Shown: positions 1 to 64,000 of the stretch, in pieces
How positions within the stretch are numbered: the first letter of the stretch is position 1
Layout: the number at the start of each line of letters is the position of its first letter
Source of the DNA: an uncultured Candidatus Saccharibacteria bacterium
GTDB taxonomy: Bacteria; Patescibacteriota; Minisyncoccia; 2-02-FULL-40-12; GWA2-44-9
Reading direction: 5' to 3'
Length of the DNA: 64,000 nt
Assembly: GCA_964513645.1 (NCBI GenBank)
Contig: CAZENF010000003.1
Location: 127,914 to 191,913, forward strand
Program-made: the position numbers and the translations under genes
The notes under the pieces: generated by a model
What the model was told of the DNA's origin: nothing
What the model saw: the letters and a program-made list of their open reading frames with translations, nothing else
The model's database searches: none

Positions 1-22
1 TTATAAAGCTCGAAGCGATAAA

Positions 23-370
23 CTAGCTCCGTCCATAGTCATCCGCCAATCGGGTGATATCGTCTTCGTCATGTTCGCCGAAAGTGACCTCGATTATCGT
101 AGTATCAGTAATTCCTTCAGCACGATGCGCTTCTTCCTTTTTGAATGCGATAGTGTCGCCGGTCTTCAGAGTCAATGTTTCTTCGTCTTTTTGTATCTTG
201 GCTTCGCCGTCGGCTATAACCCAAAACTCGCTTCGCATCTGATGTTTCTGGAGGCTTAATCTCTGACCCTTTTTAACTTCTATTACTTTGAGATGCCATT
301 TTCCGGTCTCTTCGGCCATATCGTAGTATCCGCCCCAGGGTTTTTCCACGTCTTTGTTTAGTTTTTTCAT
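23..370 (-). CDS. Stand-alone cupin domain protein, type II mannose-6-phosphate isomerase C-terminal-like
   Basis: 115 aa ORF; motifs EKPWGGYY and LSLQKHQMRSEFWVIADGEAKI match the RPWGxY / LSLQxHxxRxEHWxVV cupin signature of type II PMI/GMP C-terminal domains; sits next to the GH130 genes. Confidence 0.6.
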   Translation of the reverse strand: MKKLNKDVEKPWGGYYDMAEETGKWHLKVIEVKKGQRLSLQKHQMRSEFWVIADGEAKIQKDEETLTLKTGDTIAFKKEEAHRAEGITDTTIIEVTFGEHDEDDITRLADDYGRS

Positions 371-376
371 ATTTTA

Positions 377-2296
377 TTAGTACGCATAAGCGCCGAACAA
401 TCTTAATAAGGTTGGTAAAGGCATCGCGGCTACTCCAACAACTGAATCAGCACCGCCATAGTACATGAATATTGTATCGTTCTTGATAACTGCTCCACAA
501 GGAAATACGACATTGTTGACCTGGCCGTTCTTTTCGAAAGGAAATCTCGGTTCGAGAATTGAGTCATCGGTTCGAGCCAAAATTTTTACCGGGTCTTTAA
601 GATCGGCCAGAATCGCGCCGACCCGGTAATAGCCGTCGTCATCTGAAATTCCATGGTACAACAACAGCCAACCTTTGGAGGTTTTTATCGGCGGGGCGGA
701 AATACCAACCTTTCTTGAATCCCACATTCCTTTGCGGGGTGCTATCCAACGGTATTCTTCAAGCCAGTGCTTACCGTCAAAATTAAGCGATTCGTGATAT
801 GAAATATCTATGTCTTGTCCGGAACGGTGAATGACCACGTATTTGCCGTTTATTTTTTCAGGGAATATCGCGGCATCTTTGTCGTCTATGTCCGGCGGGG
901 AGATAAGTACCGGTTTTGACCAGTTCCATTTTTGTTCGAGAAAATCTTTTTCCGAGATCGAGGTCAGAGCTACTCTGGGAGGACTCGAACCATTATAAGC
1001 GGTGTAGCACATATAAAGATGACTCCCGATCTTAGTGATACGAGGATCTTCACAACCCGAATTCCAATTCGGCTGGGATTTAGTTTCGAACGGTTCTCTC
1101 GGTAAATAGATCGGTTCAGGTCCGCGGTAATCGATATTAATCCCGTCTTTTGAAGTGGCGTAACCGATCACGGATGTATTGTCCTCTGACATTGCCCGGT
1201 AAAGTATGTGAACTTTTCCGCCAAGATATATTGCTGCCGGATTGAAAACAGCTTTTGATTCCCAGGGATGTTCTTTAAGCGGAGAGATTATTTCTTTCTC
1301 ATTTGACCACAGGACTTTTATCGGACCGCGGATAAATTCAAGTTTTGCCAGAAGCATTTTTAAAGATATCATCGCCACACAGATGACGGTATCTGCCCCG
1401 CCGTAGTAGAGATATATCTGTCCGTTCTTTACCAATGCTCCTGAAGGGAAAACTATATTCGGAACATGTCCCATTTTTTCATAATATTCTTCAGGGGTCA
1501 GGAGCGGTGCGCTTGTTCGTCCGATTATCTTGGTAGGATCTTTCAGATCAAGCAGAACGGCCTCAATGCTGAAAACTTGTTTCGGGTTGCCGTAGTCATG
1601 AATATACGAATAAAATATCAGCCAACCGTCTTTTGTTTTTATCGGCGGAGAACCCATTTCGACAAAATCATTCGGTTTTCTCTGGAGAGGCAGGGTGTTC
1701 TTATCCAAATTTTCATACCACTTTTTCCATTTCTCTTCATTCCAAAGATCTTCTTCTTTATCAAAGCTTGCGACGCCTATTTTGACCGGCGGCTGGTCGG
1801 TATTGACGGTCAGGATAGCCCACATTTTGCCGTTAATTTTTTCTGGGAAAAGGGCCATCGCTTTGGCGTTGAAAGGTGTGACGAGATGTTTTTCCTGAAT
1901 TTTTTCGAGGTCCTTGCTTATTGCAACACCGATCTTAATGCCTTCAGCCCGGAACGGATATTCGGAGAGGGCGGTGTAAAATATATAGTATTTTCCGTTG
2001 AGTTTGGTTGTCCGGGGGTCCTCACAGCCATATTTATCCCAGGATTGGTCGGAAACAATGAATCTTTTGCGGTCGGTAAAATTCAGTCCGTCCTTGGAAC
2101 GGCAGATGCCGATGTCAGATATCGATAATTTAAGGTTTGCCCCTGAATGATAATGCGAAAGTGAAACGGCTCGGTAGACCATGAATATTTCTTTGCCTTT
2201 CTCAACCGGACAACCGTTAAAAACCGCCTCTGCTTCCCATGATTGTTGGCGGTTTGGTTTAAGTATCGGGTTTTGGTGGCTTCTCTCTACTAACAT
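377..2296 (-). CDS. Tandem-duplicated GH130 family glycoside phosphorylase (two GH130 modules in one 639-aa polypeptide)
   Basis: Two copies of the GH130/DUF377 hallmark (GCEDPRTTKLNGKYYIFYTA and GCEDPRITKIGSHLYMCYTAYNG). Each is preceded by an AVFNxxxx...YRA(M/V)S block and followed by YYGGAD. Confidence 0.75.
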   Translation of the reverse strand: MLVERSHQNPILKPNRQQSWEAEAVFNGCPVEKGKEIFMVYRAVSLSHYHSGANLKLSISDIGICRSKDGLNFTDRKRFIVSDQSWDKYGCEDPRTTKLNGKYYIFYTALSEYPFRAEGIKIGVAISKDLEKIQEKHLVTPFNAKAMALFPEKINGKMWAILTVNTDQPPVKIGVASFDKEEDLWNEEKWKKWYENLDKNTLPLQRKPNDFVEMGSPPIKTKDGWLIFYSYIHDYGNPKQVFSIEAVLLDLKDPTKIIGRTSAPLLTPEEYYEKMGHVPNIVFPSGALVKNGQIYLYYGGADTVICVAMISLKMLLAKLEFIRGPIKVLWSNEKEIISPLKEHPWESKAVFNPAAIYLGGKVHILYRAMSEDNTSVIGYATSKDGINIDYRGPEPIYLPREPFETKSQPNWNSGCEDPRITKIGSHLYMCYTAYNGSSPPRVALTSISEKDFLEQKWNWSKPVLISPPDIDDKDAAIFPEKINGKYVVIHRSGQDIDISYHESLNFDGKHWLEEYRWIAPRKGMWDSRKVGISAPPIKTSKGWLLLYHGISDDDGYYRVGAILADLKDPVKILARTDDSILEPRFPFEKNGQVNNVVFPCGAVIKNDTIFMYYGGADSVVGVAAMPLPTLLRLFGAYAY

Positions 2297-2315
2297 TTAT
2301 AACTTGTTGGTTGCT

Positions 2316-2346
2316 CCGCTATCCCGTCAAGGCGGGATTACAGCGG
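2316..2346 (-). other. GC-rich stem-loop in the intergenic gap between the two GH130 genes (possible weak terminator or 5' leader structure)
   Basis: ccgct-atcccg-tcaagg-cgggat-tac-agcgg; no U-tract on the minus-strand transcript, so terminator function is uncertain. Confidence 0.3.
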
Positions 2347-2359
2347 TACGCTTAAGAGT

Positions 2360-3493
2360 CTATCCTTTTAAAGGTGATGTCCTAAGTTTAGGTTCTTTAT
2401 GATTCTTAAGTTCGTTTATAAATTCTTCAAAATCAGTGTGGGCAACACAAACATAACTATCGGCTCCACCGTAATAGACAAGAAGTTTTCTGTTCTTTAC
2501 CACCGCGCCTGAAGCATAGACAACTCCGCCTTTAAAACCGTGATTCTCGTAATGTTCGTTCGGTTCAAGTATCGGAGCTTTTGCCCGGGCGATTATTCTA
2601 GTCGGATCGTCTTGGTCAAGAAGCATTGCTCCGACGCGGTATTTGCCCCAGTCGTTATCCATTGCGTGATAGAACAAGAGCCAGCCATATTTAGTCTTAA
2701 TCGGTACCGGTCCTGCGCCACGTAGCCACCTATCCCAACAGTTTTTTCTGCGTTTTCCGCCGCCGTGGAAACTTTGAATATAATTTGTATCATCGAATTC
2801 CATCGTATCTCGGTACTCAACTTTTATTTCAGGATTTATGCTGTGCAATATCGCGTATTTTCCTTTTATTTTTTCCGGGAATATCAGCCAGTTTTTATGA
2901 ACCTCTCCGGGAGGGGAAAGAAGGATGGGTTCGGTCCAGTTCCACCTCTTATTTCTGAAGTCATCAACTTTTATGGAAGTTAAAGCGACCCGTAAATCTC
3001 CGTTGCAGGCGGTGTAGGTCATAAAAAGAGCATCTTCATTGCCTACTCTGACTATTCTCGGGTCTTCTCCGCCGCCCCATGAGCCGCCGGAAAAATATGA
3101 AAAAACATTATAAGACCTTTTTTGGTTAGGGTGTTCATAGGCCGGTTGAGGGTGGCGCTCTTTTATTCCAAAACCGTCGTCTGATGCGGCATAACCCAGA
3201 CGGGAAACACCGTCAGGTCCTATTGCCCGGTACATAAAATGAACTTTATCATCGAGCTGGACAACTCCTGGATTAAACGTCTGCCAGCCGTCCCATTCAT
3301 TGTTGTGCCGGGGAGAGATTATCGGATTAGAATGCGGTTTCCGAAGGGCTAATTTTGGAAAAGATTTTTTGGCCGGAGATTTTTTCTGTTTTTTTTGGTT
3401 TTTCGGTTTTGAAACCAACTTAACATTTCTCTTTTTTGGAGTTGTCGTTTTTTCTGTTTTTTTTCTGCCAAATCTTGACTTTTTTTGGGCCAT
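2360..3493 (-). CDS. GH130 family glycoside phosphorylase with a lysine-rich, disordered N-terminal tail of about 50 aa
   Basis: GGEDPRIVRVGNEDALFMTYTACNGD and YYGGADSYVCVA GH130 motifs. N-terminus is MAQKKSRFGRKKTEKTTTPKKRNVKLVSKPKNQKKQKKSPAKK. Confidence 0.7.
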   Translation of the reverse strand: MAQKKSRFGRKKTEKTTTPKKRNVKLVSKPKNQKKQKKSPAKKSFPKLALRKPHSNPIISPRHNNEWDGWQTFNPGVVQLDDKVHFMYRAIGPDGVSRLGYAASDDGFGIKERHPQPAYEHPNQKRSYNVFSYFSGGSWGGGEDPRIVRVGNEDALFMTYTACNGDLRVALTSIKVDDFRNKRWNWTEPILLSPPGEVHKNWLIFPEKIKGKYAILHSINPEIKVEYRDTMEFDDTNYIQSFHGGGKRRKNCWDRWLRGAGPVPIKTKYGWLLFYHAMDNDWGKYRVGAMLLDQDDPTRIIARAKAPILEPNEHYENHGFKGGVVYASGAVVKNRKLLVYYGGADSYVCVAHTDFEEFINELKNHKEPKLRTSPLKG

Positions 3494-3614
3494 TTAAGTA
3501 TGAAAAGACACTTAAATTATAAGGCTTTTTTACTTCTTAGACAAACAAAAATGGTGGATAACAATATTGATATAAATGATAGTATTTTGGTCATAAATCG
3601 TGTATTATTAAATT

Positions 3615-4358
3615 GTGAAGAAGAATCTATTGATCATGGGAATATTGTTTATTGTCCTGACCTTTGGGACGTTTTTTGTTTTGAAAAAAGACCAGCCTGG
3701 CAAGATCGGAGAACCGTTGCCGTCGCCCCGTCAGTATGTGTCGCCAACAACCAAAGCCAGTCCGTCAGTTTCCACTGTGTCCGGGGGTCTTCCTTCAGAA
3801 ATAAATCTCAACGTACCTTTTACTTCACAGGCGCCTTTTCAGGACTGGAGTCTGCCGTATGATGAATTTTGCGAGGAAGCATCGACCCTGATGGCGGCAA
3901 GTTATATCAAAGGTTCGCCGATAATAGACCCGGCAGATGCGAATAAAAAACTTTTGGAGATAAAAGCGTTTGAAGAAAAGTTCTTTGGTTTTTACGAGGA
4001 TACAAATACCGAACAGACTGCCATGATACTCACTAACTATTATGGTATCAAAAACATTAAAGTTTTATATGAACCCACTCTCGATGATATTAAAAAGTCT
4101 CTTGCCGGAGGTAAGGTTGTTTTGCTACCCGCAGCCGGGCAATTACTCGGCAACCCGTATTACCGTCAGCCGGGACCCATTTATCACATGCTTGTACTGA
4201 AGGGCTATACCAAGGACGGCAATATTATCACTAACGATCCTGGAACAAGAAGAGGCGAGAATTATATTTACGACGCTTCGGTTCTAATGAATGCGATGCA
4301 TGATTGGAATAACGGGGACATCCTCTCCGGCCGCAAAGCAGTCATAATAGTGGGCTAA
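3615..4358 (+). CDS. Membrane-anchored papain-like (peptidase C39-like) domain protein
   Basis: GTG start; N-terminal TM helix. Q...C pattern (SQAPFQDWSLPYDEFCEEAS) with a downstream His (PIYHMLVLKGY) and ITNDPG, typical of the C39-like Cys/His fold. Confidence 0.45.
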   Translation: MKKNLLIMGILFIVLTFGTFFVLKKDQPGKIGEPLPSPRQYVSPTTKASPSVSTVSGGLPSEINLNVPFTSQAPFQDWSLPYDEFCEEASTLMAASYIKGSPIIDPADANKKLLEIKAFEEKFFGFYEDTNTEQTAMILTNYYGIKNIKVLYEPTLDDIKKSLAGGKVVLLPAAGQLLGNPYYRQPGPIYHMLVLKGYTKDGNIITNDPGTRRGENYIYDASVLMNAMHDWNNGDILSGRKAVIIVG

Positions 4359-4369
4359 TATCTAAAATT

Positions 4370-4494
4370 AAAAATCCCGCGTAGGCTTCAGTCTATGAAG
4401 GGACTTGCGCAGGCCGACTGGGCCGAGCACGAAGCAAAATTTCAGCAGAAATTTATGCTGTGCCCTGAATGGGCTGAAGCCGAGAGCGGGATTT
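4370..4494 (+). other. Long imperfect inverted repeat of about 125 nt at the boundary of the GC-rich island. It may be the terminator of the upstream gene, a structured RNA or an insertion boundary
   Basis: aaaatcccgcgtaggcttcag (4370-4390) is complementary to ctgaagccgagagcgggatttt (4473-4494); GC content rises abruptly from here. Confidence 0.35.
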
Positions 4495-4511
4495 TCGTAG
4501 GAGCATTAAAC

Positions 4512-4540
4512 TTGCATATATAGAAGTTTTGTGTTATAAT
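4512..4540 (+). promoter_or_regulatory. Near-consensus sigma70 promoter (TTGCAT-17 nt-TATAAT)
   Basis: ttgcat at 4512-4517, 17-nt spacer, tataat at 4535-4540; lies about 75 nt upstream of the GC-rich ORF. Confidence 0.6.
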
Positions 4541-4616
4541 CTTGAAAGTACCATGGATAGGGGCAATTTCGTCCCATCCTATCTCTCGATCCGCCCCGGG
4601 CGGTGAAGGAGGAAAA

Positions 4617-5003
4617 ATGAAGATTCAAGTCGTCTCGAGGGATCCGCGTGTTCCGTTCCAGATTTCCAAAGAGAACGAGAAGAGGATTTACGAGTCTGCC
4701 GAAACCGCCGATGCGCTCAAGGCGCTCAACAGCATCGATCGGATCGCCAAGGTCATGGAGCTCTACGCTTCGGCGAAGATGATTCTCGCGAACCTCCATC
4801 AGTCGAAGATGGTGCGCCGTCTTGCCCACTGGCAGACGACCTGCCGTTTCGACGGCTGCCCGAAACAGCCCCGCATCGTCGGCCGCCGTCAGACCAGGAC
4901 TCATCTTTTCTGCAAGGGTCACACGTTGGTTGCGAGCTGCCTGTCGCGCGTGGACTACGAACGTCTCAAGTCGAGCTCGATGCTCCGCGTTGTCGTCGGG
5001 TAG
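4617..5003 (+). CDS. Small Cys/His-containing basic protein encoded on a GC-rich (about 58% GC) island; function unknown
   Basis: ATG at 4617 preceded by GGAGG (aaggaggaaaaATG). 128 aa; C-terminal CRFDGC...LFCKGH...ASC cluster. GC-rich codon usage unlike neighbouring genes. The track ORF 4542..5003 uses an upstream TTG. Confidence 0.5.
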   Translation: MKIQVVSRDPRVPFQISKENEKRIYESAETADALKALNSIDRIAKVMELYASAKMILANLHQSKMVRRLAHWQTTCRFDGCPKQPRIVGRRQTRTHLFCKGHTLVASCLSRVDYERLKSSSMLRVVVG

Positions 5004-5008
5004 TATCT

Positions 5009-5046
5009 GCCCCGCCTGATTAAATTCAGGCGGGGCCATTTTATTT
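5009..5046. terminator. Bidirectional intrinsic terminator between convergent genes
   Basis: gccccgcctga-ttaaat-tcaggcggggc perfect 11-bp stem, followed by cattttattta. Confidence 0.75.
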
Positions 5047-6403
5047 ATATGGTTCTATGAGGGTCGAGTTCTGTATCAGTCAAAGGCGATTGAGGCAGTT
5101 GTCGGATACGATATGGCAGGAGGATAATTAGAAACAGCATTTCGGTTGTACTGGCCAAAGCGAATGCGACCGGAATGGCTAAGATATCAAGCGACGGTAA
5201 CAGGAGATAACCTACCCCGATGGCGATGATCAGACCTATCACTGACATTATCACCGGTATCACGGTGTTTTTTGTTGCATAAAAAGCTCGGGCCAGAAGG
5301 TGGATAATAGATTCGGTCGGAATGCCCAAGGTAAATATTCCAAGAGTCATCGCGGTTCTGGCAATGGCTTTTTCATCAAAGCGTCCGCCGCCTAAGACGA
5401 GGCGTATCAAAGGTTCTCTGATGATGAACGTAACAACCGCGCAAAAAACACTGCCGGCAAATATCAGCAGAAAAGAATCTTTTAAGGTTTTTTTAAATTT
5501 TTCAGTTGAATGGGAAGCGATGGTTTCCGAAAGGACCGGAAAGGCGGTGGTGGCGAAAGTTATACCTATCAGACTGACCGGAACGCTCATGAAGTCTCTG
5601 GCAAAATTCATGACCGCGACCGAACCGGCGCTTAAACTCGAAGCCAGAACGGTGAATCCCCAGAACATTGCGAGCTCGACTGGATGGCCGAACATTTTAG
5701 GAAGCATCAGCGCAACGGTTTTTTTGAATTCTGGCGTTTTGAAATTAAAATTCATTTTAAATTTATAACCAGAAAGATAGCCGTCGATAATGCGGATGAG
5801 CATGTGGAACCCCGCGCCGCAGACGGTGCCGATTGCTACCCCGTTTATCCCGAAATATGGCGACAAAAATACCGCGCCCAATATCATCCCTAAGTTATAA
5901 AGTATCGGTGAAATTCCGTAGAAGAAAAATCTTTTTTTAGCCACCAGCATCGCTCCGATGGTATTGGATACCCCGAACATTATCGGCGATAACGAAAGCC
6001 ATCTTAAAATTCCGGTAACCATCGCCCGGCCTTCGGCGTCAAATCCGGGAGCGACGATAAAACTTATCTGCTTGGCAAAAACCACGAAAAATATTCCGGT
6101 CATGGTCATGGTTATTATCGCGGCTGAAACGACTGAATTTGAATAGGCATATGCCTTTTCGTGGTCTGATCGGTAAATTTCGCTGAAAAGAGGGACGAAA
6201 GCAGCCGCAATCCCGCTGGCAATAAGGATATTAAACAAAAGGTCGGGCATTAAAAAAGCGGCATTGTAAGCGTCCAACGCCCGTGAGGCGCCGAAAATAT
6301 GGGCAAACAGACGGTCTCTGAAAAGACCGAGCAGGTAAGAAACCAGGGTGGTCGAGGCTAAAACAGCGCTTCCGGCCGGAACGATCTTGAGGAGTTTGTT
6401 CAT
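5045..6403 (-). CDS. murJ: Lipid II flippase MurJ (MviN), MOP superfamily
   Basis: 452 aa polytopic protein; N-terminus LLGLFRDRLFAHIFGASRALDAYNAAFLMPDLLFNILIASGIAAAFVPLFSE is the canonical MurJ start. Confidence 0.85.
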   Translation of the reverse strand: MNKLLKIVPAGSAVLASTTLVSYLLGLFRDRLFAHIFGASRALDAYNAAFLMPDLLFNILIASGIAAAFVPLFSEIYRSDHEKAYAYSNSVVSAAIITMTMTGIFFVVFAKQISFIVAPGFDAEGRAMVTGILRWLSLSPIMFGVSNTIGAMLVAKKRFFFYGISPILYNLGMILGAVFLSPYFGINGVAIGTVCGAGFHMLIRIIDGYLSGYKFKMNFNFKTPEFKKTVALMLPKMFGHPVELAMFWGFTVLASSLSAGSVAVMNFARDFMSVPVSLIGITFATTAFPVLSETIASHSTEKFKKTLKDSFLLIFAGSVFCAVVTFIIREPLIRLVLGGGRFDEKAIARTAMTLGIFTLGIPTESIIHLLARAFYATKNTVIPVIMSVIGLIIAIGVGYLLLPSLDILAIPVAFALASTTEMLFLIILLPYRIRQLPQSPLTDTELDPHRTI

Positions 6404-6424
6404 ATAATGTGATAAAATAATAAC

Positions 6425-6826
6425 ATGACCAAATCTATATACAAAATTCTTATCGTTGAAGATGAAAAACTTATGCAGGAGCTCCTTACCGACCGTCTTT
6501 CTAAAGAGCCGATATTTAAGATCTACACCGCCAGCAACGGTGAGGAAGGGTTCGAAGTTTGCCGGGAATATATTCCAGACCTGATACTCCTTGATATAAA
6601 AATGCCTGTTATGGACGGGATAATGATGATGAGGGAGTTAAAAAAATACGAACAACTCAAGGATATTCCGATAATATTTCTGACCAATCTCGATCCGGAT
6701 GAGGACATTATCAAAAAGATCTCGGAAGAAAAACCGTCATACTACCTTATCAAAGCGAAAACAAATCTCGAGGATATTACCGAGAGGGTTAAAGAGACTC
6801 TTTCTGCAAAAAGACCGACATCTTAA
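6425..6826 (+). CDS. Stand-alone response regulator receiver (CheY-like) protein
   Basis: ILIVEDEKLMQELL...DLILLDIKMPVMDG...IIFLT; acidic pocket, phospho-acceptor Asp and conserved Lys contexts present; no output domain. Confidence 0.85.
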   Translation: MTKSIYKILIVEDEKLMQELLTDRLSKEPIFKIYTASNGEEGFEVCREYIPDLILLDIKMPVMDGIMMMRELKKYEQLKDIPIIFLTNLDPDEDIIKKISEEKPSYYLIKAKTNLEDITERVKETLSAKRPTS

Positions 6827-6898
6827 AAAAGCCGGACAGGCCCAAAAACTCTTATAATTTAAGGAAATTTAATCCATAGGCTGGTCAGCTGGTTTTTT

Positions 6899-7447
6899 TT
6901 GTGTAACAATTTGGCGCCAATAACGTCTTCAAATATGTCAGAACATAACGTGCTCAATGAACAATTCATGCAAGCCTATGACCAGTTTTCAGATGCTATA
7001 TTCAGGCATTGCTGGTTTAGGATTGGGGATCGTGAGAAGGCCAAAGATCTGATGCAGGATACTTTCACCAAATCATGGCAGTACATCGCCGATGGGGGCG
7101 TGGTCCAGAACCTTAAGCCATTTCTTTACCGCGTTGCCAATAATCTTATAATTGATGAATACCGGAAGAAAAAAGAACTTTCGCTTGATAGTCTTCAGAC
7201 CCTGGGCTTTGATCCTGGATTTGACGACCGGAACAGGAATGACAACCGGATCGACGCCAAACTGGCGGTCAGTGTGGTGAATCAGCTCGACGATAAATAT
7301 AAAGAGGTGGTTTTGATGAGATATATTGACGACATGTCGCCTTCGGAAATTGCCGAAGCCGTCGGAGAATCGGAGAATAACGTTTCAGTCAGGATACATC
7401 GCGGCCTTAAACAGTTAAAAGAAATTCTTGGAAAAAATGGAAGATAA
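6899..7447 (+). CDS. ECF-type RNA polymerase sigma-70 family factor
   Basis: Region 2 (LMQDTFTKSWQYI...YRVANNLIIDEYRKKK) and region 4 helix-turn-helix (LMRYIDDMSPSEIAEAVGESENNVSVRIHRGLKQLKEIL). Start may be the ATG at 6935 (MSEHNV). Confidence 0.85.
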   Translation: MCNNLAPITSSNMSEHNVLNEQFMQAYDQFSDAIFRHCWFRIGDREKAKDLMQDTFTKSWQYIADGGVVQNLKPFLYRVANNLIIDEYRKKKELSLDSLQTLGFDPGFDDRNRNDNRIDAKLAVSVVNQLDDKYKEVVLMRYIDDMSPSEIAEAVGESENNVSVRIHRGLKQLKEILGKNGR

Positions 7448-8303
7448 AAATTTCGAACAATTTATAAAAGAAGTTAGAAAGTCTGGCCTTTCCGACGAAG
7501 AACGTAACTCTATCCGGGAGTCAGTTTTTAATTTTATAAAAAATAATCCTGTAAGCGGTCAAACCCAACCCCGTCTCAAATACAGTTCCGGAAAAAATTT
7601 CTGGGACTGGTCGAGTATATATTTAAGAAATTTTAATTTAGCATCCATCATGGCACTATTACTCATCTTAACAGTAGCAGTTTCAAGCGGTGTCGGCCTG
7701 GCGGCTGAAAAAGCTCTGCCCGGCGACTTCCTTTATCCGGTGAAGCTCAATGTTAACGAGAACATTAGAGGTTTGACCAATATCACCGATCAACAAAAGG
7801 CCGATTGGGAAATTCAAAAAGCCGACCGCCGGCTCGAAGAAGCGGAAAACCTGGCTTCGAAAGGTTCTCTGGACTCGAAGAATCAGGCTGTTATCGAGGC
7901 TAATTTTGAAGCCCAATCTCGAAAAGTAAAGGACAGAATAAATAGTTTTGAAGATAAAAGTGACTTCAAGGCGGCGGCAAGCGTAAGCGCCAGTTTTGAA
8001 ACATCTCTGCAGGTTCACGAAAAAATATTACAGAAGATATCTGAAGAAAAAAAAGATTCTAAGAAAGATATCGAACCTATCGACGCTAAGATACGTTCGG
8101 AAGTAACAAGCATCAGGAACAGAAGAGACCACCTTGAGCTAAAGATAAGGTCCCACGGAAATACTAAGTTTAGGGAAGGTAAAAAAAGCAGTTCAAGTGA
8201 CGATAATTGGTCGGACACAGAGGTTAACGATGACATCAACATGAAAACAGCCAGCAGCTCAATCCGGCAAGACGGACATCTCAGATTAAAACTTAGATTT
8301 TAA
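7428..8303 (+). CDS. Single-pass membrane protein co-transcribed with the ECF sigma factor (putative anti-sigma / DUF5667-like)
   Basis: Overlaps the sigma gene by 20 nt; cytoplasmic N-domain, one TM (ASIMALLLILTVAVSSGVGLAA), then an extracytoplasmic coiled-coil-rich domain (LYPVKLNVNENIRG...). Confidence 0.45.
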   Translation: MEKMEDKNFEQFIKEVRKSGLSDEERNSIRESVFNFIKNNPVSGQTQPRLKYSSGKNFWDWSSIYLRNFNLASIMALLLILTVAVSSGVGLAAEKALPGDFLYPVKLNVNENIRGLTNITDQQKADWEIQKADRRLEEAENLASKGSLDSKNQAVIEANFEAQSRKVKDRINSFEDKSDFKAAASVSASFETSLQVHEKILQKISEEKKDSKKDIEPIDAKIRSEVTSIRNRRDHLELKIRSHGNTKFREGKKSSSSDDNWSDTEVNDDINMKTASSSIRQDGHLRLKLRF

Positions 8304-8317
8304 AACAAACATAAAAA

Positions 8318-8353
8318 CACAACATCCCGCATCTGCGGGATGTTGTGTTTTTG
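8318..8353 (+). terminator. Intrinsic terminator
   Basis: acaacatcccgca / tgcgggatgttgt perfect 13-bp inverted repeat, followed by gttttt. Confidence 0.8.
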
Positions 8354-8386
8354 GTGCAATGAATTTAATTCTGTTATAATCCCAGT

Positions 8387-9895
8387 ATGTCCAATAAGGC
8401 AGATGGTAAACTCAAAATACTTTTTGTCGCTTCCGAAGCGGCCCCTTTTGTTAAGGTTGGTGGTTTAGGCGAAGTGATGCGCTCCTTACCTAAGGCGCTA
8501 CGGAAACTCGGCCATGATGCCCGTGTTCTTATTCCCAAATACGCATCCATAGATCTTGAAAAATATCCTCTCGAGACCGAACTTAACAACATCAAGATCG
8601 CGAGCGGCGACAAGGACCCTTACGGTATTCTCATCTGTAACATTCTGAATCATGTGGGCTCCGACGGGGCTATCAATTATTTTCTTGAGAACATGGAATA
8701 TTATGAAAAAAGGGCCAATGTTTACGGTTATACCGATGATACGGTCCGCTGGGTCCTTCTTTCGAAGGCGGCTCTTGAGTTTGTCAGACAATCCAAATGG
8801 AAGCCGGACCTTATCGTCGCTTCTGACTGGCAGACCGGCTTTATTCCTAACCTCGTTCATACAGAATACAAAGATGATCCGGTACCCTCAAAGATACCCG
8901 TTGTTTTCTCTATCCATAATCTCAAATACCAAGGAACGTTCGATCCACGTTTTGTTTCGGAGATGGATTTTGATTCCGGTCAGGCTCCGATATCTGATTT
9001 TTTTGACCCCCAGACCCATAAATTAAGTGGGATGAGAAGGGGAATAATGTTCGCCGATGTTATCAATACTGTTTCCGAGACCTATGCCAGAGAAATTCTG
9101 ACCGAAGAGTTCGGTGAAGGTTTGGATAAACTTTTAAGTGAGCGTAAAAGCCGTCTTTTCGGTATTCTTAATGGCATTGATGTGGAATCTCTTAATCCAG
9201 AGACGGACAAAGAACTCGAAGTTAATTACAATATTCGTTCGACCGACAAAAGAAAAGAGAACAAGACCAGTCTTCAGAAACAATTCGGTTTGCCTCCTGA
9301 CGAGAATGTTTTTGTCATCGGGATGGTTTCGCGTATCGACGGCCAGAAGGGATTCGACCTGGTGACGCAAATGATCGGCCCCTTGATGGACAACATAAAC
9401 TTCCAGTTTGTTATCGTCGGAGAGGGCGATACCGGTTATCGGACATTTTTCGAAGAGCTTAAGGTTAAATATCCCGACCGGGTCGGTACGCATTTTTCAT
9501 TTGATTCACGTCTGCCGCGTCTGGTTTTCGGTGGCGCGGACGGGGTTTTGATACCCTCAAGATTCGAGCCCTCGGGTCTGGTGCAGATGGAAGCGATGCG
9601 CTACGGTGCCGTGCCTATTGTCAGGAAGGTTGGCGGCTTGGCGGATTCGGTTGCAGATTTTGCTCCGGAGTCTGACAGCGGTACCGGATTTGTTTTCGAA
9701 AGATACGATGCTTTTTCTCTGACGACTGCAATAATTCGAGCTCACGAACTTTACCGCCACAAAAAGGAATGGGAAAAGCTTGTTAAAAGAGCGATGACTG
9801 AAGACTTTTCTTGGGAAAAGTCCGCCGCGGAATACATAAAACTATTTGAAATGGCACTAAGGTTTCACAAGGAAAAAAGCGATGAGGTGGGCTAA
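8387..9895 (+). CDS. glgA: Glycogen (starch) synthase, GT5 family
   Basis: KILFVASEAAPFVKVGGLGEVMRSLPKAL (K-V-G-G-L ADP-glucose binding motif), GT-B architecture, 502 aa. Confidence 0.85.
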   Translation: MSNKADGKLKILFVASEAAPFVKVGGLGEVMRSLPKALRKLGHDARVLIPKYASIDLEKYPLETELNNIKIASGDKDPYGILICNILNHVGSDGAINYFLENMEYYEKRANVYGYTDDTVRWVLLSKAALEFVRQSKWKPDLIVASDWQTGFIPNLVHTEYKDDPVPSKIPVVFSIHNLKYQGTFDPRFVSEMDFDSGQAPISDFFDPQTHKLSGMRRGIMFADVINTVSETYAREILTEEFGEGLDKLLSERKSRLFGILNGIDVESLNPETDKELEVNYNIRSTDKRKENKTSLQKQFGLPPDENVFVIGMVSRIDGQKGFDLVTQMIGPLMDNINFQFVIVGEGDTGYRTFFEELKVKYPDRVGTHFSFDSRLPRLVFGGADGVLIPSRFEPSGLVQMEAMRYGAVPIVRKVGGLADSVADFAPESDSGTGFVFERYDAFSLTTAIIRAHELYRHKKEWEKLVKRAMTEDFSWEKSAAEYIKLFEMALRFHKEKSDEVG

Positions 9896-11372
9896 TTTTC
9901 TACATATTTACCAGCCGGCAGGGCAGCAACCGGATATTTTAGCGGCTGTATCCAATCAAAGCTATCGGCCGATACTTCAAGGCATTAAAGAAAACCCCAA
10001 AGCCAAAATGACCCTCAATATCAATGGGGTTCTTCTCGAGATGTTCGATCAGCACGGATATCGGGATCTGATCGATCTGATAAACGAACTCATGACGGAT
10101 GGTCGTCTCGAACTGACCGGTTCGGCAAAATATCACGCCCTTCTTCCATTTTTGTCTGAACAGGAGTTGATAAGGCAAGTTCAGGAAAACACAGAAACCT
10201 TAACCTTTTATACTGATAAAAAATTTAAGCCCCAGGGATTCTTTCCGCCGGAGATGGCTTACGATGAAAAAATAGTCCCCGCTATTGAGAGCTTAGGATA
10301 CAAATGGTTCATTATCGATGAGATAGCATGCGGAGGCAAGACAGGCCAGGTTGATTATACGAAGATATATAAAATTAAAGGTTCTTCCATGTCTGTTTTT
10401 TTTCGGGAACGTCGGCCCAGTAATCTTATAATGGGAGCGGCTGTCAGGTCTTTTGAAACTTTACGTGAGGCGATAGGTGGTGATATTAAGTCGGAGAGAT
10501 ACATGATAATCGGAATGGACGGGGAAACTTTCGGGCATCATCGGCCGGGATTAGATAAGCTTTTGTTGCAAATATTCCGGTCTTCAGAGTTCGAACTTGT
10601 AAAAATATCCGACCTCTTCAATTACTACCACGATGTTGTTGAGATAAACCCGGTTAAATCTACCTGGGCTTCAAGTGAAGAAGATATCGAAAAGGGTGTC
10701 CAGTTCCTGTCGTGGCGTGATCCCGATAATGAAATACATCGTTGGCAGCAGGAATTAGTAGATATTGCACTCGAAGGAGTATACGGAATGGATAAAACCT
10801 CGGCTCAATATGCGAATACGAGGCGCTTAATGGATGAAGCTTTGTCGAGTGATCAGTTCTGGTGGGCATCGGCCAAGCCCTGGTGGAGTCTGGAGGAAAT
10901 AGTCAGAGGAGCGGTTATGTGTTTCTCCATCATCAAAGACATACCGGCTATTGATAAGGAAAAAGTTGAGCATGCCCGGTTTTTGTATGAAAAAATAATA
11001 TCGACTGCTTTTCAGTGGAAAAGAAGCGGCAAAGTATATGACATGCTCCAGGCCCGTAAGAATATCACGAAGATACCGTTCAAGGAGAGGACGTTTGAAA
11101 AAGGAGGAGATGAAGAAGCAAAATACCTCGCTTTTATTGAGCTGTTAAAAACTCTCGAGAAAGAAGCTGTGGGAAAAGGGGAATATGAAAAAGCTATTCT
11201 GTGGCGCGATTCTATCTGGAAAATAGAAAATAAATCTGATATCTACGATGCGATGCATGCGATCGATCTTTTAAGGATGGAGATACCCAACTTTGAAGTT
11301 GAGGAAATTATTAAAAAATATCAGAAAAAATACCGTGAGATACGGGGTGGTCAGCCGGAACAGAGAGGATAA
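9882..11372 (+). CDS. Glycoside hydrolase family 57 protein (alpha-glucan processing: branching enzyme or amylase type)
   Basis: N-terminal NFLHIYQPAGQQ (HxHQP-like GH57 start), GVLLEMF, KYHALLPFL and ETFGHH motifs; overlaps glgA by 14 nt. Confidence 0.65.
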   Translation: MRWANFLHIYQPAGQQPDILAAVSNQSYRPILQGIKENPKAKMTLNINGVLLEMFDQHGYRDLIDLINELMTDGRLELTGSAKYHALLPFLSEQELIRQVQENTETLTFYTDKKFKPQGFFPPEMAYDEKIVPAIESLGYKWFIIDEIACGGKTGQVDYTKIYKIKGSSMSVFFRERRPSNLIMGAAVRSFETLREAIGGDIKSERYMIIGMDGETFGHHRPGLDKLLLQIFRSSEFELVKISDLFNYYHDVVEINPVKSTWASSEEDIEKGVQFLSWRDPDNEIHRWQQELVDIALEGVYGMDKTSAQYANTRRLMDEALSSDQFWWASAKPWWSLEEIVRGAVMCFSIIKDIPAIDKEKVEHARFLYEKIISTAFQWKRSGKVYDMLQARKNITKIPFKERTFEKGGDEEAKYLAFIELLKTLEKEAVGKGEYEKAILWRDSIWKIENKSDIYDAMHAIDLLRMEIPNFEVEEIIKKYQKKYREIRGGQPEQRG

Positions 11373-11379
11373 ATTAAAA

Positions 11380-11405
11380 ATACCCCTTAGGGGGTATTTT
11401 TTGCA
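11380..11405. terminator. Bidirectional intrinsic terminator overlapping the stop codon of the minus-strand gene
   Basis: atacccc-tta-ggggtat hairpin, followed by ttttttg on the plus strand and UUUUAAU on the minus-strand transcript. Confidence 0.6.
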
Positions 11406-12145
11406 GTTAGAACTTTCATCATCAGTTCCGGGCAATCGGTCACAATTCCGTCAACACCTAAATCAACGAATTTCTCGATCGTTTCGAGATCATTAAATAT
11501 GCCGGCCAGGACTTTTACGCCTTGCCGATTAACTTCCCGTATCTGTTTTTTAAGGGATGCTTTCCGGCCGCCGAGTGTTGCGAACAATAATCTACTTAGC
11601 AGAGATTCCTGAAGCCAGCCGATGGAAATAATATCAGGCCGGTATTTTGCTACGATTTTAGGAAGGTTGACCGGCCACATCACGATGAGATGTGTTTTGA
11701 TTGCCGAGTTCAAAGTTTTGGCAAAAGTGAGAAGTCTCGCATCGGATTCGATATTGAACATTACCAGGCGTTTTTGGAAAGCGGTCAGATAAACCCTCTC
11801 TTCGAGACCGTTGGCGGTAATCGCCCGAACAGCGTCTCCGACAAGCCCGAAAGAGTTTTGTTTTATGTCGAGGAGGCACGAAACATTGTCGAGTGTCTTG
11901 AGCATGCCCATCAGTTCATCGAGGTCCATGATATTGAATACCGAATTTCGAAGTTCCGCGTAGCTATAGCAGATAAGGTCGGGCTTGATGCTACCTGGGT
12001 GGTAGATTATTGGCTTTCCGTCCCAGGAATGGCAAATATCGGTTTCGATGCAGGTTATGCCTGCCCGGTAAAGATAAATTAACCCTTGGCGACTGTTGCC
12101 TATTTCGATGGGAGAAGCTCTGGTCCGGTGAGCCCAGATTTCCAT
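11387..12145 (-). CDS. Glycerophosphodiester phosphodiesterase (GDPD) family protein
   Basis: WAHRTRASPIEIGNS (HR(G)...EN(T) motif) and ETDICHSWDGKPIIYHPG (E-D...DG...H block) typical of the GDPD/UgpQ fold. Confidence 0.55.
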   Translation of the reverse strand: MEIWAHRTRASPIEIGNSRQGLIYLYRAGITCIETDICHSWDGKPIIYHPGSIKPDLICYSYAELRNSVFNIMDLDELMGMLKTLDNVSCLLDIKQNSFGLVGDAVRAITANGLEERVYLTAFQKRLVMFNIESDARLLTFAKTLNSAIKTHLIVMWPVNLPKIVAKYRPDIISIGWLQESLLSRLLFATLGGRKASLKKQIREVNRQGVKVLAGIFNDLETIEKFVDLGVDGIVTDCPELMMKVLTAKNTP

Positions 12146-12181
12146 AATAGTTTTTTGTGAATGAGCTTTAGTGTATGGTAT
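12146..12181 (+). promoter_or_regulatory. Sigma70 promoter with extended -10 (TTGTGA-18-TGgTATAAT)
   Basis: ttgtga...tggtataat immediately upstream of the msrA ATG at 12192. Confidence 0.5.
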
Positions 12182-12191
12182 AATTTTTCTA

Positions 12192-12752
12192 ATGAATAAA
12201 TCAACCCTAAAAGAAGCTATGTTCGGAGCGGGATGTTTTTGGGGAGTTCAGTATAATTTTGACCAACTGAAAGGTGTGATTGAAACAGAGGTCGGTTATG
12301 CCGGTGGACACACCGATAAACCGACTTACAAAGAAGTTTGTACCGACAAAACCGGCCATGCCGAAGTTGTTCATTTGCAGTATGACACTTCGGTCGTCAG
12401 TTACGAAGAATTGCTCAAAAATTTTTGGGAAAATCATGACCCAACAACAATGAACCGTCAGGGTCCGGATATTGGCAGCCAATACCGCTCGATAATTTTT
12501 TATTATGATGAAGAGCAGAAACGGACGGCGGAAAGGTCAAAAGAAGAGCTCGGTAAATCAGGCGAGTACATGAATCCCGTACGAAGTCTCGCTCGCGACA
12601 AAGTCACGAGTCCTCAAAAGGACCTCGGCGAGGCTACTTCGTACGGGATGAACAAAGTCGTGACCGAGATCGTCCCGGCCTCGCAGTTCTACAAAGCCGA
12701 GGAATATCATCAGAAATATTTTGAGAAGACCGGCCAGAAAGTTTGTCATTGA
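12192..12752 (+). CDS. msrA: Peptide methionine-S-sulfoxide reductase MsrA
   Basis: MNKSTLKEAMFGAGCFWGVQ (GCFWG active site) and GYAGGHTDKPTYKEVCTDKTGHAEVV. The track start at 12171 lies inside the -10 box, so ATG 12192 is preferred. Confidence 0.9.
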   Translation: MNKSTLKEAMFGAGCFWGVQYNFDQLKGVIETEVGYAGGHTDKPTYKEVCTDKTGHAEVVHLQYDTSVVSYEELLKNFWENHDPTTMNRQGPDIGSQYRSIIFYYDEEQKRTAERSKEELGKSGEYMNPVRSLARDKVTSPQKDLGEATSYGMNKVVTEIVPASQFYKAEEYHQKYFEKTGQKVCH

Positions 12753-12983
12753 TTTATAGATATCTTTTGGCTCGGATCGGATGTCCAAAATCTCTGCGCA
12801 TTTTGGCACCCTATCCCCTCGGCATTTCGAAGATCCGTTGTTAAGTCCGTGCTTATTTGTTACCGAAAATTATTCGTCAAAGCTCTAATTTTCGAACAAA
12901 TGGGCACTACCGCCTTACAGCGTCTTATTGATGAGCCGAAATGCCTGCGGGAAATTCCTCGCTAAAAGATATCTATAAATCAA
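12749..12983. repeat. Perfect 20-nt inverted repeat pair flanking 195 nt of non-coding DNA (MITE-like or structured-RNA element)
   Basis: ttgatttatagatatctttt (12749-12768, overlapping the msrA stop) and its exact reverse complement aaaagatatctataaatcaa (12964-12983). Internal complementary pair cggcatttcg / cgaaatgcc. Confidence 0.6.
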
Positions 12984-13039
12984 TATTTTCGCAGACTGTC
13001 TTTTTTGAACATCTAAATACTTAAATTGAATTTGCGCAG

Positions 13040-13235
13040 CCTGTCCCAATTTTTGTCACTTGATGAGCCGAATGAATTTAAGAAGATAGTTTAGATTTCT
13101 ATATCAAAATAATAGGTCGAGCGCCGAACGATAGTGAGGAGGCAAGCGAGGGTTACCTGTTATTTTGATAATAAAATCTATGCTATTCTGAATAAATTTA
13201 TGAGGCGAGGAACCGTGACCAAAAATTGGGACAGG
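13040..13235. repeat. Second inverted repeat pair (20/21 nt) flanking about 155 nt, ending 25 nt before msrB
   Basis: cctgtcccaatttttgtcac (13040-13059) versus gtgaccaaaaattgggacagg (13216-13235). Also a direct repeat ttgatgagccgaa(a)tg at 12928 and 13060. Confidence 0.55.
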
Positions 13236-13259
13236 CGAAAGCAAATTTATAAATAAAAA

Positions 13260-13673
13260 ATGACCAAAGACGAAATACAAAAAATGAATGAAGAAGATTG
13301 GAAGAAAAAGCTGACGCCGAAACAGTATAAAATTTTGCGTGAGAAGGGTACGGAAATGGCCTTTACCGGCAAGTATTATAAGAATCATGAGTCGGGGATG
13401 TATGTCTGCGGCGCCTGTGGCCAGGAATTATTCTCTTCAGATACCAAGTTTGATTCAGGTTCCGGCTGGCCGAGTTTCACGGATCCGGTCAACCGTGAGA
13501 ATGTTGAACTAAAACTCGATACCAGTCATGGCATGAACCGTGTCGAGGTTATCTGCAAGAATTGCGGTTCTCATCTGGGCCATGTCTTTGATGACGGCCC
13601 GAAGGATAAGGGTGGCAAACGCTTTTGTATCAATTCCTGTGCTCTGGATTTTAAAAAGAAAGAAGATAAATAA
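13260..13673 (+). CDS. msrB: Peptide methionine-R-sulfoxide reductase MsrB (SelR)
   Basis: CGACGQELF...GSGWPSF...[21 protein letters not shown]: two CxxC zinc motifs and the catalytic Cys context of MsrB. Confidence 0.9.
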
Positions 13674-13675
13674 AA

Positions 13676-14791
13676 ATGAAACGTCGAGATATAATCATAG
13701 TCATAGTTGTTTTAGCCGCTTTTGGTCTGATTTGGTATTTCCAAGACAGAAGTAGTATCTCACTACCAACCTCGGTAAATACGCAGTCGGGAGGGGTGGT
13801 TCAGGTTCAGAGTTTATTAAAACCGGAGAGTGACAAAGGATTTTCTGCCGCCCCCGACCTGACCGATGTTCAGGGATTTATAAATTCAAAACCCTTCAAA
13901 CTCCAGGATTATATCGGTAAAAAAGTTATTCTCATTGATTTCTGGACTTACAGCTGTATCAACTGTCAAAGAACCACGCCGTATTTGAATAGCTGGTGGG
14001 AAAAATATAACGACAAAGGTCTTCTGATCGTCGGAGTTGAAACGCCTGAATTTGAATTTGAAAAACATCTTGAAAATGTCCAGGCGGGCGTTGATAAACT
14101 CGGCATAAAATATCCTGTCGTCCAGGATAATAATTACGGGACCTGGAATGCTTACGGCAACCGCTACTGGCCCAGAAAATATCTCATCAATCTCGACGGC
14201 TACGTCGTCTACGATCATATCGGAGAGGGCGGTTACCAGGAAACCGAACAAAAAATTCAGGAAGTTCTTAATGAAAGAATGGCGGCCTTAGGAACGACAG
14301 GCAGTTTGACCGAAAGTTTAACTTCCGAACAAAACGACCATCTTGGTGATATCCAAAGCCCGGAAACATATTTTGGTTCAGGTCGGAATGAATATTTTGG
14401 CAACGGGACTGGCGCCCAGAACGGTACGCAGAATTTGACCAGACCTAAAAATATTCAGCTAAATCAGTTTTACCTGAACGGTAACTGGGAATTTTCTCCG
14501 GAATATGCCGAAAATAAATCTGAAAATGCGAGTATAATTTATAAATATAACTCTAAAAACGTTTATTTTGTGGCCGGTTCGGATAATGGTGCTAAGATCA
14601 AGGTTCTCCAGGACGGCCAGCCGGTTTCTGGTGCGGCGGGAGATGATGTCGCCAAAGATGGCACTGGCGGAGGTTTTATCAAGGAAAATCGGCTTTATAA
14701 ATTAATTTCTAACCCTTCCGCCGGCGAGCACACCCTTGAAATAATCATTGAAGAGCCCGGTCTTAAAGCGTTTACGTTCACATTCGGATAA
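13676..14791 (+). CDS. Membrane-anchored thioredoxin-like (TlpA/ResA family redoxin) protein with a C-terminal extension
   Basis: N-terminal TM; FWTYSCINCQRTTPYL (CxxC in a thioredoxin fold context); follows msrB by 3 nt. An envelope Msr-reducing partner is plausible. Confidence 0.6.
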   Translation: MKRRDIIIVIVVLAAFGLIWYFQDRSSISLPTSVNTQSGGVVQVQSLLKPESDKGFSAAPDLTDVQGFINSKPFKLQDYIGKKVILIDFWTYSCINCQRTTPYLNSWWEKYNDKGLLIVGVETPEFEFEKHLENVQAGVDKLGIKYPVVQDNNYGTWNAYGNRYWPRKYLINLDGYVVYDHIGEGGYQETEQKIQEVLNERMAALGTTGSLTESLTSEQNDHLGDIQSPETYFGSGRNEYFGNGTGAQNGTQNLTRPKNIQLNQFYLNGNWEFSPEYAENKSENASIIYKYNSKNVYFVAGSDNGAKIKVLQDGQPVSGAAGDDVAKDGTGGGFIKENRLYKLISNPSAGEHTLEIIIEEPGLKAFTFTFG

Positions 14792-14808
14792 TGTGATATA
14801 ATTAAATT

Positions 14809-16137
14809 ATGCCAAAAGACATTGACCTAATTTATCAGCAGACGGCGATGATCGAGCCGAAAGAAATCAAAGCCGGCCAGGAGGCCCTGAAGGATTATGT
14901 TGATTTTGTTTTTAAGGTTGCGAGTGAAGTTAATTATGATTACAACGAATCATCGATAAATCTGTCTCAAGACGATAATTTTAAGAACTATGTTCTTGCC
15001 AAGGTCCAGCAATGGAAAAACCCCGAGCTCAAATATATCGTCGTCGTCGGTATCGGCGGTTCGAATATCGGCACGATGGCGGTTTATCGGGCCTTACGTG
15101 GACGTCTTGAGGTTTTCATGGGCCAGAATGTTCCCAAAATAATCTTTGTTGATACGGTTTCTCCGCCGCTGATCAATCAGGTGGTAAAATTTCTCGAAGG
15201 TCAGGTTTCGAGCCCGGCTGAAGTCCTGGTCAACATGATATCCAAATCAGGTACGACCCTCGAGTCAGTAGCCAATTTCGAGGTTGTCTACGAAGTCCTT
15301 AAGAAAAAATTCGGCGAAGCCATAGATCAGCGTCTTATTTTTACCACTGACCGTGATACCAAGCTCTGGACCAAGGCCGAAGAGAAAAAACTCGAACTGC
15401 TTGAAATTCCCCAAGCCGTGAACGGCCGCTACTCGATATTGTCTTCGGTCGGTATGTTCCCTTTGGGTCTGGCCGGTTTTAACCCCCAGTTATTCTGGGA
15501 CGGCGCTTCGAGAATGGTGAAAAGGTGTGTCACTCGGAACGATCAGAATCCGGCGATGATATCCGCTATCTTGACCTACATGCACTATGCCAAAGGTTTG
15601 AACATTTACAATAATTTTTATTTTAATCCGGAGCTTAAATCGCTCGGCAAATGGCATTCGCAGCTTTTGGCCGAAGGCGTCGGCAAGGAATATAATCTTA
15701 ACAAGCAAAAAGTAAATCTCGGAATTACCCCGATGGTCACCATCGGTTCAACTGACCTTCATTCCATTGCCCAGCTTTGTCTGGCCGGTCCGAAAGATAA
15801 ATTTACCCAATTCGTTCATGCTGCACAGAAGGACGGTTCGCCGGTCGTGCCGAAGGAATTGTTCCTGCCTGACCTCGATCCCAATATCGCCGGCAAGTCA
15901 ATCGCCGACATCGTTGGAGCTATCTATTACGGTATTAAAATAGCATATCTTAAAAATTCTCTTCCGTTCTCTGAAATAATAATGTCCGATATTTCTGAAG
16001 ATTCTCTCGGTCAGTACATGCAGCTTAAAATGATAGAGACGATGTATCTGGCCCGTCTGATGGGAGTGAATGCTTTTGACCAACCGAAGGTCGAGGATTA
16101 CAAACGCGAAGCGGTGGAGTATCTCAAGAAACTTTAA
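14809..16137 (+). CDS. pgi: Glucose-6-phosphate isomerase (short bacterial/archaeal type)
   Basis: IVVVGIGGSNIGTMAV (GIGGS sugar-phosphate binding), RYSILSSVG, NAFDQPKVEDYKREAV (PGI signature 2-like). Confidence 0.75.
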   Translation: MPKDIDLIYQQTAMIEPKEIKAGQEALKDYVDFVFKVASEVNYDYNESSINLSQDDNFKNYVLAKVQQWKNPELKYIVVVGIGGSNIGTMAVYRALRGRLEVFMGQNVPKIIFVDTVSPPLINQVVKFLEGQVSSPAEVLVNMISKSGTTLESVANFEVVYEVLKKKFGEAIDQRLIFTTDRDTKLWTKAEEKKLELLEIPQAVNGRYSILSSVGMFPLGLAGFNPQLFWDGASRMVKRCVTRNDQNPAMISAILTYMHYAKGLNIYNNFYFNPELKSLGKWHSQLLAEGVGKEYNLNKQKVNLGITPMVTIGSTDLHSIAQLCLAGPKDKFTQFVHAAQKDGSPVVPKELFLPDLDPNIAGKSIADIVGAIYYGIKIAYLKNSLPFSEIIMSDISEDSLGQYMQLKMIETMYLARLMGVNAFDQPKVEDYKREAVEYLKKL

Positions 16138-16366
16138 TTACTGTCAAATACCCGCCGGAGAAGATTGATCATGCGGGGGAATTCGTTTAAACCGCGATTA
16201 ATTCATATTTTGTGCTTGTCTCCGGTCTTGTTATCCACTCTATTTCAGCCACCTATGGTAAAATTAGTATGTAGAACTCTTAAATAATATCGGATTTTTG
16301 AAGTTTGAATTTCGAATTATTTTTCGGTCATAATTCATAATTCTCTGTTCATAATTCGGTTATAAA

Positions 16367-16699
16367 ATGGGCTTATTCTTCTTACGGTTTGGGGTTGCGG
16401 CGGTTTTCATGTACCATTCTATTGGCAAACTTAGGGATCCTGAAAGATTTGCTCACGGAATGGGATGGAATTTTGGCCAAGCCCTGGGACTGGGCATCAT
16501 TGAGTTCATGTCGGCTCTCGCTGTTTTGGGCGGAGTAGGAGCCGGAACAGCCGCTCTTTTCTTGATGATAATAATGGCCGGAGCGATATATCACAAGGTG
16601 TTCAAATGGAACATACCTTTCATGGGTCGCGACAAAACCGGCTGGGAACTTGATTTTCTTTTGTTCCTTGCCTGCTTTACTATATATTTGAGATTCTAA
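16367..16699 (+). CDS. DoxX family membrane protein
   Basis: 110 aa, three TM helices, DoxX-like GMGWNFGQALGLGIIEFMSALAVLGG. Confidence 0.5.
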   Translation: MGLFFLRFGVAAVFMYHSIGKLRDPERFAHGMGWNFGQALGLGIIEFMSALAVLGGVGAGTAALFLMIIMAGAIYHKVFKWNIPFMGRDKTGWELDFLLFLACFTIYLRF

Positions 16700-16745
16700 A
16701 AGGCGGAATCTGCCTGTCGGCAGGCAGGGCGGTCAACAAGTTATA

Positions 16746-16973
16746 ATGATAAAAATATACACAACCCCTATTTGTGCTTACTGCAAAATGGCGAAGGAAT
16801 ACTTTAAGTCTAAAAACCTCAATTACGAGGAGATAAGTTTGGTCGGCAATCCTGAAGCCCAACAGCTCGTTATTTCCAAGACCGGCATTGTTGCCGCACC
16901 TATTATCGAGATAAAGAACAAATTCATCATTGGTTTCGACCGATCCAAAATAGACCTGGCGCTTAATTCTTAA
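16746..16973 (+). CDS. Glutaredoxin-like protein (NrdH/Grx family)
   Basis: KIYTTPICAYCKMAKEYF (CxxC in a Grx fold), 75 aa, ...FIIGFDRSKI. Confidence 0.8.
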   Translation: MIKIYTTPICAYCKMAKEYFKSKNLNYEEISLVGNPEAQQLVISKTGIVAAPIIEIKNKFIIGFDRSKIDLALNS

Positions 16974-16977
16974 ATTT

Positions 16978-17358
16978 ATGCCGCGGAGGAGGTTAATTAT
17001 CCTCATTACTCTGACGGTTATTACGGCGACGGCCGGTTTTTTATTTTGGCGCAAATACAAGGAGTGGCGCGCCGAAAGGGTATACATAGAAGCGATGACA
17101 GCCGATACTTATGGCGGGAAAACGCCGGAAGAAACCATTAACTTGTTCAAGGCTGCTCTCGAGAAAGGCGATGTCGAACTGGCCTCGAAATATTTTATGT
17201 TCGACAACAATTTATCAAAGGATAAATGGTTAAAAACTCTCATGGTCTTTAAGAACAAGGGTGTCCTGGGTGAGATGGCCAAAGACGTAAATTTAAATTC
17301 ACTCGACATCCAGCCCGATAAATATTCCGGTGTTTGGAAAATAGTTAATTTTAAATAG
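16978..17358 (+). CDS. Hypothetical membrane-anchored protein
   Basis: N-terminal TM (LIILITLTVITATAGFLFW); no recognisable domain. Confidence 0.35.
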   Translation: MPRRRLIILITLTVITATAGFLFWRKYKEWRAERVYIEAMTADTYGGKTPEETINLFKAALEKGDVELASKYFMFDNNLSKDKWLKTLMVFKNKGVLGEMAKDVNLNSLDIQPDKYSGVWKIVNFK

Positions 17359-17430
17359 AACAGTTTAATTGACCTCTCTCAAATTTTCCTTATAATATCC
17401 CTACACGTTCTTTTAAATCAGGAGTTTTGA

Positions 17431-18801
17431 GTGGAAACACAGGCCAGAACGGTACAGGAATTTTTTGATCTTTCCAAGATAGGACCCTTCAGCGATGACG
17501 AAGTTTCGATGATGCTCGAAGCCATTTTTAAGAAGATAAATGTCAGTTTTGCCAAGAACGAGGAAGTTCCGAAAACTATCCTTGTCGATCTGTTCGGTAC
17601 CCAGAAATCGATGAAAACTTCGGTTACGGGCAAGGTAGAGCAGGTTTTCAGGCGTCACGGATTCAAAGTATTTTGTCCGCCGGAAACAGCGGAACATGAG
17701 GGTATCCGAAGTCTCGATACGGATAATCCGGTTGTGGAACAGGCCAAGCATCTTAACGGCGTAAGGGCACAGGCATTGTATATGGCGAGACACCCGCGTG
17801 TCCATTTCGGTATGACCAGTCGCGGGCTCATCGATATGCTCTATTGGTATAAAAAAGGACTCAAAAAGGGAACCTACAGCCCGGCTCACGTGGAAAGTAT
17901 AAAGAACGAAGTTGTTGAACTTCTCCAGCTTCAGCTGGTTGACGCATTTTTCTTTTTCACCTGTTCAGTTGAGACTGTTATGAGGCGGGAATATGACGGC
18001 TCGCTGACTCAAAGGCGCGGCTCAAAAATGAACGAGAAGGATGTTGCCGATACCATCGGACTTTATAATGAAGTTCTGGCCGAGATCGAAGAAAGTGTTC
18101 CCGGTCTGCCGATATTCCATATCGATACTTCAGAAATGGATTTGCGCCAGGCCGGCCAGGAAGTTCTTCGGTATCTTCTGCCGACGATTTGCCGGCGGTT
18201 CGGCATTCCCGACTATTCCTACATGCCTTATTTACCGACGTTGGTTCAGCGCCGGGCCCGGCATTCGGATTATTTTGAGGAACAGCTTAAGCTTTCCGGC
18301 CATCCGGATCTCGACCGCTTGTTCAAGGCCGGCTGGGTTTATGTAAAAGAAACTCATGAAGAAGATACTTACTTCAATCCCGATAAGAACAAGGGAGAAG
18401 TTGTTCCTTCAGGAGAAACGATGCGTCTTCGATGTGATTATGATGGGACCAAATTTATGTATAAAGGCGAGCGTGAGGACATGATGTTCTCTCACTGTCG
18501 CCCGGTGACCTTCAAGGTCAATGCCGAAGAGATCAAAAAGATACAGGAAACATATCCTGCCATTGCATATATATTCAAAGAACGGAAGCATTATCGTAAA
18601 CAAGGTTCGACCGGTGACGGGCACTTCTTCAGTCTCCACCTGGACCGGGTCAGAGGTCTCGGCCTATTTACCGAGATCCGCGCCCGCGGTTCAGACGGAG
18701 CAACGCATGCCGAAGAAATGCTTAAACTGGCCGGCGAACTTGGCTTCACATTGAGCGATGTCCTGGAAGGCAACTATCTTTCCATGGTTTTTAAAAAGTA
18801 A
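17431..18801 (+). CDS. Two-domain protein: N-terminal nucleotide-kinase-like region fused to a C-terminal CYTH (triphosphate tunnel metalloenzyme) like domain
   Basis: C-terminal 170 aa: DTYF...RLRCDYDGTKFMYKGE...FSLHLDRVRGLGLFTEIRARG...LKLAGELGF resembles the CYTH/CyaB beta-tunnel pattern. N-terminal part is unassigned (degenerate P-loop-like GTQKSMKTS). Confidence 0.35.
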   Translation: METQARTVQEFFDLSKIGPFSDDEVSMMLEAIFKKINVSFAKNEEVPKTILVDLFGTQKSMKTSVTGKVEQVFRRHGFKVFCPPETAEHEGIRSLDTDNPVVEQAKHLNGVRAQALYMARHPRVHFGMTSRGLIDMLYWYKKGLKKGTYSPAHVESIKNEVVELLQLQLVDAFFFFTCSVETVMRREYDGSLTQRRGSKMNEKDVADTIGLYNEVLAEIEESVPGLPIFHIDTSEMDLRQAGQEVLRYLLPTICRRFGIPDYSYMPYLPTLVQRRARHSDYFEEQLKLSGHPDLDRLFKAGWVYVKETHEEDTYFNPDKNKGEVVPSGETMRLRCDYDGTKFMYKGEREDMMFSHCRPVTFKVNAEEIKKIQETYPAIAYIFKERKHYRKQGSTGDGHFFSLHLDRVRGLGLFTEIRARGSDGATHAEEMLKLAGELGFTLSDVLEGNYLSMVFKK

Positions 18802-18822
18802 ACTCCCTTCGGGGAGTTTTAA
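18800..18822 (+). terminator. Intrinsic terminator of the CYTH-fusion gene
   Basis: aactccc-ttcg-gggagtt followed by tttaaatt. Confidence 0.65.
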
Positions 18823-18825
18823 ATT

Positions 18826-18891
18826 ACAAGCATAAACCCTCGGCTAAAGTCGGGGTTTATGCTTGTAACAAAAAGCGGCAGTAATGCCGCT
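18826..18891. other. Two further hairpins between convergent genes (14-bp perfect stem 18826-18866; 7-bp stem 18874-18891 serving the minus-strand gene)
   Basis: acaagcataaaccc...gggtttatgcttgt and agcggca-gtaa-tgccgct followed by tt. Confidence 0.5.
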
Positions 18892-19248
18892 TTAAGCTTT
18901 GACCAAATTTCGATCAGTATGCACTGTCGATGTGACGAGGTCCTTTAAAAGGATCCTCTCATGTTTAAAATAACCTTTCCAAAACCTTACAAGGTCTCCC
19001 GTCTGGAAATCTAAATTATCCCAATCTATGAACTCATAGTTCTTGTTATCTACTGTAATTTGAACTATATTTTGACCCCCTGAACGCCAAGTGTTGGCTA
19101 CACTAGTTGTGACCTGTTCATCTCTGAAGTGGTTGCCGAGTGAATATTCGGCTGTTAAATTGAAGGCCAATACCACAAAAGCAAGAACAGGAAGAACTGA
19201 TAAAAAGATGTATGGGAATGGCATCTCCTGATACCTTAATGTTGTCAA
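18892..19248 (-). CDS. Hypothetical membrane-anchored protein
   Basis: 118 aa, one TM (IFLSVLPVLAFVVLAFNL), no recognisable domain. Confidence 0.35.
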   Translation of the reverse strand: MTTLRYQEMPFPYIFLSVLPVLAFVVLAFNLTAEYSLGNHFRDEQVTTSVANTWRSGGQNIVQITVDNKNYEFIDWDNLDFQTGDLVRFWKGYFKHERILLKDLVTSTVHTDRNLVKA

Positions 19249-19310
19249 AAAGCTTTTCTAAATTATTATAAGCAATTATTCGTGTCAAGCCACCGAACCA
19301 TAACGTTTGT

Positions 19311-19339
19311 TTGACTTTATTTACAAAATATTATATAAT
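19311..19339 (+). promoter_or_regulatory. Sigma70 promoter of the pilus operon (TTGACT-17-TATAAT)
   Basis: ttgact at 19311-19316, 17-nt spacer, tataat at 19334-19339; 45 nt upstream of the ATPase gene. Confidence 0.6.
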
Positions 19340-19383
19340 ATGTAATTGATTTATATCCGCTTTAGTGTAAGATTAACCGACTA

Positions 19384-20598
19384 ATGTCTAACACTCATAA
19401 AAAGAAAATAGATGCCGAGTTGTCCAAAGGCCGGAGTGTATCCATAATCAACTTGGTTGCCGCTCTTATCGGCTATGCCAACAGTATTAAGGCGTCTGAT
19501 ATCCATATCGACCCCAAGGAAAAAATGCTAAAAATCAGATTCAGGATCGACGGGGTTCTGAAAGATATTTACGACCTGCCGAAAGAGATACATCCAGAAA
19601 TAATCGGACGCATTAAGATACTTTCAAACTTACGGACCGATGAGCACCAAATGACCCAGGACGGTAGGTTCAGGATAAATGCAGACGATATTGAAAATAT
19701 CGATATCCGGGTTGCTATCAGTCCGGCTTATCATGGTGAAAGTGCGGTTCTTCGTCTTCTGACGGATAAAGCGGATCAGTTCAGTCTGGCCAATCTCGGC
19801 TTCAATGAAGAGAATCAGAGAAAAATTCTCGAAGCCGTCAAAAAACCTTACGGAATGATCCTGGCCACCGGTCCGACGGGCTCGGGCAAAACCACCACTC
19901 TCTATACCATCTTAAAACTTTTAAATACCAGAGATGTCGCCATCATTACTATTGAGGACCCTATCGAATATGCCATCGACAATATCAGACAAATCCCGGT
20001 CAACACCAGGACCGGCCTGACTTTTCATACCGGTTTGCGTTCAATTTTGAGACAGGATCCGGATATTATAATGGTAGGTGAGATACGCGACCAGGAAACT
20101 GCGGGCCTCGCGGTTAATACCGCTTTGACCGGCCATCTTTTACTTTCAACTCTTCACACCAATGATTCGGCCACAACTTTGCCCCGGCTTTTGGATATGA
20201 AGATCGAGCCCTATTTGGTTGCCTCAACGGTCAACATCGCTTTAGGCCAGAGACTTGTCAGAAAGATATGTGAAAATTGCAAAAAGCAATACAAGATGAC
20301 CGAAGCCGAGCTCAAAAGCCTGAACGGTATGGCTGCCAAGCTTACTGAAAAAGATTTCTATAAGGGCGCCGGCTGTGATAAGTGTAATCTGACCGGGTAT
20401 GAGGACCGGGTCGGCATACATGAAGTAATGCTTATCGATGCGGATATCCGGGAAGCTATCCTCAAAAAGGAATCTGCGGATACCATCAAGAAAATCGCGA
20501 TAAAAAATGGTATGAAAACGATGATCGAGGACGGTTTTGAAAAGGCCGCCCTGGGCATTACAACCATTGCCGAAGTTTTAAGGGTTATTCACGAGTAA
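19384..20598 (+). CDS. Type IV pilus / competence pseudopilus assembly ATPase (PilB/GspE/ComGA family, core domains only)
   Basis: Walker A ATGPTGSGKTTTLYT, Asp box, His box and tetracysteine motif CENCKK...CDKCNLTGY. At 404 aa it lacks the long N-terminal domains of PilB/GspE. Confidence 0.85.
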   Translation: MSNTHKKKIDAELSKGRSVSIINLVAALIGYANSIKASDIHIDPKEKMLKIRFRIDGVLKDIYDLPKEIHPEIIGRIKILSNLRTDEHQMTQDGRFRINADDIENIDIRVAISPAYHGESAVLRLLTDKADQFSLANLGFNEENQRKILEAVKKPYGMILATGPTGSGKTTTLYTILKLLNTRDVAIITIEDPIEYAIDNIRQIPVNTRTGLTFHTGLRSILRQDPDIIMVGEIRDQETAGLAVNTALTGHLLLSTLHTNDSATTLPRLLDMKIEPYLVASTVNIALGQRLVRKICENCKKQYKMTEAELKSLNGMAAKLTEKDFYKGAGCDKCNLTGYEDRVGIHEVMLIDADIREAILKKESADTIKKIAIKNGMKTMIEDGFEKAALGITTIAEVLRVIHE

Positions 20599-20607
20599 TT
20601 ATGTACT

Positions 20608-21678
20608 ATGGAACTGACTACCTATTTCAAAAACAGATTGCCGCTTAAGGATCAGGTTGCTTTTACCAAGCGCCTTGCTTTTCTGGTCCGGGCCGATGTA
20701 CCGATACTTGAAAGTTTGAGGATGATGCATAAACAGACCCGTTCCAAGTCTCGGGCTGAGATAATCGACCACATCATCCAGGATGTTTCAAACGGCCAGT
20801 ATCTTGCCGACAGTTTGGCCAAGTTCCGGAATACTTTCGGTGATTTTGCCATCAATATCATCCGGGTCGGTGAAGAAGGCGGAATTCTCGACCAAAATCT
20901 CGAGTACCTGGCCGAAGAACTCTACAAAAGACAAGAGCTTAAGAAAAAAATAATCGGCGCTCTCATTTATCCGGCTTTTATAACCATCTCGACTTTGGGT
21001 GTCAGTGGTTTCGTTACGGCCTATGTTTTTCCGAAAATAATGCCGATATTCAAAAGTATGGGCACTACTCTGCCGGTTACTACTCGCGCCCTGATATTTG
21101 TAAGCGGCTTCATTATCCATTATGGTATTTTAACTCTGTTCGGTCTGGTCATCGCCGGATTCATATGCTTTATGGCTTATAAAAAAAATAAGGCCTTTAA
21201 TTATGCGGCCAGTCACGCCATGATGAAAATGCCTGTCTGGGGAAACTTGATCCAAAACTACTATATGGCCAATTTTGCCCGGACTTTGGGACTTCTTTTA
21301 AACTGTCAGATGAATATAATTACCGCTGCCAGGATAACCGCCGATTCTACCCCGAACCTTATATATAAACACAGAATCTATGAACTGGCCGACGAAATCT
21401 CACGCGGTCGTAAAATATCACAATACCTCGAAACACAGGCAAACCTTTTTCCCGAAATGGTTCCCCAGATGATCGCCATTGGCGAAACGACCGGCAGTTT
21501 GGGTAACACTTTGATCTATCTGAGTGATTACTACGAGAAAGAGGTTAACGAAATAACTAAGAATCTCTCAAGTTCAATTGAACCCATCCTTCTGGTTTGT
21601 GTCGGGGTTATCGTCGGATTCATTGCGGTTTCAGTCATTACTCCTATCTATCAGCTCACGCAAAATATCCATCCGTAA
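20608..21678 (+). CDS. Type IV pilus / T2SS platform protein (PilC/GspF/ComGB family)
   Basis: 356 aa, two GspF-type repeats, polytopic; directly follows the ATPase gene. Confidence 0.8.
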   Translation: MELTTYFKNRLPLKDQVAFTKRLAFLVRADVPILESLRMMHKQTRSKSRAEIIDHIIQDVSNGQYLADSLAKFRNTFGDFAINIIRVGEEGGILDQNLEYLAEELYKRQELKKKIIGALIYPAFITISTLGVSGFVTAYVFPKIMPIFKSMGTTLPVTTRALIFVSGFIIHYGILTLFGLVIAGFICFMAYKKNKAFNYAASHAMMKMPVWGNLIQNYYMANFARTLGLLLNCQMNIITAARITADSTPNLIYKHRIYELADEISRGRKISQYLETQANLFPEMVPQMIAIGETTGSLGNTLIYLSDYYEKEVNEITKNLSSSIEPILLVCVGVIVGFIAVSVITPIYQLTQNIHP

Positions 21679-21688
21679 AGTTCAGTCC

Positions 21689-22117
21689 ATGAATGAAAAA
21701 GGTTTTACATTTATTGAAACTCTGGTCGTTGTTGTTATCTTTTCTTTTATTCTGGGTCTCGGATTTTTTATGAGCCAGGATCTTTATCGTTCCACTTCCT
21801 TTAATTCTGACACCCAGGCCATTGCTGCCGCTTTTGAGAGGGCACGGACCCAATCTTTGGACAATATCGACCAGAAACCTCACGGCGTTGTCTTAACCTC
21901 CGGCAATTATGTTATCTTCGAGGGCGCGGTTTACAATCCAAGCGATCCAAATAATTACTCTATTTCCGGCAATCCGAATTTTACTTTTACCGGTCCAACC
22001 CAGATTGTTTTTACCCAGCTTACGGGACAATCAAATGCCAGCGGCAGTTTAGTCATTCTTGACGGTTCCAAATCAGCTACCATATCTTTTAATTTTGAAG
22101 GAAGGATAAACTGGTAA
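21689..22117 (+). CDS. Prepilin-type N-terminal cleavage/methylation domain pseudopilin
   Basis: MNEKGFTFIETLVVVVIFSFILG: class III signal G-F-T-F-I-E. The track ORF 21578 start is an upstream in-frame extension overlapping pilC. Confidence 0.75.
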   Translation: MNEKGFTFIETLVVVVIFSFILGLGFFMSQDLYRSTSFNSDTQAIAAAFERARTQSLDNIDQKPHGVVLTSGNYVIFEGAVYNPSDPNNYSISGNPNFTFTGPTQIVFTQLTGQSNASGSLVILDGSKSATISFNFEGRINW

Positions 22118-23620
22118 ATGAAAAAATATTCAAAACAAAAAGGTTTCAGCACCATCGAGATCTCAGTCGCTCTCCTCATCATCACAGTAGGTTTGACCGC
22201 GGCTACTTTAGTCATTTTTGGCGGTCGGTCTTTTTCCTCGGATTCCGGACTCGATAACGAAGCATTATATAAAGCTCAGAGACAAATAGAGGATGCGAGG
22301 GCCTCGGCCCGGGCAAGTTTCGGTTCGGTCATTTCAAGCTCGAGCAACGACGGAATATATTTTAAAGAGGTCGTGGTTTCATCCGGTAGCCAGCCCTACA
22401 GCAAGAACGTCATTAGCCGGATTAGCTGGACGGCTCCTGGTCCGAGGTCTGAAAAGATCGAACTATCGACAACTTTAAGCGATTGGAAAAACGCTCTGGT
22501 CAAAAATCAGCCGTGTCTGACGCCTTTGTCGGGCGATTGGCAGCATCCGCAGATGGCTTTCTATGAATTCGGCAAAGATCTTCTTGGCGACTCTTCAAGC
22601 GGTTACCCTTTGACCGGGATTACCGTCCTGAACTCTAAGTTGTATGTTACTGTCAACAACACCAACGGTAATAATTTTCCGAGTCTTTTCATCTTTGATG
22701 TCTCAAAACCGGGCGTTAAACCGGCTCTTTTAACCAGTGCCGATAATGATCCGGGGGTAAAATCGGGCCTGAATGCCATAACGGTCAACGGCAATTATGC
22801 TTATGTCGCAAACGCCAACAATCCAAATTTTTCGACTTGCGCTACTTGCGGACAATTGCAAATATTCGACATCAGTAAAACGCCGCCCCAGGTCATAGAT
22901 ACTTTCAAGGTCCCCGGGGTGACCGGTAAGAACGGACAATCTATCGGTACCAGTATTTTTTATAAGGGCGGGATAGTTTATCTGGGTTTGGCGAAAACTC
23001 CCGATGGAGCAACGGGGGACACCGAATTTAATTTAATAGATGTTGGTGGCGGAGGACACGGCGGTAGTCCGACAAGCCCGGTTTTTCTCGGCGGCTACCA
23101 GGTCGGTAACGGGGTCAATGCGATATATGCTAAAGGCAAATATGCCTACATTGCAACGCCCAACAGCGAAAATATGACCATCTTGGATGTCAGCGATCCG
23201 ACCCACCCGACGAGAGCTGGCGGCTATTCTCCGGGAATCGGTTCCAACGGCGAGAGTTTGTTTGTCACCGGTTCTACCGTCTATCTTGGTCGGACCTTCG
23301 GCACCAACGAATTTTATATTTTAAATGTCCAGAATCCGGCGAGCATCACTGTTCTGGGTTCCAAAGATATCGGCAGCGGCAGCAGTACGAGTATTAACGG
23401 CGTCGTTTTGCGGAGCAATCTTGCGTTTTTGATAACCAATACCCAGTTCCAGATCTGGAATGTGGCAAATCCGGCGAGCATCACCCAGTGGGCGACACCT
23501 TTGAGTTTGCCGGCCGGCAGCGGCACGACCATCAGTTGTAGTACTGACAATTCCATCTATGTCGGCTCGCTACCTTCAAATGATAAAGGTTTTATCTCGA
23601 TAATTACCCCTGGTCCGTAA
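22118..23620 (+). CDS. Large pilin-like protein: prepilin N-terminus fused to an LVIVD-repeat beta-propeller domain
   Basis: MKKYSKQKGFSTIEISVALLIITVGL (prepilin signal). At least four blades of the LVIVD repeat pattern (NGNYAYVANA...LQIFDISKTPPQV; KGKYAYIATPNSENMTILDVSDPTHPT; STVYLGRT...FYILNVQNPASITVLG; SNLAFLITNTQFQIWNVANPASITQW). Confidence 0.65.
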   Translation: MKKYSKQKGFSTIEISVALLIITVGLTAATLVIFGGRSFSSDSGLDNEALYKAQRQIEDARASARASFGSVISSSSNDGIYFKEVVVSSGSQPYSKNVISRISWTAPGPRSEKIELSTTLSDWKNALVKNQPCLTPLSGDWQHPQMAFYEFGKDLLGDSSSGYPLTGITVLNSKLYVTVNNTNGNNFPSLFIFDVSKPGVKPALLTSADNDPGVKSGLNAITVNGNYAYVANANNPNFSTCATCGQLQIFDISKTPPQVIDTFKVPGVTGKNGQSIGTSIFYKGGIVYLGLAKTPDGATGDTEFNLIDVGGGGHGGSPTSPVFLGGYQVGNGVNAIYAKGKYAYIATPNSENMTILDVSDPTHPTRAGGYSPGIGSNGESLFVTGSTVYLGRTFGTNEFYILNVQNPASITVLGSKDIGSGSSTSINGVVLRSNLAFLITNTQFQIWNVANPASITQWATPLSLPAGSGTTISCSTDNSIYVGSLPSNDKGFISIITPGP

Positions 23621-23623
23621 ACT

Positions 23624-24091
23624 ATGAAAAAAAACAACGGCTTCAGCCTCATCGAAGTTTTAATATATATCAGCTTGATGTCACTTATCCTGACCGGGGC
23701 TTTGACCTTGTCTTACCAGCTCATCAGTTCAGCCGGTACTTCAAATAAAAATATCATAATTCTGGATGAAGCGAATTTTATGCTCCGAAAAATAAACTGG
23801 GCGATGGACGGGGTGGCGACAATCAATTCACCGGCTGTCGGGGCGAGCGGCCAGACTCTGTCTGTAACCAAAACCGGCGCCGCGAATCCGATAATTTTTG
23901 ATCTTAGTTCCGGAAATTTGAGAATAACCGAGAGCGGGGGAGCAGCGGTAATCCTCAACAGCTCGAGAGTTGTTGTCGCCGGTTTGAATTTTAAGCATTT
24001 TGCCGCCTCGGGCAACAAACCCGAATCGGTCAAAGCAAGTTTTACAGTCAACGGTACTGCGTTCGAAACTACAAAATATTTAAGAAAATAA
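23624..24091 (+). CDS. Prepilin-type pseudopilin
   Basis: MKKNNGFSLIEVLIYISLMSLILTG. Confidence 0.7.
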   Translation: MKKNNGFSLIEVLIYISLMSLILTGALTLSYQLISSAGTSNKNIIILDEANFMLRKINWAMDGVATINSPAVGASGQTLSVTKTGAANPIIFDLSSGNLRITESGGAAVILNSSRVVVAGLNFKHFAASGNKPESVKASFTVNGTAFETTKYLRK

Positions 24092-24092
24092 A

Positions 24093-24491
24093 ATGAACAG
24101 CCAATCCGGTTTTATCGCGATCATGTCATCCATCATCATTGTTCTGGTCGTAACCACAATGGCTTTTGCTTTGGGCATGCTCGGTTTCTTCAACCGTTTT
24201 AATATTTTGGACAGTCAGCTCAAGGAAACAAGTTTTGCTCTGGCCGAAGCCTGTGGCGATACTGCACTTTTGAATCTGGCTAACAATCCGAACTATACTC
24301 CGGTCAATGAGGTCGTCTCTTTCGGTTCAGAACAGTGTACCATTGTATCTTTGCAGTCGGATACTCCGGCTATCAATCAGACCACTATCAAAACCAAAGC
24401 GGTCGAAAATACCTCCGTATCGAACATCCAAATCGTCGTTAATTCCGATGACCTCTCGGTGATTACCTGGCAGGAAATACCTACTCTTTAA
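24093..24491 (+). CDS. Minor pilin-like protein (degenerate prepilin N-terminus)
   Basis: MNSQSGFIAIMSSIIIVLVVTTMAFALG; starts 1 nt after the previous pilin gene. Confidence 0.5.
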   Translation: MNSQSGFIAIMSSIIIVLVVTTMAFALGMLGFFNRFNILDSQLKETSFALAEACGDTALLNLANNPNYTPVNEVVSFGSEQCTIVSLQSDTPAINQTTIKTKAVENTSVSNIQIVVNSDDLSVITWQEIPTL

Positions 24492-24614
24492 TGCCTTTTT
24501 AAGTCGACCTCTTAAAGGTTTTTGTGTTTCGACACAGCTTGACAAAATAGTCAAAGTATAATATTATATGACTGGTATCTAAGCTTTATAGTTCGCTTAG
24601 TTTCTAAGTGACAA

Positions 24615-25061
24615 ATGACTAAAAATCCCATAAAATACTGGCTCTTTGGCGTGGTCTGTTTAGCCGTTCTTGCAGGTCTGACTTATCACGAAAAAACCGC
24701 CTTGGCGGAATGGATGTACAGGTATGATCTTCTGCCCAAGCCGGAATTTTTTACCGAATTATATTTTAATACTTATCCCAAATTCAAGGATATCGTCACC
24801 AATGGACAGCAGATATCATTTTCATTTACCATTGCCAACCATGAGGAATCGGAGCAGACCTATACTTACGAGGTCTGGTTCAGGGCCAGCGCCAACAATG
24901 AGATAAAGATAGCCAAAGGAGATGCGGATATTTCGCCCGGAGAATCCCAAACCATAAAGATCAATTATACCTTTGAACAGTTCGGATTATCAAAAAGTTC
25001 CATTGTTGTCAGAATACCTGAATCCGGAAGGGAGATACATTTCTTTCTGGGCCCGGTTTAA
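24615..25061 (+). CDS. Hypothetical membrane-anchored protein (predicted beta-rich ectodomain)
   Basis: N-terminal TM (YWLFGVVCLAVLAGL); preceded by a TTGACA-17-TATTAT promoter at about 24538-24566. Confidence 0.35.
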   Translation: MTKNPIKYWLFGVVCLAVLAGLTYHEKTALAEWMYRYDLLPKPEFFTELYFNTYPKFKDIVTNGQQISFSFTIANHEESEQTYTYEVWFRASANNEIKIAKGDADISPGESQTIKINYTFEQFGLSKSSIVVRIPESGREIHFFLGPV

Positions 25062-25071
25062 ATAAAAAATA

Positions 25072-26925
25072 ATGGCGTCAATCAAAAGAAAAAAAATAAC
25101 CGCCCTTATTCCTTGCTATAACGAAGCCGGAGGTATTGCTGCGGTCATCAATAATTTTCCGTTTGATAAAATTGATTATCAGGGTTTTGACCTCGAGATA
25201 GTTGTTATCGATAACAATTCGAGCGATTCGACTCCGAATATCGCACGTTCGCTCGGCGTAACCGTTCTCCATGAACCGATAAAAGGCAAAGGCAATGCGA
25301 TGCGCCGGGGTTTTAATTACGCCTTATCAAATCACGCCGATTATATCGTCATGCTCGATGGCGACGATACTTACCGTTCAAAAGAAATTTTAAGACTTAT
25401 CGAACCTTTGGATTCCGGTTTTTGCGACGTGGTTGTCGGCTCACGTTTGGGAGGACGTATTCATGATGGCTCGATGACGACTTTTAACAGGATGGGCAAC
25501 TGGGTGTTCTCTCATCTTGTCCGATATTTTTATCAGGTTAACGTAACCGATGTTCTCACCGGTTATTTTGCCTGGACCAAAAAAGCTTTGAAACATCTCG
25601 CCCCGAATCTCAAATCGCAGGGTTTTGCCATTGAAATGGAAATGGTCACTAAAATGGCGCGTCTCGGAGAGGAAATTTACTCTGTACCCATCTCATACGA
25701 TAAACGTGCCGGTGAGACCAACCTTAATCCAGTCTATGACGGTGCCAGGATACTTTGGATGTTTGCCAAAAATCTTGTTTGGAATGCTCCGTTGCAGTCG
25801 GTTCAGCGTATCGTTTTTGTTTCCGATGCCATCATGCCTTATAACAAAGGTGGGAAAGAGCGTCGTCTCTATGAAATAACCAAACGTCTCGTCAGGGAAG
25901 GACGCGAGGTACATATCTATACTATGAAATGGTGGGACGGGCCGTTCATCATTGAACACAACGGAGTATATTTCCATGCCATCTCGAAACTATATCCTTT
26001 ATACAACGGAGGCCACCGCTCGATAAAACAAGCTATCATGTTCGGTCTGGCCACTTTCAAACTTATCTTCGTTGATTTCGATGTTCTCGATGTCGACCAT
26101 ATGCCGTTCTTCCCGCTTTTCAGTGCGAGAATAGTAACCTGGTTAAAGGGTAAAAAACTTCAGGCCACCTGGCATGAGGTCTGGGGCTATAACTACTGGA
26201 TGCACTATTTAAAGGGCCTGAGTGGATTTATCGGATACATTATAGAGAGAACATCTCTTTTAATGCCGGATACAATTATTTCAAACTCGGAACACACTAC
26301 CGGCCGTCTTAAATCGGCGGGATTTAACGGTATCATCCAAACCATTCCCTTAGGAGTGGATGTTCCGAGAATAAAATCAGTCAAGAAAGCAAGCGACAAA
26401 AGCGATGTCATCTTTGTCGGGCGTTTGCTCGAGAATAAGAATGCGGATCTTCTGGTCAAAGCCATTGCTCTCGTTAAATACATCTATCCGAATGTCATCT
26501 GTAAGATCGTCGGTGACGGACCGGAAAAAGATAATATCGAAGGTCTTATCCGCAGACTTGGTCTCGAACAAAATATCCACATCACGTCTTTTGTTGCGGA
26601 AAGCGACGAGCTTTATTCTTTGATGAAGGCCTCTAAGATGCTGGTCTTGCCCTCTATCCGGGAAGGTTTTGGTCTGGTTGTGGTTGAGGCAAATGCGGCC
26701 GGCATCCCTGTTATCACCACATCTCACGAGGATAACGCTGCCCGGCACCTCATTCAGGAAGGCAGCAACGGTCTTCTGGCCGATGCAAGCATGAGAAGTA
26801 TTGCTGAAAAAATAATCAAAATAATGAGGAATGAAAATAAAATGCAGCCCAAAAAAGATATAGAGAAATATGACTGGCCTGTCGTGGTCCAACGAGTGGA
26901 ACAGGTTATAGGGCCGATGCCGTAA
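25072..26925 (+). CDS. Bifunctional glycosyltransferase: N-terminal GT2 (Dpm1-like) fused to C-terminal GT4 (group 1)
   Basis: N-terminal ALIPCYNEAGGI...VVIDNNSSDST...MLDGDDTY (GT-A DXD). C-terminal VGRLLENKNADLL...PSIREGFGLVVVEANAAGIPVITT (GT4 E-x7-E region). Confidence 0.75.
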   Translation: MASIKRKKITALIPCYNEAGGIAAVINNFPFDKIDYQGFDLEIVVIDNNSSDSTPNIARSLGVTVLHEPIKGKGNAMRRGFNYALSNHADYIVMLDGDDTYRSKEILRLIEPLDSGFCDVVVGSRLGGRIHDGSMTTFNRMGNWVFSHLVRYFYQVNVTDVLTGYFAWTKKALKHLAPNLKSQGFAIEMEMVTKMARLGEEIYSVPISYDKRAGETNLNPVYDGARILWMFAKNLVWNAPLQSVQRIVFVSDAIMPYNKGGKERRLYEITKRLVREGREVHIYTMKWWDGPFIIEHNGVYFHAISKLYPLYNGGHRSIKQAIMFGLATFKLIFVDFDVLDVDHMPFFPLFSARIVTWLKGKKLQATWHEVWGYNYWMHYLKGLSGFIGYIIERTSLLMPDTIISNSEHTTGRLKSAGFNGIIQTIPLGVDVPRIKSVKKASDKSDVIFVGRLLENKNADLLVKAIALVKYIYPNVICKIVGDGPEKDNIEGLIRRLGLEQNIHITSFVAESDELYSLMKASKMLVLPSIREGFGLVVVEANAAGIPVITTSHEDNAARHLIQEGSNGLLADASMRSIAEKIIKIMRNENKMQPKKDIEKYDWPVVVQRVEQVIGPMP

Positions 26926-26926
26926 A

Positions 26927-27625
26927 ATGAAAAAAATAAAAGTTACAACCAGCTGGGATGACGGCCATATGCTCGACATCCGTATCGCTAAACTCTTGAG
27001 AAAATACAACCTTAAGGGGACGTTTTTTATTTCTCCCAAGGACAGGGAGCTTTCTCCGACCGAACGTTTGACTGGCGGGGAGATAAAAATGCTGTCCAAA
27101 GAATTTGAGATCGGCGCACATACGATGACGCATCCGCTTTTAACCCGCGTTGAGGACCATATCGCCTATAAGGAAATCCTTGATTCCAAGAATTATCTTG
27201 AAAAGATCCTCCACAAACCGGTTAGAAGTTTTTGTTATCCCGGAGGTTTTTATAAAAAGAAACACCAACTTATCCTAAAAAAGCTCGGCTTTAAGTTAAG
27301 CAGGACAGTCAGCAGATTCGAGACTGAAACTGGTTCGAATTTGTTTGCTGTCCCGACAACTGTCCACGCCTACCGTCATTGGTCGGATATCGTTCCGATA
27401 TTTAAAAATGCCGGCTTCAGAAAATTCCTTTCCCGATATCTGAATTGGGATGAACTGGCCATATCCATGTTCGACAAAATAGCCGAGACCGGAGGCGTTT
27501 TTCATCTATGGGGTCATTCCTGGGAAATAGAAAAAAACAATGACTGGGAAAGATTGGAACGAGTTTTTAAACATATTTCAAATCACGCTAACGCCAAATA
27601 TATAACCAATGGAGACGTCGCCTAA
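26927..27625 (+). CDS. Polysaccharide deacetylase (CE4 / NodB homology domain)
   Basis: TTSWDDGHMLDIRIAKLLRKYNLKGTFFI (TFDDG-like motif 1), GAHTMTHP (motif 2 His); starts 2 nt after the upstream gene. Confidence 0.65.
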   Translation: MKKIKVTTSWDDGHMLDIRIAKLLRKYNLKGTFFISPKDRELSPTERLTGGEIKMLSKEFEIGAHTMTHPLLTRVEDHIAYKEILDSKNYLEKILHKPVRSFCYPGGFYKKKHQLILKKLGFKLSRTVSRFETETGSNLFAVPTTVHAYRHWSDIVPIFKNAGFRKFLSRYLNWDELAISMFDKIAETGGVFHLWGHSWEIEKNNDWERLERVFKHISNHANAKYITNGDVA

Positions 27626-30600
27626 AACAATTCTGCTTGTCGCTCCGTATTTTCCTCCTGACGGCGGCGGTTTAGAACGCTATGCCTTCGAGATCGCCAA
27701 GCGTCTCGCTAAAGGCTACAACTGGCGCATCGTCGTGATGGTGTCCGGCAAAAAATATGGTGAGGATACTAAAGAAGAATCAAACGGCCTGACGATATAC
27801 CGATTAGGATATAGTCTCAAAATTTCTAATACTCCATTAGGATTTTTGTGGTTTGGTAAAATTCGCAAAATTTTAAAGACTGAAAAACCAGATATCATAA
27901 ACATCCACACTCCTGTTCCGGGTATCGGAGATATAACTTCTTTTTTAGCGGGCAGCATCCCGACCGTGGTTACATACCATACCGGCAGCATGCTTAAGAG
28001 TAAGATCTTGCCGGATATTGCTGTCCGGTTATATGAGTACGGGCCTATGAGATTACTTCTGAACCAGGCCAAACATATAATTTGTTCGTCTGACTTTGTC
28101 CGTTTTAATTTTCTTGGGCGCTATATTCATAAAAGCACTACTATCACTCCTGCGGTCGATGTAGATATATTTAAGCCAGATGTCTCAAAAAAAGCTAAAG
28201 ACCCGACTGTATTGTTTGTCGCAGGTCTTGGCCATTCAGAACAGTACAAAGGTCTTGCTACTCTTTTGAATGCCATTTCGATGGTCAAAAATGATATTTC
28301 GAATATCCGACTTATTGTGGCCGGAGACGGGGATATGCGCTCAGAATACGAATCCCAAGCGGAAAAATTAGGAATCGGAAGCTCTGTAGATTTCAGAGGT
28401 AAATTAAGCAATGGCAAATTAGTTGCGGCTTATCAGGAAGCTCACATTTTTGTCTTACCGACATCAAATGACAGTTTTCCTTTAACCATCCTCGAAGCTA
28501 TGGCAACAGAATTGCCTGTGGTCTCAACCAGGATCGGTAGCATACCTTCTATAATTGAAAGCGGTCAAGACGGCTTCTTAATTAACGGATTTACTGCAGA
28601 GGCCGTAGCTTCTGATATATCGAAGATAATTAAAGACGAAATCGTTAAATTGAATTTTGGTCTTGCTGGTCGTAAAAAAGTATTAGATAAGTTTAATTGG
28701 AAATTGCGTGCTGATCAATATCAAAACGTTCTGTCATCTATTTCAGAATTTAAATTAAGGACAGTTCGAAAAATAGCTATTGTAACTCCATATTTTTATC
28801 CCAAGATTGGCGGACTTGAAAATTATGCTCTTGAAATGGGCAGAGCTTTAAGGCGCGACGGTAACGATATTTTTGTCATTACCAGTAATCATTTAAACAA
28901 AAAATGGCAATACGAAGAAATAGAAGGTATGAAGATTTATCGCATGCCAAGATTGTTTAAGATATCGAACACGCCGGTAAATCCTTTATGGTATTTATGG
29001 GTCTGGCGTATTTTAAGGCTTGAAAGACCAGATCTTATCAATGCCCATACCCCTGTTCCATTTATTGCCGATGTGACCGAAAGAGTAAGGGGCAATATAC
29101 CCCTTGTTTTAAATTATCACAATGATCTTGTGAAAAGTAATTTGTTTGCAGATCTGCTTTGTCGCATATCCTATATCTTTATGATAAACAAAACACTGCG
29201 TGATGCAGATAAGATAATAGCGACATCTCAATATTACGCTTCGCAATCCAGTTATTTAAGGCCGCTAATCAGTAAAATTGATTTTGTTCCGCCCGGAGTA
29301 GATATTAATAGATATAAACTCAATCTTGATGCACGCTATTTTAAAGAACGTTTTAAAGATTTTCGCACTGTGCTTTTTGTTGGTCAATTGGATAAAACCC
29401 ACAGACACAAAGGTCTGGACGATATAATAAAAGCCGTTGCCGAACTGAGGTCGTCGATAAAAAATATTAAACTTGTTGTTGTGGGTAAGGGTAATAATAT
29501 TGATTCATATAAAAAATATGCTGCTTCTCTTGGTATTGAAAATCAAGTAAGTTTCGAGGGGTTTGTTGAAGATGATGTATTGCCACAATATTATGCGGGA
29601 GCGGACGTTTTGGTCTTGCCGTCCAAAGATAAGTCAGAAGGTTTCGGGATGGTTATAACTGAGGCAGCTGCCTGCGGTACGCCAGCTGTTGCAAGTAGAA
29701 TCGGAGGAATCCCGGCAGCTCTAATAGACGGAGAGACCGGTATCCTGGTTTCACCTAATAATGTTTTACAACTTTCTGCGGCCATGAAAAAAATACTGGA
29801 CAATGGAACTTTTGCCAAAAAGTTAGGTGATAATGCCAGTTTGCGTATTAAAAAAGAGTTTGCATTATCGGTAGTAACAAGCAAATTTGTGGATATAATT
29901 TGTAAGATCGAGAAGAAAATTTCTATACTGCAAGTAGTGCCTTATTATCCACCCCACATAGGAGGAATGGAATTAAGGGTCAGAGATTTATCTACAAACT
30001 TGGTTAAGGAAAAAGTTGATGTTAATGTCATCACTTCTAACATTGGCGCTCAAAGCGGTTATTCTGAACAGAACGGTGTCAAGGTTAACTATCTGCCAGC
30101 ATTCAATTTTGCTAATACTCCATTTACCCCGGGACTTATATGGTACTTGCTTACTGTAAAAAAGCCCGATGTGTTTCACATACACATATCTCAAGCTTTT
30201 TTTCCGGAAATAGCTGCTATTGTTGCGAAAATAAGAGGTATTCCATACATAACCCATATACGTTTACTAGTTGAAGCATCAGGAGTTTTCGGAATTCTTC
30301 TGCCGATATACAGATATTTTGTATTAAAGCCGGTACTTCTTGGCTCAAAATACGTCATAACTTTGACAGAAGACGATAAGGAAATAGTGAATAATAAATT
30401 TAAGGTCCCGTTACCACGGATAAAAGTAATTCCAAACGCTACAGATTTTGGAATCATTGACTCACCAAGAACTATAACCAAACCTCTCAATATCCTTGCT
30501 GTTGGACGTATATCTCTTCAAAAAAATTATTCATTCATGTTGCAGGTTATGAGTGAATTCAAGAAAATATATGGCCCTGATTTTAAGTTAAAAATTGTTG

Positions 30601-31025
30601 GTACTGGTGACGGTTTATATAACCTTAAAAACGAGGCTGAAAAATTAAATCTCAAAAATAATATTCTATTCTTAGACGAAAAAATAGGTTCAGAACTGGA
30701 AGACATATACAGCAAATCTGATATTTTTCTGCATACATCTACTAAAGAAGGTTTTGGTACTGTTTTTATTGAAGCCATGACCAAGGGCTTGCCAGTGGTA
30801 GCTTCAAATATCCCTGGTTCACGTAATGTGATTATGAATGGAAGGAACGGCTTGTTAAGTGATTTTTCCTCTGAGGATATGGCTAAGAAGCTCGAACTTT
30901 TGTGCAGGGATCAATCCTTATACCAAAAAATCAGTGAAAATAATATTTCAGATGTTAAAAAATACAATTGGGACAATGTAGCGACTGATACGATCAACAC
31001 TTACTTACATGCAAGAAATTTTTAA
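27609..31025 (+). CDS. Triple GT4 glycosyltransferase: three complete tandem GT4 modules in one 1138-aa polypeptide
   Basis: Module starts: TILLVAPYFPPDGGGLERYAFEIA; KIAIVTPYFYPKIGGLENYALEMGRAL; ISILQVVPYYPPHIGGMELRVRDLS. Three C-terminal nucleotide-sugar motifs (DSFPLTILEAMATELPVVST; SEGFGMVITEAAACGTPAVAS; KEGFGTVFIEAMTKGLPVVAS). Confidence 0.75.
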   Translation: METSPKTILLVAPYFPPDGGGLERYAFEIAKRLAKGYNWRIVVMVSGKKYGEDTKEESNGLTIYRLGYSLKISNTPLGFLWFGKIRKILKTEKPDIINIHTPVPGIGDITSFLAGSIPTVVTYHTGSMLKSKILPDIAVRLYEYGPMRLLLNQAKHIICSSDFVRFNFLGRYIHKSTTITPAVDVDIFKPDVSKKAKDPTVLFVAGLGHSEQYKGLATLLNAISMVKNDISNIRLIVAGDGDMRSEYESQAEKLGIGSSVDFRGKLSNGKLVAAYQEAHIFVLPTSNDSFPLTILEAMATELPVVSTRIGSIPSIIESGQDGFLINGFTAEAVASDISKIIKDEIVKLNFGLAGRKKVLDKFNWKLRADQYQNVLSSISEFKLRTVRKIAIVTPYFYPKIGGLENYALEMGRALRRDGNDIFVITSNHLNKKWQYEEIEGMKIYRMPRLFKISNTPVNPLWYLWVWRILRLERPDLINAHTPVPFIADVTERVRGNIPLVLNYHNDLVKSNLFADLLCRISYIFMINKTLRDADKIIATSQYYASQSSYLRPLISKIDFVPPGVDINRYKLNLDARYFKERFKDFRTVLFVGQLDKTHRHKGLDDIIKAVAELRSSIKNIKLVVVGKGNNIDSYKKYAASLGIENQVSFEGFVEDDVLPQYYAGADVLVLPSKDKSEGFGMVITEAAACGTPAVASRIGGIPAALIDGETGILVSPNNVLQLSAAMKKILDNGTFAKKLGDNASLRIKKEFALSVVTSKFVDIICKIEKKISILQVVPYYPPHIGGMELRVRDLSTNLVKEKVDVNVITSNIGAQSGYSEQNGVKVNYLPAFNFANTPFTPGLIWYLLTVKKPDVFHIHISQAFFPEIAAIVAKIRGIPYITHIRLLVEASGVFGILLPIYRYFVLKPVLLGSKYVITLTEDDKEIVNNKFKVPLPRIKVIPNATDFGIIDSPRTITKPLNILAVGRISLQKNYSFMLQVMSEFKKIYGPDFKLKIVGTGDGLYNLKNEAEKLNLKNNILFLDEKIGSELEDIYSKSDIFLHTSTKEGFGTVFIEAMTKGLPVVASNIPGSRNVIMNGRNGLLSDFSSEDMAKKLELLCRDQSLYQKISENNISDVKKYNWDNVATDTINTYLHARNF

Positions 31026-32931
31026 TAAAAACACATTAATAGGGCAAATAAGCGCATACTATCCGCCCCACATAGGCGGAATTGAAAATGTGGTTGAGGC
31101 TGTTAGTAGGGAATTATCTGTGATGGGTCGGAATGTACAGGTGATTACAGCATCTAACTCACACTTATCAGAAAAAAACCATCCTCGTATAATCGGGTTG
31201 AAATATTTTGAAATTGCTCATGTACCTTTTACTCCCGGGCTTCTTTGGTATCTTTTGATGTTGCCCAAAAATTCTTTAATGCATCTTCATATTGCTCATG
31301 CATTTTTTCCAGAGCAAGTATTTATTGCTTCAAAAATAAGGAAGATACCATATATAGTTCATTTTCATCTCGACGTAGGACCATCGACTTTTTTAGGACC
31401 CCTATTCTTGTTATATAAAAAGATTGTCTGGGGGCCTGTTTTGCGCAGCGCAAGTAAGGTTATCGTTTTATCAAATGAACAATTAAGTTTGGTTTCCAGC
31501 AAGTATGGGGTTAAGAAAGAAAATATCGTCATTGTTTCTAATGGTGTGGGCCAAGAATTTATTAAGATCGGTAAGGAGCGTAAATCGTTTAGCAAAACTC
31601 TGCGTCTTCTGTCCGTCGGTCGTTTAGCAATACAAAAACGTCCGGAACGGCTATTGTATGCCATGTTGTCGTTGAATGTTCCTGTACATATGACTTTTGT
31701 TGGGGACGGTGAAGATAGAGAAAAACTTGAAACATTGGCCCGTGAATTGAAACTGACCAATGTCACTTTTGTCGGAAAAAAATTCGGAGACGAATTACTT
31801 GAGTATTACCGCAATTCAGATGTCTTTTTAATATCTTCAGATGAAGAGGGGATGCCCTTAGTGGTACTCGAAGCCATGGCTTCCGGTCTGCCTGTTATTG
31901 GTACGGATGTCATCGGTACACGTGAACTTGTAAAAGATACAGGGTTGCTTGTAGCCGAGCCATACCTCCAGAATTTTACATATGCCATAAGTAAACTTCA
32001 TTATAATCCAGAATTAGTAAAAGAATTGTCACAAAAAAGTGTTGAGAAAGCCAGTTCTTATACTTGGGCCAGTGCGGTTGAAAAAATAACTAAAATTTAT
32101 ACCGATATTTTAAAAAATGATGTTGTCTCACAAAATCGTAACCGGGAAATTGAGTTCTGGGACAATGTTAGCAAGAGAGATAAAGAATGGATTGTCAGTA
32201 CACCAAAGGAAGAAATCGAACAATTTATAGTTGATAAAATACGGAGAGGAAATACCAGATGGTGGGAGCCGATGATTGGCAAGTTAGAGGGCAAAAAAAT
32301 ATTAGACATAGGGTGTGGTACAACTTTTTTTGCGACATACTGGTCGTTGACGGGTAATGATTCTTTTGGTTCCGACTATTCACCAGAAACTATCAAAACA
32401 AATAATCTTTTACACGAAAAATTAGGATTGAAAAAGAATTTTTATGTTGCTTCGTCCGAGAAAATAGATGCAGCGGATAACTCTTTGGATGTAGTGCATA
32501 TGCGTTGGGTAATACATCATATACCACCAGAATTACAAAATAGCTCTATGTATGAGATAAAACGAGTTCTTAAACCTGGCGGAAAACTTATCGTATTTGA
32601 AACCAATTATGCCTACCCATTTAGATGGATAGTTCAGACACCGATATTGCGTAGTTTAAATTTTTTAAGACATTACGCTATAAATAAAGGTTGGTTAGAC
32701 CCAGAAGAAAAAGCTCTAACCAACGAAGGATATATAAATCTTATTGAGAATAATGGCTTTAAGATAAATATTGTTGACCACGATTTTACGTTCTTCTACT
32801 ACCCAGTAAGTTTATTGACCCGAAATGAATTCATAAGAAACTTAGTTCGGGAGTTTGATAATACAATCAGATCAATTATATCGGATAGGTTTAGTAAGGA
32901 TATTAAAATAATTGCAGAAAAATATGAATGA
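31009..32931 (+). CDS. GT4 glycosyltransferase fused to a C-terminal class I SAM-dependent methyltransferase
   Basis: N-terminal ISAYYPPHIGGIENVV...EGMPLVVLEAMASGLPVIGT. C-terminal ILDIGCGTTFFATYW (MTase motif I), LDVVHMRWVIHHI, LKPGGKLIVFE (motif post-II/III). Overlaps upstream by 17 nt. Confidence 0.75.
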   Translation: MQEIFNKNTLIGQISAYYPPHIGGIENVVEAVSRELSVMGRNVQVITASNSHLSEKNHPRIIGLKYFEIAHVPFTPGLLWYLLMLPKNSLMHLHIAHAFFPEQVFIASKIRKIPYIVHFHLDVGPSTFLGPLFLLYKKIVWGPVLRSASKVIVLSNEQLSLVSSKYGVKKENIVIVSNGVGQEFIKIGKERKSFSKTLRLLSVGRLAIQKRPERLLYAMLSLNVPVHMTFVGDGEDREKLETLARELKLTNVTFVGKKFGDELLEYYRNSDVFLISSDEEGMPLVVLEAMASGLPVIGTDVIGTRELVKDTGLLVAEPYLQNFTYAISKLHYNPELVKELSQKSVEKASSYTWASAVEKITKIYTDILKNDVVSQNRNREIEFWDNVSKRDKEWIVSTPKEEIEQFIVDKIRRGNTRWWEPMIGKLEGKKILDIGCGTTFFATYWSLTGNDSFGSDYSPETIKTNNLLHEKLGLKKNFYVASSEKIDAADNSLDVVHMRWVIHHIPPELQNSSMYEIKRVLKPGGKLIVFETNYAYPFRWIVQTPILRSLNFLRHYAINKGWLDPEEKALTNEGYINLIENNGFKINIVDHDFTFFYYPVSLLTRNEFIRNLVREFDNTIRSIISDRFSKDIKIIAEKYE

Positions 32932-35303
32932 ATAAAGTGCGTATTAAAATCTCGACAATATTAATTGTATCCATAGTTTGGTGGGCGGTCTTTGTGTGCC
33001 TGTCTTTGCTTCAGTTTAATCCGTTTGAAATTCTGAACATTACGGGTTTTCTTTTTCTAATTATTATTCCAGGCCTCTTAACCGTTTTGACTTTGGGTTT
33101 GGCCAATCTTGAATTCTGGGCAGCATCTGCTTTTGTTGTGGCATTCAGTATTTTTGAACTGATGTTAACCGCTCTTCTTGGCAACACCTTTTTGCCTTAT
33201 ATTGGTTTTCCACATCCGTTCCTGCCGAATATACTTATGACCCAGGTCTCGGTCCTGTTCTGGGTCCTGATTGGCATAAATTTATACGACGGAAATAAAT
33301 TTGAATTTAATATCCCGCGCTATTTTATTTTCAAAGACTTTAAGAATTTCTGCTTTGCCACTCTTTCGGTCTTGTTTGTTGTCTTAAGTATTTTCGGCGC
33401 TATACGGCTGAATAACGGGGCAAGTAATATTCTGACTATGATTATGCTCGGTTCTATGGGTCTTTATTTTGCTGTGATGCTTTTTAATCAGGATAAGTTC
33501 GAGGAGAACACGATACTTACAGGTTTGTATTTTATTGCTTTAGCTCTTCTTTTAATGACGAGTCTGCGTGGTTGGTATATTACCGGGCATGATATTCAGT
33601 CTGAATTCAAGGTTTTTCAGTTGCTTAAGGAAGATGCAGTCTGGAATATTGCGGCCTATCGTGATGCATACAATGCCTGTTTAAGCATTACTATTCTTCC
33701 GTCGATATTTTCATTCTTGCTCCGCATTCCTGACCAATACATATATAAACTTCTTTTCCAGATAATATTTGCCTTTTCTGTACCGGTTATATACATGACT
33801 GGACGCAAATGGGCAGGTCCGAGAATTTCTCTCCTTGGAATTTTATATTTCATCGGATTTCCAACATTTTTCACTGATATGCCGTTTCTTATTCGCCAGG
33901 AGACCGCCTTCCTGTTCTATGGGCTTATGCTCTATTCAATATTTGCAGCTGATCTTGAAATATTTACACGCCGGATGCTTTTTATCCTTATGGGCTTCGG
34001 TGTAATATTTTCCCACTACTCTACTACATATACGGTTTTGATGATATTTGGTTTAGCTGTTTTTTTCCGGCCAATACTTATCAAACTATTTGAAAGATTT
34101 GAAGACTCATATCTTGTCAAAAAATCAGGACTTGCGTCTTTGCTTGCTTATAACAGTCATGAAAAAGGTAAGATTACTATGGGCATGATTTTTCTCTTAC
34201 TTGCGGCGAGCTTTTTCTGGACGTCCAGTATCACTCAGACAGGAGGAGGTTTATCCAAAGTAATAAATGAGACAGTCTCAGCAGTGCAAAACGGTTTTGG
34301 AGAGGGGAACCGCTCGATTGATATAAATACGCTTCTTAGTTTCAGCCATCCTGACCAAAACCAAGAAATGCAGGGGTTTATCAAAAATTCAATAGGTAAG
34401 ATACGTGCCCAAGCAAATCCGGGCATATTTTATCCCGAAAAATCTTATAGCCAATACTCATTCTCCGCCTTACCGCAGGAATTAGTGCCTTTAACAGGCG
34501 GAGCTCAATGGCTGATTAATCACGGTATAAACATCGGAAAAATTATGACACTGTTTGGTTCCATTCTCGGAAAGCTGATAGAGGTTCTGGCTCCTTTGGG
34601 TATGATACATGTTTTGTTCAAAAAGAAGGTAGTTACATACATAGATGATGAGATCTATCTTATATCATTTTTCTCATTTGTGTTTATTCTTATGAACATC
34701 GTTTTGCCGGTGCTCTCGACTGAATACGGAATATTCCGTGCAATGCAGCAAGCAATGTTCATTATTGCCCCTATTATAGTATTGGGCAGTATGTCGTTGG
34801 GGGATATTTTGGCCAAAATTATCAGACATTCTAAAACAGCAATTATTTTTGCCACGCTTATGGCTCTGGTATTTTTCACTTATTCCACCTCTTTTGACCG
34901 CGAACTTATCGGCGGCTATTCAGCGGTTCTCCATTTAAGTAATTACGGTACCTATTATGACAACTATCTTATTCATGATGTTGAGGTTGTTGGTGTAGAA
35001 TGGATAACCAATATAGCTACAGCCAACCCGGAGAACATCAACGGAGTCCGGCTCTCGGTTCAAACCGACAGATATTCACGGGCAAAATTCGCATCATTAA
35101 CTACCTTGTCGACGGACAATGATATTTTTCCTGGGGTAGTTAGGAAATCGGCTTATGTATTCTTAAACCTGGCTAACGTAACCAAACAGCGTGCCGTAGC
35201 GTTCTATAATGGCGACCCTATTGCTTATGCTTATCCTGTAAAATTTTTGGATGAAAATAAAAACCTTATCTATGACAGCAACGGAGCCAGGGTTTATAAA
35301 TAA
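32928..35303 (+). CDS. Large polytopic membrane protein (putative GT-C-type glycosyltransferase, polymerase or YfhO-like)
   Basis: 791 aa. More than 12 predicted TM helices in two blocks separated by a predicted extracytoplasmic region, plus a 150-aa C-terminal soluble domain. No signature motif recognised. Overlaps upstream by 4 nt. Confidence 0.4.
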   Translation: MNKVRIKISTILIVSIVWWAVFVCLSLLQFNPFEILNITGFLFLIIIPGLLTVLTLGLANLEFWAASAFVVAFSIFELMLTALLGNTFLPYIGFPHPFLPNILMTQVSVLFWVLIGINLYDGNKFEFNIPRYFIFKDFKNFCFATLSVLFVVLSIFGAIRLNNGASNILTMIMLGSMGLYFAVMLFNQDKFEENTILTGLYFIALALLLMTSLRGWYITGHDIQSEFKVFQLLKEDAVWNIAAYRDAYNACLSITILPSIFSFLLRIPDQYIYKLLFQIIFAFSVPVIYMTGRKWAGPRISLLGILYFIGFPTFFTDMPFLIRQETAFLFYGLMLYSIFAADLEIFTRRMLFILMGFGVIFSHYSTTYTVLMIFGLAVFFRPILIKLFERFEDSYLVKKSGLASLLAYNSHEKGKITMGMIFLLLAASFFWTSSITQTGGGLSKVINETVSAVQNGFGEGNRSIDINTLLSFSHPDQNQEMQGFIKNSIGKIRAQANPGIFYPEKSYSQYSFSALPQELVPLTGGAQWLINHGINIGKIMTLFGSILGKLIEVLAPLGMIHVLFKKKVVTYIDDEIYLISFFSFVFILMNIVLPVLSTEYGIFRAMQQAMFIIAPIIVLGSMSLGDILAKIIRHSKTAIIFATLMALVFFTYSTSFDRELIGGYSAVLHLSNYGTYYDNYLIHDVEVVGVEWITNIATANPENINGVRLSVQTDRYSRAKFASLTTLSTDNDIFPGVVRKSAYVFLNLANVTKQRAVAFYNGDPIAYAYPVKFLDENKNLIYDSNGARVYK

Positions 35304-35304
35304 T

Positions 35305-38300
35305 ATGAAATTCATAATCGTAAATTCATTTCACAGAGACGACAAAGGTGACGCAGCGCTCACCCATGTTTTGATCGATCAGCTTTTATCCATCGACCCG
35401 AAGGCCGACATTGCTGTTTCGAGCATGGAGGAACCGTCCAACTACCCTTCATTTTATAAGGGACGCAATATCGGTTCTATCGAGCTTTATTCATCCTCAC
35501 AAATTCACCCCGGCTTGAGCCATATATTTTACAAAGTGTACTCGTTCTTAGCATTGTTTTTAACCGCCGAGGCTGGTAAAAAATTCTCATGGGTATTATC
35601 CAAAGACCTCGCTAAGATATACGAAGAATACAGAATAGCTGATATGATAATTTCTGTCGGAGGCGGATACTTTACAACTAAGCCTAACTTTGGCAGCCGT
35701 CTGCATTTGCTGTTTGCTCTTGAAACGTTAATGCTTTGCAAACGCATGGGCCTTAAAGTTGTTACCGCTCCGGTATCGGTCGGGCCGTTTCAGTATTCAT
35801 ACGAAGCCAGATATGCTTCCCGAATACTTAAAAAAATGGACTTGGTGATGTTGCGGGAAGATGTAAGTAAGAAATATTTTGTTGATAAGGAAGACAACCT
35901 GCCGGAAAACATTATTCGTGTACCTGACAGCGCTTTTGCTTTTAATCCGGAAGGGGATTTTGATTTGCGCGGTCTGGTTAAGGTAAAACCTGAACAAAAA
36001 ATTCTTATTTTAAGCGTACGCAACTGGCTCTTGTCGGATAAACAATCAGTTTACGAAAAAGCCCATGCCGATCTAATTGACCACATTGCTCAAAAATATC
36101 CGGATATTTTGCCAGTATTCATAAATCAATGCACCTTTCCTGATGTCAGTGAAGATGACCGTCTTGTTGTCGAAAGGATAATGGCGATGTCCAAGTCGAA
36201 AAAAGCGGCGTTTATTGCCGAAGATCTCGACTATATAAAGGTAAAACTTGCATATAAGCAGGCGGATTTTGTGATAGGTACGAGATTTCATGCCATGGTA
36301 TTCGGTCTGGCTTATCAGGTACCGGGAATTGCAATTGAGTATGAACATAAAACCCGCGGTATTATGCGTGACTTAGGTCTTGAAGAATGGGTAATTTCTA
36401 TTAGCAAAGTAACTTCAGAAAAACTTATTCAGCTATTCGGCGATATAGTAAAATTCCGAGAATTTTATAAAGAGCATTTGAAGAAGATAATGCCAGGGTA
36501 TAGTCACTCCACCGACAACGCCGTGAATATACTTTTAAATGTACTTCGAAAAAGAAACGAAGTTTATGTTCCCGGTAAAATAAGTCAAAAAATTAATAAA
36601 ATAATTTCTAAATTATATAACGACAGCTTATACAGAAATTCTTTTTATCTTATATTGGCCACCGCCGTTTTAGCCGGATTTGGATTTTTCTTCTGGCTCA
36701 TCAGTGCCCATTATATTTCGGCGGAGCAGATAGGAATTGCTACTGCTCTTATCTCGGCAATGAATATTATTGCCATTTTAAGTTTGATAGGTTTTGACAG
36801 CGCTATTGTCAGGTTTTTGTGGCATTCAACTAAGCGGAATGACAAACTCAATACCGCAATTATCTTGGTTGGTTCGGCTGCAACCCTGTTAAGCACAGCT
36901 TTCCTGTTGTTCTTGCCTTATATATCACCTAAGCTCGAATTTATCAGAAATAGTCCGCTAACTCTTTTTGCATTCATAATTTTCTGTGTCATGTCGTCTA
37001 TAAATATCCTTACCGATGCTGTTTTTTTGGCGTATCGAAAAACTGATTTTTCAATGATTATAAATACGATCTTCAGTTTCGTTAAAATGCTGTTGCCTTT
37101 GCTTTTTGTAAGATGGGGTGCATTTGGGATATTTTCAGCCGCTGCCATCGGCCAGTCGGTCGGGTTCATTTTGAGTATTTTTGCGATGATATGGAAATTT
37201 GATTATAAACCTAAATTTGTTGTGAATATGGAAATAGTCCGCGAGGTCTGGGATTATTGCGCCGCTAATTATGTGGCCGGTATTTTTAACCTTATCCCGG
37301 TAATGCTTTTGCCCATAATTATTACTAATCACCTCGGTTCGGCCCAAGCGGCCTATTTCTATATCGTTATGATGATAGCTAACCTCCTTTATGTTATTCC
37401 GCAGGCCGCCAATCGTTCTCTTTTTGCCGAGGGAGCTTTTGATGAAAAATCTTTCCATAAAAACATAGACAAAGCCGTTAAGATGATAGGCATATTACTT
37501 TTGCCGGCAATAATTATCTTTATTCTGGGCGGCAATTTTATACTTTCATTTTTCGGTAAAAATTATTCCGCCGAGGGCATCAATTTCTTTTATCTTGTTA
37601 TTTTTTCAGGTTTATCGGTAAGCATGTATTCTCTCTCAAACTCATTGTACCGGGTCAAGAAACAACTTACCCCGCTTATTATTTCAAACGCTGTCTATGC
37701 CTTCACGATCTTAGCTACCGCTTATCTCTTGCTTGATCACGGTCTGGTCGGCATTGGTCTTGCCTGGTTTGCCGGTAATACTTTGGCCTGTGTCGGATAT
37801 TTATTTTATATGAAAGAAGCTGAATATAAAATGATAGGCCGCGGTTGGCAGTATACGGTCTATGATATGGGAAATAGCAGAGTAGAAAAGAAGTATAATT
37901 CAATTTTTTTGTCCTATTTTATGATGTTTAAGGACGCGTTCAGGTATTTAAGGATGCCGGACCTGGCTTTCAGGAAGTATTATCGGGAAACTCAAAAAAT
38001 AGCCATGAACTCTCTTGAAAAAGTAATGGCTTCTCCTCTTGATAAAAATTTGTTCGGTAATCCGAAAATGATAGGAACTGTTGGATATGAGCAGGACCAC
38101 CTTAAGTCTCTTGGTAAGTATTTTATGGAACATAGCGCGGACGAATCAAAGGATAAGATAGACCGGGTGGTCAAATTTTGTCTGATGCTGTTCGAGCACT
38201 CATTGGCGGAAAAATATTTTAATATAGCAGACAATTTTGGTCTGGATGCTTCAGGTAATATCGTGTTGATAGATCTTGGGGAAATTATTGATTCGCGGGA

Positions 38301-38424
38301 AGAAATATCCGTTCAGATAAAAAACCGGGCATGGTCCGCCCCGGACGTTATTTCCGAGTTTCCGGAAAAACTACGCGGGTATTTTGTCCGGTCAATGGAT
38401 AATGCATTTGCCAATAAAATATAA
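35305..38424 (+). CDS. Fusion protein: polysaccharide pyruvyl transferase (CsaB/WcaK family) + Wzx-like MOP flippase + C-terminal soluble domain
   Basis: N-terminal ISVGGGYFTT...DFVIGTRFHAMVFGLAYQVPGIAIEYEHKTRG (PS_pyruv_trans). Middle: at least 12 TM with Wzx/polysaccharide-biosynthesis-protein pattern. C-terminal 240 aa unassigned. Start taken at ATG 35305 (2 nt after upstream stop); the track start at 35251 overlaps the upstream gene. Confidence 0.6.
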   Translation: MKFIIVNSFHRDDKGDAALTHVLIDQLLSIDPKADIAVSSMEEPSNYPSFYKGRNIGSIELYSSSQIHPGLSHIFYKVYSFLALFLTAEAGKKFSWVLSKDLAKIYEEYRIADMIISVGGGYFTTKPNFGSRLHLLFALETLMLCKRMGLKVVTAPVSVGPFQYSYEARYASRILKKMDLVMLREDVSKKYFVDKEDNLPENIIRVPDSAFAFNPEGDFDLRGLVKVKPEQKILILSVRNWLLSDKQSVYEKAHADLIDHIAQKYPDILPVFINQCTFPDVSEDDRLVVERIMAMSKSKKAAFIAEDLDYIKVKLAYKQADFVIGTRFHAMVFGLAYQVPGIAIEYEHKTRGIMRDLGLEEWVISISKVTSEKLIQLFGDIVKFREFYKEHLKKIMPGYSHSTDNAVNILLNVLRKRNEVYVPGKISQKINKIISKLYNDSLYRNSFYLILATAVLAGFGFFFWLISAHYISAEQIGIATALISAMNIIAILSLIGFDSAIVRFLWHSTKRNDKLNTAIILVGSAATLLSTAFLLFLPYISPKLEFIRNSPLTLFAFIIFCVMSSINILTDAVFLAYRKTDFSMIINTIFSFVKMLLPLLFVRWGAFGIFSAAAIGQSVGFILSIFAMIWKFDYKPKFVVNMEIVREVWDYCAANYVAGIFNLIPVMLLPIIITNHLGSAQAAYFYIVMMIANLLYVIPQAANRSLFAEGAFDEKSFHKNIDKAVKMIGILLLPAIIIFILGGNFILSFFGKNYSAEGINFFYLVIFSGLSVSMYSLSNSLYRVKKQLTPLIISNAVYAFTILATAYLLLDHGLVGIGLAWFAGNTLACVGYLFYMKEAEYKMIGRGWQYTVYDMGNSRVEKKYNSIFLSYFMMFKDAFRYLRMPDLAFRKYYRETQKIAMNSLEKVMASPLDKNLFGNPKMIGTVGYEQDHLKSLGKYFMEHSADESKDKIDRVVKFCLMLFEHSLAEKYFNIADNFGLDASGNIVLIDLGEIIDSREEISVQIKNRAWSAPDVISEFPEKLRGYFVRSMDNAFANKI

Positions 38425-38432
38425 ACTGAACC

Positions 38433-39638
38433 ATGAAAATATCCAACATTCGAACGAAGATAGATAGTGACACCGTTACTCTGATGGCCGACTGCAAGAT
38501 AAGGCCGGTAGGTATTGACACAGTATATTTTAAATTCCCACTTAAATATAGGAATTTTATCTATGAAGATGCAAGTCCTTTCGCTGCGGCTTTATTGATA
38601 CCTTCGATGTATTTTGATCAATCTCTCGAGATAGACGGAACGATAAGCGCCAAACTCTATGAAGGGATGCACAAGGCCCAAGACGTTCTTTTGGGCTGGA
38701 ACTTAAAAGACCCAAGGTTAAATAGAATAGAGATAAAAGTTAAGAATACTGCCAGGGATTCCGCATCTCCGGATAAAGTTGCAATGTTTTTTTCCGGAGG
38801 GGTGGACTCCTTTCATACTTTTCTTAAACATGAACATGACAAAATTGACCCCCTCACACACTTAATACTGGTTAATGGCAATGATATCGATATTCGCAAC
38901 AAACAATTATGGTCAGAAACAAGTGAGAGAATCGGAGCGGTCGCCAAAGAAACGGGCAAGGAAGTGATAGAAGTTGAAACAAACGTTCAGGTATTGACAG
39001 AGCCGATGTTAAACCCTGAATATACTCACGGTGGAAATCTCGGAGCGATGGGGTTATGCCTTCGAGGCGGACTTAAAAAAATATACATTGCTTCAACTTT
39101 CAGCTATGAACAGAATATGCCGTACGGTTCGAGTCCGGAGCTTGATTATTTATGGAGCAGTGAAGTTTTACAATTTGAACACGACGGTGCCGAAACCATA
39201 AGAGTTAAGAAAGTTGAGGATTTCATTGCCAAATCCCCGCTTGCATTGAAATATCTACGGGTCTGTAACCGCAATGTCAAAGGTACTTATAATTGCGGCA
39301 AATGTGAAAAATGTACCCGTACAATGCTTAACTTATATATGGCCGGGGCGTTGGATAAGGCACAAACTCTCCCGCATATTATTGATCCCAAACTTTTGGC
39401 ATGTAATGTTTCTCTCGATGGTCCAACCAACGACAGTTATACGCGACTTCATAAGACTATGATCGAAAAGAATATCGATAAAGAACTTCGGGATGCGGTT
39501 AAGTGGGGAGTAGATAATATGATAACAGTCTCTCAAACCCCTAAAGAAAAAATTATCCGCGGGATGATACGCCTTGACCATATGTATTTAAGAGGTTTCC
39601 TGTTCAAGATATGGTTAAGTATCGTTCATCCGTATTAA
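38433..39638 (+). CDS. PP-loop ATP pyrophosphatase family protein with QueC-like C-terminal zinc motif (candidate sugar amidotransferase)
   Basis: FFSGGVDSFHTF (SGGxDS PP-loop) at about residue 115. C-terminal C-x9-CGKCEKC resembles the QueC zinc site. N-terminal 110 aa unassigned. Last gene of the co-directional glycan cluster. Confidence 0.45.
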   Translation: MKISNIRTKIDSDTVTLMADCKIRPVGIDTVYFKFPLKYRNFIYEDASPFAAALLIPSMYFDQSLEIDGTISAKLYEGMHKAQDVLLGWNLKDPRLNRIEIKVKNTARDSASPDKVAMFFSGGVDSFHTFLKHEHDKIDPLTHLILVNGNDIDIRNKQLWSETSERIGAVAKETGKEVIEVETNVQVLTEPMLNPEYTHGGNLGAMGLCLRGGLKKIYIASTFSYEQNMPYGSSPELDYLWSSEVLQFEHDGAETIRVKKVEDFIAKSPLALKYLRVCNRNVKGTYNCGKCEKCTRTMLNLYMAGALDKAQTLPHIIDPKLLACNVSLDGPTNDSYTRLHKTMIEKNIDKELRDAVKWGVDNMITVSQTPKEKIIRGMIRLDHMYLRGFLFKIWLSIVHPY

Positions 39639-39767
39639 ACAGTAATAAACCTTGATAGTGTTACGGTAAAATATTTGTAAGAATAGTCATTTTTTCCACG
39701 TTTTTTAATTCGTTTTTTTAATGTAAATTTTAAAAAAATTACGTAAGTTTTAAGCCGGAAAAACGTC

Positions 39768-39796
39768 TTGTAGAAACAGTTTTAAACTGCTACAAT
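39768..39796 (+). promoter_or_regulatory. Sigma70-like promoter (TTGTAG-17-TACAAT) overlapping the annotated ATG of the downstream gene
   Basis: ttgtag at 39768-39773, 17-nt spacer, tacaat at 39791-39796. If used, translation starts downstream (candidate ATG 39843, MNNNSEGK...). Confidence 0.4.
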
Positions 39797-42440
39797 GACA
39801 TCATTAAATTTAGCTTTTTCAGGCCAGGACTTACTATTTCCAATGAACAACAATTCGGAGGGAAAATTATACATTGCGGGTATCTTGGTTGCCTTGGCCG
39901 TCATAATATTGGCGGGATATTTCCTATCCCCGTTTTCGTTTACTTTTGATCTTGCTAATTTACACGGTTCTCTTCAGGGCGGGAAGAATCCTCAACAGTA
40001 CGCCGCTTTGGTTTCTCCCGGCCTTGATACAACTCCTCCGATTGTAAGTTCCTTCGATATGCAACCCCGGACTATCAGTGCGGGCAATTATGCCACCGCC
40101 TCTTTTAATGTTACCGACTCTGGTGGCTCTCATATTGTCCGTGTTGCTCTTAACCGTGCGCCGTATAGCTCCTCCGGTTGTAATGTCGCTGATAAGTCAA
40201 GTTGTGACTGGATAAGCGTTGCAAATTCAAATACTTCTTCTGGCCTCGATTCCTGGACCGGGACTTTGATGGATAACCCTGGCCAGGGTACTTGGTGGTA
40301 CGGTTTTATGGTGGTGGACGGTGCCAATAATTTCGGCTATGAACCGGCTACAGTCGAGGTCATAGTTACAGCTGCTGTTCCGACCCCGACTCCGGGTGCG
40401 GATACTATCAAACCCAAAGTAACTTCTTTTGATGTTCAACCCCGAAATATAAATGTTGGTAGCTCTGTTAAAGTTTCCTTTACAGTAGTTGATTCTGGTG
40501 GTTCACATTTGAGTCGTGTTGGTATCAATCGGGCTTTATATAATTCAACCAACTGCAATGCTTCGGTAAAAACCGGTTGTCAGTGGGTCAGTGGCGGAAG
40601 ATTGTATCCTACAAGCGGATTAGATTCATGGTCTTCAAGTGCTGATAATTCTCCTGCTCTTGGAACATGGTGGTATGGTATATATGTAACTGATAATGGC
40701 GGTAATTTCGGATACGAGCCATATCAGATACAGGTTATCGTAAATCCTGCCTCGACACCTACTGCAACTCCATCACCAACTGCGACTCCTACGCCCACAC
40801 CAACTCCGACACCGAGGCCGAGTTCAACGTCGGTTCCGACGCCTACGCCCGGTTCAGGAGGACCTGGACCTACTACGCCTCCGACACCTACTCCGACTCC
40901 GACACCTGTTCCGACCGGCAGCGACACTATAAGACCGAAAGTAAACGCTTTTGATGTTCAACCTCGAACCCTTAACGTTGGCGGTTCAGTTCTGGCAACC
41001 TTTACTGTTTCTGATACCGGTGGCTCTCACTTATCTAAAGTCGGCTTCAGTCGGGCATCATATAATTCTTCAAATTGCAGCGAAACAGTAAAAACCACCT
41101 GCCAGTGGGTCAGTTTAGCAAAGACAGCGACACCTTATACCGACAACTGGAATTCTTCCTGGGCCGATACTCCTTCCGCCGGAACCTGGTGGTATGGAAT
41201 GTCTGCGACAGATGGCGCCGGCAATGTTGGCTATGAACCGGCAACGCTCGAAGTGTTCGTGAATACTGTTTCTTCAACCCCGACTTCGACTCCTGTTCCG
41301 GTTCCTACTGCCACTCCAAGCCAAACTCCTGTTCCGACACCTGCCCCAACTCCAACTCCGATACCTACGCCCGTTCCTACGGCAATTCCGACACCGACTC
41401 CAACTCCGTCACCAACTGTAACCCAGAATTATTCTTTTGGTTTTTCTGTAGCTGAAAGTTTCCTACCTTTATCAAGTGCTGAACTAAATGCTCGTATGGA
41501 TGATTTAGTGGCTTTGCATATTGGCTGGCTAAGGTTTGATATCGACTGGTCATCAGTGCAAGGACTAAATTCAACAATCTTTGATTGGACAGCTATAGAT
41601 AATTTAATAAGTGCAGCCAATTCGCATCACATAAAGCTTATGCCGGTTATTGATTCGACTCCACCTTGGGCTCGGCCGGCTAATTGTACTTCTAATAAAT
41701 GGTGTCCGCCGGCTGATAATAATGCTTTCGCAAATTTTGCCAAAGCTGTTGTTCAACGTTATACACCTCAAGGAGTCCATACTTGGGAAATATGGAACGA
41801 ACCCAATATCAATAGTTTTTGGCAATCTGGCCCTAATTCATCAGCTTATGCAAATCTTTTGACGGCAACCTATAATGCGATCAAAAGCGTAGATTCTTCC
41901 GCAACTGTTATATCGGCAGGATTGGCTCCTGCCGCCACTCAAGGTTCAACTATATCGCCAGTAGATTTCTTAACCAGTATGTATCAGGCGGGAGCCAAAA
42001 ATTACTTTGACGCTGTCGGTTTTCATCCATATTCATTCCCGGCCATGCCTTCTTACTACGCGGTTTGGAATGCCTGGTCGCAGATGTCCTCTACACCCAC
42101 AAGTTTGCGAAGTGTAATGTCGGCCAACGGAGATTCGGCTAAACAGATATGGTTAACCGAATATGGCGCACCTACAGGAGGGCCAGGAGCCGTTGCAGAC
42201 GTTAATAATTATAACTTCTCGGCCAGCCCGGATCATGTTACCGAAGCATTACAAGCGTCGATGTATCAGGATTCTATTAATTTGGTCCGGGGCTATTCAT
42301 GGGCCGGACCAATGTTCTTCTATTCCTATAAAGACTTAGGTACCTCTTCGAGCACCAACGAGAACTTCTTTGGCGTAATAAGATATGACGGCACTCAAAA
42401 ACCGGCTTATCAGACGGTAAAACAACTACTCGCCCAATAG
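39795..42440 (+). CDS. Secreted multidomain glycoside hydrolase: three repeated ~115-aa beta-domains joined by Pro/Thr-rich linkers + C-terminal GH5-like (clan GH-A) catalytic domain
   Basis: N-terminal signal/TM; three repeats (FD(M/V)QPR..(V/A)SF.V.DSGGSH..RV...RA.Y.S..C.....C.W.S......TWWYG......N.GYEP....V.V); PTPTPTPTP linkers; catalytic EIWNEPN (acid/base) and IWLTEYGAPTGG (nucleophile) motifs. True start may be 39843. Confidence 0.7.
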   Translation: MTSLNLAFSGQDLLFPMNNNSEGKLYIAGILVALAVIILAGYFLSPFSFTFDLANLHGSLQGGKNPQQYAALVSPGLDTTPPIVSSFDMQPRTISAGNYATASFNVTDSGGSHIVRVALNRAPYSSSGCNVADKSSCDWISVANSNTSSGLDSWTGTLMDNPGQGTWWYGFMVVDGANNFGYEPATVEVIVTAAVPTPTPGADTIKPKVTSFDVQPRNINVGSSVKVSFTVVDSGGSHLSRVGINRALYNSTNCNASVKTGCQWVSGGRLYPTSGLDSWSSSADNSPALGTWWYGIYVTDNGGNFGYEPYQIQVIVNPASTPTATPSPTATPTPTPTPTPRPSSTSVPTPTPGSGGPGPTTPPTPTPTPTPVPTGSDTIRPKVNAFDVQPRTLNVGGSVLATFTVSDTGGSHLSKVGFSRASYNSSNCSETVKTTCQWVSLAKTATPYTDNWNSSWADTPSAGTWWYGMSATDGAGNVGYEPATLEVFVNTVSSTPTSTPVPVPTATPSQTPVPTPAPTPTPIPTPVPTAIPTPTPTPSPTVTQNYSFGFSVAESFLPLSSAELNARMDDLVALHIGWLRFDIDWSSVQGLNSTIFDWTAIDNLISAANSHHIKLMPVIDSTPPWARPANCTSNKWCPPADNNAFANFAKAVVQRYTPQGVHTWEIWNEPNINSFWQSGPNSSAYANLLTATYNAIKSVDSSATVISAGLAPAATQGSTISPVDFLTSMYQAGAKNYFDAVGFHPYSFPAMPSYYAVWNAWSQMSSTPTSLRSVMSANGDSAKQIWLTEYGAPTGGPGAVADVNNYNFSASPDHVTEALQASMYQDSINLVRGYSWAGPMFFYSYKDLGTSSSTNENFFGVIRYDGTQKPAYQTVKQLLAQ

Positions 42441-42441
42441 C

Positions 42442-42669
42442 TTGAATAAATACGAATTAAAACTTATTCGTTCGCTTAGTTTGACGTTGTTTGTTTTCAG
42501 TTTTGCCGGCTGGGTTTATATTGCCGGGAACGCGATATCTCATCCCTGGACCCTCGATATGCCGCTGACTCATTTTGTTGATTTTCCGCGCGAAGATACT
42601 TTTGGTGTGGCTTGTTTCGGGATATCTTTTGTCTCGTTTTTTATCTATAATCTCGTAAAAGAAAACTGA
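42442..42669 (+). CDS. Small membrane protein
   Basis: 75 aa, two hydrophobic helices; no recognisable domain. Confidence 0.3.
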   Translation: MNKYELKLIRSLSLTLFVFSFAGWVYIAGNAISHPWTLDMPLTHFVDFPREDTFGVACFGISFVSFFIYNLVKEN

Positions 42670-42670
42670 T

Positions 42671-43783
42671 ATGAAAAAGCATTTACTCAACAAAAAATTC
42701 CTGTACGGATTGGTTGTTCTTTTTTTTATCATTCTGGTATTTACTTGGTATTCCGTCAGGAGCATGCCGGTTGTCGTTAATTTAAAAACTCCTCAACCCG
42801 CAAAGCTTAATTACCGTTTCGGTTTATCGGTCAGCCAGTCCTTGCTTTATAATTTAACCGATAACGAACTCAATTCCCGTTTAGACGATATTGCATCGAT
42901 GAACATTGGTTGGCTAAGATTTGATATCGACTGGTCTTCTGTCCAGCCGTCCGGTCCGGATTATTATGACTGGTCAGAAATTGATCGTCTCGTTGCAGGT
43001 GCGAACGTGAGAAATATAAAGCTCTTGCCGATAATCGACAATGTCCCGGCTTGGGCCAGGATTTCCGGATGTCATACTGCCTGGTGTCCGCCGGCAGATG
43101 ACAATACTTTTGCTAATTTTGTGTCAACTGTTGTAAGGCGGTACTCCTCCAAAGGCATTACCACTTGGGAAATATGGAATGAACCGAATATGAGAGGATT
43201 CTGGAAACCTGTACCTAACCCTGGAGCATATGCCGAACTTTTAAGAGCAGTATTCTTGGTGATAAAAAAACAGGAATCTTCCGCGACCGTTATTTTGGGC
43301 GGTCTCGGTTCAGCTGACCCTGATTACGGTGATATTTATGCCGCCGGTTTTTTGTCGTCGATTTATAAAGCCGGAGCCGGGCCGTATTTTGATGCGGTTG
43401 CATTTCATCCATACTCTTATCCCGGTGAACCTTCCTCTGATTTTCCGAGGAACAGTTGGCCCCAGATGCTTCAGACCGGTTCGGGTTTGCTTAGCGTGAT
43501 GGCTTCGAACGGAGACTCGTATAAAAAAATATGGTTGACCGAATTCGGCGCGCCGACTGGCGGTCCTGATTCCGTAACCGAAGACGGGCAGGCCTCGATA
43601 ATTCAGGATGCTGTCGGCTTGTGGCGGAACTATGACTGGGCAGGGCCTTTGTTCGTCTATACTTATAAGGATTCAGGCACCAATCCCAACACCAATGAAA
43701 ATTTCTTCGGCCTCCTCCGTTATAATGGTACTCAAAAGCCTGCATATAATTTGCTCAAAAACTTTGCAACTACGGTAAAGTAA
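42671..43783 (+). CDS. Membrane-anchored GH5-like (clan GH-A) glycosidase, paralog of the catalytic domain of the upstream gene
   Basis: NIGWLRFDIDWSSVQ, NIKLLPIIDNVPAWAR, TTWEIWNEPNMRGFW, YFDAVAFHPYSYP, IWLTEFGAPTGGP, NENFFGLLRYNGTQKPAY; block-for-block parallel to residues 520-881 of the upstream protein. Confidence 0.7.
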   Translation: MKKHLLNKKFLYGLVVLFFIILVFTWYSVRSMPVVVNLKTPQPAKLNYRFGLSVSQSLLYNLTDNELNSRLDDIASMNIGWLRFDIDWSSVQPSGPDYYDWSEIDRLVAGANVRNIKLLPIIDNVPAWARISGCHTAWCPPADDNTFANFVSTVVRRYSSKGITTWEIWNEPNMRGFWKPVPNPGAYAELLRAVFLVIKKQESSATVILGGLGSADPDYGDIYAAGFLSSIYKAGAGPYFDAVAFHPYSYPGEPSSDFPRNSWPQMLQTGSGLLSVMASNGDSYKKIWLTEFGAPTGGPDSVTEDGQASIIQDAVGLWRNYDWAGPLFVYTYKDSGTNPNTNENFFGLLRYNGTQKPAYNLLKNFATTVK

Positions 43784-43804
43784 AGCTCTGAATTCTCACT
43801 TTTT

Positions 43805-43836
43805 AAGGCGCCGCTTTACGCGGCGCCTTGCTTATT
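43805..43836 (+). terminator. Intrinsic terminator (GC-rich hairpin)
   Basis: aaggcgccgc-tttac-gcggcgcctt; weak T-tail. Confidence 0.5.
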
Positions 43837-43918
43837 GACTCTAATTTTTTTTGTGATAAAATATAGCAGCGACAAAAGACCGCCATTGGCGGCTCTTACC
43901 GTCTATTTGGCCATATTT

Positions 43919-45331
43919 ATGGATATATTTGCGAGCGAAAAGAAGATATGCATTATCGGCTCCGGTCTGGTCGGGGCGCTTTTGGCTACGCTTTTGGCGG
44001 AAGCCGGTTTTGGGGTTGATGTGTATGAAAAACGGAATGATCCCCGGAAGATGAACGGAGGCGAAGGCCGGACGATAGCTTTGTCCCTGTCGGACCGCGG
44101 CTGGAAAGCTCTACGTTATGCCGGCCTCGAAAAAACTATCCGCCTCAACACCAATCCTGCCTACGGCCGTAGGATACATACCGGGAATGGCGAGGACCAG
44201 ATACAGAAATACGGCAGCGGTTCGGAAGCGATACACACCGTCAACCGGAGCTATTTAAATACCGTTCTGATAGAAAGAGCTCTCGAAACAAAAAAAGTTA
44301 ATTTCTTTTTCTCTTACGTCTGCGAAGACATCAAACAGGATACCGGTGAGATTATTTTTACGATCAACGGGACCGGCGAAAAGTTAAGCCGGAAATATGA
44401 CCACATTTTCGGCGCCGACGGAATGTTCTCTGTGGTCAGAAAGAGTTTTACTGATAAAAATTTGTTCAAGTTCGACGAATCTAAGTTGGAGGTCGGTTAT
44501 AAGGAAATGAGAATACCGGCCGACAGGAACGGGAATTCCGTTCTCGAGAAAAATCTCGTCCATGTCTGGCCACGCAAAAACTCGATGTTCATTTCATTTC
44601 CGACCAAGGCAGGGGAGTTCGTCTCAACTTTGTTCATGCCGGTAGCCGGCGAAGATTCCCTCGAGTCGATCAGCGACCCGGCCGCACTTAAAAACTTTTT
44701 AACCCGTGAATATCCTGAAATTATAAAATTGGTGCCGGATTTTGAGGAGCAATTTTTCAAAAATCCTTCCTCCCAGCTTTTCCAGGTCAAAGGCGGACCC
44801 TGGCATTACAAGGACAAAATACTTCTGATAGGTGATTCCTGTCATGCCATTACGCCTTTTTACGGCATGGGTATGAACATCGGTTTTGAGGACTGCACTG
44901 TTTTGCTCGACCTCCTAAGGAAAAATTCCTTTAATTTTGAAAAAGTTTTCGCCGAGTTCGGGACCTTAAGAAAACCTGACACCGATGCAATGACCGAACT
45001 CTCTCTCAACAACTTGAAAAGCATCAATGAAAGTCCAGACCCGGATTATCAGACCAAGTGGCTTATCGAAAGAAGGATATGGGAACTTTTTCCCAAACTC
45101 TGGACCCCGGCCTATGTGCTTATAGCTTTTTCACATGTTGCCTTGTCCAAGGTCGCCCAAATAAAAAAACAGCAGGACGGGATAGTTAACGAACTTGTTG
45201 TAAAATATCCGTCTATCCTTGATTTTACCGATAAAGAGCTTAAGATGGTTTTCAAACCGGTCTTTGCCGGATTTAACCGGACGATAAGACCCTTCAGTTT
45301 TAAGAGTTTTTTCAGGGCGAGCGTCTCTTAG
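43919..45331 (+). CDS. FAD-dependent monooxygenase, kynurenine 3-monooxygenase-like
   Basis: [30 protein letters not shown] (Rossmann GxGxxG), [37 protein letters not shown] (KMO-like GD motif block). Start placed at the first ATG after the terminator hairpin; the track ORF extends to 43835. Confidence 0.55.
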
Positions 45332-45339
45332 TCAGTACT

Positions 45340-46470
45340 ATGAATTCAAGTTTTAATAAAGATCTTACCAAAAGATTTATTATCGCTTTTTATGTTGGGG
45401 CGTTTTTGGCGTCTTATATCATCCAGCCCTTGATATTTTCTGTTTCGGCTCACGACAGCCCAGATTATGAATGTAAGGACCGCGGTTTTGACTTTGGTAT
45501 TGTAAAATACGATTCAGGCGGTACGGGTCCGGATACTGACGGCGCTTCCGGTTCAGACGGATACCAAACCGGCGTTGAATGGGACGGCAATATCGTGAAA
45601 TGGAATTCCGATCCGGGTGTATCCGGCGTGATAACCAAAGAGGGCGATATTTCTTATGTTAATTCGGGCGGCAGTCGGGGCAGTATTACCCAACACGGCC
45701 AGTATCCTTTTAGCCATATAACTTTTTGCGGAAAAAACTTTCATCCGACTCCGACACCGAGTCCAGTTTGTACGCCTTCTTCAACCCCGACACCTCGACC
45801 GACCACCACTCCGCATCCTACTTATACGCCGACTCCTCATCCAAGTGTAGGTCCAACTCCGACTCTAAGCCCGCTTCCTTCAGTCACTCCAAGTCCTTCA
45901 CCCTCGCCAACATCAATGCCTACTCCGATACCCACACCTTCAGCAATTCCCTCTGTAACCCCAACACCAACTCCTACGCCTTCAACAACTCCGATGGTCA
46001 CGGCTACACCTTCGCCAACTCTTGAACCTTCGGTAACTCCTGAAGTAACACCTGACCCTTCTGATACACCGATTCCGACTCCGGACCCTTCTGATACACC
46101 AACTCCGACCAATATACCTAATCCAAATCCGCCCCCTCCGCCTATCGGCGGCGGATGTTACGGCTGTGAACCTTATGTTCCGCCAAGTCCGTCTCCGATA
46201 CCCGGTGAGGGTTCTGTAGTAACTCCGACTCCGACGCCGGACTCCTCCGGTTCCCAGCCGTCCCAAAGCTTTGGCGGGCAGTTTGTTCCGGTATTACCGC
46301 CTCAGGTTTTTGGTTACTCAACTTGTTGCCTTCCTGATACTGATTCATCTTTGTTCGAGAGATTTATGATATCCATATTTACCGCCTCGGCCATGACGGG
46401 ACTCCTAATGATGATAATTGGTTTTGACCTCCTGCCTAAGTTTTTGCTCTCAACCGGCTATAAAAATTAA
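45340..46470 (+). CDS. Pro/Thr/Ser-rich cell-surface protein with C-terminal sortase-type sorting signal
   Basis: N-terminal TM/signal, globular domain, about 180 aa of PTPTPSPSP low-complexity. C-terminus LPDTD + hydrophobic stretch ([17 protein letters not shown]) + KN-containing tail. Immediately upstream of the sortase gene. Confidence 0.55.
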
Positions 46471-46479
46471 ATTTTTTTA

Positions 46480-47118
46480 ATGACGATGCCTAAACCGCTA
46501 TATTTTAAGATAGGATTGATATTGTTGCTGGTGGGTGTTGCCGGAATTCTTTTGCCTTTTATTTCTTTCGGCGTTTCGGACGATTATGCCACTCTCGAAG
46601 TAATAGCCCAAAATGAAGAAGCGCAAAATTCTCAAAACAAATTTCTTCAGCAGGTGAGTATAAGCCTGGCAACACCGACTCCTGTTCCGTCGGTCAAATT
46701 TGACCCGAACCACCTTAATGTTACCGATCGGCTGGTCATTTCAAAGATAGGCGTCGATATGCCATTGTTTGAATCTGATAAACTGTCGATACTCTGGAAA
46801 GGCGGCTGGGTTTTCCCGGGTACATCCACTCCGGATAAAGGAGGGAATACGGTAATTTTCGGACACCGTTTCCGTTATCTTCCGCCGATAAACAATACTT
46901 TTTTCTCTTTAGATAAGATACAAATGGATGATACTTTCACGGTTGTCTGGAAAGGGACGATATATCACTACCAGGTTATCGATAAAAAAGTCATCGAGCC
47001 GAGCGATTTTTCCATTTTAAGCCAGAGTTCCGAACAGGAAGTAACCCTGGTAACCTGTACACCCTTATGGACAAGCAAACAACGCCTGGTCGTAGTCGGC
47101 AAACTTTTGCCAAATTAA
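46480..47118 (+). CDS. Sortase family transpeptidase
   Basis: N-terminal TM; catalytic His (TVIFGHRF), TLxTC motif (EVTLVTCTP) and downstream Arg (QRLVVVG). Confidence 0.7.
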   Translation: MTMPKPLYFKIGLILLLVGVAGILLPFISFGVSDDYATLEVIAQNEEAQNSQNKFLQQVSISLATPTPVPSVKFDPNHLNVTDRLVISKIGVDMPLFESDKLSILWKGGWVFPGTSTPDKGGNTVIFGHRFRYLPPINNTFFSLDKIQMDDTFTVVWKGTIYHYQVIDKKVIEPSDFSILSQSSEQEVTLVTCTPLWTSKQRLVVVGKLLPN

Positions 47119-47140
47119 AAACCGCAGGACAAAGGCGGTT

Positions 47141-47719
47141 TTACCATTTAACTCCCCATAGAAGGAGTATTTTTATAAAAAAGTATATCGAAGTGTTTGC
47201 GAAGATATGTGAAAGGACGGCCAGCTGCCATTCTCTCGTCCTGATTACTAACCAGCTCCAGGTCAGGCCGACAAAGAATATTGGCCCGAGGATGGGTAAA
47301 GAGTCGGAATGGCCGAGCGTCCACAAATAATTACCGATGATGAAAGGTATCCAAGCGAGAAAGTAAAAGAATTTTCCGGCTTCGTTCCCGATAAGTTCAT
47401 TGTTGCGGGACTCCCACAATTTAATGAACATTATAAGCAATAGTAAACACAGCCACGGCAGAAGGCGGTACTGAATTTCTTCCGCTCCGATGGTAATGCT
47501 ACTGGTAAGAAAAAATTTACCAAGGTCAGATATCGGATAAAGGAAGCTGATGTGAACATTCAGGTATGGTTTGAGTGTTCTGAACAATGGACTTGGGCCT
47601 GTTATCAGGGCTGACAAAAGAAATAATCCCGTGACTACTGTAATGTTGATGAGTGCTATTTTAAAAAATAAGAGCCACTTTTCTTTAGGAGCAGGCGGTG
47701 GAGCCAGGATATCGAACAT
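47141..47719 (-). CDS. CPBP family intramembrane glutamic endopeptidase (CAAX protease/Abi family)
   Basis: Motif 1 EExxxR (GAEEIQYRLL), motif 3 HxxxN (HIFANTSIYF); polytopic 192 aa. Confidence 0.65.
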   Translation of the reverse strand: MFDILAPPPAPKEKWLLFFKIALINITVVTGLFLLSALITGPSPLFRTLKPYLNVHISFLYPISDLGKFFLTSSITIGAEEIQYRLLPWLCLLLLIMFIKLWESRNNELIGNEAGKFFYFLAWIPFIIGNYLWTLGHSDSLPILGPIFFVGLTWSWLVIRTREWQLAVLSHIFANTSIYFFIKILLLWGVKW

Positions 47720-47834
47720 TTTGATATTTTCAAGGGACCTTAGAACTGGCTGATTTATACCACATTTTTAGGAATTTGTCGATATACAGATGGTCTGATG
47801 TTTGTAGTAAAATTAACTGGTAACGCTGAATTAT

Positions 47835-48494
47835 ATGGGAACTTTTCTTGGAATTGATCTCGTTGCTCTGATTAAAACAGCCGGATATCTGGGCCTGTTT
47901 TTTATTGTCTTTGCCGAGTCGGGATTATTGATAGGATTCTTTTTTCCTGGAGATTCATTGTTATTCACGGCTGGGTTTTTAGCTTCGCAAGGATTTCTCG
48001 GAATTGTACCCTTAATTTTATTGATGGCGGTTGCGGCGATACTTGGCGATAATGTCGGCTATGCCTTCGGGCGCCGAATAGGAGTAAAAATATTTACTCG
48101 TGAGGACTCGGTTATATTTCACAAAGCTCATCTCGAGAGGGCCAGAGTTTTTTACGAGAAATATGGAGGTAAGACTATAGTTCTTGCCCGCTTTATGCCG
48201 GTGGTCAGGACATTCGCGCCGATAGTGGCCGGGGTGGGACAGATGAACTATGGTCAATTCGTTTTTTATAATTTTTTCGGCGGCCTCGTCTGGGGACTTG
48301 GAATGCCGTTGGCCGGTTATTTTCTCGGCCGCACTATACCGAATGTCGATCATTACTTGCTGCCGATAATTTTGCTGATAATCTTGATCTCGATAGCACC
48401 GCCTCTTTGGCATGCTTTGAAAGACAAAGAGGATAGGAAGCGTATCAAAGAAGCGGTTATAAGCATAGTTCACTCTCTTTTGGGCAGGAAATAG
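47835..48494 (+). CDS. DedA/SNARE-associated (TVP38/TMEM64) family membrane protein
   Basis: FFFPGDSLLFTAGFLASQG DedA signature, polytopic 219 aa. Confidence 0.8.
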   Translation: MGTFLGIDLVALIKTAGYLGLFFIVFAESGLLIGFFFPGDSLLFTAGFLASQGFLGIVPLILLMAVAAILGDNVGYAFGRRIGVKIFTREDSVIFHKAHLERARVFYEKYGGKTIVLARFMPVVRTFAPIVAGVGQMNYGQFVFYNFFGGLVWGLGMPLAGYFLGRTIPNVDHYLLPIILLIILISIAPPLWHALKDKEDRKRIKEAVISIVHSLLGRK

Positions 48495-48516
48495 GATTTG
48501 TGGTATACTTACATAT

Positions 48517-48720
48517 ATGTACGTTTTTGGTCTGGCAATACTTCTTCTCGGTCTCGCATTTTTATTGAGGAATCTCGGTTTGCTTAGTTTTGCCGCGAGT
48601 TTCTGGTCGGTTTTTTATCCTCTGGTTATAATTCTGGTCGGGCTTGGGGTACTTGGAGCCACTTATGAAGGCCGGAAATTTCTCAAAAGACTAAAGGAAC
48701 TCTTCGGCAAAGAAAAGTAA
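48517..48720 (+). CDS. Small membrane protein
   Basis: 67 aa, two TM helices. Confidence 0.3.
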   Translation: MYVFGLAILLLGLAFLLRNLGLLSFAASFWSVFYPLVIILVGLGVLGATYEGRKFLKRLKELFGKEK

Positions 48721-48744
48721 AAGGTCCTCATGAGGACCTTTTTA
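48721..48744. terminator. Intrinsic terminator
   Basis: aaggtcctca / tgaggacctt perfect palindrome followed by ttt. Confidence 0.7.
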
Positions 48745-48952
48745 GAACCAAGTTAAGGTTTTCTATCCGCTGATCGTCTTCTTTTTCCCAATTCCATTTT
48801 TCGCTGCCATCCGAGTAAACCCACACGCGTTTGCCAGGAAGGAAAAATTGAGCCAACTGCCAATCTATTTCTGCCGTACCCGGTACTTCGTATCTTAGTC
48901 TTAATTCGTAGATCTTATAAGCACATATTTTGAGCCACTCTTCTCTTTCCAT
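48728..48952 (-). CDS. Small hypothetical protein downstream of the DUF192 gene
   Basis: 74 aa, Trp-rich (WLKICAYKIYELRLRYEVPGTAEIDWQ...WNWEKEDDQ); 57-nt gap after the DUF192 gene, same strand. Confidence 0.3.
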   Translation of the reverse strand: MEREEWLKICAYKIYELRLRYEVPGTAEIDWQLAQFFLPGKRVWVYSDGSEKWNWEKEDDQRIENLNLVLKRSS

Positions 48953-49009
48953 TTACACCTCCGGACACGATTCTTATACATTACAATATTAAATCAAATT
49001 TGTCAATTA

Positions 49010-49477
49010 CTAAAACCGAACAATATCGCCGGGTTTGATATTGTTTCTGTCCGACCAGCCGGCGTTAACCTCGATAACATAGAGAACAGGCGACGGTGGT
49101 TGAAAAGTTGCGGGATAGGTGTCAGGTGAGATGTTTTTTGTGACAGCGACTATTTTGCCGCTCTTATCCGCCCAGAGCATATCAAGTGGAAAATGCATGT
49201 CTTTCATCCAGAACGAAGGCGTTTCGGGCAGAGGAAATATGAAGAGCATTCCGTGGTTCTCGACCATTGAAGTGCGGTATGAAAGGCCGAGAACCTGTTT
49301 ATCCGGAGTATCCGCAACTTCGACGTTTAAAATTTCTCCGCCGATGTTTATTGTTTTCTGATTTTGAATACTAGCGGTATTGTTGTCCGTTTCCGATTTA
49401 TGGTTGAAGGCGGTGAACACTAAAAGCGCCAGAAAACCGAGGCCGAAGATAAGAAGGGTTTTTTTGTACATTTGCAT
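49010..49477 (-). CDS. DUF192 (COG1430) family secreted protein
   Basis: Signal peptide; LNVEVADTPDKQVLGLSYRTSMVENHGMLFIFPLPETPSFWMKDMHFPLDMLWADKSGKIV matches the DUF192 core. Confidence 0.65.
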   Translation of the reverse strand: MQMYKKTLLIFGLGFLALLVFTAFNHKSETDNNTASIQNQKTINIGGEILNVEVADTPDKQVLGLSYRTSMVENHGMLFIFPLPETPSFWMKDMHFPLDMLWADKSGKIVAVTKNISPDTYPATFQPPSPVLYVIEVNAGWSDRNNIKPGDIVRF

Positions 49478-49525
49478 CGAAGTTTACTCCATTATACTCG
49501 GGATTTTAGGGTTTAGCCATCGGGC

Positions 49526-49554
49526 TTGCCTTAAAAGCCGTTCTATGATATCAT
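49526..49554 (+). promoter_or_regulatory. Sigma70 promoter (TTGCCT-17-TATCAT) for the RRM protein gene
   Basis: ttgcct at 49526-49531, 17-nt spacer, tatcat at 49549-49554. Confidence 0.45.
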
Positions 49555-49595
49555 ATAGGCATTGTAGGTTTTTCTCGCGTTTCCTCTAAGCTTTT

Positions 49596-49690
49596 AGTAG
49601 GAACTGACGGGAGGTCGTTCCTACTAAAAATAGATAGGTCAGGGGAGGGTTACCATGAATTTTTCTTGGTTTATTTTCTCCTCGATCTAA
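49596..49690 (+). promoter_or_regulatory. Structured 5' leader: perfect 10-bp hairpin followed by a strong RBS and an 11-codon uORF ending 8 nt before the RRM gene start
   Basis: tagtaggaac-tgacgggaggtc-gttcctacta (49596-49627); aggggaggg RBS; ATG 49655 encodes MNFSWFIFSSI, stop TAA 49688-49690; RRM gene GTG at 49699. Confidence 0.45.
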
Positions 49691-49698
49691 ACAATTAG

Positions 49699-50043
49699 GT
49701 GAAGAAATTATATGTAGGCAATCTGCCCTACTCAACCACTGATGCCGATTTGAAGAGCATGGTCTCTCAATACGGTTCAGTCGATTCTGCTTCTGTCCTC
49801 ATGGACAGAATGTCGGGTCGTTCAAGAGGTTTCGGATTCGTCGAAATGTCGAACGATGATGAAGCCCAGGCCGCAATTGACGGTTTGAACGGTAAAGAGT
49901 TCGAAGGCAGGAAGCTGGTTGTCAATGAAGCCAGACCGCCTGCCGAACGAGGCCCTCGAAGGAGCTTCGGTGGCGGTGGCGGTGGACGTGGTGGATTTGG
50001 CGGCGGACGCGGAGGCTACGGCCGAGGCGGCGACAGCTACTAA
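49699..50043 (+). CDS. RRM-type RNA-binding protein with Gly/Arg-rich C-terminal tail
   Basis: RNP2 LYVGNL, RNP1 RGFGFVEM, C-terminal GGGGGGRGGFGGGRGGYGRGG; GTG start. Confidence 0.85.
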   Translation: MKKLYVGNLPYSTTDADLKSMVSQYGSVDSASVLMDRMSGRSRGFGFVEMSNDDEAQAAIDGLNGKEFEGRKLVVNEARPPAERGPRRSFGGGGGGRGGFGGGRGGYGRGGDSY

Positions 50044-50055
50044 TCCTTGCCAATC

Positions 50056-50085
50056 AAAAACTCCCGTAAGGGAGTTTTTGATTTT
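50056..50085 (+). terminator. Intrinsic terminator
   Basis: aaaactccc-gtaa-gggagtttt followed by tgatttt. Confidence 0.8.
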
Positions 50086-50113
50086 CCTGGAATACGTGTA
50101 TCATAAGCTTGTA

Positions 50114-50452
50114 ATGTTTAAAATTCCGAAAAACGATGCTAAATACCACTGGACCCAACATGTTTTAAGGAAGATGGCTTTTTATGGTCTGACCCCGGAC
50201 CGGGTTAAAAGGATAATCAGGACTCCGAGCCGTATCGAAGAGGGAATAGCCGAACAAACTATCGGGGTGATGCAGTTAGGGCCGAACAAGAAAAAACCGA
50301 CAGAAATTTGGGCAATGTACCGGACAAAACCAAAATCTCATCAAAAGATAGTAATCAGTGCTTGGCGTTATCCCGGAATCAGTCCGGTCGGCAAACAAAT
50401 TCCGATTCCGCAAGATATTTTGGAAGAGTTAAAAAAAGAGAATATAATTTAA
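50114..50452 (+). CDS. Small conserved hypothetical protein (DUF4258-like)
   Basis: MFKIPKNDAKYHWTQHVLRKMAFYGLTPDRVKRIIRTP...; 112 aa. The track ORF 49919..50452 overlaps the RRM gene and terminator; the internal ATG at 50114 is preferred. Confidence 0.35.
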   Translation: MFKIPKNDAKYHWTQHVLRKMAFYGLTPDRVKRIIRTPSRIEEGIAEQTIGVMQLGPNKKKPTEIWAMYRTKPKSHQKIVISAWRYPGISPVGKQIPIPQDILEELKKENII

Positions 50453-50536
50453 AACACAGACAGTTTAGAACGCAGCTGGCTTGGCCAAGAGCGTATCCGC
50501 CCTGATCTTAGGCGGAAGCGACCAGCAAGTTATAAC

Positions 50537-51352
50537 ATGAGAATTGGGTGTCATGTATCTATCGCAGGTGGGGTGATTAATGCGCCGAAAAACGCGGCTG
50601 ATTTAGGTTGCGAAGTTTTTCAAATGTTCACGCGGTCACCTCAAGGCGGGCCGGCACCGAAGATCGACGCTGAAGTTATCAAAAAATTTAAAGAAGAGAT
50701 GGAAAAATACGGCCAGGAGAATTGTTATATCCACGCTCCATATTATATAAATTTTGCTTCAGGTAACGAAAAAACAAGAGAAGCATCGATCAAGGTTATC
50801 CGAGAGGAACTTGAGCGCGGGAGTCTTCTCGGTGCAAAATATTTGATGACCCACCTGGGCAGTTCCAAGGATTTTACACGCGCTGAAGCGTTAAAGCTTG
50901 TTACTTCCGGTGTTCAGGCGGTGATGAAAAGTTACAAAGGCACAACCCAATTTCTGCTTGAGATATCAGCCGGTTCGGGAAATACCATCGGAGATACTTT
51001 TGAAGAACTTCAAGAGATAATGGGTGACAATAAGAATATTGGTGTTTGTCTTGATTCTGCCCATATGTTCGCTTCGGGTTATGATATTAAGACCAAGAAC
51101 GGAATGGCTGAAACCATGGCGATGCTCAAAAAAACCATCGGGCTTGAAAAAATAAAGCTCATTCATTCAAATGATTCCAAGGTTGGTCTGGGCGAACATA
51201 AAGATAGACACGACCATATTGGTGATGGTAAGATAGGCAAGGACGGCTTTATTAATCTTCTTAAAGCATTTCCTGGAGTTGATTTTATCCTTGAGACGAA
51301 GCCGGACAAAGTGGCTCAAGATATCAAATTACTAAAACAACTTCGGAAGTAA
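50537..51352 (+). CDS. nfo: Endonuclease IV (AP endonuclease family 2)
   Basis: MRIGCHVSIAGG, HAPYYINFAS, LMTHLGS, GVCLDSAHMFASGYDI, IHSNDSK, DRHDHIGDGKIG: the three zinc-site His/Asp/Glu blocks of Nfo. Confidence 0.85.
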   Translation: MRIGCHVSIAGGVINAPKNAADLGCEVFQMFTRSPQGGPAPKIDAEVIKKFKEEMEKYGQENCYIHAPYYINFASGNEKTREASIKVIREELERGSLLGAKYLMTHLGSSKDFTRAEALKLVTSGVQAVMKSYKGTTQFLLEISAGSGNTIGDTFEELQEIMGDNKNIGVCLDSAHMFASGYDIKTKNGMAETMAMLKKTIGLEKIKLIHSNDSKVGLGEHKDRHDHIGDGKIGKDGFINLLKAFPGVDFILETKPDKVAQDIKLLKQLRK

Positions 51353-51356
51353 AATT

Positions 51357-51647
51357 ATGGCAAATTTTTTCATGAACTATGCTAACTTATCCGCCTACGG
51401 CGGAATGAATATGGGTCTTTTCTCGGCGGTCTTTACGCCCATTGTTTTAGCTCTCCTTGTCTGGACACTTTACTGGAAGTATCGGGCCCTTTGGTATGCC
51501 GCCAAACATGATGATAAGTGGTGGTTCATCGCTTTAATGATTATAAATACTCTCGGTATTCTCGAGATAGTCTACCTTTATGTTATTAACAAACAATCCG
51601 GAGAACCTTCCGGCCATGACGAGAACAGTGTTCCGATGGTCCAATAA
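51357..51647 (+). CDS. Small membrane protein
   Basis: 96 aa, two TM helices. Confidence 0.35.
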   Translation: MANFFMNYANLSAYGGMNMGLFSAVFTPIVLALLVWTLYWKYRALWYAAKHDDKWWFIALMIINTLGILEIVYLYVINKQSGEPSGHDENSVPMVQ

Positions 51648-51652
51648 TAAAA

Positions 51653-51687
51653 ACACCCCGACGAAATGTCGGGGTTTGGTTTTATTT
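51653..51687. terminator. Bidirectional intrinsic terminator
   Basis: caccccgac-gaaat-gtcggggt followed by ttggttttattt. Confidence 0.7.
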
Positions 51688-51973
51688 AACGGGGATTTTT
51701 AGCGCAACTGTTAGGGACTCCCCATATACCGCCTTTATCGCCGGAGCTATAAATTAATGTTCCCGTATATGTGTCGCAGATTGCGGCCAAAGTGTAGTAA
51801 ATATTATTATTTGATTTTCCGGAGTAATCCCATTTTCCGAGTGCTTGAAATTGGAATCTAGCTTCTGATCTCTCAACTTGGGCCTCAACGGTAGCAGGGG
51901 CAAAATAATGGTCGGTCATTAGTCCAAATGAAAAACCCAGAACAATGAAAGCGGCCAGTACCAAGGTGCGCAT
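51686..51973 (-). CDS. Small secreted hypothetical protein
   Basis: 95 aa with signal peptide (MRTLVLAAFIVLGFSFGL); two Cys. Confidence 0.35.
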   Translation of the reverse strand: MRTLVLAAFIVLGFSFGLMTDHYFAPATVEAQVERSEARFQFQALGKWDYSGKSNNNIYYTLAAICDTYTGTLIYSSGDKGGIWGVPNSCAKNPR

Positions 51974-52015
51974 TTTGGCTCCTAGGAAGTTTTAAATGTG
52001 CGAGTATAGTCTAAT

Positions 52016-53197
52016 CTATTTATTGAATTTTGTCAAGAATTGTAATTTGAACTGGGTAAACTTTCCTTTGGTGATCGAGTCACGTATTTTCTCGACAAAA
52101 TCATTGAAGAACCACATATTGTGCATGAGGGCGTAACGCTGGCCTCGGGCGAGCTCTTTGGGTGAAGCGCTTTTTAGCAGTTTTCTGATATTGCTTCGGG
52201 AAATTTTTGACTTACAGGTCGGGCAGCCGCATCTATGATCAATTATTTTTTTATCGTCCGAGAATTTGCCTCGCATAACATCCAGTGTGCCAGTTGAGGT
52301 GTACAGGCGGCCGTGGCGAGCTTCTCGGGTAGGAATAACACAATCGAAAGTATCGACGCCGTTTGAGACGGCCTCGAGGATATCTTCCAATTTGCCTACC
52401 CCGAGAAGGTGGCGAGGTTTCTCTTCGGGCAGATAGGGAATGATCCATTTTAAAATTTTAGAGATCTGTTTTTTGGTATATGAGCCGCCGATGCCGAAAC
52501 CGTCAAAAGGCATACTACCGATGCTTTTCGCGCTTTTTATTCGAAGGTCTTTGAAAATCCCACCCTGAACAATGCCGAATAACGACTGGGAGTGGATTTC
52601 GCTTCGCTTCCCGTCTTGCTCCTGTTTCCTTTTTAGAACTTCCAGACAAATTTTGGCCCATTTATCCGTCAGTGCGACGGCTTTTTGATTATATTTATAA
52701 TTATCCAAAGGCGAGGTGATGTGATCGAAAGCAAATATAATATCCGCACCGATGCGGTTTTGAATTTTCATAGATAAAGCCGGACCAAGAAAGAATAGTT
52801 TACCGTTAAAATAAAATTCAACTCCCTTGCCGCTTATTTTTACCCTTGTTCTTTTAAAATCTTTTTGGGCTTTGGCGTCACCAGTCATAAATTTGCCGAC
52901 CTTACTCTTATTTCCAAAGGCAAGAGATAAAACCTGAAACCCTCCGCTGTCGGTCATTGTTGCAACCCGGCCGAAATTAAAAGGTCTCGGATTGTGCCAA
53001 AGGTGGAAAGTATTGGCAATTATAAGTTGGGTTTTTGTTTTTTTAATATCAGCCGGAGACAGGTTCCGGATCTGTCCGTAAGTGCCGACCATGACGTAAG
53101 ACGGGGTCAAAACTTTGCCGTGAGGCGTGGTTAAAACACCCAGGCGGGCTTTTGTTCTTTTATCTTTTTTTAATATTTTGAAAATTGTTTGTGGCAA
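52016..53197 (-). CDS. tgt: Queuine tRNA-ribosyltransferase (tRNA-guanine transglycosylase)
   Basis: LGVLTTPHGKVLTPSYVMVGT, TDSGGFQV, zinc site HRCGCPTCKSKISRSNIRKLL...H; 393 aa. Confidence 0.85.
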   Translation of the reverse strand: MPQTIFKILKKDKRTKARLGVLTTPHGKVLTPSYVMVGTYGQIRNLSPADIKKTKTQLIIANTFHLWHNPRPFNFGRVATMTDSGGFQVLSLAFGNKSKVGKFMTGDAKAQKDFKRTRVKISGKGVEFYFNGKLFFLGPALSMKIQNRIGADIIFAFDHITSPLDNYKYNQKAVALTDKWAKICLEVLKRKQEQDGKRSEIHSQSLFGIVQGGIFKDLRIKSAKSIGSMPFDGFGIGGSYTKKQISKILKWIIPYLPEEKPRHLLGVGKLEDILEAVSNGVDTFDCVIPTREARHGRLYTSTGTLDVMRGKFSDDKKIIDHRCGCPTCKSKISRSNIRKLLKSASPKELARGQRYALMHNMWFFNDFVEKIRDSITKGKFTQFKLQFLTKFNK

Positions 53198-53204
53198 TGT
53201 TTTT

Positions 53205-53230
53205 TAAAAACCCGCTTTTGCGGGTTTTAT
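53205..53230 (-). terminator. Intrinsic terminator of the upstream minus-strand gene
   Basis: aaaacccgc-tttt-gcgggtttt. Confidence 0.65.
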
Positions 53231-53970
53231 CTTGATCGGTAATTTCCCAGAGCATAAGTATATTTTTCTGTGCCGCGTTTCCTCACTTCATAATCAGCGG
53301 TGCCGGTCAGGTATTTTTCAATGACCATATCTTTATATTCGGTATACTCAACTGTAAACTCGAAATTATAAACGTCTACATTGATAGGGATAAAAAGAAT
53401 AAAGATTGAACTGACATCGAAACTGAAATGATAGTTTATGTTTCCTTCAACTTTAACTACACTAAGGTTGTCGAGATTTAAATAAACTTTTCCTGATGTC
53501 CGGTTTATGAACTCATCGGCGGTTTTTCTGACCTTCAGGTCCGGTTTGGGTTTGAACTTTATGACCGCACATTTGACGTCGTTTATGACGGCGGCGGTTT
53601 CGTCGGAAGGGTCGATAAAGAATTCATACCGTGTTTGAAATGCCTGATATAACTCTTCCACGCTCAAGTTTATAAGCTTCGGCGGACCGGTAATGGTCCG
53701 CTTCTCGGTCTTTTTAGACTTAAGATGGCCCTGATCATCGTACTCTTCGCTGTTTGAGACCATATCCGTAATGATGTTCCTGCGTGCGGGATTGTTGATC
53801 TTTGAAAGACCTTTTTCAACCATTAATTTTGCGATTTCCTGACCTTTGGAAATTCTTCCGGCCAAGAAGATCACTAAAACCATGCTCAAAATGCTAATTT
53901 TCCTTTTCAATACGTTCTCTATGTGTAAAAATGCTGTACATAATATATAACAAAAATCGGATATTTGCAA
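53227..53970 (-). CDS. Hypothetical exported protein
   Basis: Hydrophobic signal/anchor (ISILSMVLVIFLAGRI); beta-rich; true start may be an internal Met. Confidence 0.35.
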   Translation of the reverse strand: MQISDFCYILCTAFLHIENVLKRKISILSMVLVIFLAGRISKGQEIAKLMVEKGLSKINNPARRNIITDMVSNSEEYDDQGHLKSKKTEKRTITGPPKLINLSVEELYQAFQTRYEFFIDPSDETAAVINDVKCAVIKFKPKPDLKVRKTADEFINRTSGKVYLNLDNLSVVKVEGNINYHFSFDVSSIFILFIPINVDVYNFEFTVEYTEYKDMVIEKYLTGTADYEVRKRGTEKYTYALGNYRSR

Positions 53971-54009
53971 GTTTTGAATTTACAAAATTATTTATGGTAT
54001 AATGACCTT

Positions 54010-54249
54010 ATGAATAAAATATTGATATATTCGACTCCGACCTGTCCGTGGTGCAAAAAGGTCAAAGCTTACCTGACCGAAAAGGGCTTTGAGTACAAAG
54101 ATATAAACGTTGTTGAGGACCCGAAAGCCCAGGAAGAGATGATAGATAAGAGCGGCCAGCTCGGAGTTCCGGTCATAGATATCGACGGTAAGATAATCAT
54201 TGGATTTGATAAGGAAAAGATAGACCAGATCTTAAGTATAAAAAATTAA
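54010..54249 (+). CDS. Glutaredoxin-like protein (second NrdH/Grx paralog)
   Basis: MNKILIYSTPTCPWCKKVKAYL...VPVIDIDGKIIIGFDKEKI. A TTGAAT-18-TGgTATAAT promoter occupies 53978-54007, so the track start at 53965 is rejected. Confidence 0.75.
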   Translation: MNKILIYSTPTCPWCKKVKAYLTEKGFEYKDINVVEDPKAQEEMIDKSGQLGVPVIDIDGKIIIGFDKEKIDQILSIKN

Positions 54250-54258
54250 TTTAATAAC

Positions 54259-54873
54259 ATGCCAAAAAAAGAATTTAAAACACTATCGTATAAATCAGAT
54301 TCTCTTAAGGGAATTTCTGAAAAAACCATTGAGATACATCACGGCAAACTTTATAAGGGTTACGTAGATAAGTCGAACGATATCAAGGAAAAACTGATGC
54401 CCATTGCCAAAAGCGGCAAAGCGGAAGGCAATCAGATATACAGCGAATTAAGGGCCCTCAAGAACGGCGAGAGTTTTGCCAATAACGGAGTCTATCTTCA
54501 TGAGAATTATTTTGCTGTTATGGGCGGCGACGGAGTGCCAAGAGGAGAAGTGGCTGGCAAAGTGACAGAAAAATACGGCTCATTCGATAATTTTAAAAAT
54601 TATTTTTCTGCCTGTGGCATGGCTGCCCGCGGCTGGGCGGTTCTGGCCTGGGATATGTACGAGAAGGACCTCCGGATATTTACCTGCGATGCCCAGAATC
54701 ACGGTGGCATCTGGGGTACGGTCCCGGTTCTTTGTATGGATGTCTATGAACACTCCTATTTCATCGATACCGGTTCTGACCGCGCATCTTACATCAAATC
54801 ATTTTTTGATAATCTCAACTGGGACAAGATAGAGGAATTCTATCAAAAGGCCAAGAAATACGAACTAGACTAA
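54259..54873 (+). CDS. Fe/Mn superoxide dismutase
   Basis: HHGKLYKGYV, WAVLAWDMYEKDL, DVYEHSYFIDTGSDRASYI (D-x-W/Y-E-H-x-Y-Y metal-binding block). Confidence 0.85.
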   Translation: MPKKEFKTLSYKSDSLKGISEKTIEIHHGKLYKGYVDKSNDIKEKLMPIAKSGKAEGNQIYSELRALKNGESFANNGVYLHENYFAVMGGDGVPRGEVAGKVTEKYGSFDNFKNYFSACGMAARGWAVLAWDMYEKDLRIFTCDAQNHGGIWGTVPVLCMDVYEHSYFIDTGSDRASYIKSFFDNLNWDKIEEFYQKAKKYELD

Positions 54874-54937
54874 GGCCTTGACCTCGCATCTCTATTTTAT
54901 TAATCTGCGTAAGCGATATGTCTTTTGTGGTTGAGAA

Positions 54938-55189
54938 ATGAGTCTTTTGTCTTATCCGGCCGCTTTTGTCCTGGCGATATTTATTTTTGCCATAGGTTGG
55001 AGTTTGTACGGCGGAGCTTTAGAACAGAAGGACAAGATTAGCCTTCCGAGCCTCGAATATGCAAGCTTTACAACTGAAGAGAAAAAGAAATATAACGAAG
55101 ATATTAAGTCTTGTAAAAAATGGGGGATAATCGTGATTTGTGCCAGTCTTCCTTTTGTTGTGTATTTTTTCATCAAAGCCGCAATGTAG
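54938..55189 (+). CDS. Small membrane protein
   Basis: 83 aa, two TM helices. Confidence 0.3.
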   Translation: MSLLSYPAAFVLAIFIFAIGWSLYGGALEQKDKISLPSLEYASFTTEEKKKYNEDIKSCKKWGIIVICASLPFVVYFFIKAAM

Positions 55190-55197
55190 CGGCTTTT

Positions 55198-56643
55198 TTA
55201 TTCCCAGCTTGAGAACCAAACTCTGGCGTGGAAGGCCTTATCTGATAAAGGTGTGCCGTAGCTTAGAGGCGCGAAATAGATGAAAGAAATTACTGCAAGT
55301 ACAACCAGGACCAAAAACATTTTCTGGGGATCTTTTTTAACCGAAAGTTTACCGTGTTTATGTGTAATTTGTTTGAAATAATTATCCAGAAGGTAAGCCA
55401 TGATCATGACGGCAAATATCATCGCCGAAAGATAGTGGTAGAGAAACATTATTCTTTTTATCCCGACATAGGGCAGAAGGTCGAGGATGTATCCTGAAAT
55501 AAGGATAAAAAGAATTGGGGTTACATATTCGGACCTGCTCTCATATCTTCTAAGTTTTTTCCAGAGATAACCGCCGATGAGAAGTAAGGAATAAAGTATC
55601 GCGACGCTCGATGACCACCAGACAACGGGATTGCCGATGAAATAGATGCGTGAATAACCTGGGTCGGGCGGGGTGACAGATGAACTGACCCAGTAATATA
55701 TCGGTCTGAACATGAACGGCCAGGTGTACCATAAACTTGAATAGGGATGGGTTGCGGTCAGGCCCTGATTGACCAGGTACATTTGTTTGTTAAGTTCCCA
55801 GAAACGGCTGAAAATGTTCGGTACTTCTATGTTCGGATCGTTCTGATATTGGTTGCCGTCGAGGGTTTTTTGATAGCCTGCGCTCATGAATGCATCGCCG
55901 GTGCCGGACCTATGCAGTATTCCCGCGTAAGCCATTACTGCTGAAAAATAAACTATGACCGGTACGACAACCAAAGCTACGAGAGTTGTCAGGGTTTTCA
56001 GGTTTTTAAGATAGCCAAACCCGTTCCGGAACATATTTTTTAAAATATCCAATCCTTCAAAAATTACCGGGACCGCAAAGAACGAAAGGCCGACCCATTT
56101 TACCGCAAACGAACAACCGGCAAATACTCCGGTCAGAAACAGGAATTTTTTCTTATGGGTATTCCGATATTTGAAATAGAATAAAAGCGAGAGAAAACCA
56201 TAAAGCAATAGGAAACCGTCCATTAACAGAAAACGTGTCTGGACCAGAAGACCGTTATCGAACACGAGCAATAACGCCCCCAGAAATGAAGTAAAAGGGG
56301 TTATGCCGAGTTCGAGCATTATCAGATAAACTACCGTCGGTAGAACGGCTCCGGCCAGAGACGGCAGGAATCTAAGGATAAAATATTGTTTATCCGGATA
56401 TGTTTCGCCGATATTCTCGAAAGAAAAATTCGGCTGATAGTTCATAAGTTTTGCAAAACCGGAGATTGTCATTCTGGCTAAGGGCGGATGGCCGTCAAAA
56501 TGAAAAGTTCCTTTGATATAGTCATTTACGTGGCGGCCGTACCAGACCTCATCGAAAACAACCTGATTCGGATTGCCATAATAAAGAAAATGGACTAAAA
56601 GTCCGGCGGTTATCAGAACGACGATATATAGTTTATTATTCAT
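55198..56643 (-). CDS. PMT family (GT39) phospholipid-carrier-dependent protein O-mannosyltransferase homolog
   Basis: YIVVLITAGLLVHFLYYGNPNQVVFDEVWYGRHVNDYIKGTFHFDGHPPLARMTISGFAKL: conserved DE motif in loop 1 and HPPL block of PMT/GT39; polytopic 481 aa. Confidence 0.75.
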   Translation of the reverse strand: MNNKLYIVVLITAGLLVHFLYYGNPNQVVFDEVWYGRHVNDYIKGTFHFDGHPPLARMTISGFAKLMNYQPNFSFENIGETYPDKQYFILRFLPSLAGAVLPTVVYLIMLELGITPFTSFLGALLLVFDNGLLVQTRFLLMDGFLLLYGFLSLLFYFKYRNTHKKKFLFLTGVFAGCSFAVKWVGLSFFAVPVIFEGLDILKNMFRNGFGYLKNLKTLTTLVALVVVPVIVYFSAVMAYAGILHRSGTGDAFMSAGYQKTLDGNQYQNDPNIEVPNIFSRFWELNKQMYLVNQGLTATHPYSSLWYTWPFMFRPIYYWVSSSVTPPDPGYSRIYFIGNPVVWWSSSVAILYSLLLIGGYLWKKLRRYESRSEYVTPILFILISGYILDLLPYVGIKRIMFLYHYLSAMIFAVMIMAYLLDNYFKQITHKHGKLSVKKDPQKMFLVLVVLAVISFIYFAPLSYGTPLSDKAFHARVWFSSWE

Positions 56644-56673
56644 CCAGGGTATAGTATATTAATTTAAGATATT

Positions 56674-58350
56674 ATGTTCAGGATATTAAAACAATCGGTA
56701 AAAAGCCACCTTTATTACATACTCTTCTTAATTCTAACGCTCGGAACTTATTTTTCAATACTCTTCTCGAAGATACTGTATTTTAAGGATGATGGTATAT
56801 ATGCCGGCCATGTGAATGTCTGGAGCGATTGGGCTCTTCATATCGCGATTGCAAATATTTTCGCTTTCAAAAGTCCTCGGTATTGGTTCGCTTATCATCC
56901 GCTTTATGCCGGCGGCAAGTTCACTTATCCTTTTATGGCTGATATGCTGTCGGGATTTTTAATGCGGCTTGGACTGCCACTAAGACCGGCTTTTATTTTG
57001 CCTTCTGTTCTGATGGTGCTGGTTTTGCTGACCGGTCTTTATTTTTTAATGTATCTTCTGACCCGTTCCAAAAAACTGGCTGTGGTCGCAGTTATGATAT
57101 TTTTTCTGGCCGGTGGATTGGGTTTTATTGATTTTTTGAGAGATGCCTGGCAAAATCACTCGTTCTCTTTTCTGCCTTCAAACATAATGCTTGATTACGG
57201 CCGCCATGATAATTACCAGTGGTATGCCGGAAGTATGGTTGACGGATTGCTTCTGCCTCAACGTGCATTTCTGTTCGGTACGGCTTTGGGAGTCTGGGCT
57301 ATTTTAGGTCTTTTTTATGTTGTTTCAAGAGAAGACAAATTGGCAAAAAATATTAAGACAAATATATTAATTGTTGCCGGTATTTTGGCTGGAATACTGC
57401 CCGTGACCCATGCCCACAGTTTTATTGCCGTCATGGTCACCACCGGACTTTTGTGTTTTTTTAATATAAAAAAATGGATGCTCCTCTGGCCTTACGTTGC
57501 TGTTGCCGGCGTTATCTCATCCGTTCTTTATCTCACGTTCATTTCAGGCGGAATTCAGTCCGGTTCGTTTATCCAGAACCACTTAGGATATACCTCACAA
57601 GGTGATTTCTTTGACTGGTTGAGAATGTGGACCTTATTGTGGGGACTGATGCTCCCGATTGTCATGCTCGCTTTGTTTTTTTTCAGAAAAGAAATAGGAA
57701 CTTCGGGCTGGGCGTTGTATGCGGGGGCGGGCGCTCTTTTTGTGGCGGGAAATATTTTTTATTTTCAGCCGATCGCCTGGGATAATTCAAAAATTTTCTG
57801 GTGGGTTTATCTTCTGTTTTGTGCTCCGGCGGCGATGATACTCGGTAAACTTTGGTCAGGCAGGAACTTTATCTTGAGAGCGACGGCAGTTTTTATTTTT
57901 ACCACCCTTATTTTTACCGGCGTGGTTGATCTGGTCGGTCTTATTCAGATAGACAAGCATAGTTATCAGATGACCTCGGCCGAAGACATGAAACTTGGTT
58001 CCGAGATAAGCCAAAAAACCGACCCTGTGGCGGTTTTCCTTACTGCGCCGTCCCACAATCATTTCATCATGATCTGGGGTATGCGGCCGATACTGATGGG
58101 CTATACGGCCTGGGTCTGGAATTTTGGATTTAATTATAATCAACGTGAAGCCGACTTGAAACAAATGTTCTTAGGCGGAGATAACGCGCCTTCATTGTTA
58201 AAAAAATACAACATCAGCTATGTTGCCATCGGGCCGACCGAACTCCATGACCTGAACGCGAACGAACAATATTTTAAAGGTAATTTTCCTTTAGCTTTCA
58301 AAGATAATAATTACAATATTTATGATACGCGGACTGTTTTAGGACGTTAG
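56674..58350 (+). CDS. Polytopic membrane protein, uncharacterised (candidate GT-C-type glycosyltransferase)
   Basis: 558 aa with at least 11 predicted TM helices; acidic KDDGIYAGH block in the first loop; flanked by PMT and Dpm1 homologs. Confidence 0.35.
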   Translation: MFRILKQSVKSHLYYILFLILTLGTYFSILFSKILYFKDDGIYAGHVNVWSDWALHIAIANIFAFKSPRYWFAYHPLYAGGKFTYPFMADMLSGFLMRLGLPLRPAFILPSVLMVLVLLTGLYFLMYLLTRSKKLAVVAVMIFFLAGGLGFIDFLRDAWQNHSFSFLPSNIMLDYGRHDNYQWYAGSMVDGLLLPQRAFLFGTALGVWAILGLFYVVSREDKLAKNIKTNILIVAGILAGILPVTHAHSFIAVMVTTGLLCFFNIKKWMLLWPYVAVAGVISSVLYLTFISGGIQSGSFIQNHLGYTSQGDFFDWLRMWTLLWGLMLPIVMLALFFFRKEIGTSGWALYAGAGALFVAGNIFYFQPIAWDNSKIFWWVYLLFCAPAAMILGKLWSGRNFILRATAVFIFTTLIFTGVVDLVGLIQIDKHSYQMTSAEDMKLGSEISQKTDPVAVFLTAPSHNHFIMIWGMRPILMGYTAWVWNFGFNYNQREADLKQMFLGGDNAPSLLKKYNISYVAIGPTELHDLNANEQYFKGNFPLAFKDNNYNIYDTRTVLGR

Positions 58351-59058
58351 CCTGGGGCCGGAAACAGTTCGGCCAGTCAATCTGAACAAAAGGATCTCTT
58401 TAACCGCCCGCAATATAACTTTTACATTCGCTCCGGTTTGTTTGCCTGCAGTGCGAGGATAGTGGGTGACGGGGAGTTGCTTAATCTTGTAACCCATCCG
58501 TTTGGCCCTAACCAGAAGTTCTGTGTTTATCAGAGCGCCGTTAGATTCGAGATGAGCTTTTTCAATCACTTCACGTTTTATTAATTTGAAAGCACAGTCG
58601 ATATCTTTGACCCAAAGGCCGAACAAAATATTTACCGCTAACTTAAAAGTTCCGGCGTTGAGCTTACGTATGAAAGGATCCTGACGGTCGTGGCGGTATC
58701 CGATGACCAGGTCATATTTATCGGCGTATTCACCGAGCTTAGCTATCTCTTTAATATCAAATTGCCTATCTGAATCTGTAAAGAAAACCCAGTCTTTCCG
58801 GGCGGCATCAAAACCGCTTCTGACTGCCGCTCCATAGCCACGGTTTTTAATGTGATGAACCCACCTTATCCGGTCGTCTTCACGGTTTAATTTTTCCAGA
58901 ATCTCCTGGGTGTTATCGCTACTTCCGTCGTTAACTGTGATTACCTCGTAATCCCAACCCAAACTTTCCATGCAATTTTGGATATCTTTTATTAAAAGAG
59001 GCAGATTCTCGGCTTCGTTGTGGGCGGGCAGAACAATGCTTAAACTTAATTTGTTCAT
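58339..59058 (-). CDS. Polyprenol-phosphate mannose synthase (GT2, Dpm1/Ppm1-like)
   Basis: LSIVLPAHNEAENLPLLI, VITVNDGSSDNT, FFTDSDRQ (DXD), GYRHDRQDPFIRKL; 239 aa soluble GT-A. Confidence 0.8.
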   Translation of the reverse strand: MNKLSLSIVLPAHNEAENLPLLIKDIQNCMESLGWDYEVITVNDGSSDNTQEILEKLNREDDRIRWVHHIKNRGYGAAVRSGFDAARKDWVFFTDSDRQFDIKEIAKLGEYADKYDLVIGYRHDRQDPFIRKLNAGTFKLAVNILFGLWVKDIDCAFKLIKREVIEKAHLESNGALINTELLVRAKRMGYKIKQLPVTHYPRTAGKQTGANVKVILRAVKEILLFRLTGRTVSGPRLTS

Positions 59059-60434
59059 TTATGTATCTTAAACAATTTTTCCATTAATATCCCGGCCTGA
59101 TATTGAGCCGGGGTTGAACTGACGCCGTAGCTTAAAGGGGCCATAAGGAAGAAAGCTATAATTGAGAAGACGGCCAGGAAACTGAATAATTTCATGCCTT
59201 TTTCCTGACGGGACAGCCAATAAGATAAGATAATAATAGCAAAAACAAGCGCGGCCAGGTAGTGATATAGGAACATTGTCCGCTTGATAGTTACGAAAGG
59301 TAAAAGATTTGCAAAATAACCTCCCAAAAGCAGAAGTTCTGTTTTGCGTCCAGGATTTGGCCGGAAACTTAAATTTCCAAACAAGAGCATGATCACGGTG
59401 GCCGTTCCAAAAGACCAGACAATTGGATTGCCCATCAGATCGATCTGTGGACCATTGGCCGGAGTATTCTCATCCGCGACCCAGTAATCTATCGAGCCGG
59501 CCATCAACGGCCACTCGAACCATTTGCTTGCAAAAGGATGTCCGACGTTGTTGTGGTTATTTGATTCATACATTGCAATATTTATTTCGAAGAATTTTTG
59601 CAGTACACTGGATGGCTTTACCGACGCGTCGGAAGCGTAATTATTATCCTCAAGGGTTTTACGAAAACCAGGTCCGACGGCGGTATCGGCCGGACTATCT
59701 TTATAAAGAAGGCGGAAATCAATGCCAAAGATCGTAAAATAAATCACGACAGGAATTACTATGAATGCGGCGATAAGCAGAAATACTTTTTTAAATTCAA
59801 ACGTCCTCAAACCGTCCCGGTTTATTTCTGATATCATTTCGTAGCCCTCGAACAATAGAGGCAGACCTAAGAAAGAAAGGCCGGTCCATTTGATAGACAA
59901 AGCCAATCCGGCAAATATCCCCGAAGCCAGAAGATGGTAAGTGTCTTTAGTGTTTCGATATTTAAGATAAAAGAGGAAGGAGGTAAAACCGAACAAGAGA
60001 AGGAATGCGTCGAGTAATATATAATGCGACTGGACAAAAACCCCGTTCTCGAAAGTTACTAAAAGTCCTCCCAAAAAAGCCGGCTGATACTCAAGCCCAA
60101 GCTCGATAAGTATCAGGAACATAACGACCGGCAGAAGCGCTCCGGCCAGGTTAGGCAGGGCGCGGAGTATCATGTATTGTTTGTCCGGATAAACGTCTCC
60201 GATATTGGCGAAAGCAAACCCCGGCTTGAAATCGAACAGTTTAGCAAAACCTGCTATCATCATTTTTCCCAAAGGGGGATGGATATCGAAATAGAATTGG
60301 TGCGTGAAGTAAGATGAGACAAATTTACCGAAATGGACCTCGTCAAACACGACCTTATCCGGTTGCGTCAGGAAGATAAAATGCGTCAAAAGGCCAAGCG
60401 CCAGGAGAGTTAGTAAATAGTATTTTTTGGTCAT
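59055..60434 (-). CDS. PMT family (GT39) protein O-mannosyltransferase homolog, second paralog
   Basis: YYLLTLLALGLLTHFIFLTQPDKVVFDEVHFGKFVSSYFTHQFYFDIHPPLGKMMIAGFAKL; collinear with 55198..56643; overlaps the dpm1-like gene by 4 nt. Confidence 0.75.
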   Translation of the reverse strand: MTKKYYLLTLLALGLLTHFIFLTQPDKVVFDEVHFGKFVSSYFTHQFYFDIHPPLGKMMIAGFAKLFDFKPGFAFANIGDVYPDKQYMILRALPNLAGALLPVVMFLILIELGLEYQPAFLGGLLVTFENGVFVQSHYILLDAFLLLFGFTSFLFYLKYRNTKDTYHLLASGIFAGLALSIKWTGLSFLGLPLLFEGYEMISEINRDGLRTFEFKKVFLLIAAFIVIPVVIYFTIFGIDFRLLYKDSPADTAVGPGFRKTLEDNNYASDASVKPSSVLQKFFEINIAMYESNNHNNVGHPFASKWFEWPLMAGSIDYWVADENTPANGPQIDLMGNPIVWSFGTATVIMLLFGNLSFRPNPGRKTELLLLGGYFANLLPFVTIKRTMFLYHYLAALVFAIIILSYWLSRQEKGMKLFSFLAVFSIIAFFLMAPLSYGVSSTPAQYQAGILMEKLFKIHK

Positions 60435-60485
60435 TGGCGTTATGATATACTATATAGGTACAAAATTAAACCTCTAATAAATTTT

Positions 60486-61457
60486 ATGTTCGACCTCATC
60501 ATAATCGGCGGTTCGGCAGCTGCTACGACAGCGGCGATATACGGCGTCAGGCGCGGCCTTAAGTTAAAAATGCTCGCTAAAGATTTCGGCGGAGAAGTTG
60601 CAACTTCAGGTGATATCGGCAATTGGCCGGGCGAAGGCATGACGGATGGCATAACTTTAGCCGGTAAATTTAAAGACCACCTCAAACACTACAATGTCGA
60701 TATGGAAGAAGGGGTCTGGGTTGAAAAAATAGCCAAAGAAGAAGACGGAACTTTTTGTATCTCGACCAACAAGGGCAAATCAAATATGGCCGTGGACAAA
60801 ATGGCCTCTGACACGGCCGGAGGTCTTAAATGTGATTACAAAGCCAAAACCGTCATTGTTGCAACCGGGGTTCATCCCAGAGAACTCGATATTCCGGGTG
60901 AAAAAGAATACCGCAACAAGGGTGTCAGTTATTGCTCTACCTGTGATATGCCTTTGTTCATGGGCAAGACAGTAGCTGTGATAGGAGGCGGTAATTCTGC
61001 CCTCGAGTCCGGTCTGATGGCGGTTGATATTGCTAAAAAGGCCTACATCATAAACAAAAACGCTGTTTTCAAGGGCGATGACGTTTTGCTTAAAAAATTA
61101 GAAGCCGCAAAAGATAAAGTTGAAATAATTTACGAGGCCAAAACAAGCAGGGTCACAGGGGACAAGTTTGTAAATTCGTTGATGTATACTGATAAGAACG
61201 GAAAAGAACACGAGCTAAAAGTTGACGGGATATTTGTTCATATCGGCATGGTGCCGAATTCTGACCTTGTGCCGGATGATGTAGAAAAAAGCAAATTCGG
61301 AGAGATAAAGGTTAACAATAAATGCGAGACGAATATTCCCGGCCTATATGCTGCCGGTGATGTAACGGACGTGGCTTTTAAACAGATAGTTATCGCAGCC
61401 GGCCAGGGTTGTATGGCGGCGTTGAGCGCGGTCCAGTATCTTAATCAAATGAAATAA
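60486..61457 (+). CDS. trxB: Thioredoxin-disulfide reductase-like FAD/NAD(P) oxidoreductase
   Basis: DLIIIGGSAAATTAAIYG (FAD GxGxxA), redox-active CSTCDMPLF, TVAVIGGGNSALE (NADPH site), GIFVHIGMVPN, AAGDV. Confidence 0.75.
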   Translation: MFDLIIIGGSAAATTAAIYGVRRGLKLKMLAKDFGGEVATSGDIGNWPGEGMTDGITLAGKFKDHLKHYNVDMEEGVWVEKIAKEEDGTFCISTNKGKSNMAVDKMASDTAGGLKCDYKAKTVIVATGVHPRELDIPGEKEYRNKGVSYCSTCDMPLFMGKTVAVIGGGNSALESGLMAVDIAKKAYIINKNAVFKGDDVLLKKLEAAKDKVEIIYEAKTSRVTGDKFVNSLMYTDKNGKEHELKVDGIFVHIGMVPNSDLVPDDVEKSKFGEIKVNNKCETNIPGLYAAGDVTDVAFKQIVIAAGQGCMAALSAVQYLNQMK

Positions 61458-61897
61458 TGATATACCTCGGTTCCGACCATCGTGGATTTGAATTTAAGGA
61501 TAAATTAAAAAACACTCTGACAGAGTGGAGTTATGAGTTTGAGGATTTGGGTCCGTCCGAATACAACAAAGATGACGATTACCCGGATTATGCGGCCGTA
61601 GTTGGTGAAGCAGTGGCTGGTAAGGAAGACGCCAAGGGTATTCTCATCTGCGGTTCCGGCATTGGCGTTTGTATAGCAGCGAACAAGATAAAAGGCGTCC
61701 GGGCGGGAACGATGTCTACCCCCGAACAAACCAAGGCCTCGGTGTCAGACGAGGATACGAATGTACTTTGCTTATCGGCGGATTATACGGATGAGAAGGT
61801 GAGACTCGAGATAATTAAAACATTCCTTGAAACTAAATTCTCTGGCCTCGAAAGGCACGTCCGGCGGGTAAATAAAATAAAAAATCTCGAAAAATGA
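61457..61897 (+). CDS. rpiB: Ribose-5-phosphate isomerase B (RpiB/LacAB family)
   Basis: MIYLGSDHRGFEFKDKL, ILICGSGIGVCIAANKIKGVRAG. Confidence 0.85.
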   Translation: MIYLGSDHRGFEFKDKLKNTLTEWSYEFEDLGPSEYNKDDDYPDYAAVVGEAVAGKEDAKGILICGSGIGVCIAANKIKGVRAGTMSTPEQTKASVSDEDTNVLCLSADYTDEKVRLEIIKTFLETKFSGLERHVRRVNKIKNLEK

Positions 61898-62532
61898 CAG
61901 ATATAATTCCCGCGATTCTGACCGATTCTCCTGAAAAGTTCAAAGAACTGGTTCGCCGTTTCGAACCCTATGCCAAAAGAATTCACATTGATTGTGCGGA
62001 CGGGAATTTTGTGCCCAATCAAACCGTTAAAGCTTTTGAGCTTATCCCGTTGATAGAATCAGCTTCAAGATACGATATTCATCTGATGGTCCGTGAGCCG
62101 GCCCAGCATCTCAAACAATGGTTCTATACTCACGCTGACAGATTTATAATTCACGCTGAATCGGAAGGCGACCTGCTTAAAATAACCGATGAATTTCACA
62201 AGCATAACCGCAAGGTCGGTTTAGCGTTTAATCCCGAGACGGATATTGGTAGTTTTGAGGATATAATCAAGAACTTTGATTTTGTTCAGTTCATGACCGT
62301 TCACCCTGGTTTTCAGGGCGGGAAATTTGTAAAAGAAGTTGTTGATAAAATCTCGGCTTTTCATCAGAAATATCCTGATATAATGATTATGGCCGATGGC
62401 GGGATAACTCCCGAAACTGCTCCTCAATTAGCCAAGGCCGGAGTATCGTCCCTGGTTTCCGGCAGTTATTTAGTTAAGAGCAAAAATTTCGAGGAATCAA
62501 TCAATGAACTAAAAAATTCATGTACGACATAA
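61894..62532 (+). CDS. rpe: Ribulose-phosphate 3-epimerase family protein
   Basis: IIPAILTDSPEKF, IHIDCADGNFVPNQT, IHLMVREP, MADGGI; overlaps rpiB by 4 nt. Confidence 0.7.
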   Translation: MTDIIPAILTDSPEKFKELVRRFEPYAKRIHIDCADGNFVPNQTVKAFELIPLIESASRYDIHLMVREPAQHLKQWFYTHADRFIIHAESEGDLLKITDEFHKHNRKVGLAFNPETDIGSFEDIIKNFDFVQFMTVHPGFQGGKFVKEVVDKISAFHQKYPDIMIMADGGITPETAPQLAKAGVSSLVSGSYLVKSKNFEESINELKNSCTT

Positions 62533-63500
62533 TTTCCATCGGTTCTGCGACCCGCGACGTATTCTTCGGAGCCGATGATATCAAAAAATTCAAGATGGAT
62601 GAGTTTCCGACCGGCGAGGCGGTCTGTTTAGGCTACGGCTCAAAGATAGAGATGAAAAAAATCGTCCTGACCTCAGGCGGCGGGGGTACGAATGCTGCGG
62701 TTACCTTTGCCCGTCAGGGCCTTAAGACAGCCAATATCGGAGTAGTCGGTAAGGACTTTAACGGTACTGAGATACTCAATGAGTTAAAAAGCGAAGGCAT
62801 AGATGTGAGTCATTTTCAGAAACATGAGGATGACCTCACGGCCTATTCTGTCATCCTTGTTCATCCGGACGGCGAAAGGACGATATTATCATATAAAGGC
62901 GAAGGCCAGCATTTTGAAGCGGCTAAAATAGATTTTGATAAACTTCAATCAAAATGGCTTTTCCTCGATAGCTTGGGCGGCCATTTGGATTTTCTTGAAA
63001 AAGCGGTCAATTGGGCCAACAAGAACGGCGTCAAAATTGCCACCAATCCCGGCGGCAGAGAACTTGCCCAAGGCCTTGAAAAATTAAAACCATTTTTAAA
63101 AAATTACTCCATCGTGATAATGAATCAGGAGGAAGCGGCCGGACTCTCGGGTATAGATTATAAGAATGAGTCAGAGATATTTAAATTTATGGACAAGCTT
63201 ATCGGCGGGATATTTGTTATGACCAAAGGACCGGAAGGGGTTGTGGTCTCGGACGGCAAAAATATATATTCGGCCGGGGTACCGGATTCGCCGGTCGTTG
63301 AGAGGACCGGGGCTGGGGATGCGTTCAGTTCAGGTTTCGTGGTAGAATACATTAGGTCAGGTGATATTGTGAAGGCAGTACAGTTTGCGACCGCTAATTC
63401 TTCTTCGGTCGTGACCCAGTATGGTGCTAAAGCCGGAATTTTGAAAAAAGGAGATTGGGGACCATGGAAATTGGTAGATGTGTCCGTAAAACCGGTATAA
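62520..63500 (+). CDS. PfkB family carbohydrate kinase (ribokinase-like)
   Basis: GGGGTNAAVTFARQG (PfkB signature 1), TGAGDAFSSGFV (signature 2, catalytic Asp). Confidence 0.8.
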   Translation: MYDIISIGSATRDVFFGADDIKKFKMDEFPTGEAVCLGYGSKIEMKKIVLTSGGGGTNAAVTFARQGLKTANIGVVGKDFNGTEILNELKSEGIDVSHFQKHEDDLTAYSVILVHPDGERTILSYKGEGQHFEAAKIDFDKLQSKWLFLDSLGGHLDFLEKAVNWANKNGVKIATNPGGRELAQGLEKLKPFLKNYSIVIMNQEEAAGLSGIDYKNESEIFKFMDKLIGGIFVMTKGPEGVVVSDGKNIYSAGVPDSPVVERTGAGDAFSSGFVVEYIRSGDIVKAVQFATANSSSVVTQYGAKAGILKKGDWGPWKLVDVSVKPV

Positions 63501-63696
63501 AAAAGCCCCACCCAGATTTCTCTGAATGGGGCTCGACGACAACGCCGGCGCCGCGGACGTGGATTATATGCCCTTCCACCGAATCGGGGTTCTCACATTG
63601 AGCCTCCTTCCTTGAAGAACTGACAGATCGGATCGACTCCGAACTGTTCGGTAAGAGTATATCATAAATCACATAGTTTTGTCAATAGATTAAAAT

Positions 63697-64000
63697 ATGG
63701 AAAATTCATATACAAAAATAGCAAAAATGCTCCGTATCTCCCCGGGAGATCTTTTGAACATTGACCAGAAAATGTCCGCAATAACGGGTCAGAAGGGCGT
63801 AATGGACGCAATTGCCCAGGAATCGGATGAACTGGTCAAGAAAAATTTAAATGAGCTTGGTCTGGCCAAAGATGCCACGGCCGAGGAGGTATATCGGGTT
63901 TTGATAAACCGTCTTACCCATCTTGATAATCATCTTTTCGAACTTTTAGGCAAGCCGGACCTGATGAGCATGTCCGCGACCTGCGGTAAGATGTGCGAAG
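63697..64000 (+). CDS. Hypothetical protein, 5' portion only (runs off the window end)
   Basis: ATG at 63697, open frame to the end of the window (MENSYTKIAKMLRISPGDLLNIDQKMSAITGQKG...); not in the supplied track because no stop is reached. Confidence 0.3.
   Translation, partial: MENSYTKIAKMLRISPGDLLNIDQKMSAITGQKGVMDAIAQESDELVKKNLNELGLAKDATAEEVYRVLINRLTHLDNHLFELLGKPDLMSMSATCGKMCE

Follow-up and report, generated by a model that had tools for sequence, protein, structure and literature searches.

To our knowledge, the characterised PP-loop enzymes all use ATP to adenylate an oxygen of a carbonyl or carboxylate group, releasing pyrophosphate, after which a nucleophile displaces the AMP. AsnB-like glycan amidotransferases (e.g., WbpS) and NH3-dependent NAD synthetase are PP-loop enzymes that adenylate and then amidate a carboxylate. 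In the QueC branch the substrate is also a carboxylate, and the nucleophile is ammonia for QueC itself and a protein amine for Cap9 and QatC (PMC13329287). A 2026 survey of the QueC family characterises canonical members by the motifs SGGxDS, YxQxHxxE, VPxRN, YPDC and C(x)8CxxCxxC, places the PP-loop of E. coli QueC at residues 11-16, and lists residues Y35, R99, Y131 and Y189 of QueC as essential; the SGGxDSxY form is given there for a cluster containing WbpG, and three dispersed cysteines for the Fe-S LarE and TtuA types (PMC13329287). Like the family that we describe here, WbuX, PseA, WbpG and LfnA (TIGR03573; PDB 8wex) are PP-loop enzymes found in surface-glycan clusters.

A second class of enzymes of relevance here is the polysaccharide pyruvyl transferases (PF04230). 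Pyruvate ketals make surface polysaccharides negatively charged; SLH-domain cell-wall proteins bind to them, and some lectins, antibodies and phages target them as well. Pyruvyl transferases such as WcfO work in the cytoplasm, where they use PEP to form a 1-carboxyethylidene ketal on the Und-PP-linked repeat unit (PMC6801904).

Here we describe a large, unnamed family of soluble PP-loop proteins whose genes lie in glycan clusters, where they pair specifically with PF04230 pyruvyl transferase genes and in some cases are fused to them. PP-loop ATP pyrophosphatases with a QueC-like core are already known as a kind of enzyme; new here are the build of three domains and the specific tie to pyruvyl transferases. 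The family has no Pfam or NCBIfam model and no solved structure, and is not described in the recent survey of the QueC family (PMC13329287). A literature search on DUF6395, and on PP-loop or QueC-like proteins in connection with pyruvyl transferases or polysaccharides, returned nothing relevant.

A three-domain PP-loop protein at the end of a glycan gene run

Between 25072 and 39638 the window (the whole stretch of DNA that was analysed, 64 kb long) carries a run of genes that all lie on one strand and overlap or abut one another; the gene studied here is the last of them (Table 1). The Pfam content of this run agrees with the glycan-cluster context given in the original prediction, which had also reported the gene as a 401-aa open reading frame with a PP-loop; this reading frame was confirmed. 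Homologs of its product align from residue 1, and the ATG at 38433 is therefore the right start. The predicted translational coupling to the upstream genes was slightly overstated: the spacing is tight and operonic, but the upstream stop codon (TAA, 38422-38424) is separated from the ATG by a gap of 8 nt without overlap, and no obvious Shine-Dalgarno sequence precedes the ATG. The protein lacks transmembrane segments (its highest Kyte-Doolittle score over 19 residues is 0.89), indicating that it is soluble and cytoplasmic. A 156-nt AT-rich spacer follows the gene on its 3' side. GC content is 0.36-0.40 over 28-40 kb compared with about 0.43-0.48 elsewhere in the window; this dip falls on the glycan operon and ends at the gene studied here, and the cluster may thus have been horizontally acquired or be under different constraints.

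Table 1. Coordinates in the window of the PP-loop gene, its domains and motifs, and other genes
Feature	Position	Strand	Description
GT2+GT4 gene	25072-26925	+	Pfam domains
Polysaccharide deacetylase	26927-27625	+	
Triple GT4 protein	27609-31025	+	1138 aa, three GT4 modules
GT4 + SAM methyltransferase fusion	31009-32931	+	640 aa
DUF2206 membrane protein	32928-35303	+	
Pyruvyl transferase-flippase fusion	35251-38424	+	1057 aa, directly upstream of the PP-loop gene
PP-loop gene	38433-39638	+	complete ORF, 401 aa, ATG start
N-terminal domain	38433-38768	+	aa 1-112, beta-beta-beta-alpha-alpha-beta-alpha-beta
PP-loop FFSGGVDS	38787-38810	+	aa 119-126, ATP pyrophosphatase signature
Four-Cys motif CNRNVKGTYNCGKCEKC	39264-39314	+	C278-x9-C288-G-x-C291-x2-C294, QueC-type putative Zn site
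C-terminal helical extension	39330-39635	+	aa 300-401, helices 319-398, not in QueC
Two GH5/GH39-like proteins	39795-42440, 42671-43783	+	downstream; conserved neighbour of orthologs
tgt	52016-53197	-	tRNA-guanine transglycosylase; PF01702, E 4e-94

The 1057-aa fusion protein combines a polysaccharide pyruvyl transferase (aa 32-366) with a multi-TM Wzx/Polysacc_synt flippase (aa ~463-838), suggesting that pyruvylation is coupled to export. We take this arrangement to be reminiscent of the CsaB/CsaA pair of Bacillus. In the orthologous loci L001 and L002 the pyruvyl transferase and the flippase are two separate genes. The triple GT4 and GT4-methyltransferase proteins are unusual multi-domain glycosyltransferases, and a family member from elsewhere, P0207, is itself fused to a methyltransferase similar to the one in the window. 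The GH5/GH39-like proteins could be polymer processing or chain-length enzymes, or wall-associated hydrolases; the one found in locus L005 (11257-13428) has PG_binding_1 and fn3 domains. The window also holds type IV pilus genes (19384-24491, forward strand), with a T2SSE ATPase, T2SSF and a prepilin carrying N_methyl, as well as a sortase and two PMT-family protein O-mannosyltransferases (46480-47118 on the forward strand; 55198-56643 and 59055-60434 on the reverse strand). Organisms that are Patescibacteria-like or Gram-positive-like typically have an envelope gene set of this sort.

The protein is built of three parts, namely an N-terminal alpha/beta domain, a PP-loop core ending in the Cys motif, and C-terminal helices. 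The core is a PP-loop adenine-nucleotide-alpha-hydrolase, with QueC and Cap9 as the nearest solved folds. It has the Rossmann-like alpha/beta/alpha fold common to the solved members of the superfamily, and its FFSGGVDS directly follows the first beta-strand of the core (residues 115-119), the position of SGGxDS that defines the superfamily. By analogy, the protein would convert ATP to AMP and PPi through a substrate adenylate. A Foldseek search against the PDB returned nothing significant, and sequence searches of the PDB, run with the protein alone and with a profile built from 31 sequences, gave no real match; the sole one, to EPF2 (E 2.3), was spurious. The PP-loop lies about 110 aa further in than that of E. 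coli QueC, so that the extra 110-aa N-terminal domain of the original prediction is real. This domain is conserved across the whole family from about residue 46 (DASPFAAALLxPSM), while residues 1-45, with the motif CKIR, are conserved in close relatives only. The C-terminal helical extension of roughly 100 aa had been missed earlier.

Conservation was scored on an alignment of 77 species-level homologs. F120, G123, D125 and the four cysteines C278, C288, C291 and C294 are invariant in all 77, and N287 and K293 within the four-Cys motif are invariant as well; together with D238, K260, R257, D251 and E244 these last two belong to a set that is invariant or nearly so across phyla. The form C(x)9CxxCxxC occurs in 70 of the 77 homologs (exact C(x)8 spacing in one), and the P-loop takes the form SGGxDSxY in 53. 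The invariance of PP-loop and Cys residues over 77 species shows that the motifs did not arise by chance, and the predicted SGGVDS PP-loop and C-x9-CGxCxxC motif are thus genuine.

The protein itself carries H128, Q186, P195, S234 and N279, at positions where the 77-species consensus is Y (68/77), R (65/77), W (73/77), H (62/77) and an aromatic residue (63/77), respectively. In a local alignment, residue 279 falls at the position of the essential Y189 of E. coli QueC. Some of these off-consensus residues are also found in close Patescibacteria-type relatives. We considered whether R186Q and the loss of W195 covary in a subclade, and rejected this idea: position 186 is R, Q, N, K or Y in close relatives without strict covariation with W195, and hence provides no evidence of inactivation.

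Comparison with QueC and other PP-loop proteins

The original prediction called the protein QueC-like and raised the possibility of a sugar-carboxylate amidotransferase. This interpretation is partly supported. The core is QueC-like, and the protein belongs to neither QueC nor TIGR03573. In the profile comparison that had been suggested for telling these two apart, the protein matched neither: there was no match to Pfam QueC (PF06508) at E<=10, and an NCBIfam scan returned no family at E<=10, and hence neither its QueC model nor TIGR03573. Family-wide, PF06508 gave weak matches only (33 of 77 members, best E 8e-5), and hhalign of family profiles against E. coli QueC reached 4-6% probability, with the Cys motif alone or the PP-loop alone aligned. 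YxQxHxxE, VPxRN and YPDC are each present in none of the 77 members. The C(x)9 Cys motif lies at the position equivalent to that in QueC and aligns locally to the E. coli QueC Zn motif in hhalign; its spacing is C-x9 rather than C-x8. In addition, the protein is only 12% identical to QueC (PDB 3bl5), has N- and C-terminal domains that QueC lacks, and belongs to a family surrounded by glycan genes rather than que genes.

It had been stated in advance that a strong match to a canonical QueC profile, with the rest of the Que pathway encoded nearby, would point to ordinary queuosine biosynthesis. Neither was found. Probes of E. coli QueC, QueD, QueE and QueF gave no match at E<=10 in the six-frame translation of the 64-kb window, and no que-type Pfam domain appeared in the 39 other window ORFs scanned. 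The tgt gene and the lack of other visible que genes, both reported before, were borne out within the window; tgt in a 64-kb window without queC/D/E/F fits salvage of a queuosine precursor. With no profile match, no substrate motifs and no que genes in the window, we rejected the identification as a canonical QueC. The automatic UniProt names of a Williamsia homolog (UniRef100_A0A495JYH3, A0ABU4EPK3) are 'Queuosine biosynthesis protein QueC' and '7-cyano-7-deazaguanine synthase'; one more label on it reads 'adenine nucleotide alpha hydrolase family protein', and the other public names are 'hypothetical protein'. Since no family member has the QueC substrate motifs, these QueC labels are probably wrong, and the misannotation could spread to other entries.

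Membership in TIGR03573 was likewise rejected: beyond the missing profile match, there is no close fold similarity to the solved member 8wex, even though most family members share the SGGxDSxY P-loop with the WbpG type. Cap9 and QatC, from type IV CBASS and QatABCD defence, have other accessory domains. PADLOC gave no match to the protein at E<=10, the window contains no CD-NTase, Cap10 or QatA/B/D neighbours, and no family homologs were found in phage genomes; a defence function of the Cap9/QatC type was rejected on these grounds. As for AsnB-like amidotransferases, their genes adjoin some family members.

The protein also matches DUF6395 (PF19932) weakly, at 12.6 bits against a cutoff of 25 (E 0.14; aa 273-299, profile positions 36-61 of 174), and 24 of the 77 members show weak matches to it over the Cys motif, the best at E 0.005. 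A Priestia megaterium plasmid (NZ_CP109861.1; L088 7686-10299 and L090 2293-3606) carries two tandem family members after a pyruvyl transferase and, a few kb away, a DUF6395-domain protein. By eye, the layout of this latter protein comprises an N-domain, YSGGVDS, C-x8-C-x2-C-x2-C (CIRGNLNNPCLNCNKC) and a helical tail. In hhalign the Priestia family member belongs to the family with 99.9% probability, while the DUF6395 protein reaches 10%. The same layout combined with so low a score suggests that DUF6395, which is uncharacterised, is probably a distant sister of the family.

Distribution of the family and its partnership with pyruvyl transferases

A word-indexed search returned 529 relatives, nearly all about 400 aa long and none with a Pfam domain; all the named ones are called hypothetical. 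When 1.84 billion cluster representatives were searched exhaustively with a profile, 8,676 matched at E<=1e-3 (these being 50%-identity clusters), 3,249 of them at E<=1e-30, and a scan of one genome per species found the family in at least 583 genomes. The genomes listed span Patescibacteria, Actinomycetota (Williamsia, Streptosporangiaceae), Alpha-, Beta-, Gamma- and Delta-proteobacteria, Campylobacterota, Planctomycetota, Verrucomicrobiota, Chloroflexota, Acidobacteriota, Gemmatimonadota and Bathyarchaeia, to which plasmid searches add Cyanobacteria, Bacillota and haloarchaea.

Close orthologs (L001-L003) keep a set of GT2/GT4, deacetylase, GT4s, DUF2206, pyruvyl transferase, flippase, the family member and a GH5-like protein. 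In a set of 77 immediate neighbours, taken from the more distant homologs (30-39% identity), PS_pyruv_trans (PF04230) was by far the commonest family with 19 proteins, followed by GT2 (5), Asn_synthase (4), GT4 (4), methyltransferases (3) and flippases (2). A recurrent neighbour of ~314 aa, at first a candidate for a new partner, turned out to be a short PS_pyruv_trans subfamily. Single-sequence phmmer of the window's neighbours against 83 loci under-detected the partners, and we therefore used bulk Pfam annotation and an iterated search. Over the 56 loci flanked by 3 kb or more on each side, the iterated phmmer search placed a pyruvyl transferase no more than 3 kb away in 27 loci and immediately next to the family gene in 21. 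The figure of 27/56 is a lower bound, since in 25 'negative' loci Pfam still identifies 7 PS_pyruv_trans proteins within three genes; about 40% of loci are without a nearby pyruvyl transferase. Three of ten long proteins containing the family domain are fused to PS_pyruv_trans (P0169, P0240, P0252), one to a GT2 and one to a SAM methyltransferase.

On plasmid p3 of Azospirillum brasilense Sp7 the pyruvyl transferase and, after it, the family member form an isolated two-gene module with unrelated genes around it. The pair lies within glycan clusters in Gloeothece PCC 7822, Priestia megaterium, Gemmobacter aquarius and Pseudobutyrivibrio xylanivorans, and the Nostoc, Haloterrigena and Paracoccus loci show no pyruvyl transferase in the region viewed. 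Apart from the Azospirillum module and the Paracoccus locus, all contexts viewed in detail (8 annotated plasmid loci and 3 ortholog loci) are glycan-related, and glycan genes are the dominant Pfam families among the neighbours in the remaining loci. That the family adjoins or is fused to pyruvyl transferases in both bacteria and archaea suggests a surface-sugar modification that has so far not been described.

Two of the plasmid clusters contain further genes. In Pseudobutyrivibrio (L094 7355-8536) there are also a radical SAM protein and an 'F420 hydrogenase/dehydrogenase beta subunit C-terminal domain' protein, and in Gemmobacter (L093 6487-7812) a Mur ligase family protein and a formyltransferase. 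These may represent further steps of the same modification.

Proposed function and alternative explanations

As the most parsimonious model, we propose that the protein amidates the pyruvate-ketal carboxylate between the pyruvyl transferase and flippase steps, which we consider plausible without yet calling it probable. ATP would bind at the PP-loop and the carboxylate would be adenylated with release of PPi, as in QueC, NAD synthetase, AsnB and Cap9; the four cysteines would form a structural Zn site, as in QueC. The carboxylate would most likely be that of the 1-carboxyethylidene ketal made by the neighbouring pyruvyl transferase: no UDP-sugar dehydrogenase was found in the window's cluster, which leaves the ketal as the only evident carboxylate there. 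The enzyme would act on this ketal while the repeat unit is still undecaprenyl-PP-linked at the cytoplasmic face, ahead of export by the fused flippase. Attack on the acyl-adenylate by ammonia or another amine would then produce an amide and thereby remove the negative charge of the pyruvate ketal, with the N- and C-terminal domains possibly recognising the lipid-linked glycan or the pyruvyl transferase. Three observations count against this model: the review cited above makes no mention of amidated pyruvate ketals (PMC6801904), no glutaminase partner was seen, and many loci, as noted, are without a nearby pyruvyl transferase. For the family as a whole, ATP-dependent derivatisation of pyruvate ketals, undescribed so far and leading to a carboxamide or to ligation with another amine, is a possible but on present evidence somewhat unlikely general role.

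It is conceivable, though unlikely, that the protein is a macromolecular ligase similar to Cap9 and QatC, in which an adenylated glycan carboxylate is attacked by the amine of a macromolecule or sugar, cross-linking or anchoring the pyruvylated polymer; the amine might come from GlcN generated by the cluster's deacetylase, from a peptidoglycan stem peptide or from a protein N-terminus. However, cell-wall anchoring takes place outside the membrane, whereas the protein is cytoplasmic and ATP-dependent; furthermore, the pyruvyl transferase is its only conserved protein partner, and PADLOC shows nothing defence-like. An N-acetyl-sugar amidotransferase of the WbuX/PseA/WbpG kind, which would adenylate an N-acetyl carbonyl and use ammonia to form an acetamidino sugar, would also account for a PP-loop enzyme in a glycan cluster and for the frequent SGGxDSxY form quoted for the WbpG-containing cluster (PMC13329287); lacking both the TIGR03573 profile and the 8wex similarity, the protein is quite unlikely to be one. 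Just as hard to favour, if not harder, is a sulfur transferase like LarE, TtuA or NcsA, in which a [4Fe-4S] cluster would be bound by the Cys motif and the carboxylate, once adenylated, would be turned into a thiocarboxylate: the C-x9-C-x2-C-x2-C motif, which sits after the core at a helix start, agrees in spacing and position with the C-x8-C-x2-C-x2-C Zn site of QueC and aligns locally to it, unlike the dispersed cysteines of LarE and TtuA (PMC13329287), and sulfur-carrier or cysteine desulfurase genes were not seen nearby.

The fusions and tight pairing suggest a physical complex with the pyruvyl transferase, and this, together with the departure of the protein from consensus at several near-invariant positions, would suit a non-catalytic or regulatory partner whose PP-loop fold acts as a nucleotide sensor or scaffold. 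We judge such a role very unlikely, because the PP-loop, the four cysteines and the polar set are near-invariant across phyla, as is typical of an active enzyme. Finally, we hardly credit the idea of a genuine QueC, or of another 7-deazaguanine enzyme, that supplies the tgt of the window: the comparisons above speak against it in profile, substrate motifs (with the residues essential in QueC), missing queD/E/F and glycan context, and tgt itself lies on the opposite strand in a neighbourhood unrelated to the PP-loop gene.

If the proposed amidation or ligation of pyruvate ketals is true, 'pyruvylation' by PF04230 enzymes in many bacteria and archaea, including Patescibacteria, would give a neutral or cross-linked group instead of the anionic one that is now assumed, and the further modification of the ketal would change charge, binding and antigenicity in many organisms. 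It would also add a glycan-modifying branch to the QueC-fold radiation lately mapped for tRNA modification and phage defence. Defining a large family that has no Pfam or NCBIfam model would, in addition, correct QueC annotations. The finding overturns nothing, but points to a concrete and possibly widespread glycan modification. The hypothesis is directly testable, since cultured carriers exist in Azospirillum brasilense Sp7, Priestia megaterium, Gloeothece PCC 7822, Williamsia muralis and Aliagarivorans marinus.

In two of the family proteins, P0122 (719 aa) and P0132 (548 aa), the family profile matched in two stretches, which suggests a tandem duplication. QueC is a dimer, and such a duplication would fit a dimeric enzyme here as well.

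What the first reader, a model, noticed from the sequence alone, without database searches (positions are those of the whole stretch)
55198..60434. Protein O-mannosylation-like module: two PMT/GT39 paralogs, a Dpm1-like polyprenol-P-mannose synthase and an unknown polytopic membrane protein
PMT-family O-mannosyltransferases plus a dedicated polyprenol-phosphate mannose synthase is the minimal machinery for protein O-mannosylation known from Actinobacteria and eukaryotes. Here two divergent PMT paralogs bracket the synthase and a 558-aa uncharacterised membrane protein. The same window encodes secreted proteins with long Pro/Thr linkers (39795-42440, 45340-46470), which are classic O-mannosylation acceptors. 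It also encodes three GH130 mannoside phosphorylases and a PMI-like cupin (23-3493). Together these suggest a complete mannose-based glycoprotein synthesis and recycling economy.
Basis: partly seen in the sequence, partly recalled or inferred. Interest (0 to 1): 0.7.

Follow-up and report, generated by a model that had tools for sequence, protein, structure and literature searches.

The report
PMT-type protein glycosylation gene cassette
A tiny-genome groundwater-type bacterium (Patescibacteria) carries four adjacent genes that most likely attach sugars to its secreted proteins: two protein O-mannosyltransferase-family enzymes, a maker of the lipid-linked sugar donor, and a third membrane glycosyltransferase from a large family nobody has classified. 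In bacteria this kind of system has so far been demonstrated only in Actinobacteria.

Summary
Four real genes lie at 55198-60434.

- **The GT2.** The 239-aa protein is a soluble polyprenol-phosphate-sugar synthase of the ArnC/DPMS/GtrB type. It lacks the DPMS 'DAD-LQH' signature, so mannose is inferred, not shown.
- **Gene linkage.** X sits beside a PMT and/or this GT2 in 20 of 46 species-level genomes, with shuffled gene order, across Patescibacteria, Bdellovibrionota and Cyanobacteria.
- **History of the two PMTs.** PMT-A-X-GT2 is a cassette. PMT-B is the positional orthologue of a lone PMT found in related genomes.

The best reading is a lipid-linked-hexose, extracytoplasmic protein O-glycosylation module with a conserved second type of GT-C enzyme. 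The proposed link to the GH130/PMI 'mannose economy' is unsupported.

The parts
55175..55196 (.). G+C-rich hairpin with T-runs on both sides. It lies between the converging ends of an orphan 83-aa ORF and PMT-A, and is probably a bidirectional terminator marking the left border of the module.
   Evidence: Terminator-like site AAAGCCGC-AATGTA-GCGGCTTT followed by a T-run. This is a consensus match only.
55198..56643 (-). PMT-A: a 481-aa MIR-less protein O-mannosyltransferase-family (GT39-type) GT-C enzyme. It is the PMT of the PMT-A/X/GT2 cassette.
   Evidence: - Pfam PMT E 4e-42 and PMT_4TMC E 4.7e-47.
- Fungal Pmt4/Pmt1 structures match at E 1e-49 and 9e-43; there is no ArnT match.
- D31-E32 aligns with Pmt1 D77-E78, and R91 with Pmt1 R138. 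D142, W305-YT-W308-P and R397-x2-F400 are present.
- 611-bit orthologues sit beside X in Yanofskybacteria.
56644..56673 (.). A 30-bp AT-rich spacer between the divergent start codons of PMT-A and X. Any promoters must overlap the coding regions.
   Evidence: Sequence read directly. Promoter-like matches are not above the shuffled expectation (16 found against 11.5 +/- 3.1). The divergent PMT/X arrangement recurs in Yanofskybacteria and in Bdellovibrionota MAGs.
56674..58350 (+). X: a 558-aa GT-C-fold membrane glycosyltransferase of an unclassified family. It has a multi-helix membrane domain and a C-terminal alpha/beta extracytoplasmic domain of about 130 aa.
   Evidence: - No Pfam, NCBIfam or PDB sequence match.
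- AF2 model pLDDT 94.5, pTM 0.93.
- Foldseek: DPY19 2.4e-8, AglB 9e-8, ArnT 1.3e-6.
- D52, H56, Y85, Q196, R197, H246, H248, N360, D370, N371, K373, R471 are kept in 133-143 of 143 sequences (X plus family representatives 25-45% identical to it).
- The family has 1,445 cluster representatives at E<=1e-30.
58339..59058 (-). GT2: a 239-aa soluble GT-A glycosyltransferase with no transmembrane segment, of the polyprenol-phosphate-sugar synthase group (ArnC/DPMS/GtrB/PgfS-like). It is the presumed maker of the lipid-linked hexose donor. Its 3' end overlaps the 3' end of X by 12 bp, and its start overlaps the stop of PMT-B by 4 bp, consistent with an operon.
   Evidence: - Pfam Glycos_transf_2 E 7e-28.
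- Best NCBIfam matches are ArnC, PgfS, dolichyl-P hexose transferase and AglJ, all below equivalog cut-offs.
- PDB matches: ArnC 3.6e-22, PfDPMS 1.7e-16, GtrB 7.5e-13.
- R122 and R131 align with the Dol-P phosphate-binding Arg117 and Arg131 of PfDPMS. The DXD motif is D95-S-D97 (PMC5526996).
- No hydrophobic segment.
- Orthologues (>198 bits) sit beside X in 11 of 46 species genomes.
59055..60434 (-). PMT-B: a 459-aa second MIR-less PMT/GT39-type enzyme, 40% identical to PMT-A. It is the positional orthologue of the single PMT that occupies this SOD/TrxR slot in related Patescibacteria.
   Evidence: - Pfam PMT E 6.6e-50 and PMT_4TMC E 2e-30.
- AF2 model pLDDT 85.9.
- D31-E32, R91, D142, W305-FE-W308-P and R385-x2-F388 are present.
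- In L052, L053 and L054 a lone PMT lies divergent from the thioredoxin reductase gene at the same position.
- It sits on a long branch inside the general CPR PMT pool.
60435..60485 (.). A 51-bp spacer between the divergent starts of PMT-B and the thioredoxin-reductase gene (60486-61457). It marks the right border of the module.
   Evidence: ORF coordinates. Pfam Pyr_redox_2 E 1.2e-38 for 60486-61457. The same PMT/TrxR divergence appears in L052-L054.

Best explanation
This is a lipid-linked-sugar, extracytoplasmic protein O-glycosylation module of a Patescibacteria (Candidatus Yanofskybacteria-like) bacterium. The proposed steps are:

1. **Donor synthesis (inferred from family).** On the cytoplasmic face, the soluble GT2 transfers a hexose from a nucleotide sugar to polyprenol phosphate. 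The hexose is most likely mannose from GDP-mannose.
2. **Flipping (not accounted for).** The glycolipid is flipped by a flippase that is not encoded in the module.
3. **Protein glycosylation (family and catalytic residues shown; sugar and acceptors inferred).** On the outer face, the two MIR-less PMT/GT39 enzymes transfer the sugar to Ser/Thr of translocated, unfolded Pro/Thr/Ser-rich segments of secreted or wall-anchored proteins. The DE motif lies in the first external loop.
4. **Second GT-C step (inferred).** X is a catalytically competent GT-C enzyme of an unclassified family. It uses the same lipid-linked donor on the outside to add a further sugar to a glycan acceptor, most plausibly extending the PMT-installed O-linked sugar. 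It may act in physical partnership with PMT-A, as Pmt1-Pmt2 do in yeast and Pmt-Rv0051 do in mycobacteria.

PMT-A, X and GT2 form a transferable three-gene cassette. PMT-B is the resident PMT of this chromosomal slot.
For: **PMT membership.**
- Pfam PMT plus PMT_4TMC in both proteins.
- The only solved-structure sequence matches are fungal PMTs.
- Every residue shown essential in yeast Pmt1 or M. tuberculosis PMT has its counterpart: DE, the R138 equivalent, the D176 equivalent, Rx2[YF], and the W of the EL4 C-terminal helix. These are invariant or nearly so in 30 relatives, including those next to X in other phyla (PMC12331936).

**GT2 as a polyprenol-P glycosyltransferase.**
- Best solved relatives are ArnC, DPMS and GtrB.
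- The Arg117/Arg131 equivalents are kept (PMC5526996).

**X as a GT-C enzyme.**
- High-confidence model and fold matches.
- Near-invariant D52 and H56 in the first external loop, plus Q196, R197, H246, H248, D370, N371 and K373, across 143 sequences (X plus representatives 25-45% identical to it).

**Functional linkage.**
- In 46 species-level genomes holding X, the two commonest cross-phylum neighbours are a PMT (14 loci) and this GT2 family (13-14 loci). One or both occur in 20 loci, with different gene orders and orientations.
- All seven neighbouring PMT-like genes tested by Pfam carry PMT plus PMT_4TMC.

**Hints of a glycan acceptor for X.** C-terminal PA14 in 6 family members, NPCBM in 1, and N-terminal acyltransferase-3 in 1.

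**Candidate acceptors.** Two secreted proteins with long PT tracts, one of them a probable sortase substrate next to a sortase gene.

**Precedents.**
- Bacterial PMT prefers proline-rich sites (PMC12331936).
- Mycobacterial Pmt works with a second GT-C protein (bioRxiv 10.64898/2026.07.15.738315).
- The streptococcal PgfS/PgfM1/PgfM2 system combines one GT2 with two GT-C enzymes acting on Ser/Thr-rich regions (PMC11092751).
Against: - No experiment supports any step. The sugar is not determined.
- The GT2 is nearer to ArnC than to DPMS. It lacks the DPMS 'DAD-LQH' motif: DSD-RQF, with His94 replaced by Phe and Phe177-Lys178 by Ala-Leu.
- Annotation pipelines call its relatives only 'GT family 2'.
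- NCBIfam's actinobacterial Pmt equivalog model scores only 64 and 36 bits against a cut-off of 800.
- No flippase gene and no GDP-mannose synthesis gene are in the module or window.
- X occurs without an adjacent PMT or GT2 in 26 of 46 loci and in all Armatimonadota loci, so its role need not depend on PMT.
- The CBM fusions fit polysaccharide acceptors equally well.
- The PT-rich proteins lie 9-15 kb away and are not linked by conserved neighbourhood.
Confidence: 0.58

Rival explanations
1. The architecture and logic are the same, but the sugar is not mannose. The GT2 would load glucose, an N-acetylhexosamine or another sugar from a UDP-sugar. The PMT-family enzymes would then O-glycosylate proteins with it, as streptococci do with GtrB/PgtC2 (glucose) and PgfS/PgfM1 (GalNAc).
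For: - The GT2's closest solved relative is the UDP-sugar enzyme ArnC (3.6e-22, against 1.7e-16 for DPMS).
- The second-best NCBIfam match is PgfS.
- The DPMS donor signature is not met (PMC5526996).
- Precedent in PMC11092751.
Against: - Every characterised GT39/PMT enzyme uses mannosyl-phosphoryl-polyprenol (established knowledge).
- The loop around the catalytic DE motif of PMT-B (VVFDEVHFGKF) is identical to that of a fungal Pmt4.
- The C-terminal half of the GT2 aligns better with DPMS than with ArnC.
- The streptococcal GT-C enzymes are of the YfhO family, not PMT.
Confidence: 0.2
2. The acceptors are not proteins. The module would decorate a cell-envelope glycopolymer, peptidoglycan or a glycolipid, by analogy with CsbB/YfhO teichoic-acid glycosylation, GtrB/GtrV O-antigen glucosylation or the GT136 three-component systems.
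For: - X homologues are fused to lectin-like PA14 or NPCBM domains and to an acyltransferase-3 domain, which is typical of enzymes acting on glycans.
- The GT136 prototype also carries a C-terminal CBM (PMC11127046).
- The window holds a large polysaccharide-synthesis island at 25072-38424.
- X occurs without PMT in many genomes.
Against: - PMT-family enzymes are known only as protein Ser/Thr O-mannosyltransferases.
- Both PMTs keep the EL4 C-terminal W-x-x-W-P helix and the aromatic residues implicated in peptide binding (PMC12331936).
- This explanation may hold for X alone without affecting the PMTs.
Confidence: 0.15
3. X is not an enzyme. It would be a non-catalytic GT-C-fold partner that dimerises with PMT-A and recruits or gates the acceptor, like ML2687c/Rv0051 in the mycobacterial Pmt complex.
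For: - A conserved PMT-X gene pair across phyla.
- Precedent of a catalytically dead GT87-like partner of Pmt, and of GT39-GT87 fusions in Paenibacillus (bioRxiv 10.64898/2026.07.15.738315).
Against: - X keeps a near-invariant constellation of charged and polar residues, including D52 and H56 in external loop 1 and D370-N371-x-K373, across relatives only 25-45% identical to it. The mycobacterial partner is reported to lack catalytic residues.
- X is more often paired with the donor synthase GT2 alone than a pure PMT accessory would be.
Confidence: 0.12
4. The genes form an ArnC/ArnT-like lipid A (GT83) modification system, or they are merely adjacent by chance.
For: Pfam PF02366 also covers ArnT-type proteins (from memory). 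The GT2's best solved match is ArnC.
Against: - No ArnT match in PDB sequence searches or NCBIfam.
- The PMT_4TMC domain is present.
- Patescibacteria are not known to make lipid A (established knowledge).
- Chance adjacency is contradicted by recurrence in 20 of 46 loci with shuffled order in three phyla.
Confidence: 0.02

Closest known systems
Actinobacterial protein O-mannosylation (M. tuberculosis Rv1002c / S. coelicolor Pmt with the Ppm1 polyprenol-P-mannose synthase)
   Same: - MIR-less PMT with about 11 TM helices.
- DE motif in external loop 1, a second essential Asp, an Rx2[YF] motif in loop 5 and the W-containing EL4 C-terminal helix (PMC12331936).
- A TM-less GT2 donor synthase.
- Pro/Thr-rich secreted proteins as likely acceptors.
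   Different: - A different phylum (Patescibacteria).
- Sequences are closer to fungal PMTs (E 1e-43 to 1e-50) than to the NCBIfam actinobacterial Pmt model (64 and 36 bits against a cut-off of 800).
- Two paralogues instead of one.
- PMT, synthase and a third GT-C are clustered here.
- The synthase lacks the DPMS signature.
Mycobacterial Pmt complex with a second GT-C protein (ML2687c/Rv0051, GT87-like), and the yeast Pmt1-Pmt2 heterodimer
   Same: A PMT paired with another GT-C-fold membrane protein. Here the pairing appears as a conserved, often divergent or overlapping, gene pair across phyla.
   Different: - X has an OST/ArnT-like architecture with a C-terminal globular domain and keeps near-invariant polar residues. 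The mycobacterial partner is described as catalytically dead.
- Physical interaction was not tested here.
Streptococcal O-glycosylation of Ser/Thr-rich disordered regions (GtrB + PgtC2; PgfS + PgfM1 + PgfM2)
   Same: A GT2 polyprenol-P-sugar synthase combined with one or two extracytoplasmic GT-C enzymes that act on Ser/Thr-rich extracellular segments, including wall-anchored adhesins (PMC11092751). PgfS is the GT2's second-best NCBIfam match.
   Different: - Those GT-C enzymes belong to the YfhO family, not PMT or X.
- The sugars there are Glc or GalNAc.
- GtrB/PgfS are compared here only by sequence score; the window's GT2 has no hydrophobic segment.
Three-component extracytoplasmic glycosylation systems (GtrA/GtrB/GtrV; ArnC/ArnT; PPPRS/MATE/GT136)
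   Same: The same logic: a cytoplasmic polyprenol-P-sugar synthase, then flipping, then a GT-C transferase. Some X homologues carry a C-terminal carbohydrate-binding module, as GT136 does.
   Different: - No flippase gene in the module.
- The transferases are PMT-type, meaning protein acceptors in all known cases, plus an unclassified GT-C.
- ArnT membership was tested and not met.
OST / DPY19 / ArnT / AftA group of GT-C enzymes (structural neighbours of X)
   Same: The overall fold and size. 409-461 residues superpose, and the C-terminal domain resembles the AglB globular domain.
   Different: - Sequence identity is only 8-13%.
- No profile match to STT3, PMT, PMT_2 or other GT-C Pfam families.
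- No WWD[YW]G motif. The position-equivalent motif is W-x-x-[STN]-[YFH]-G.

Membership tests
PMT / GT39 protein O-mannosyltransferase (PMT-A and PMT-B) | N-terminal PMT domain (PF02366) and C-terminal PMT_4TMC domain (PF16192), both above Pfam gathering scores | tested here: met
   - PMT-A: 144.9 and 160.5 bits.
- PMT-B: 170.4 and 106.3 bits.
- Cut-offs: 22.7 and 32.4.
PMT / GT39 protein O-mannosyltransferase (PMT-A and PMT-B) | Asp-Glu (DE) motif in the first extracytoplasmic loop, aligned with Pmt1 D77-E78 | tested here: met
   D31-E32 in both proteins. The residue-by-residue alignment to yeast Pmt1 (6p25_A) places them on D77-E78. They are invariant in 30 relatives. The outside orientation follows from homology to the solved Pmt1 structure and from Lys residues at the short N-terminus. 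It was not computed with a topology predictor.
PMT / GT39 protein O-mannosyltransferase (PMT-A and PMT-B) | Other residues shown essential in Pmt1 or MtPMT: Arg (Pmt1 R138), second Asp (MtPMT D176), Rx2[YF] in loop 5 (MtPMT R441/Y444; Pmt1 R649/F652), and Trp of the EL4 C-terminal helix (MtPMT W362) | tested here: met
   R91, D142, R397-x2-F400 (PMT-A) or R385-x2-F388 (PMT-B), and W308 are present. All are invariant or >=29/30 in alignment A2. The residue roles are taken from PMC12331936. The D142 = MtPMT D176 equivalence is inferred from motif position, not from a direct alignment to MtPMT.
PMT / GT39 protein O-mannosyltransferase (PMT-A and PMT-B) | Whole-protein PMT fold, clearly closer to PMTs than to ArnT/GT83 or OST | tested here: met
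   [not shown]
PMT / GT39 protein O-mannosyltransferase (PMT-A and PMT-B) | Luminal MIR (beta-trefoil) domain in loop 4 (a feature of eukaryotic PMTs only) | tested here: not met
   No MIR Pfam match. The proteins are 459-481 aa, against 750-820 aa for fungal PMTs. The PDB alignments skip the fungal 330-540 region. Actinobacterial PMTs lack MIR as well (PMC12331936).
PMT / GT39 protein O-mannosyltransferase (PMT-A and PMT-B) | Equivalog of the actinobacterial Pmt (NCBIfam NF058602, cut-off 800 bits) | tested here: not met
   64.1 and 35.7 bits, covering the C-terminal part only. This is the same family but a distinct clade.
PMT / GT39 protein O-mannosyltransferase (PMT-A and PMT-B) | Transfer of mannose from Man-P-polyprenol to Ser/Thr of proteins | not testable with these tools
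   Requires biochemistry or glycoproteomics.
Polyprenol/dolichol-phosphate mannose synthase (DPMS / Dpm1 / Ppm1) (the 239-aa GT2) | GT2 GT-A catalytic domain, with closest relatives among polyprenol-phosphate glycosyltransferases | tested here: met
   - PF00535 E 7e-28.
- PDB: ArnC 3.6e-22, PfDPMS 1.7e-16, GtrB 7.5e-13.
- NCBIfam: ArnC, PgfS, dolichyl-P hexose transferase, AglJ, PpgS.
Polyprenol/dolichol-phosphate mannose synthase (DPMS / Dpm1 / Ppm1) (the 239-aa GT2) | Residues positioning the polyprenol phosphate (PfDPMS Arg117, Arg131, Ser135) | tested here: inconclusive
   R122 and R131 align with Arg117 and Arg131. Asn134 stands at the Ser135 position, next to an alignment gap (roles from PMC5526996).
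Polyprenol/dolichol-phosphate mannose synthase (DPMS / Dpm1 / Ppm1) (the 239-aa GT2) | DPMS donor signature 89-DADLQH-94 (Asp89 and His94 contact mannose O2/O3) and Phe177-Lys178 | tested here: not met
   The motif reads D95-S-D-R-Q-F100, so His is replaced by Phe. Ala-Leu align with Phe177-Lys178. Asp, Asp and Gln are kept, so metal and diphosphate binding is plausible, but mannose specificity is not supported.
Polyprenol/dolichol-phosphate mannose synthase (DPMS / Dpm1 / Ppm1) (the 239-aa GT2) | GDP-mannose as donor | not testable with these tools
   Requires an enzyme assay. No manC or manB gene is in the window, and the rest of the genome was not available.
GT-C glycosyltransferase superfamily (protein X) | GT-C membrane fold | tested here: met
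   [not shown]
GT-C glycosyltransferase superfamily (protein X) | Conserved acidic residue in the first extracytoplasmic loop | tested here: met
   D52 is conserved in 140/143 and H56 in 141/143 diverse family members. Both lie in the segment after TM1 (residues 35-87). The catalytic role is inferred.
GT-C glycosyltransferase superfamily (protein X) | Membership of a described GT-C sequence family (PMT, PMT_2/ArnT, STT3, YfhO, GT87, DUF2723 and others) | tested here: not met
   - No Pfam family at E<=1 in 36 members, except weak DUF6798 in 5.
- No NCBIfam match.
- hhalign against the PMT profile gives probability 4%.
- No PDB sequence match at E<=10.
- CAZy could not be consulted.
Oligosaccharyltransferase (STT3/PglB/AglB) (protein X) | WWD[YWF]G motif in the C-terminal domain | tested here: not met
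   [not shown]
Three-component polyprenol-P-sugar glycosylation system (synthase + flippase + GT-C) | A dedicated flippase gene (GtrA, MATE or Wzx type) in the locus | tested here: not met
   There is none between 54938 and 60485. The adjacent 83-aa two-TM ORF has no Pfam match and no homologue in any related locus.

The most novel reading that the evidence does not exclude
X founds a new, widespread GT-C glycosyltransferase family of thousands of sequence clusters. It would be the catalytic partner of MIR-less bacterial PMTs. Together with a dedicated lipid-sugar synthase, PMT and X would form a mobile three-gene cassette that builds O-linked di- or oligosaccharides on secreted proteins in Patescibacteria, Bdellovibrionota and Cyanobacteria. 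This would be a protein O-glycosylation pathway outside Actinobacteria that has not yet been recognised.
Probability: 0.3. Interest if true: 0.7.

Novelty: new variant of a known kind. Interest (0 to 1): 0.5.

Why it matters
In bacteria, protein O-mannosylation has been shown experimentally only in Actinobacteria (PMC12331936; bioRxiv 10.64898/2026.07.15.738315). Here a complete-looking PMT module sits in an ultra-small Patescibacteria genome. Its core, a PMT next to the unclassified GT-C protein X and often with the same small GT2, recurs in Bdellovibrionota and Cyanobacteria.

If the module is functional, three things follow:
- PMT-type protein glycosylation extends to several more phyla.
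- A large orphan membrane-protein family (at least 1,445 50%-identity clusters, no Pfam model) gains a first functional context.
- The recent idea that PMTs generally work with a second GT-C partner gains support.

For episymbiotic Patescibacteria, glycosylated Pro/Thr-rich surface proteins could matter for attachment to hosts and for protease resistance. The cassette is compact, at 3 to 4 genes. It can be tested directly by heterologous expression with one of the window's own PT-linker proteins as reporter.

Tried and rejected
- **ArnT/GT83 or other non-PMT assignment of the outer genes.** Rejected.
- **X as a divergent PMT.** Profile-profile comparison gives probability 4%. Rejected at the sequence level; only the fold is shared.
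- **X as an oligosaccharyltransferase.** The C-terminal domain resembles AglB's. A W-x-W-N-F-G stretch at 480-485 looked like WWDYG, but across the family the Asp position is S/T/N and there is no STT3 profile match. Rejected.
- **Foldseek against the AlphaFold database.** The library was not available.
- **The 83-aa two-TM ORF at 54938-55189 as flippase or small complex subunit.** No Pfam match and no homologue in any related locus. Dropped.
- **Promoter and terminator scans of the module.** Counts were not above shuffled controls. Only the hairpin at 55175-55196 is worth noting.
- **Source names for the four proteins.** None are on record. Homologues carry only generic names.
- **Crude hydropathy scan.** It under-calls helices in PMT-B (6 segments), so it was not used for topology.
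- **GH130/PMI genes as part of the system.** There is no neighbourhood link, and the anomeric specificity is wrong for recycling alpha-mannosides. Rejected as part of the module.

Full report
**Observation.** The mechanical ORF list reproduces the four reading frames of the finding exactly:
- 55198-56643 (-), 481 aa, called PMT-A here
- 56674-58350 (+), 558 aa, called X
- 58339-59058 (-), 239 aa, called GT2
- 59055-60434 (-), 459 aa, called PMT-B

The GC content (0.42-0.43) matches the rest of the window. GT2 and PMT-B overlap by 4 bp, consistent with an operon. X and GT2 converge and overlap by 12 bp. PMT-A and X diverge from a 30-bp AT-rich spacer. A hairpin with flanking T-runs at 55175-55196 closes the left side. 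No tRNA or Rfam element is in the window.

The exact proteins exist in public data on a 264,921-bp NCBI contig and on a Logan contig, without names. The best relatives of X (61-64% identity) and the surrounding gene order match Candidatus Yanofskybacteria, a Patescibacteria/CPR lineage. That order is glutaredoxin, Fe-SOD, the module, thioredoxin reductase, RpiB, Rpe, PfkB.

**The two outer genes are PMT/GT39-type enzymes.**
- Both match Pfam PMT (E 4e-42 and 6.6e-50) and the PMT-specific C-terminal PMT_4TMC (E 4.7e-47 and 2e-30).
- Against all PDB sequences, the only matches are fungal Pmt1, Pmt2 and Pmt4 (E 1e-30 to 1e-50). ArnT does not appear.
- NCBIfam gives no ArnT match. It gives only weak matches to the actinobacterial Pmt equivalog model (64 and 36 bits, cut-off 800) and to Agl23.
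- The residue-level alignment to yeast Pmt1 puts D31-E32 on the catalytic D77-E78 and R91 on R138.
- The residues shown essential in M. tuberculosis PMT are D74, D176, R441-x2-Y444 and W362 in a PWTWP helix (PMC12331936). Their counterparts here are D31, D142, R-x2-F and W-x-x-W308-P. All are invariant or nearly so in 30 relatives.
- There is no MIR domain, as in actinobacterial PMTs.

**The two paralogues have different histories.**
- They are 40% identical.
- PMT-A has 611-bit orthologues that sit beside X in Yanofskybacteria and clusters with them in a neighbour-joining tree.
- PMT-B is a long branch inside the general pool of CPR PMTs. These are abundant: 991 matches, annotated 'phospholipid carrier-dependent glycosyltransferase' or 'dolichyl-phosphate-mannose-protein mannosyltransferase'.
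- In three related genomes, the same chromosomal slot between SOD and thioredoxin reductase holds a single PMT. It diverges from the reductase gene exactly as PMT-B does (L052-L054).
- In two Yanofskybacteria the slot holds PMT-A, X and GT2 but no PMT-B.

So PMT-B is the resident PMT, and PMT-A-X-GT2 behaves as an inserted cassette. This genome has kept both.

**The GT2.**
- It is a GT-A family-2 enzyme (E 7e-28) with no hydrophobic segment.
- Its best solved relatives are all polyprenol-phosphate glycosyltransferases: ArnC (3.6e-22), P. furiosus DPMS (1.7e-16) and GtrB (7.5e-13).
- NCBIfam ranks ArnC, PgfS, a dolichyl-phosphate hexose transferase, AglJ and PpgS, all far below equivalog cut-offs.
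- Aligned to PfDPMS and read against the structural paper (PMC5526996), it keeps Glu12, the base-binding Asp39, the metal/diphosphate Asp and Gln, the A-loop Arg202, and the two arginines that position the lipid phosphate (R122 and R131).
- The DPMS motif DAD-LQH is DSD-RQF here, so the mannose-O3 ligand His94 becomes Phe. Phe177-Lys178 become Ala-Leu.
- Close homologues (50-56% identity, 230-240 aa) are widespread in other phyla and carry only generic names.

I conclude that it makes a polyprenol-phosphate sugar. Calling it a mannose synthase rests on its PMT partners, not on its own sequence.

**Protein X.**
- It has no Pfam, NCBIfam or PDB sequence match. This holds even when 36 family members are scanned at E<=1.
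- A profile-profile comparison with the PMT alignment is insignificant (probability 4%).
- Foldseek agrees: DPY19 2.4e-8, AglB, STT3, ArnT, PglB, AftA.
- The family is large, with 1,445 representatives of 50%-identity clusters at E<=1e-30 and 3,936 at E<=1e-3.
- Across 143 sequences (X plus representatives only 25-45% identical to it), a set of polar residues is almost invariant: D52 and H56 in the first external loop, then Y85, Q196, R197, H246, H248, N360, D370, N371, K373 and R471. This argues for an active enzyme rather than a scaffold.
- Seven of ten unusually long members tested carry a C-terminal PA14 (six) or NPCBM (one) lectin-type domain. One carries an N-terminal acyltransferase-3 domain. 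This places the C-terminus outside the cell and hints at a glycan acceptor.
- A WWDYG-like stretch that I noticed does not hold up across the family.

**Linkage of the genes.**
- A scan of one genome per species found X in 46 loci, from Patescibacteria, Cyanobacteria, Bdellovibrionota and Armatimonadota.
- Within 6 kb of X, a PMT occurs in 14 loci and the GT2 family in 13-14. One or both occur in 20 of 46. They are the two most frequent neighbour families that cross phylum boundaries. Other recurrent neighbours are synteny within one clade.
- All seven neighbouring PMT-like genes tested have both PMT Pfam domains above threshold. They include those in Bdellovibrionota MAGs and a cyanobacterium.
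- Gene order and orientation differ between lineages. Examples are PMT<- ->X <-GT2; PMT<- ->GT2->X in a Saccharibacteria MAG; and PMT->X in a cyanobacterium. This is the classic signature of functional coupling.
- With one or two PMT genes among a thousand or more genes per genome, fewer than one such neighbour would be expected by chance in 46 loci. This is a rough estimate of mine.
- In Armatimonadota, and in 26 loci overall, X stands without either partner nearby. Some of those contigs are short.

**Mechanism.** The best-supported reading is the usual logic of lipid-linked extracytoplasmic glycosylation:
1. The GT2 charges polyprenol phosphate with a sugar in the cytoplasm.
2. An unidentified flippase exposes the glycolipid on the outside.
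3. The PMTs transfer the sugar to Ser/Thr of unfolded segments of exported proteins.
4. X uses the same donor for a further transfer.

The PMT family assignment and catalytic equipment are shown. The polyprenol-phosphate acceptor of the GT2 is well supported. The identity of the sugar, the protein acceptors and the role of X are inferred.

Two recent reports give precedents for a PMT working with another GT-C protein, or for two GT-C enzymes sharing one GT2:
- Mycobacterial Pmt co-purifies with a GT87-like GT-C protein (Rv0051 orthologues), and some Paenibacillus GT39 enzymes are fused to GT87 (bioRxiv 10.64898/2026.07.15.738315).
- Streptococci glycosylate Ser/Thr-rich extracellular regions with PgfS plus the GT-C enzymes PgfM1 and PgfM2, or with GtrB plus PgtC2 (PMC11092751).

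X belongs to neither of those GT-C families.

**Candidate acceptors and the 'mannose economy'.** Only two ORFs of >=100 aa in the window's six-frame scan have >=70% Pro+Thr over 30 residues:
- An 881-aa membrane-anchored protein with three repeated domains, two long PT linkers and a GH5/GH39-like domain (39795-42440).
- A 376-aa PT-rich protein ending in LPDTD, a hydrophobic segment and a basic tail. It lies directly upstream of a sortase gene (45340-47118).

These fit the proline-rich site preference of bacterial PMT (PMC12331936), but nothing links them to the module beyond co-residence in the genome.

The GH130 genes and the small PMI-type cupin are real. They are 52 kb away and absent from every related locus examined. 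GH130 enzymes are specific for beta-mannosides, whereas GT-C products from beta-Man-P-polyprenol are alpha-linked (established knowledge). I therefore do not count them as part of the system.

**Novelty and verdict.**
- PMT homologues in CPR genomes are already annotated at family level, so their presence is not new.
- Searches of the held literature found no paper linking PMT or O-mannosylation to Patescibacteria or the candidate phyla radiation. Recent papers still describe bacterial O-mannosylation as actinobacterial.
- Four things are new here: X is identified as an unclassified, widespread GT-C family. A PMT-X-GT2 cassette is conserved across phyla. The two PMT paralogues have separate origins. 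The GT2 does not carry the DPMS signature.

I rate this a new variant of a known kind and of moderate interest (0.5). It is well-founded and directly testable, but mechanistically within the known GT2 plus GT-C paradigm.

Noticed in passing
window 25072-38424: A polysaccharide-biosynthesis island with lower GC (0.36-0.40, against 0.43-0.45 elsewhere), made of unusual fusion proteins:
- GT2+GT4 (617 aa)
- a polysaccharide deacetylase
- a 1,138-aa protein with three GT4 modules
- GT4+methyltransferase (640 aa)
- a 791-aa DUF2206 membrane protein
- a 1,057-aa pyruvyl-transferase + Wzx-type flippase fusion

It may be horizontally acquired.
   Followed up: partly
window 45340-47118: A PT-rich 376-aa secreted protein ends in LPDTD, a hydrophobic helix and a basic tail. 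A sortase gene follows 9 bp downstream (Pfam Sortase E 7.5e-22). This looks like a sortase-substrate pair with a non-canonical LPxTD signal in a Patescibacteria genome.
   Followed up: partly
window 39795-43783: An 881-aa membrane-anchored protein has three repeats of a ~110-aa domain containing conserved Cys/Trp, separated by PT linkers and followed by a weak GH5/GH39-like domain. A second GH5/GH39-like protein (370 aa) lies just downstream.
   Followed up: partly
window 23-3493: A 639-aa protein shows two GH130 matched stretches, apparently a tandem fusion. Next to it are a 377-aa GH130 protein and a stand-alone 115-aa type-II PMI cupin (PF01050 E 4.4e-23). This is probably a beta-mannoside phosphorolysis/catabolism unit and is not linked to the PMT module.
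   Followed up: partly
window 58339-58350 and loci L007, L010, L012, L017, L018, L022, L042: The convergent genes X and GT2 overlap at their 3' ends in many genomes: 12 bp here, and 4 to 63 bp elsewhere as read from first-possible-start ORF coordinates. Convergent transcription across overlapping ends seems to be a conserved feature of this pair.
   Followed up: no
loci L014, L018, L022, L028, L030, L031, L033, L036, L042: MAGs titled 'uncultured Pseudomonadales' or 'Pseudomonadales bacterium' share the gene order Lon, PEGA/SH3 protein, X, GT2, TIM, UvrD, FemAB with records titled Patescibacteria. One isolate is even named HK-STAS-PATE-15. The taxonomic labels look wrong.
   Followed up: no
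loci L010, L012, L022, L026, L042 (e.g. L010:4242-5921): In one Patescibacteria clade, another GT-C-like membrane protein lies near X, directly upstream in L010. It is 389-559 aa, with a weak Pfam PMT match over the central part only (E 2e-8) and no PMT_4TMC. X therefore often keeps company with other GT-C enzymes besides true PMTs.
   Followed up: partly
window 54938-55189: An orphan 83-aa ORF with two hydrophobic helices and a Lys/Glu-rich loop lies between SOD and PMT-A. It has no Pfam match and no homologue in any related locus except the identical Logan contig.
   Followed up: yes
window 8387-11372 and locus L004:202-2879: A GT5 glycogen synthase and a GH57 enzyme lie side by side in the window. 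The same two families also lie a few kb from the PMT-X pair in the Bdellovibrionota MAG. This is probably coincidence.
   Followed up: no
window 19384-24091: A type IV pilus/T2SS-like gene set: PilB-type ATPase (T2SSE E 3e-118), PilC-type platform protein, a 500-aa LVIVD-repeat protein and a prepilin with an N-terminal methylation motif.
   Followed up: no
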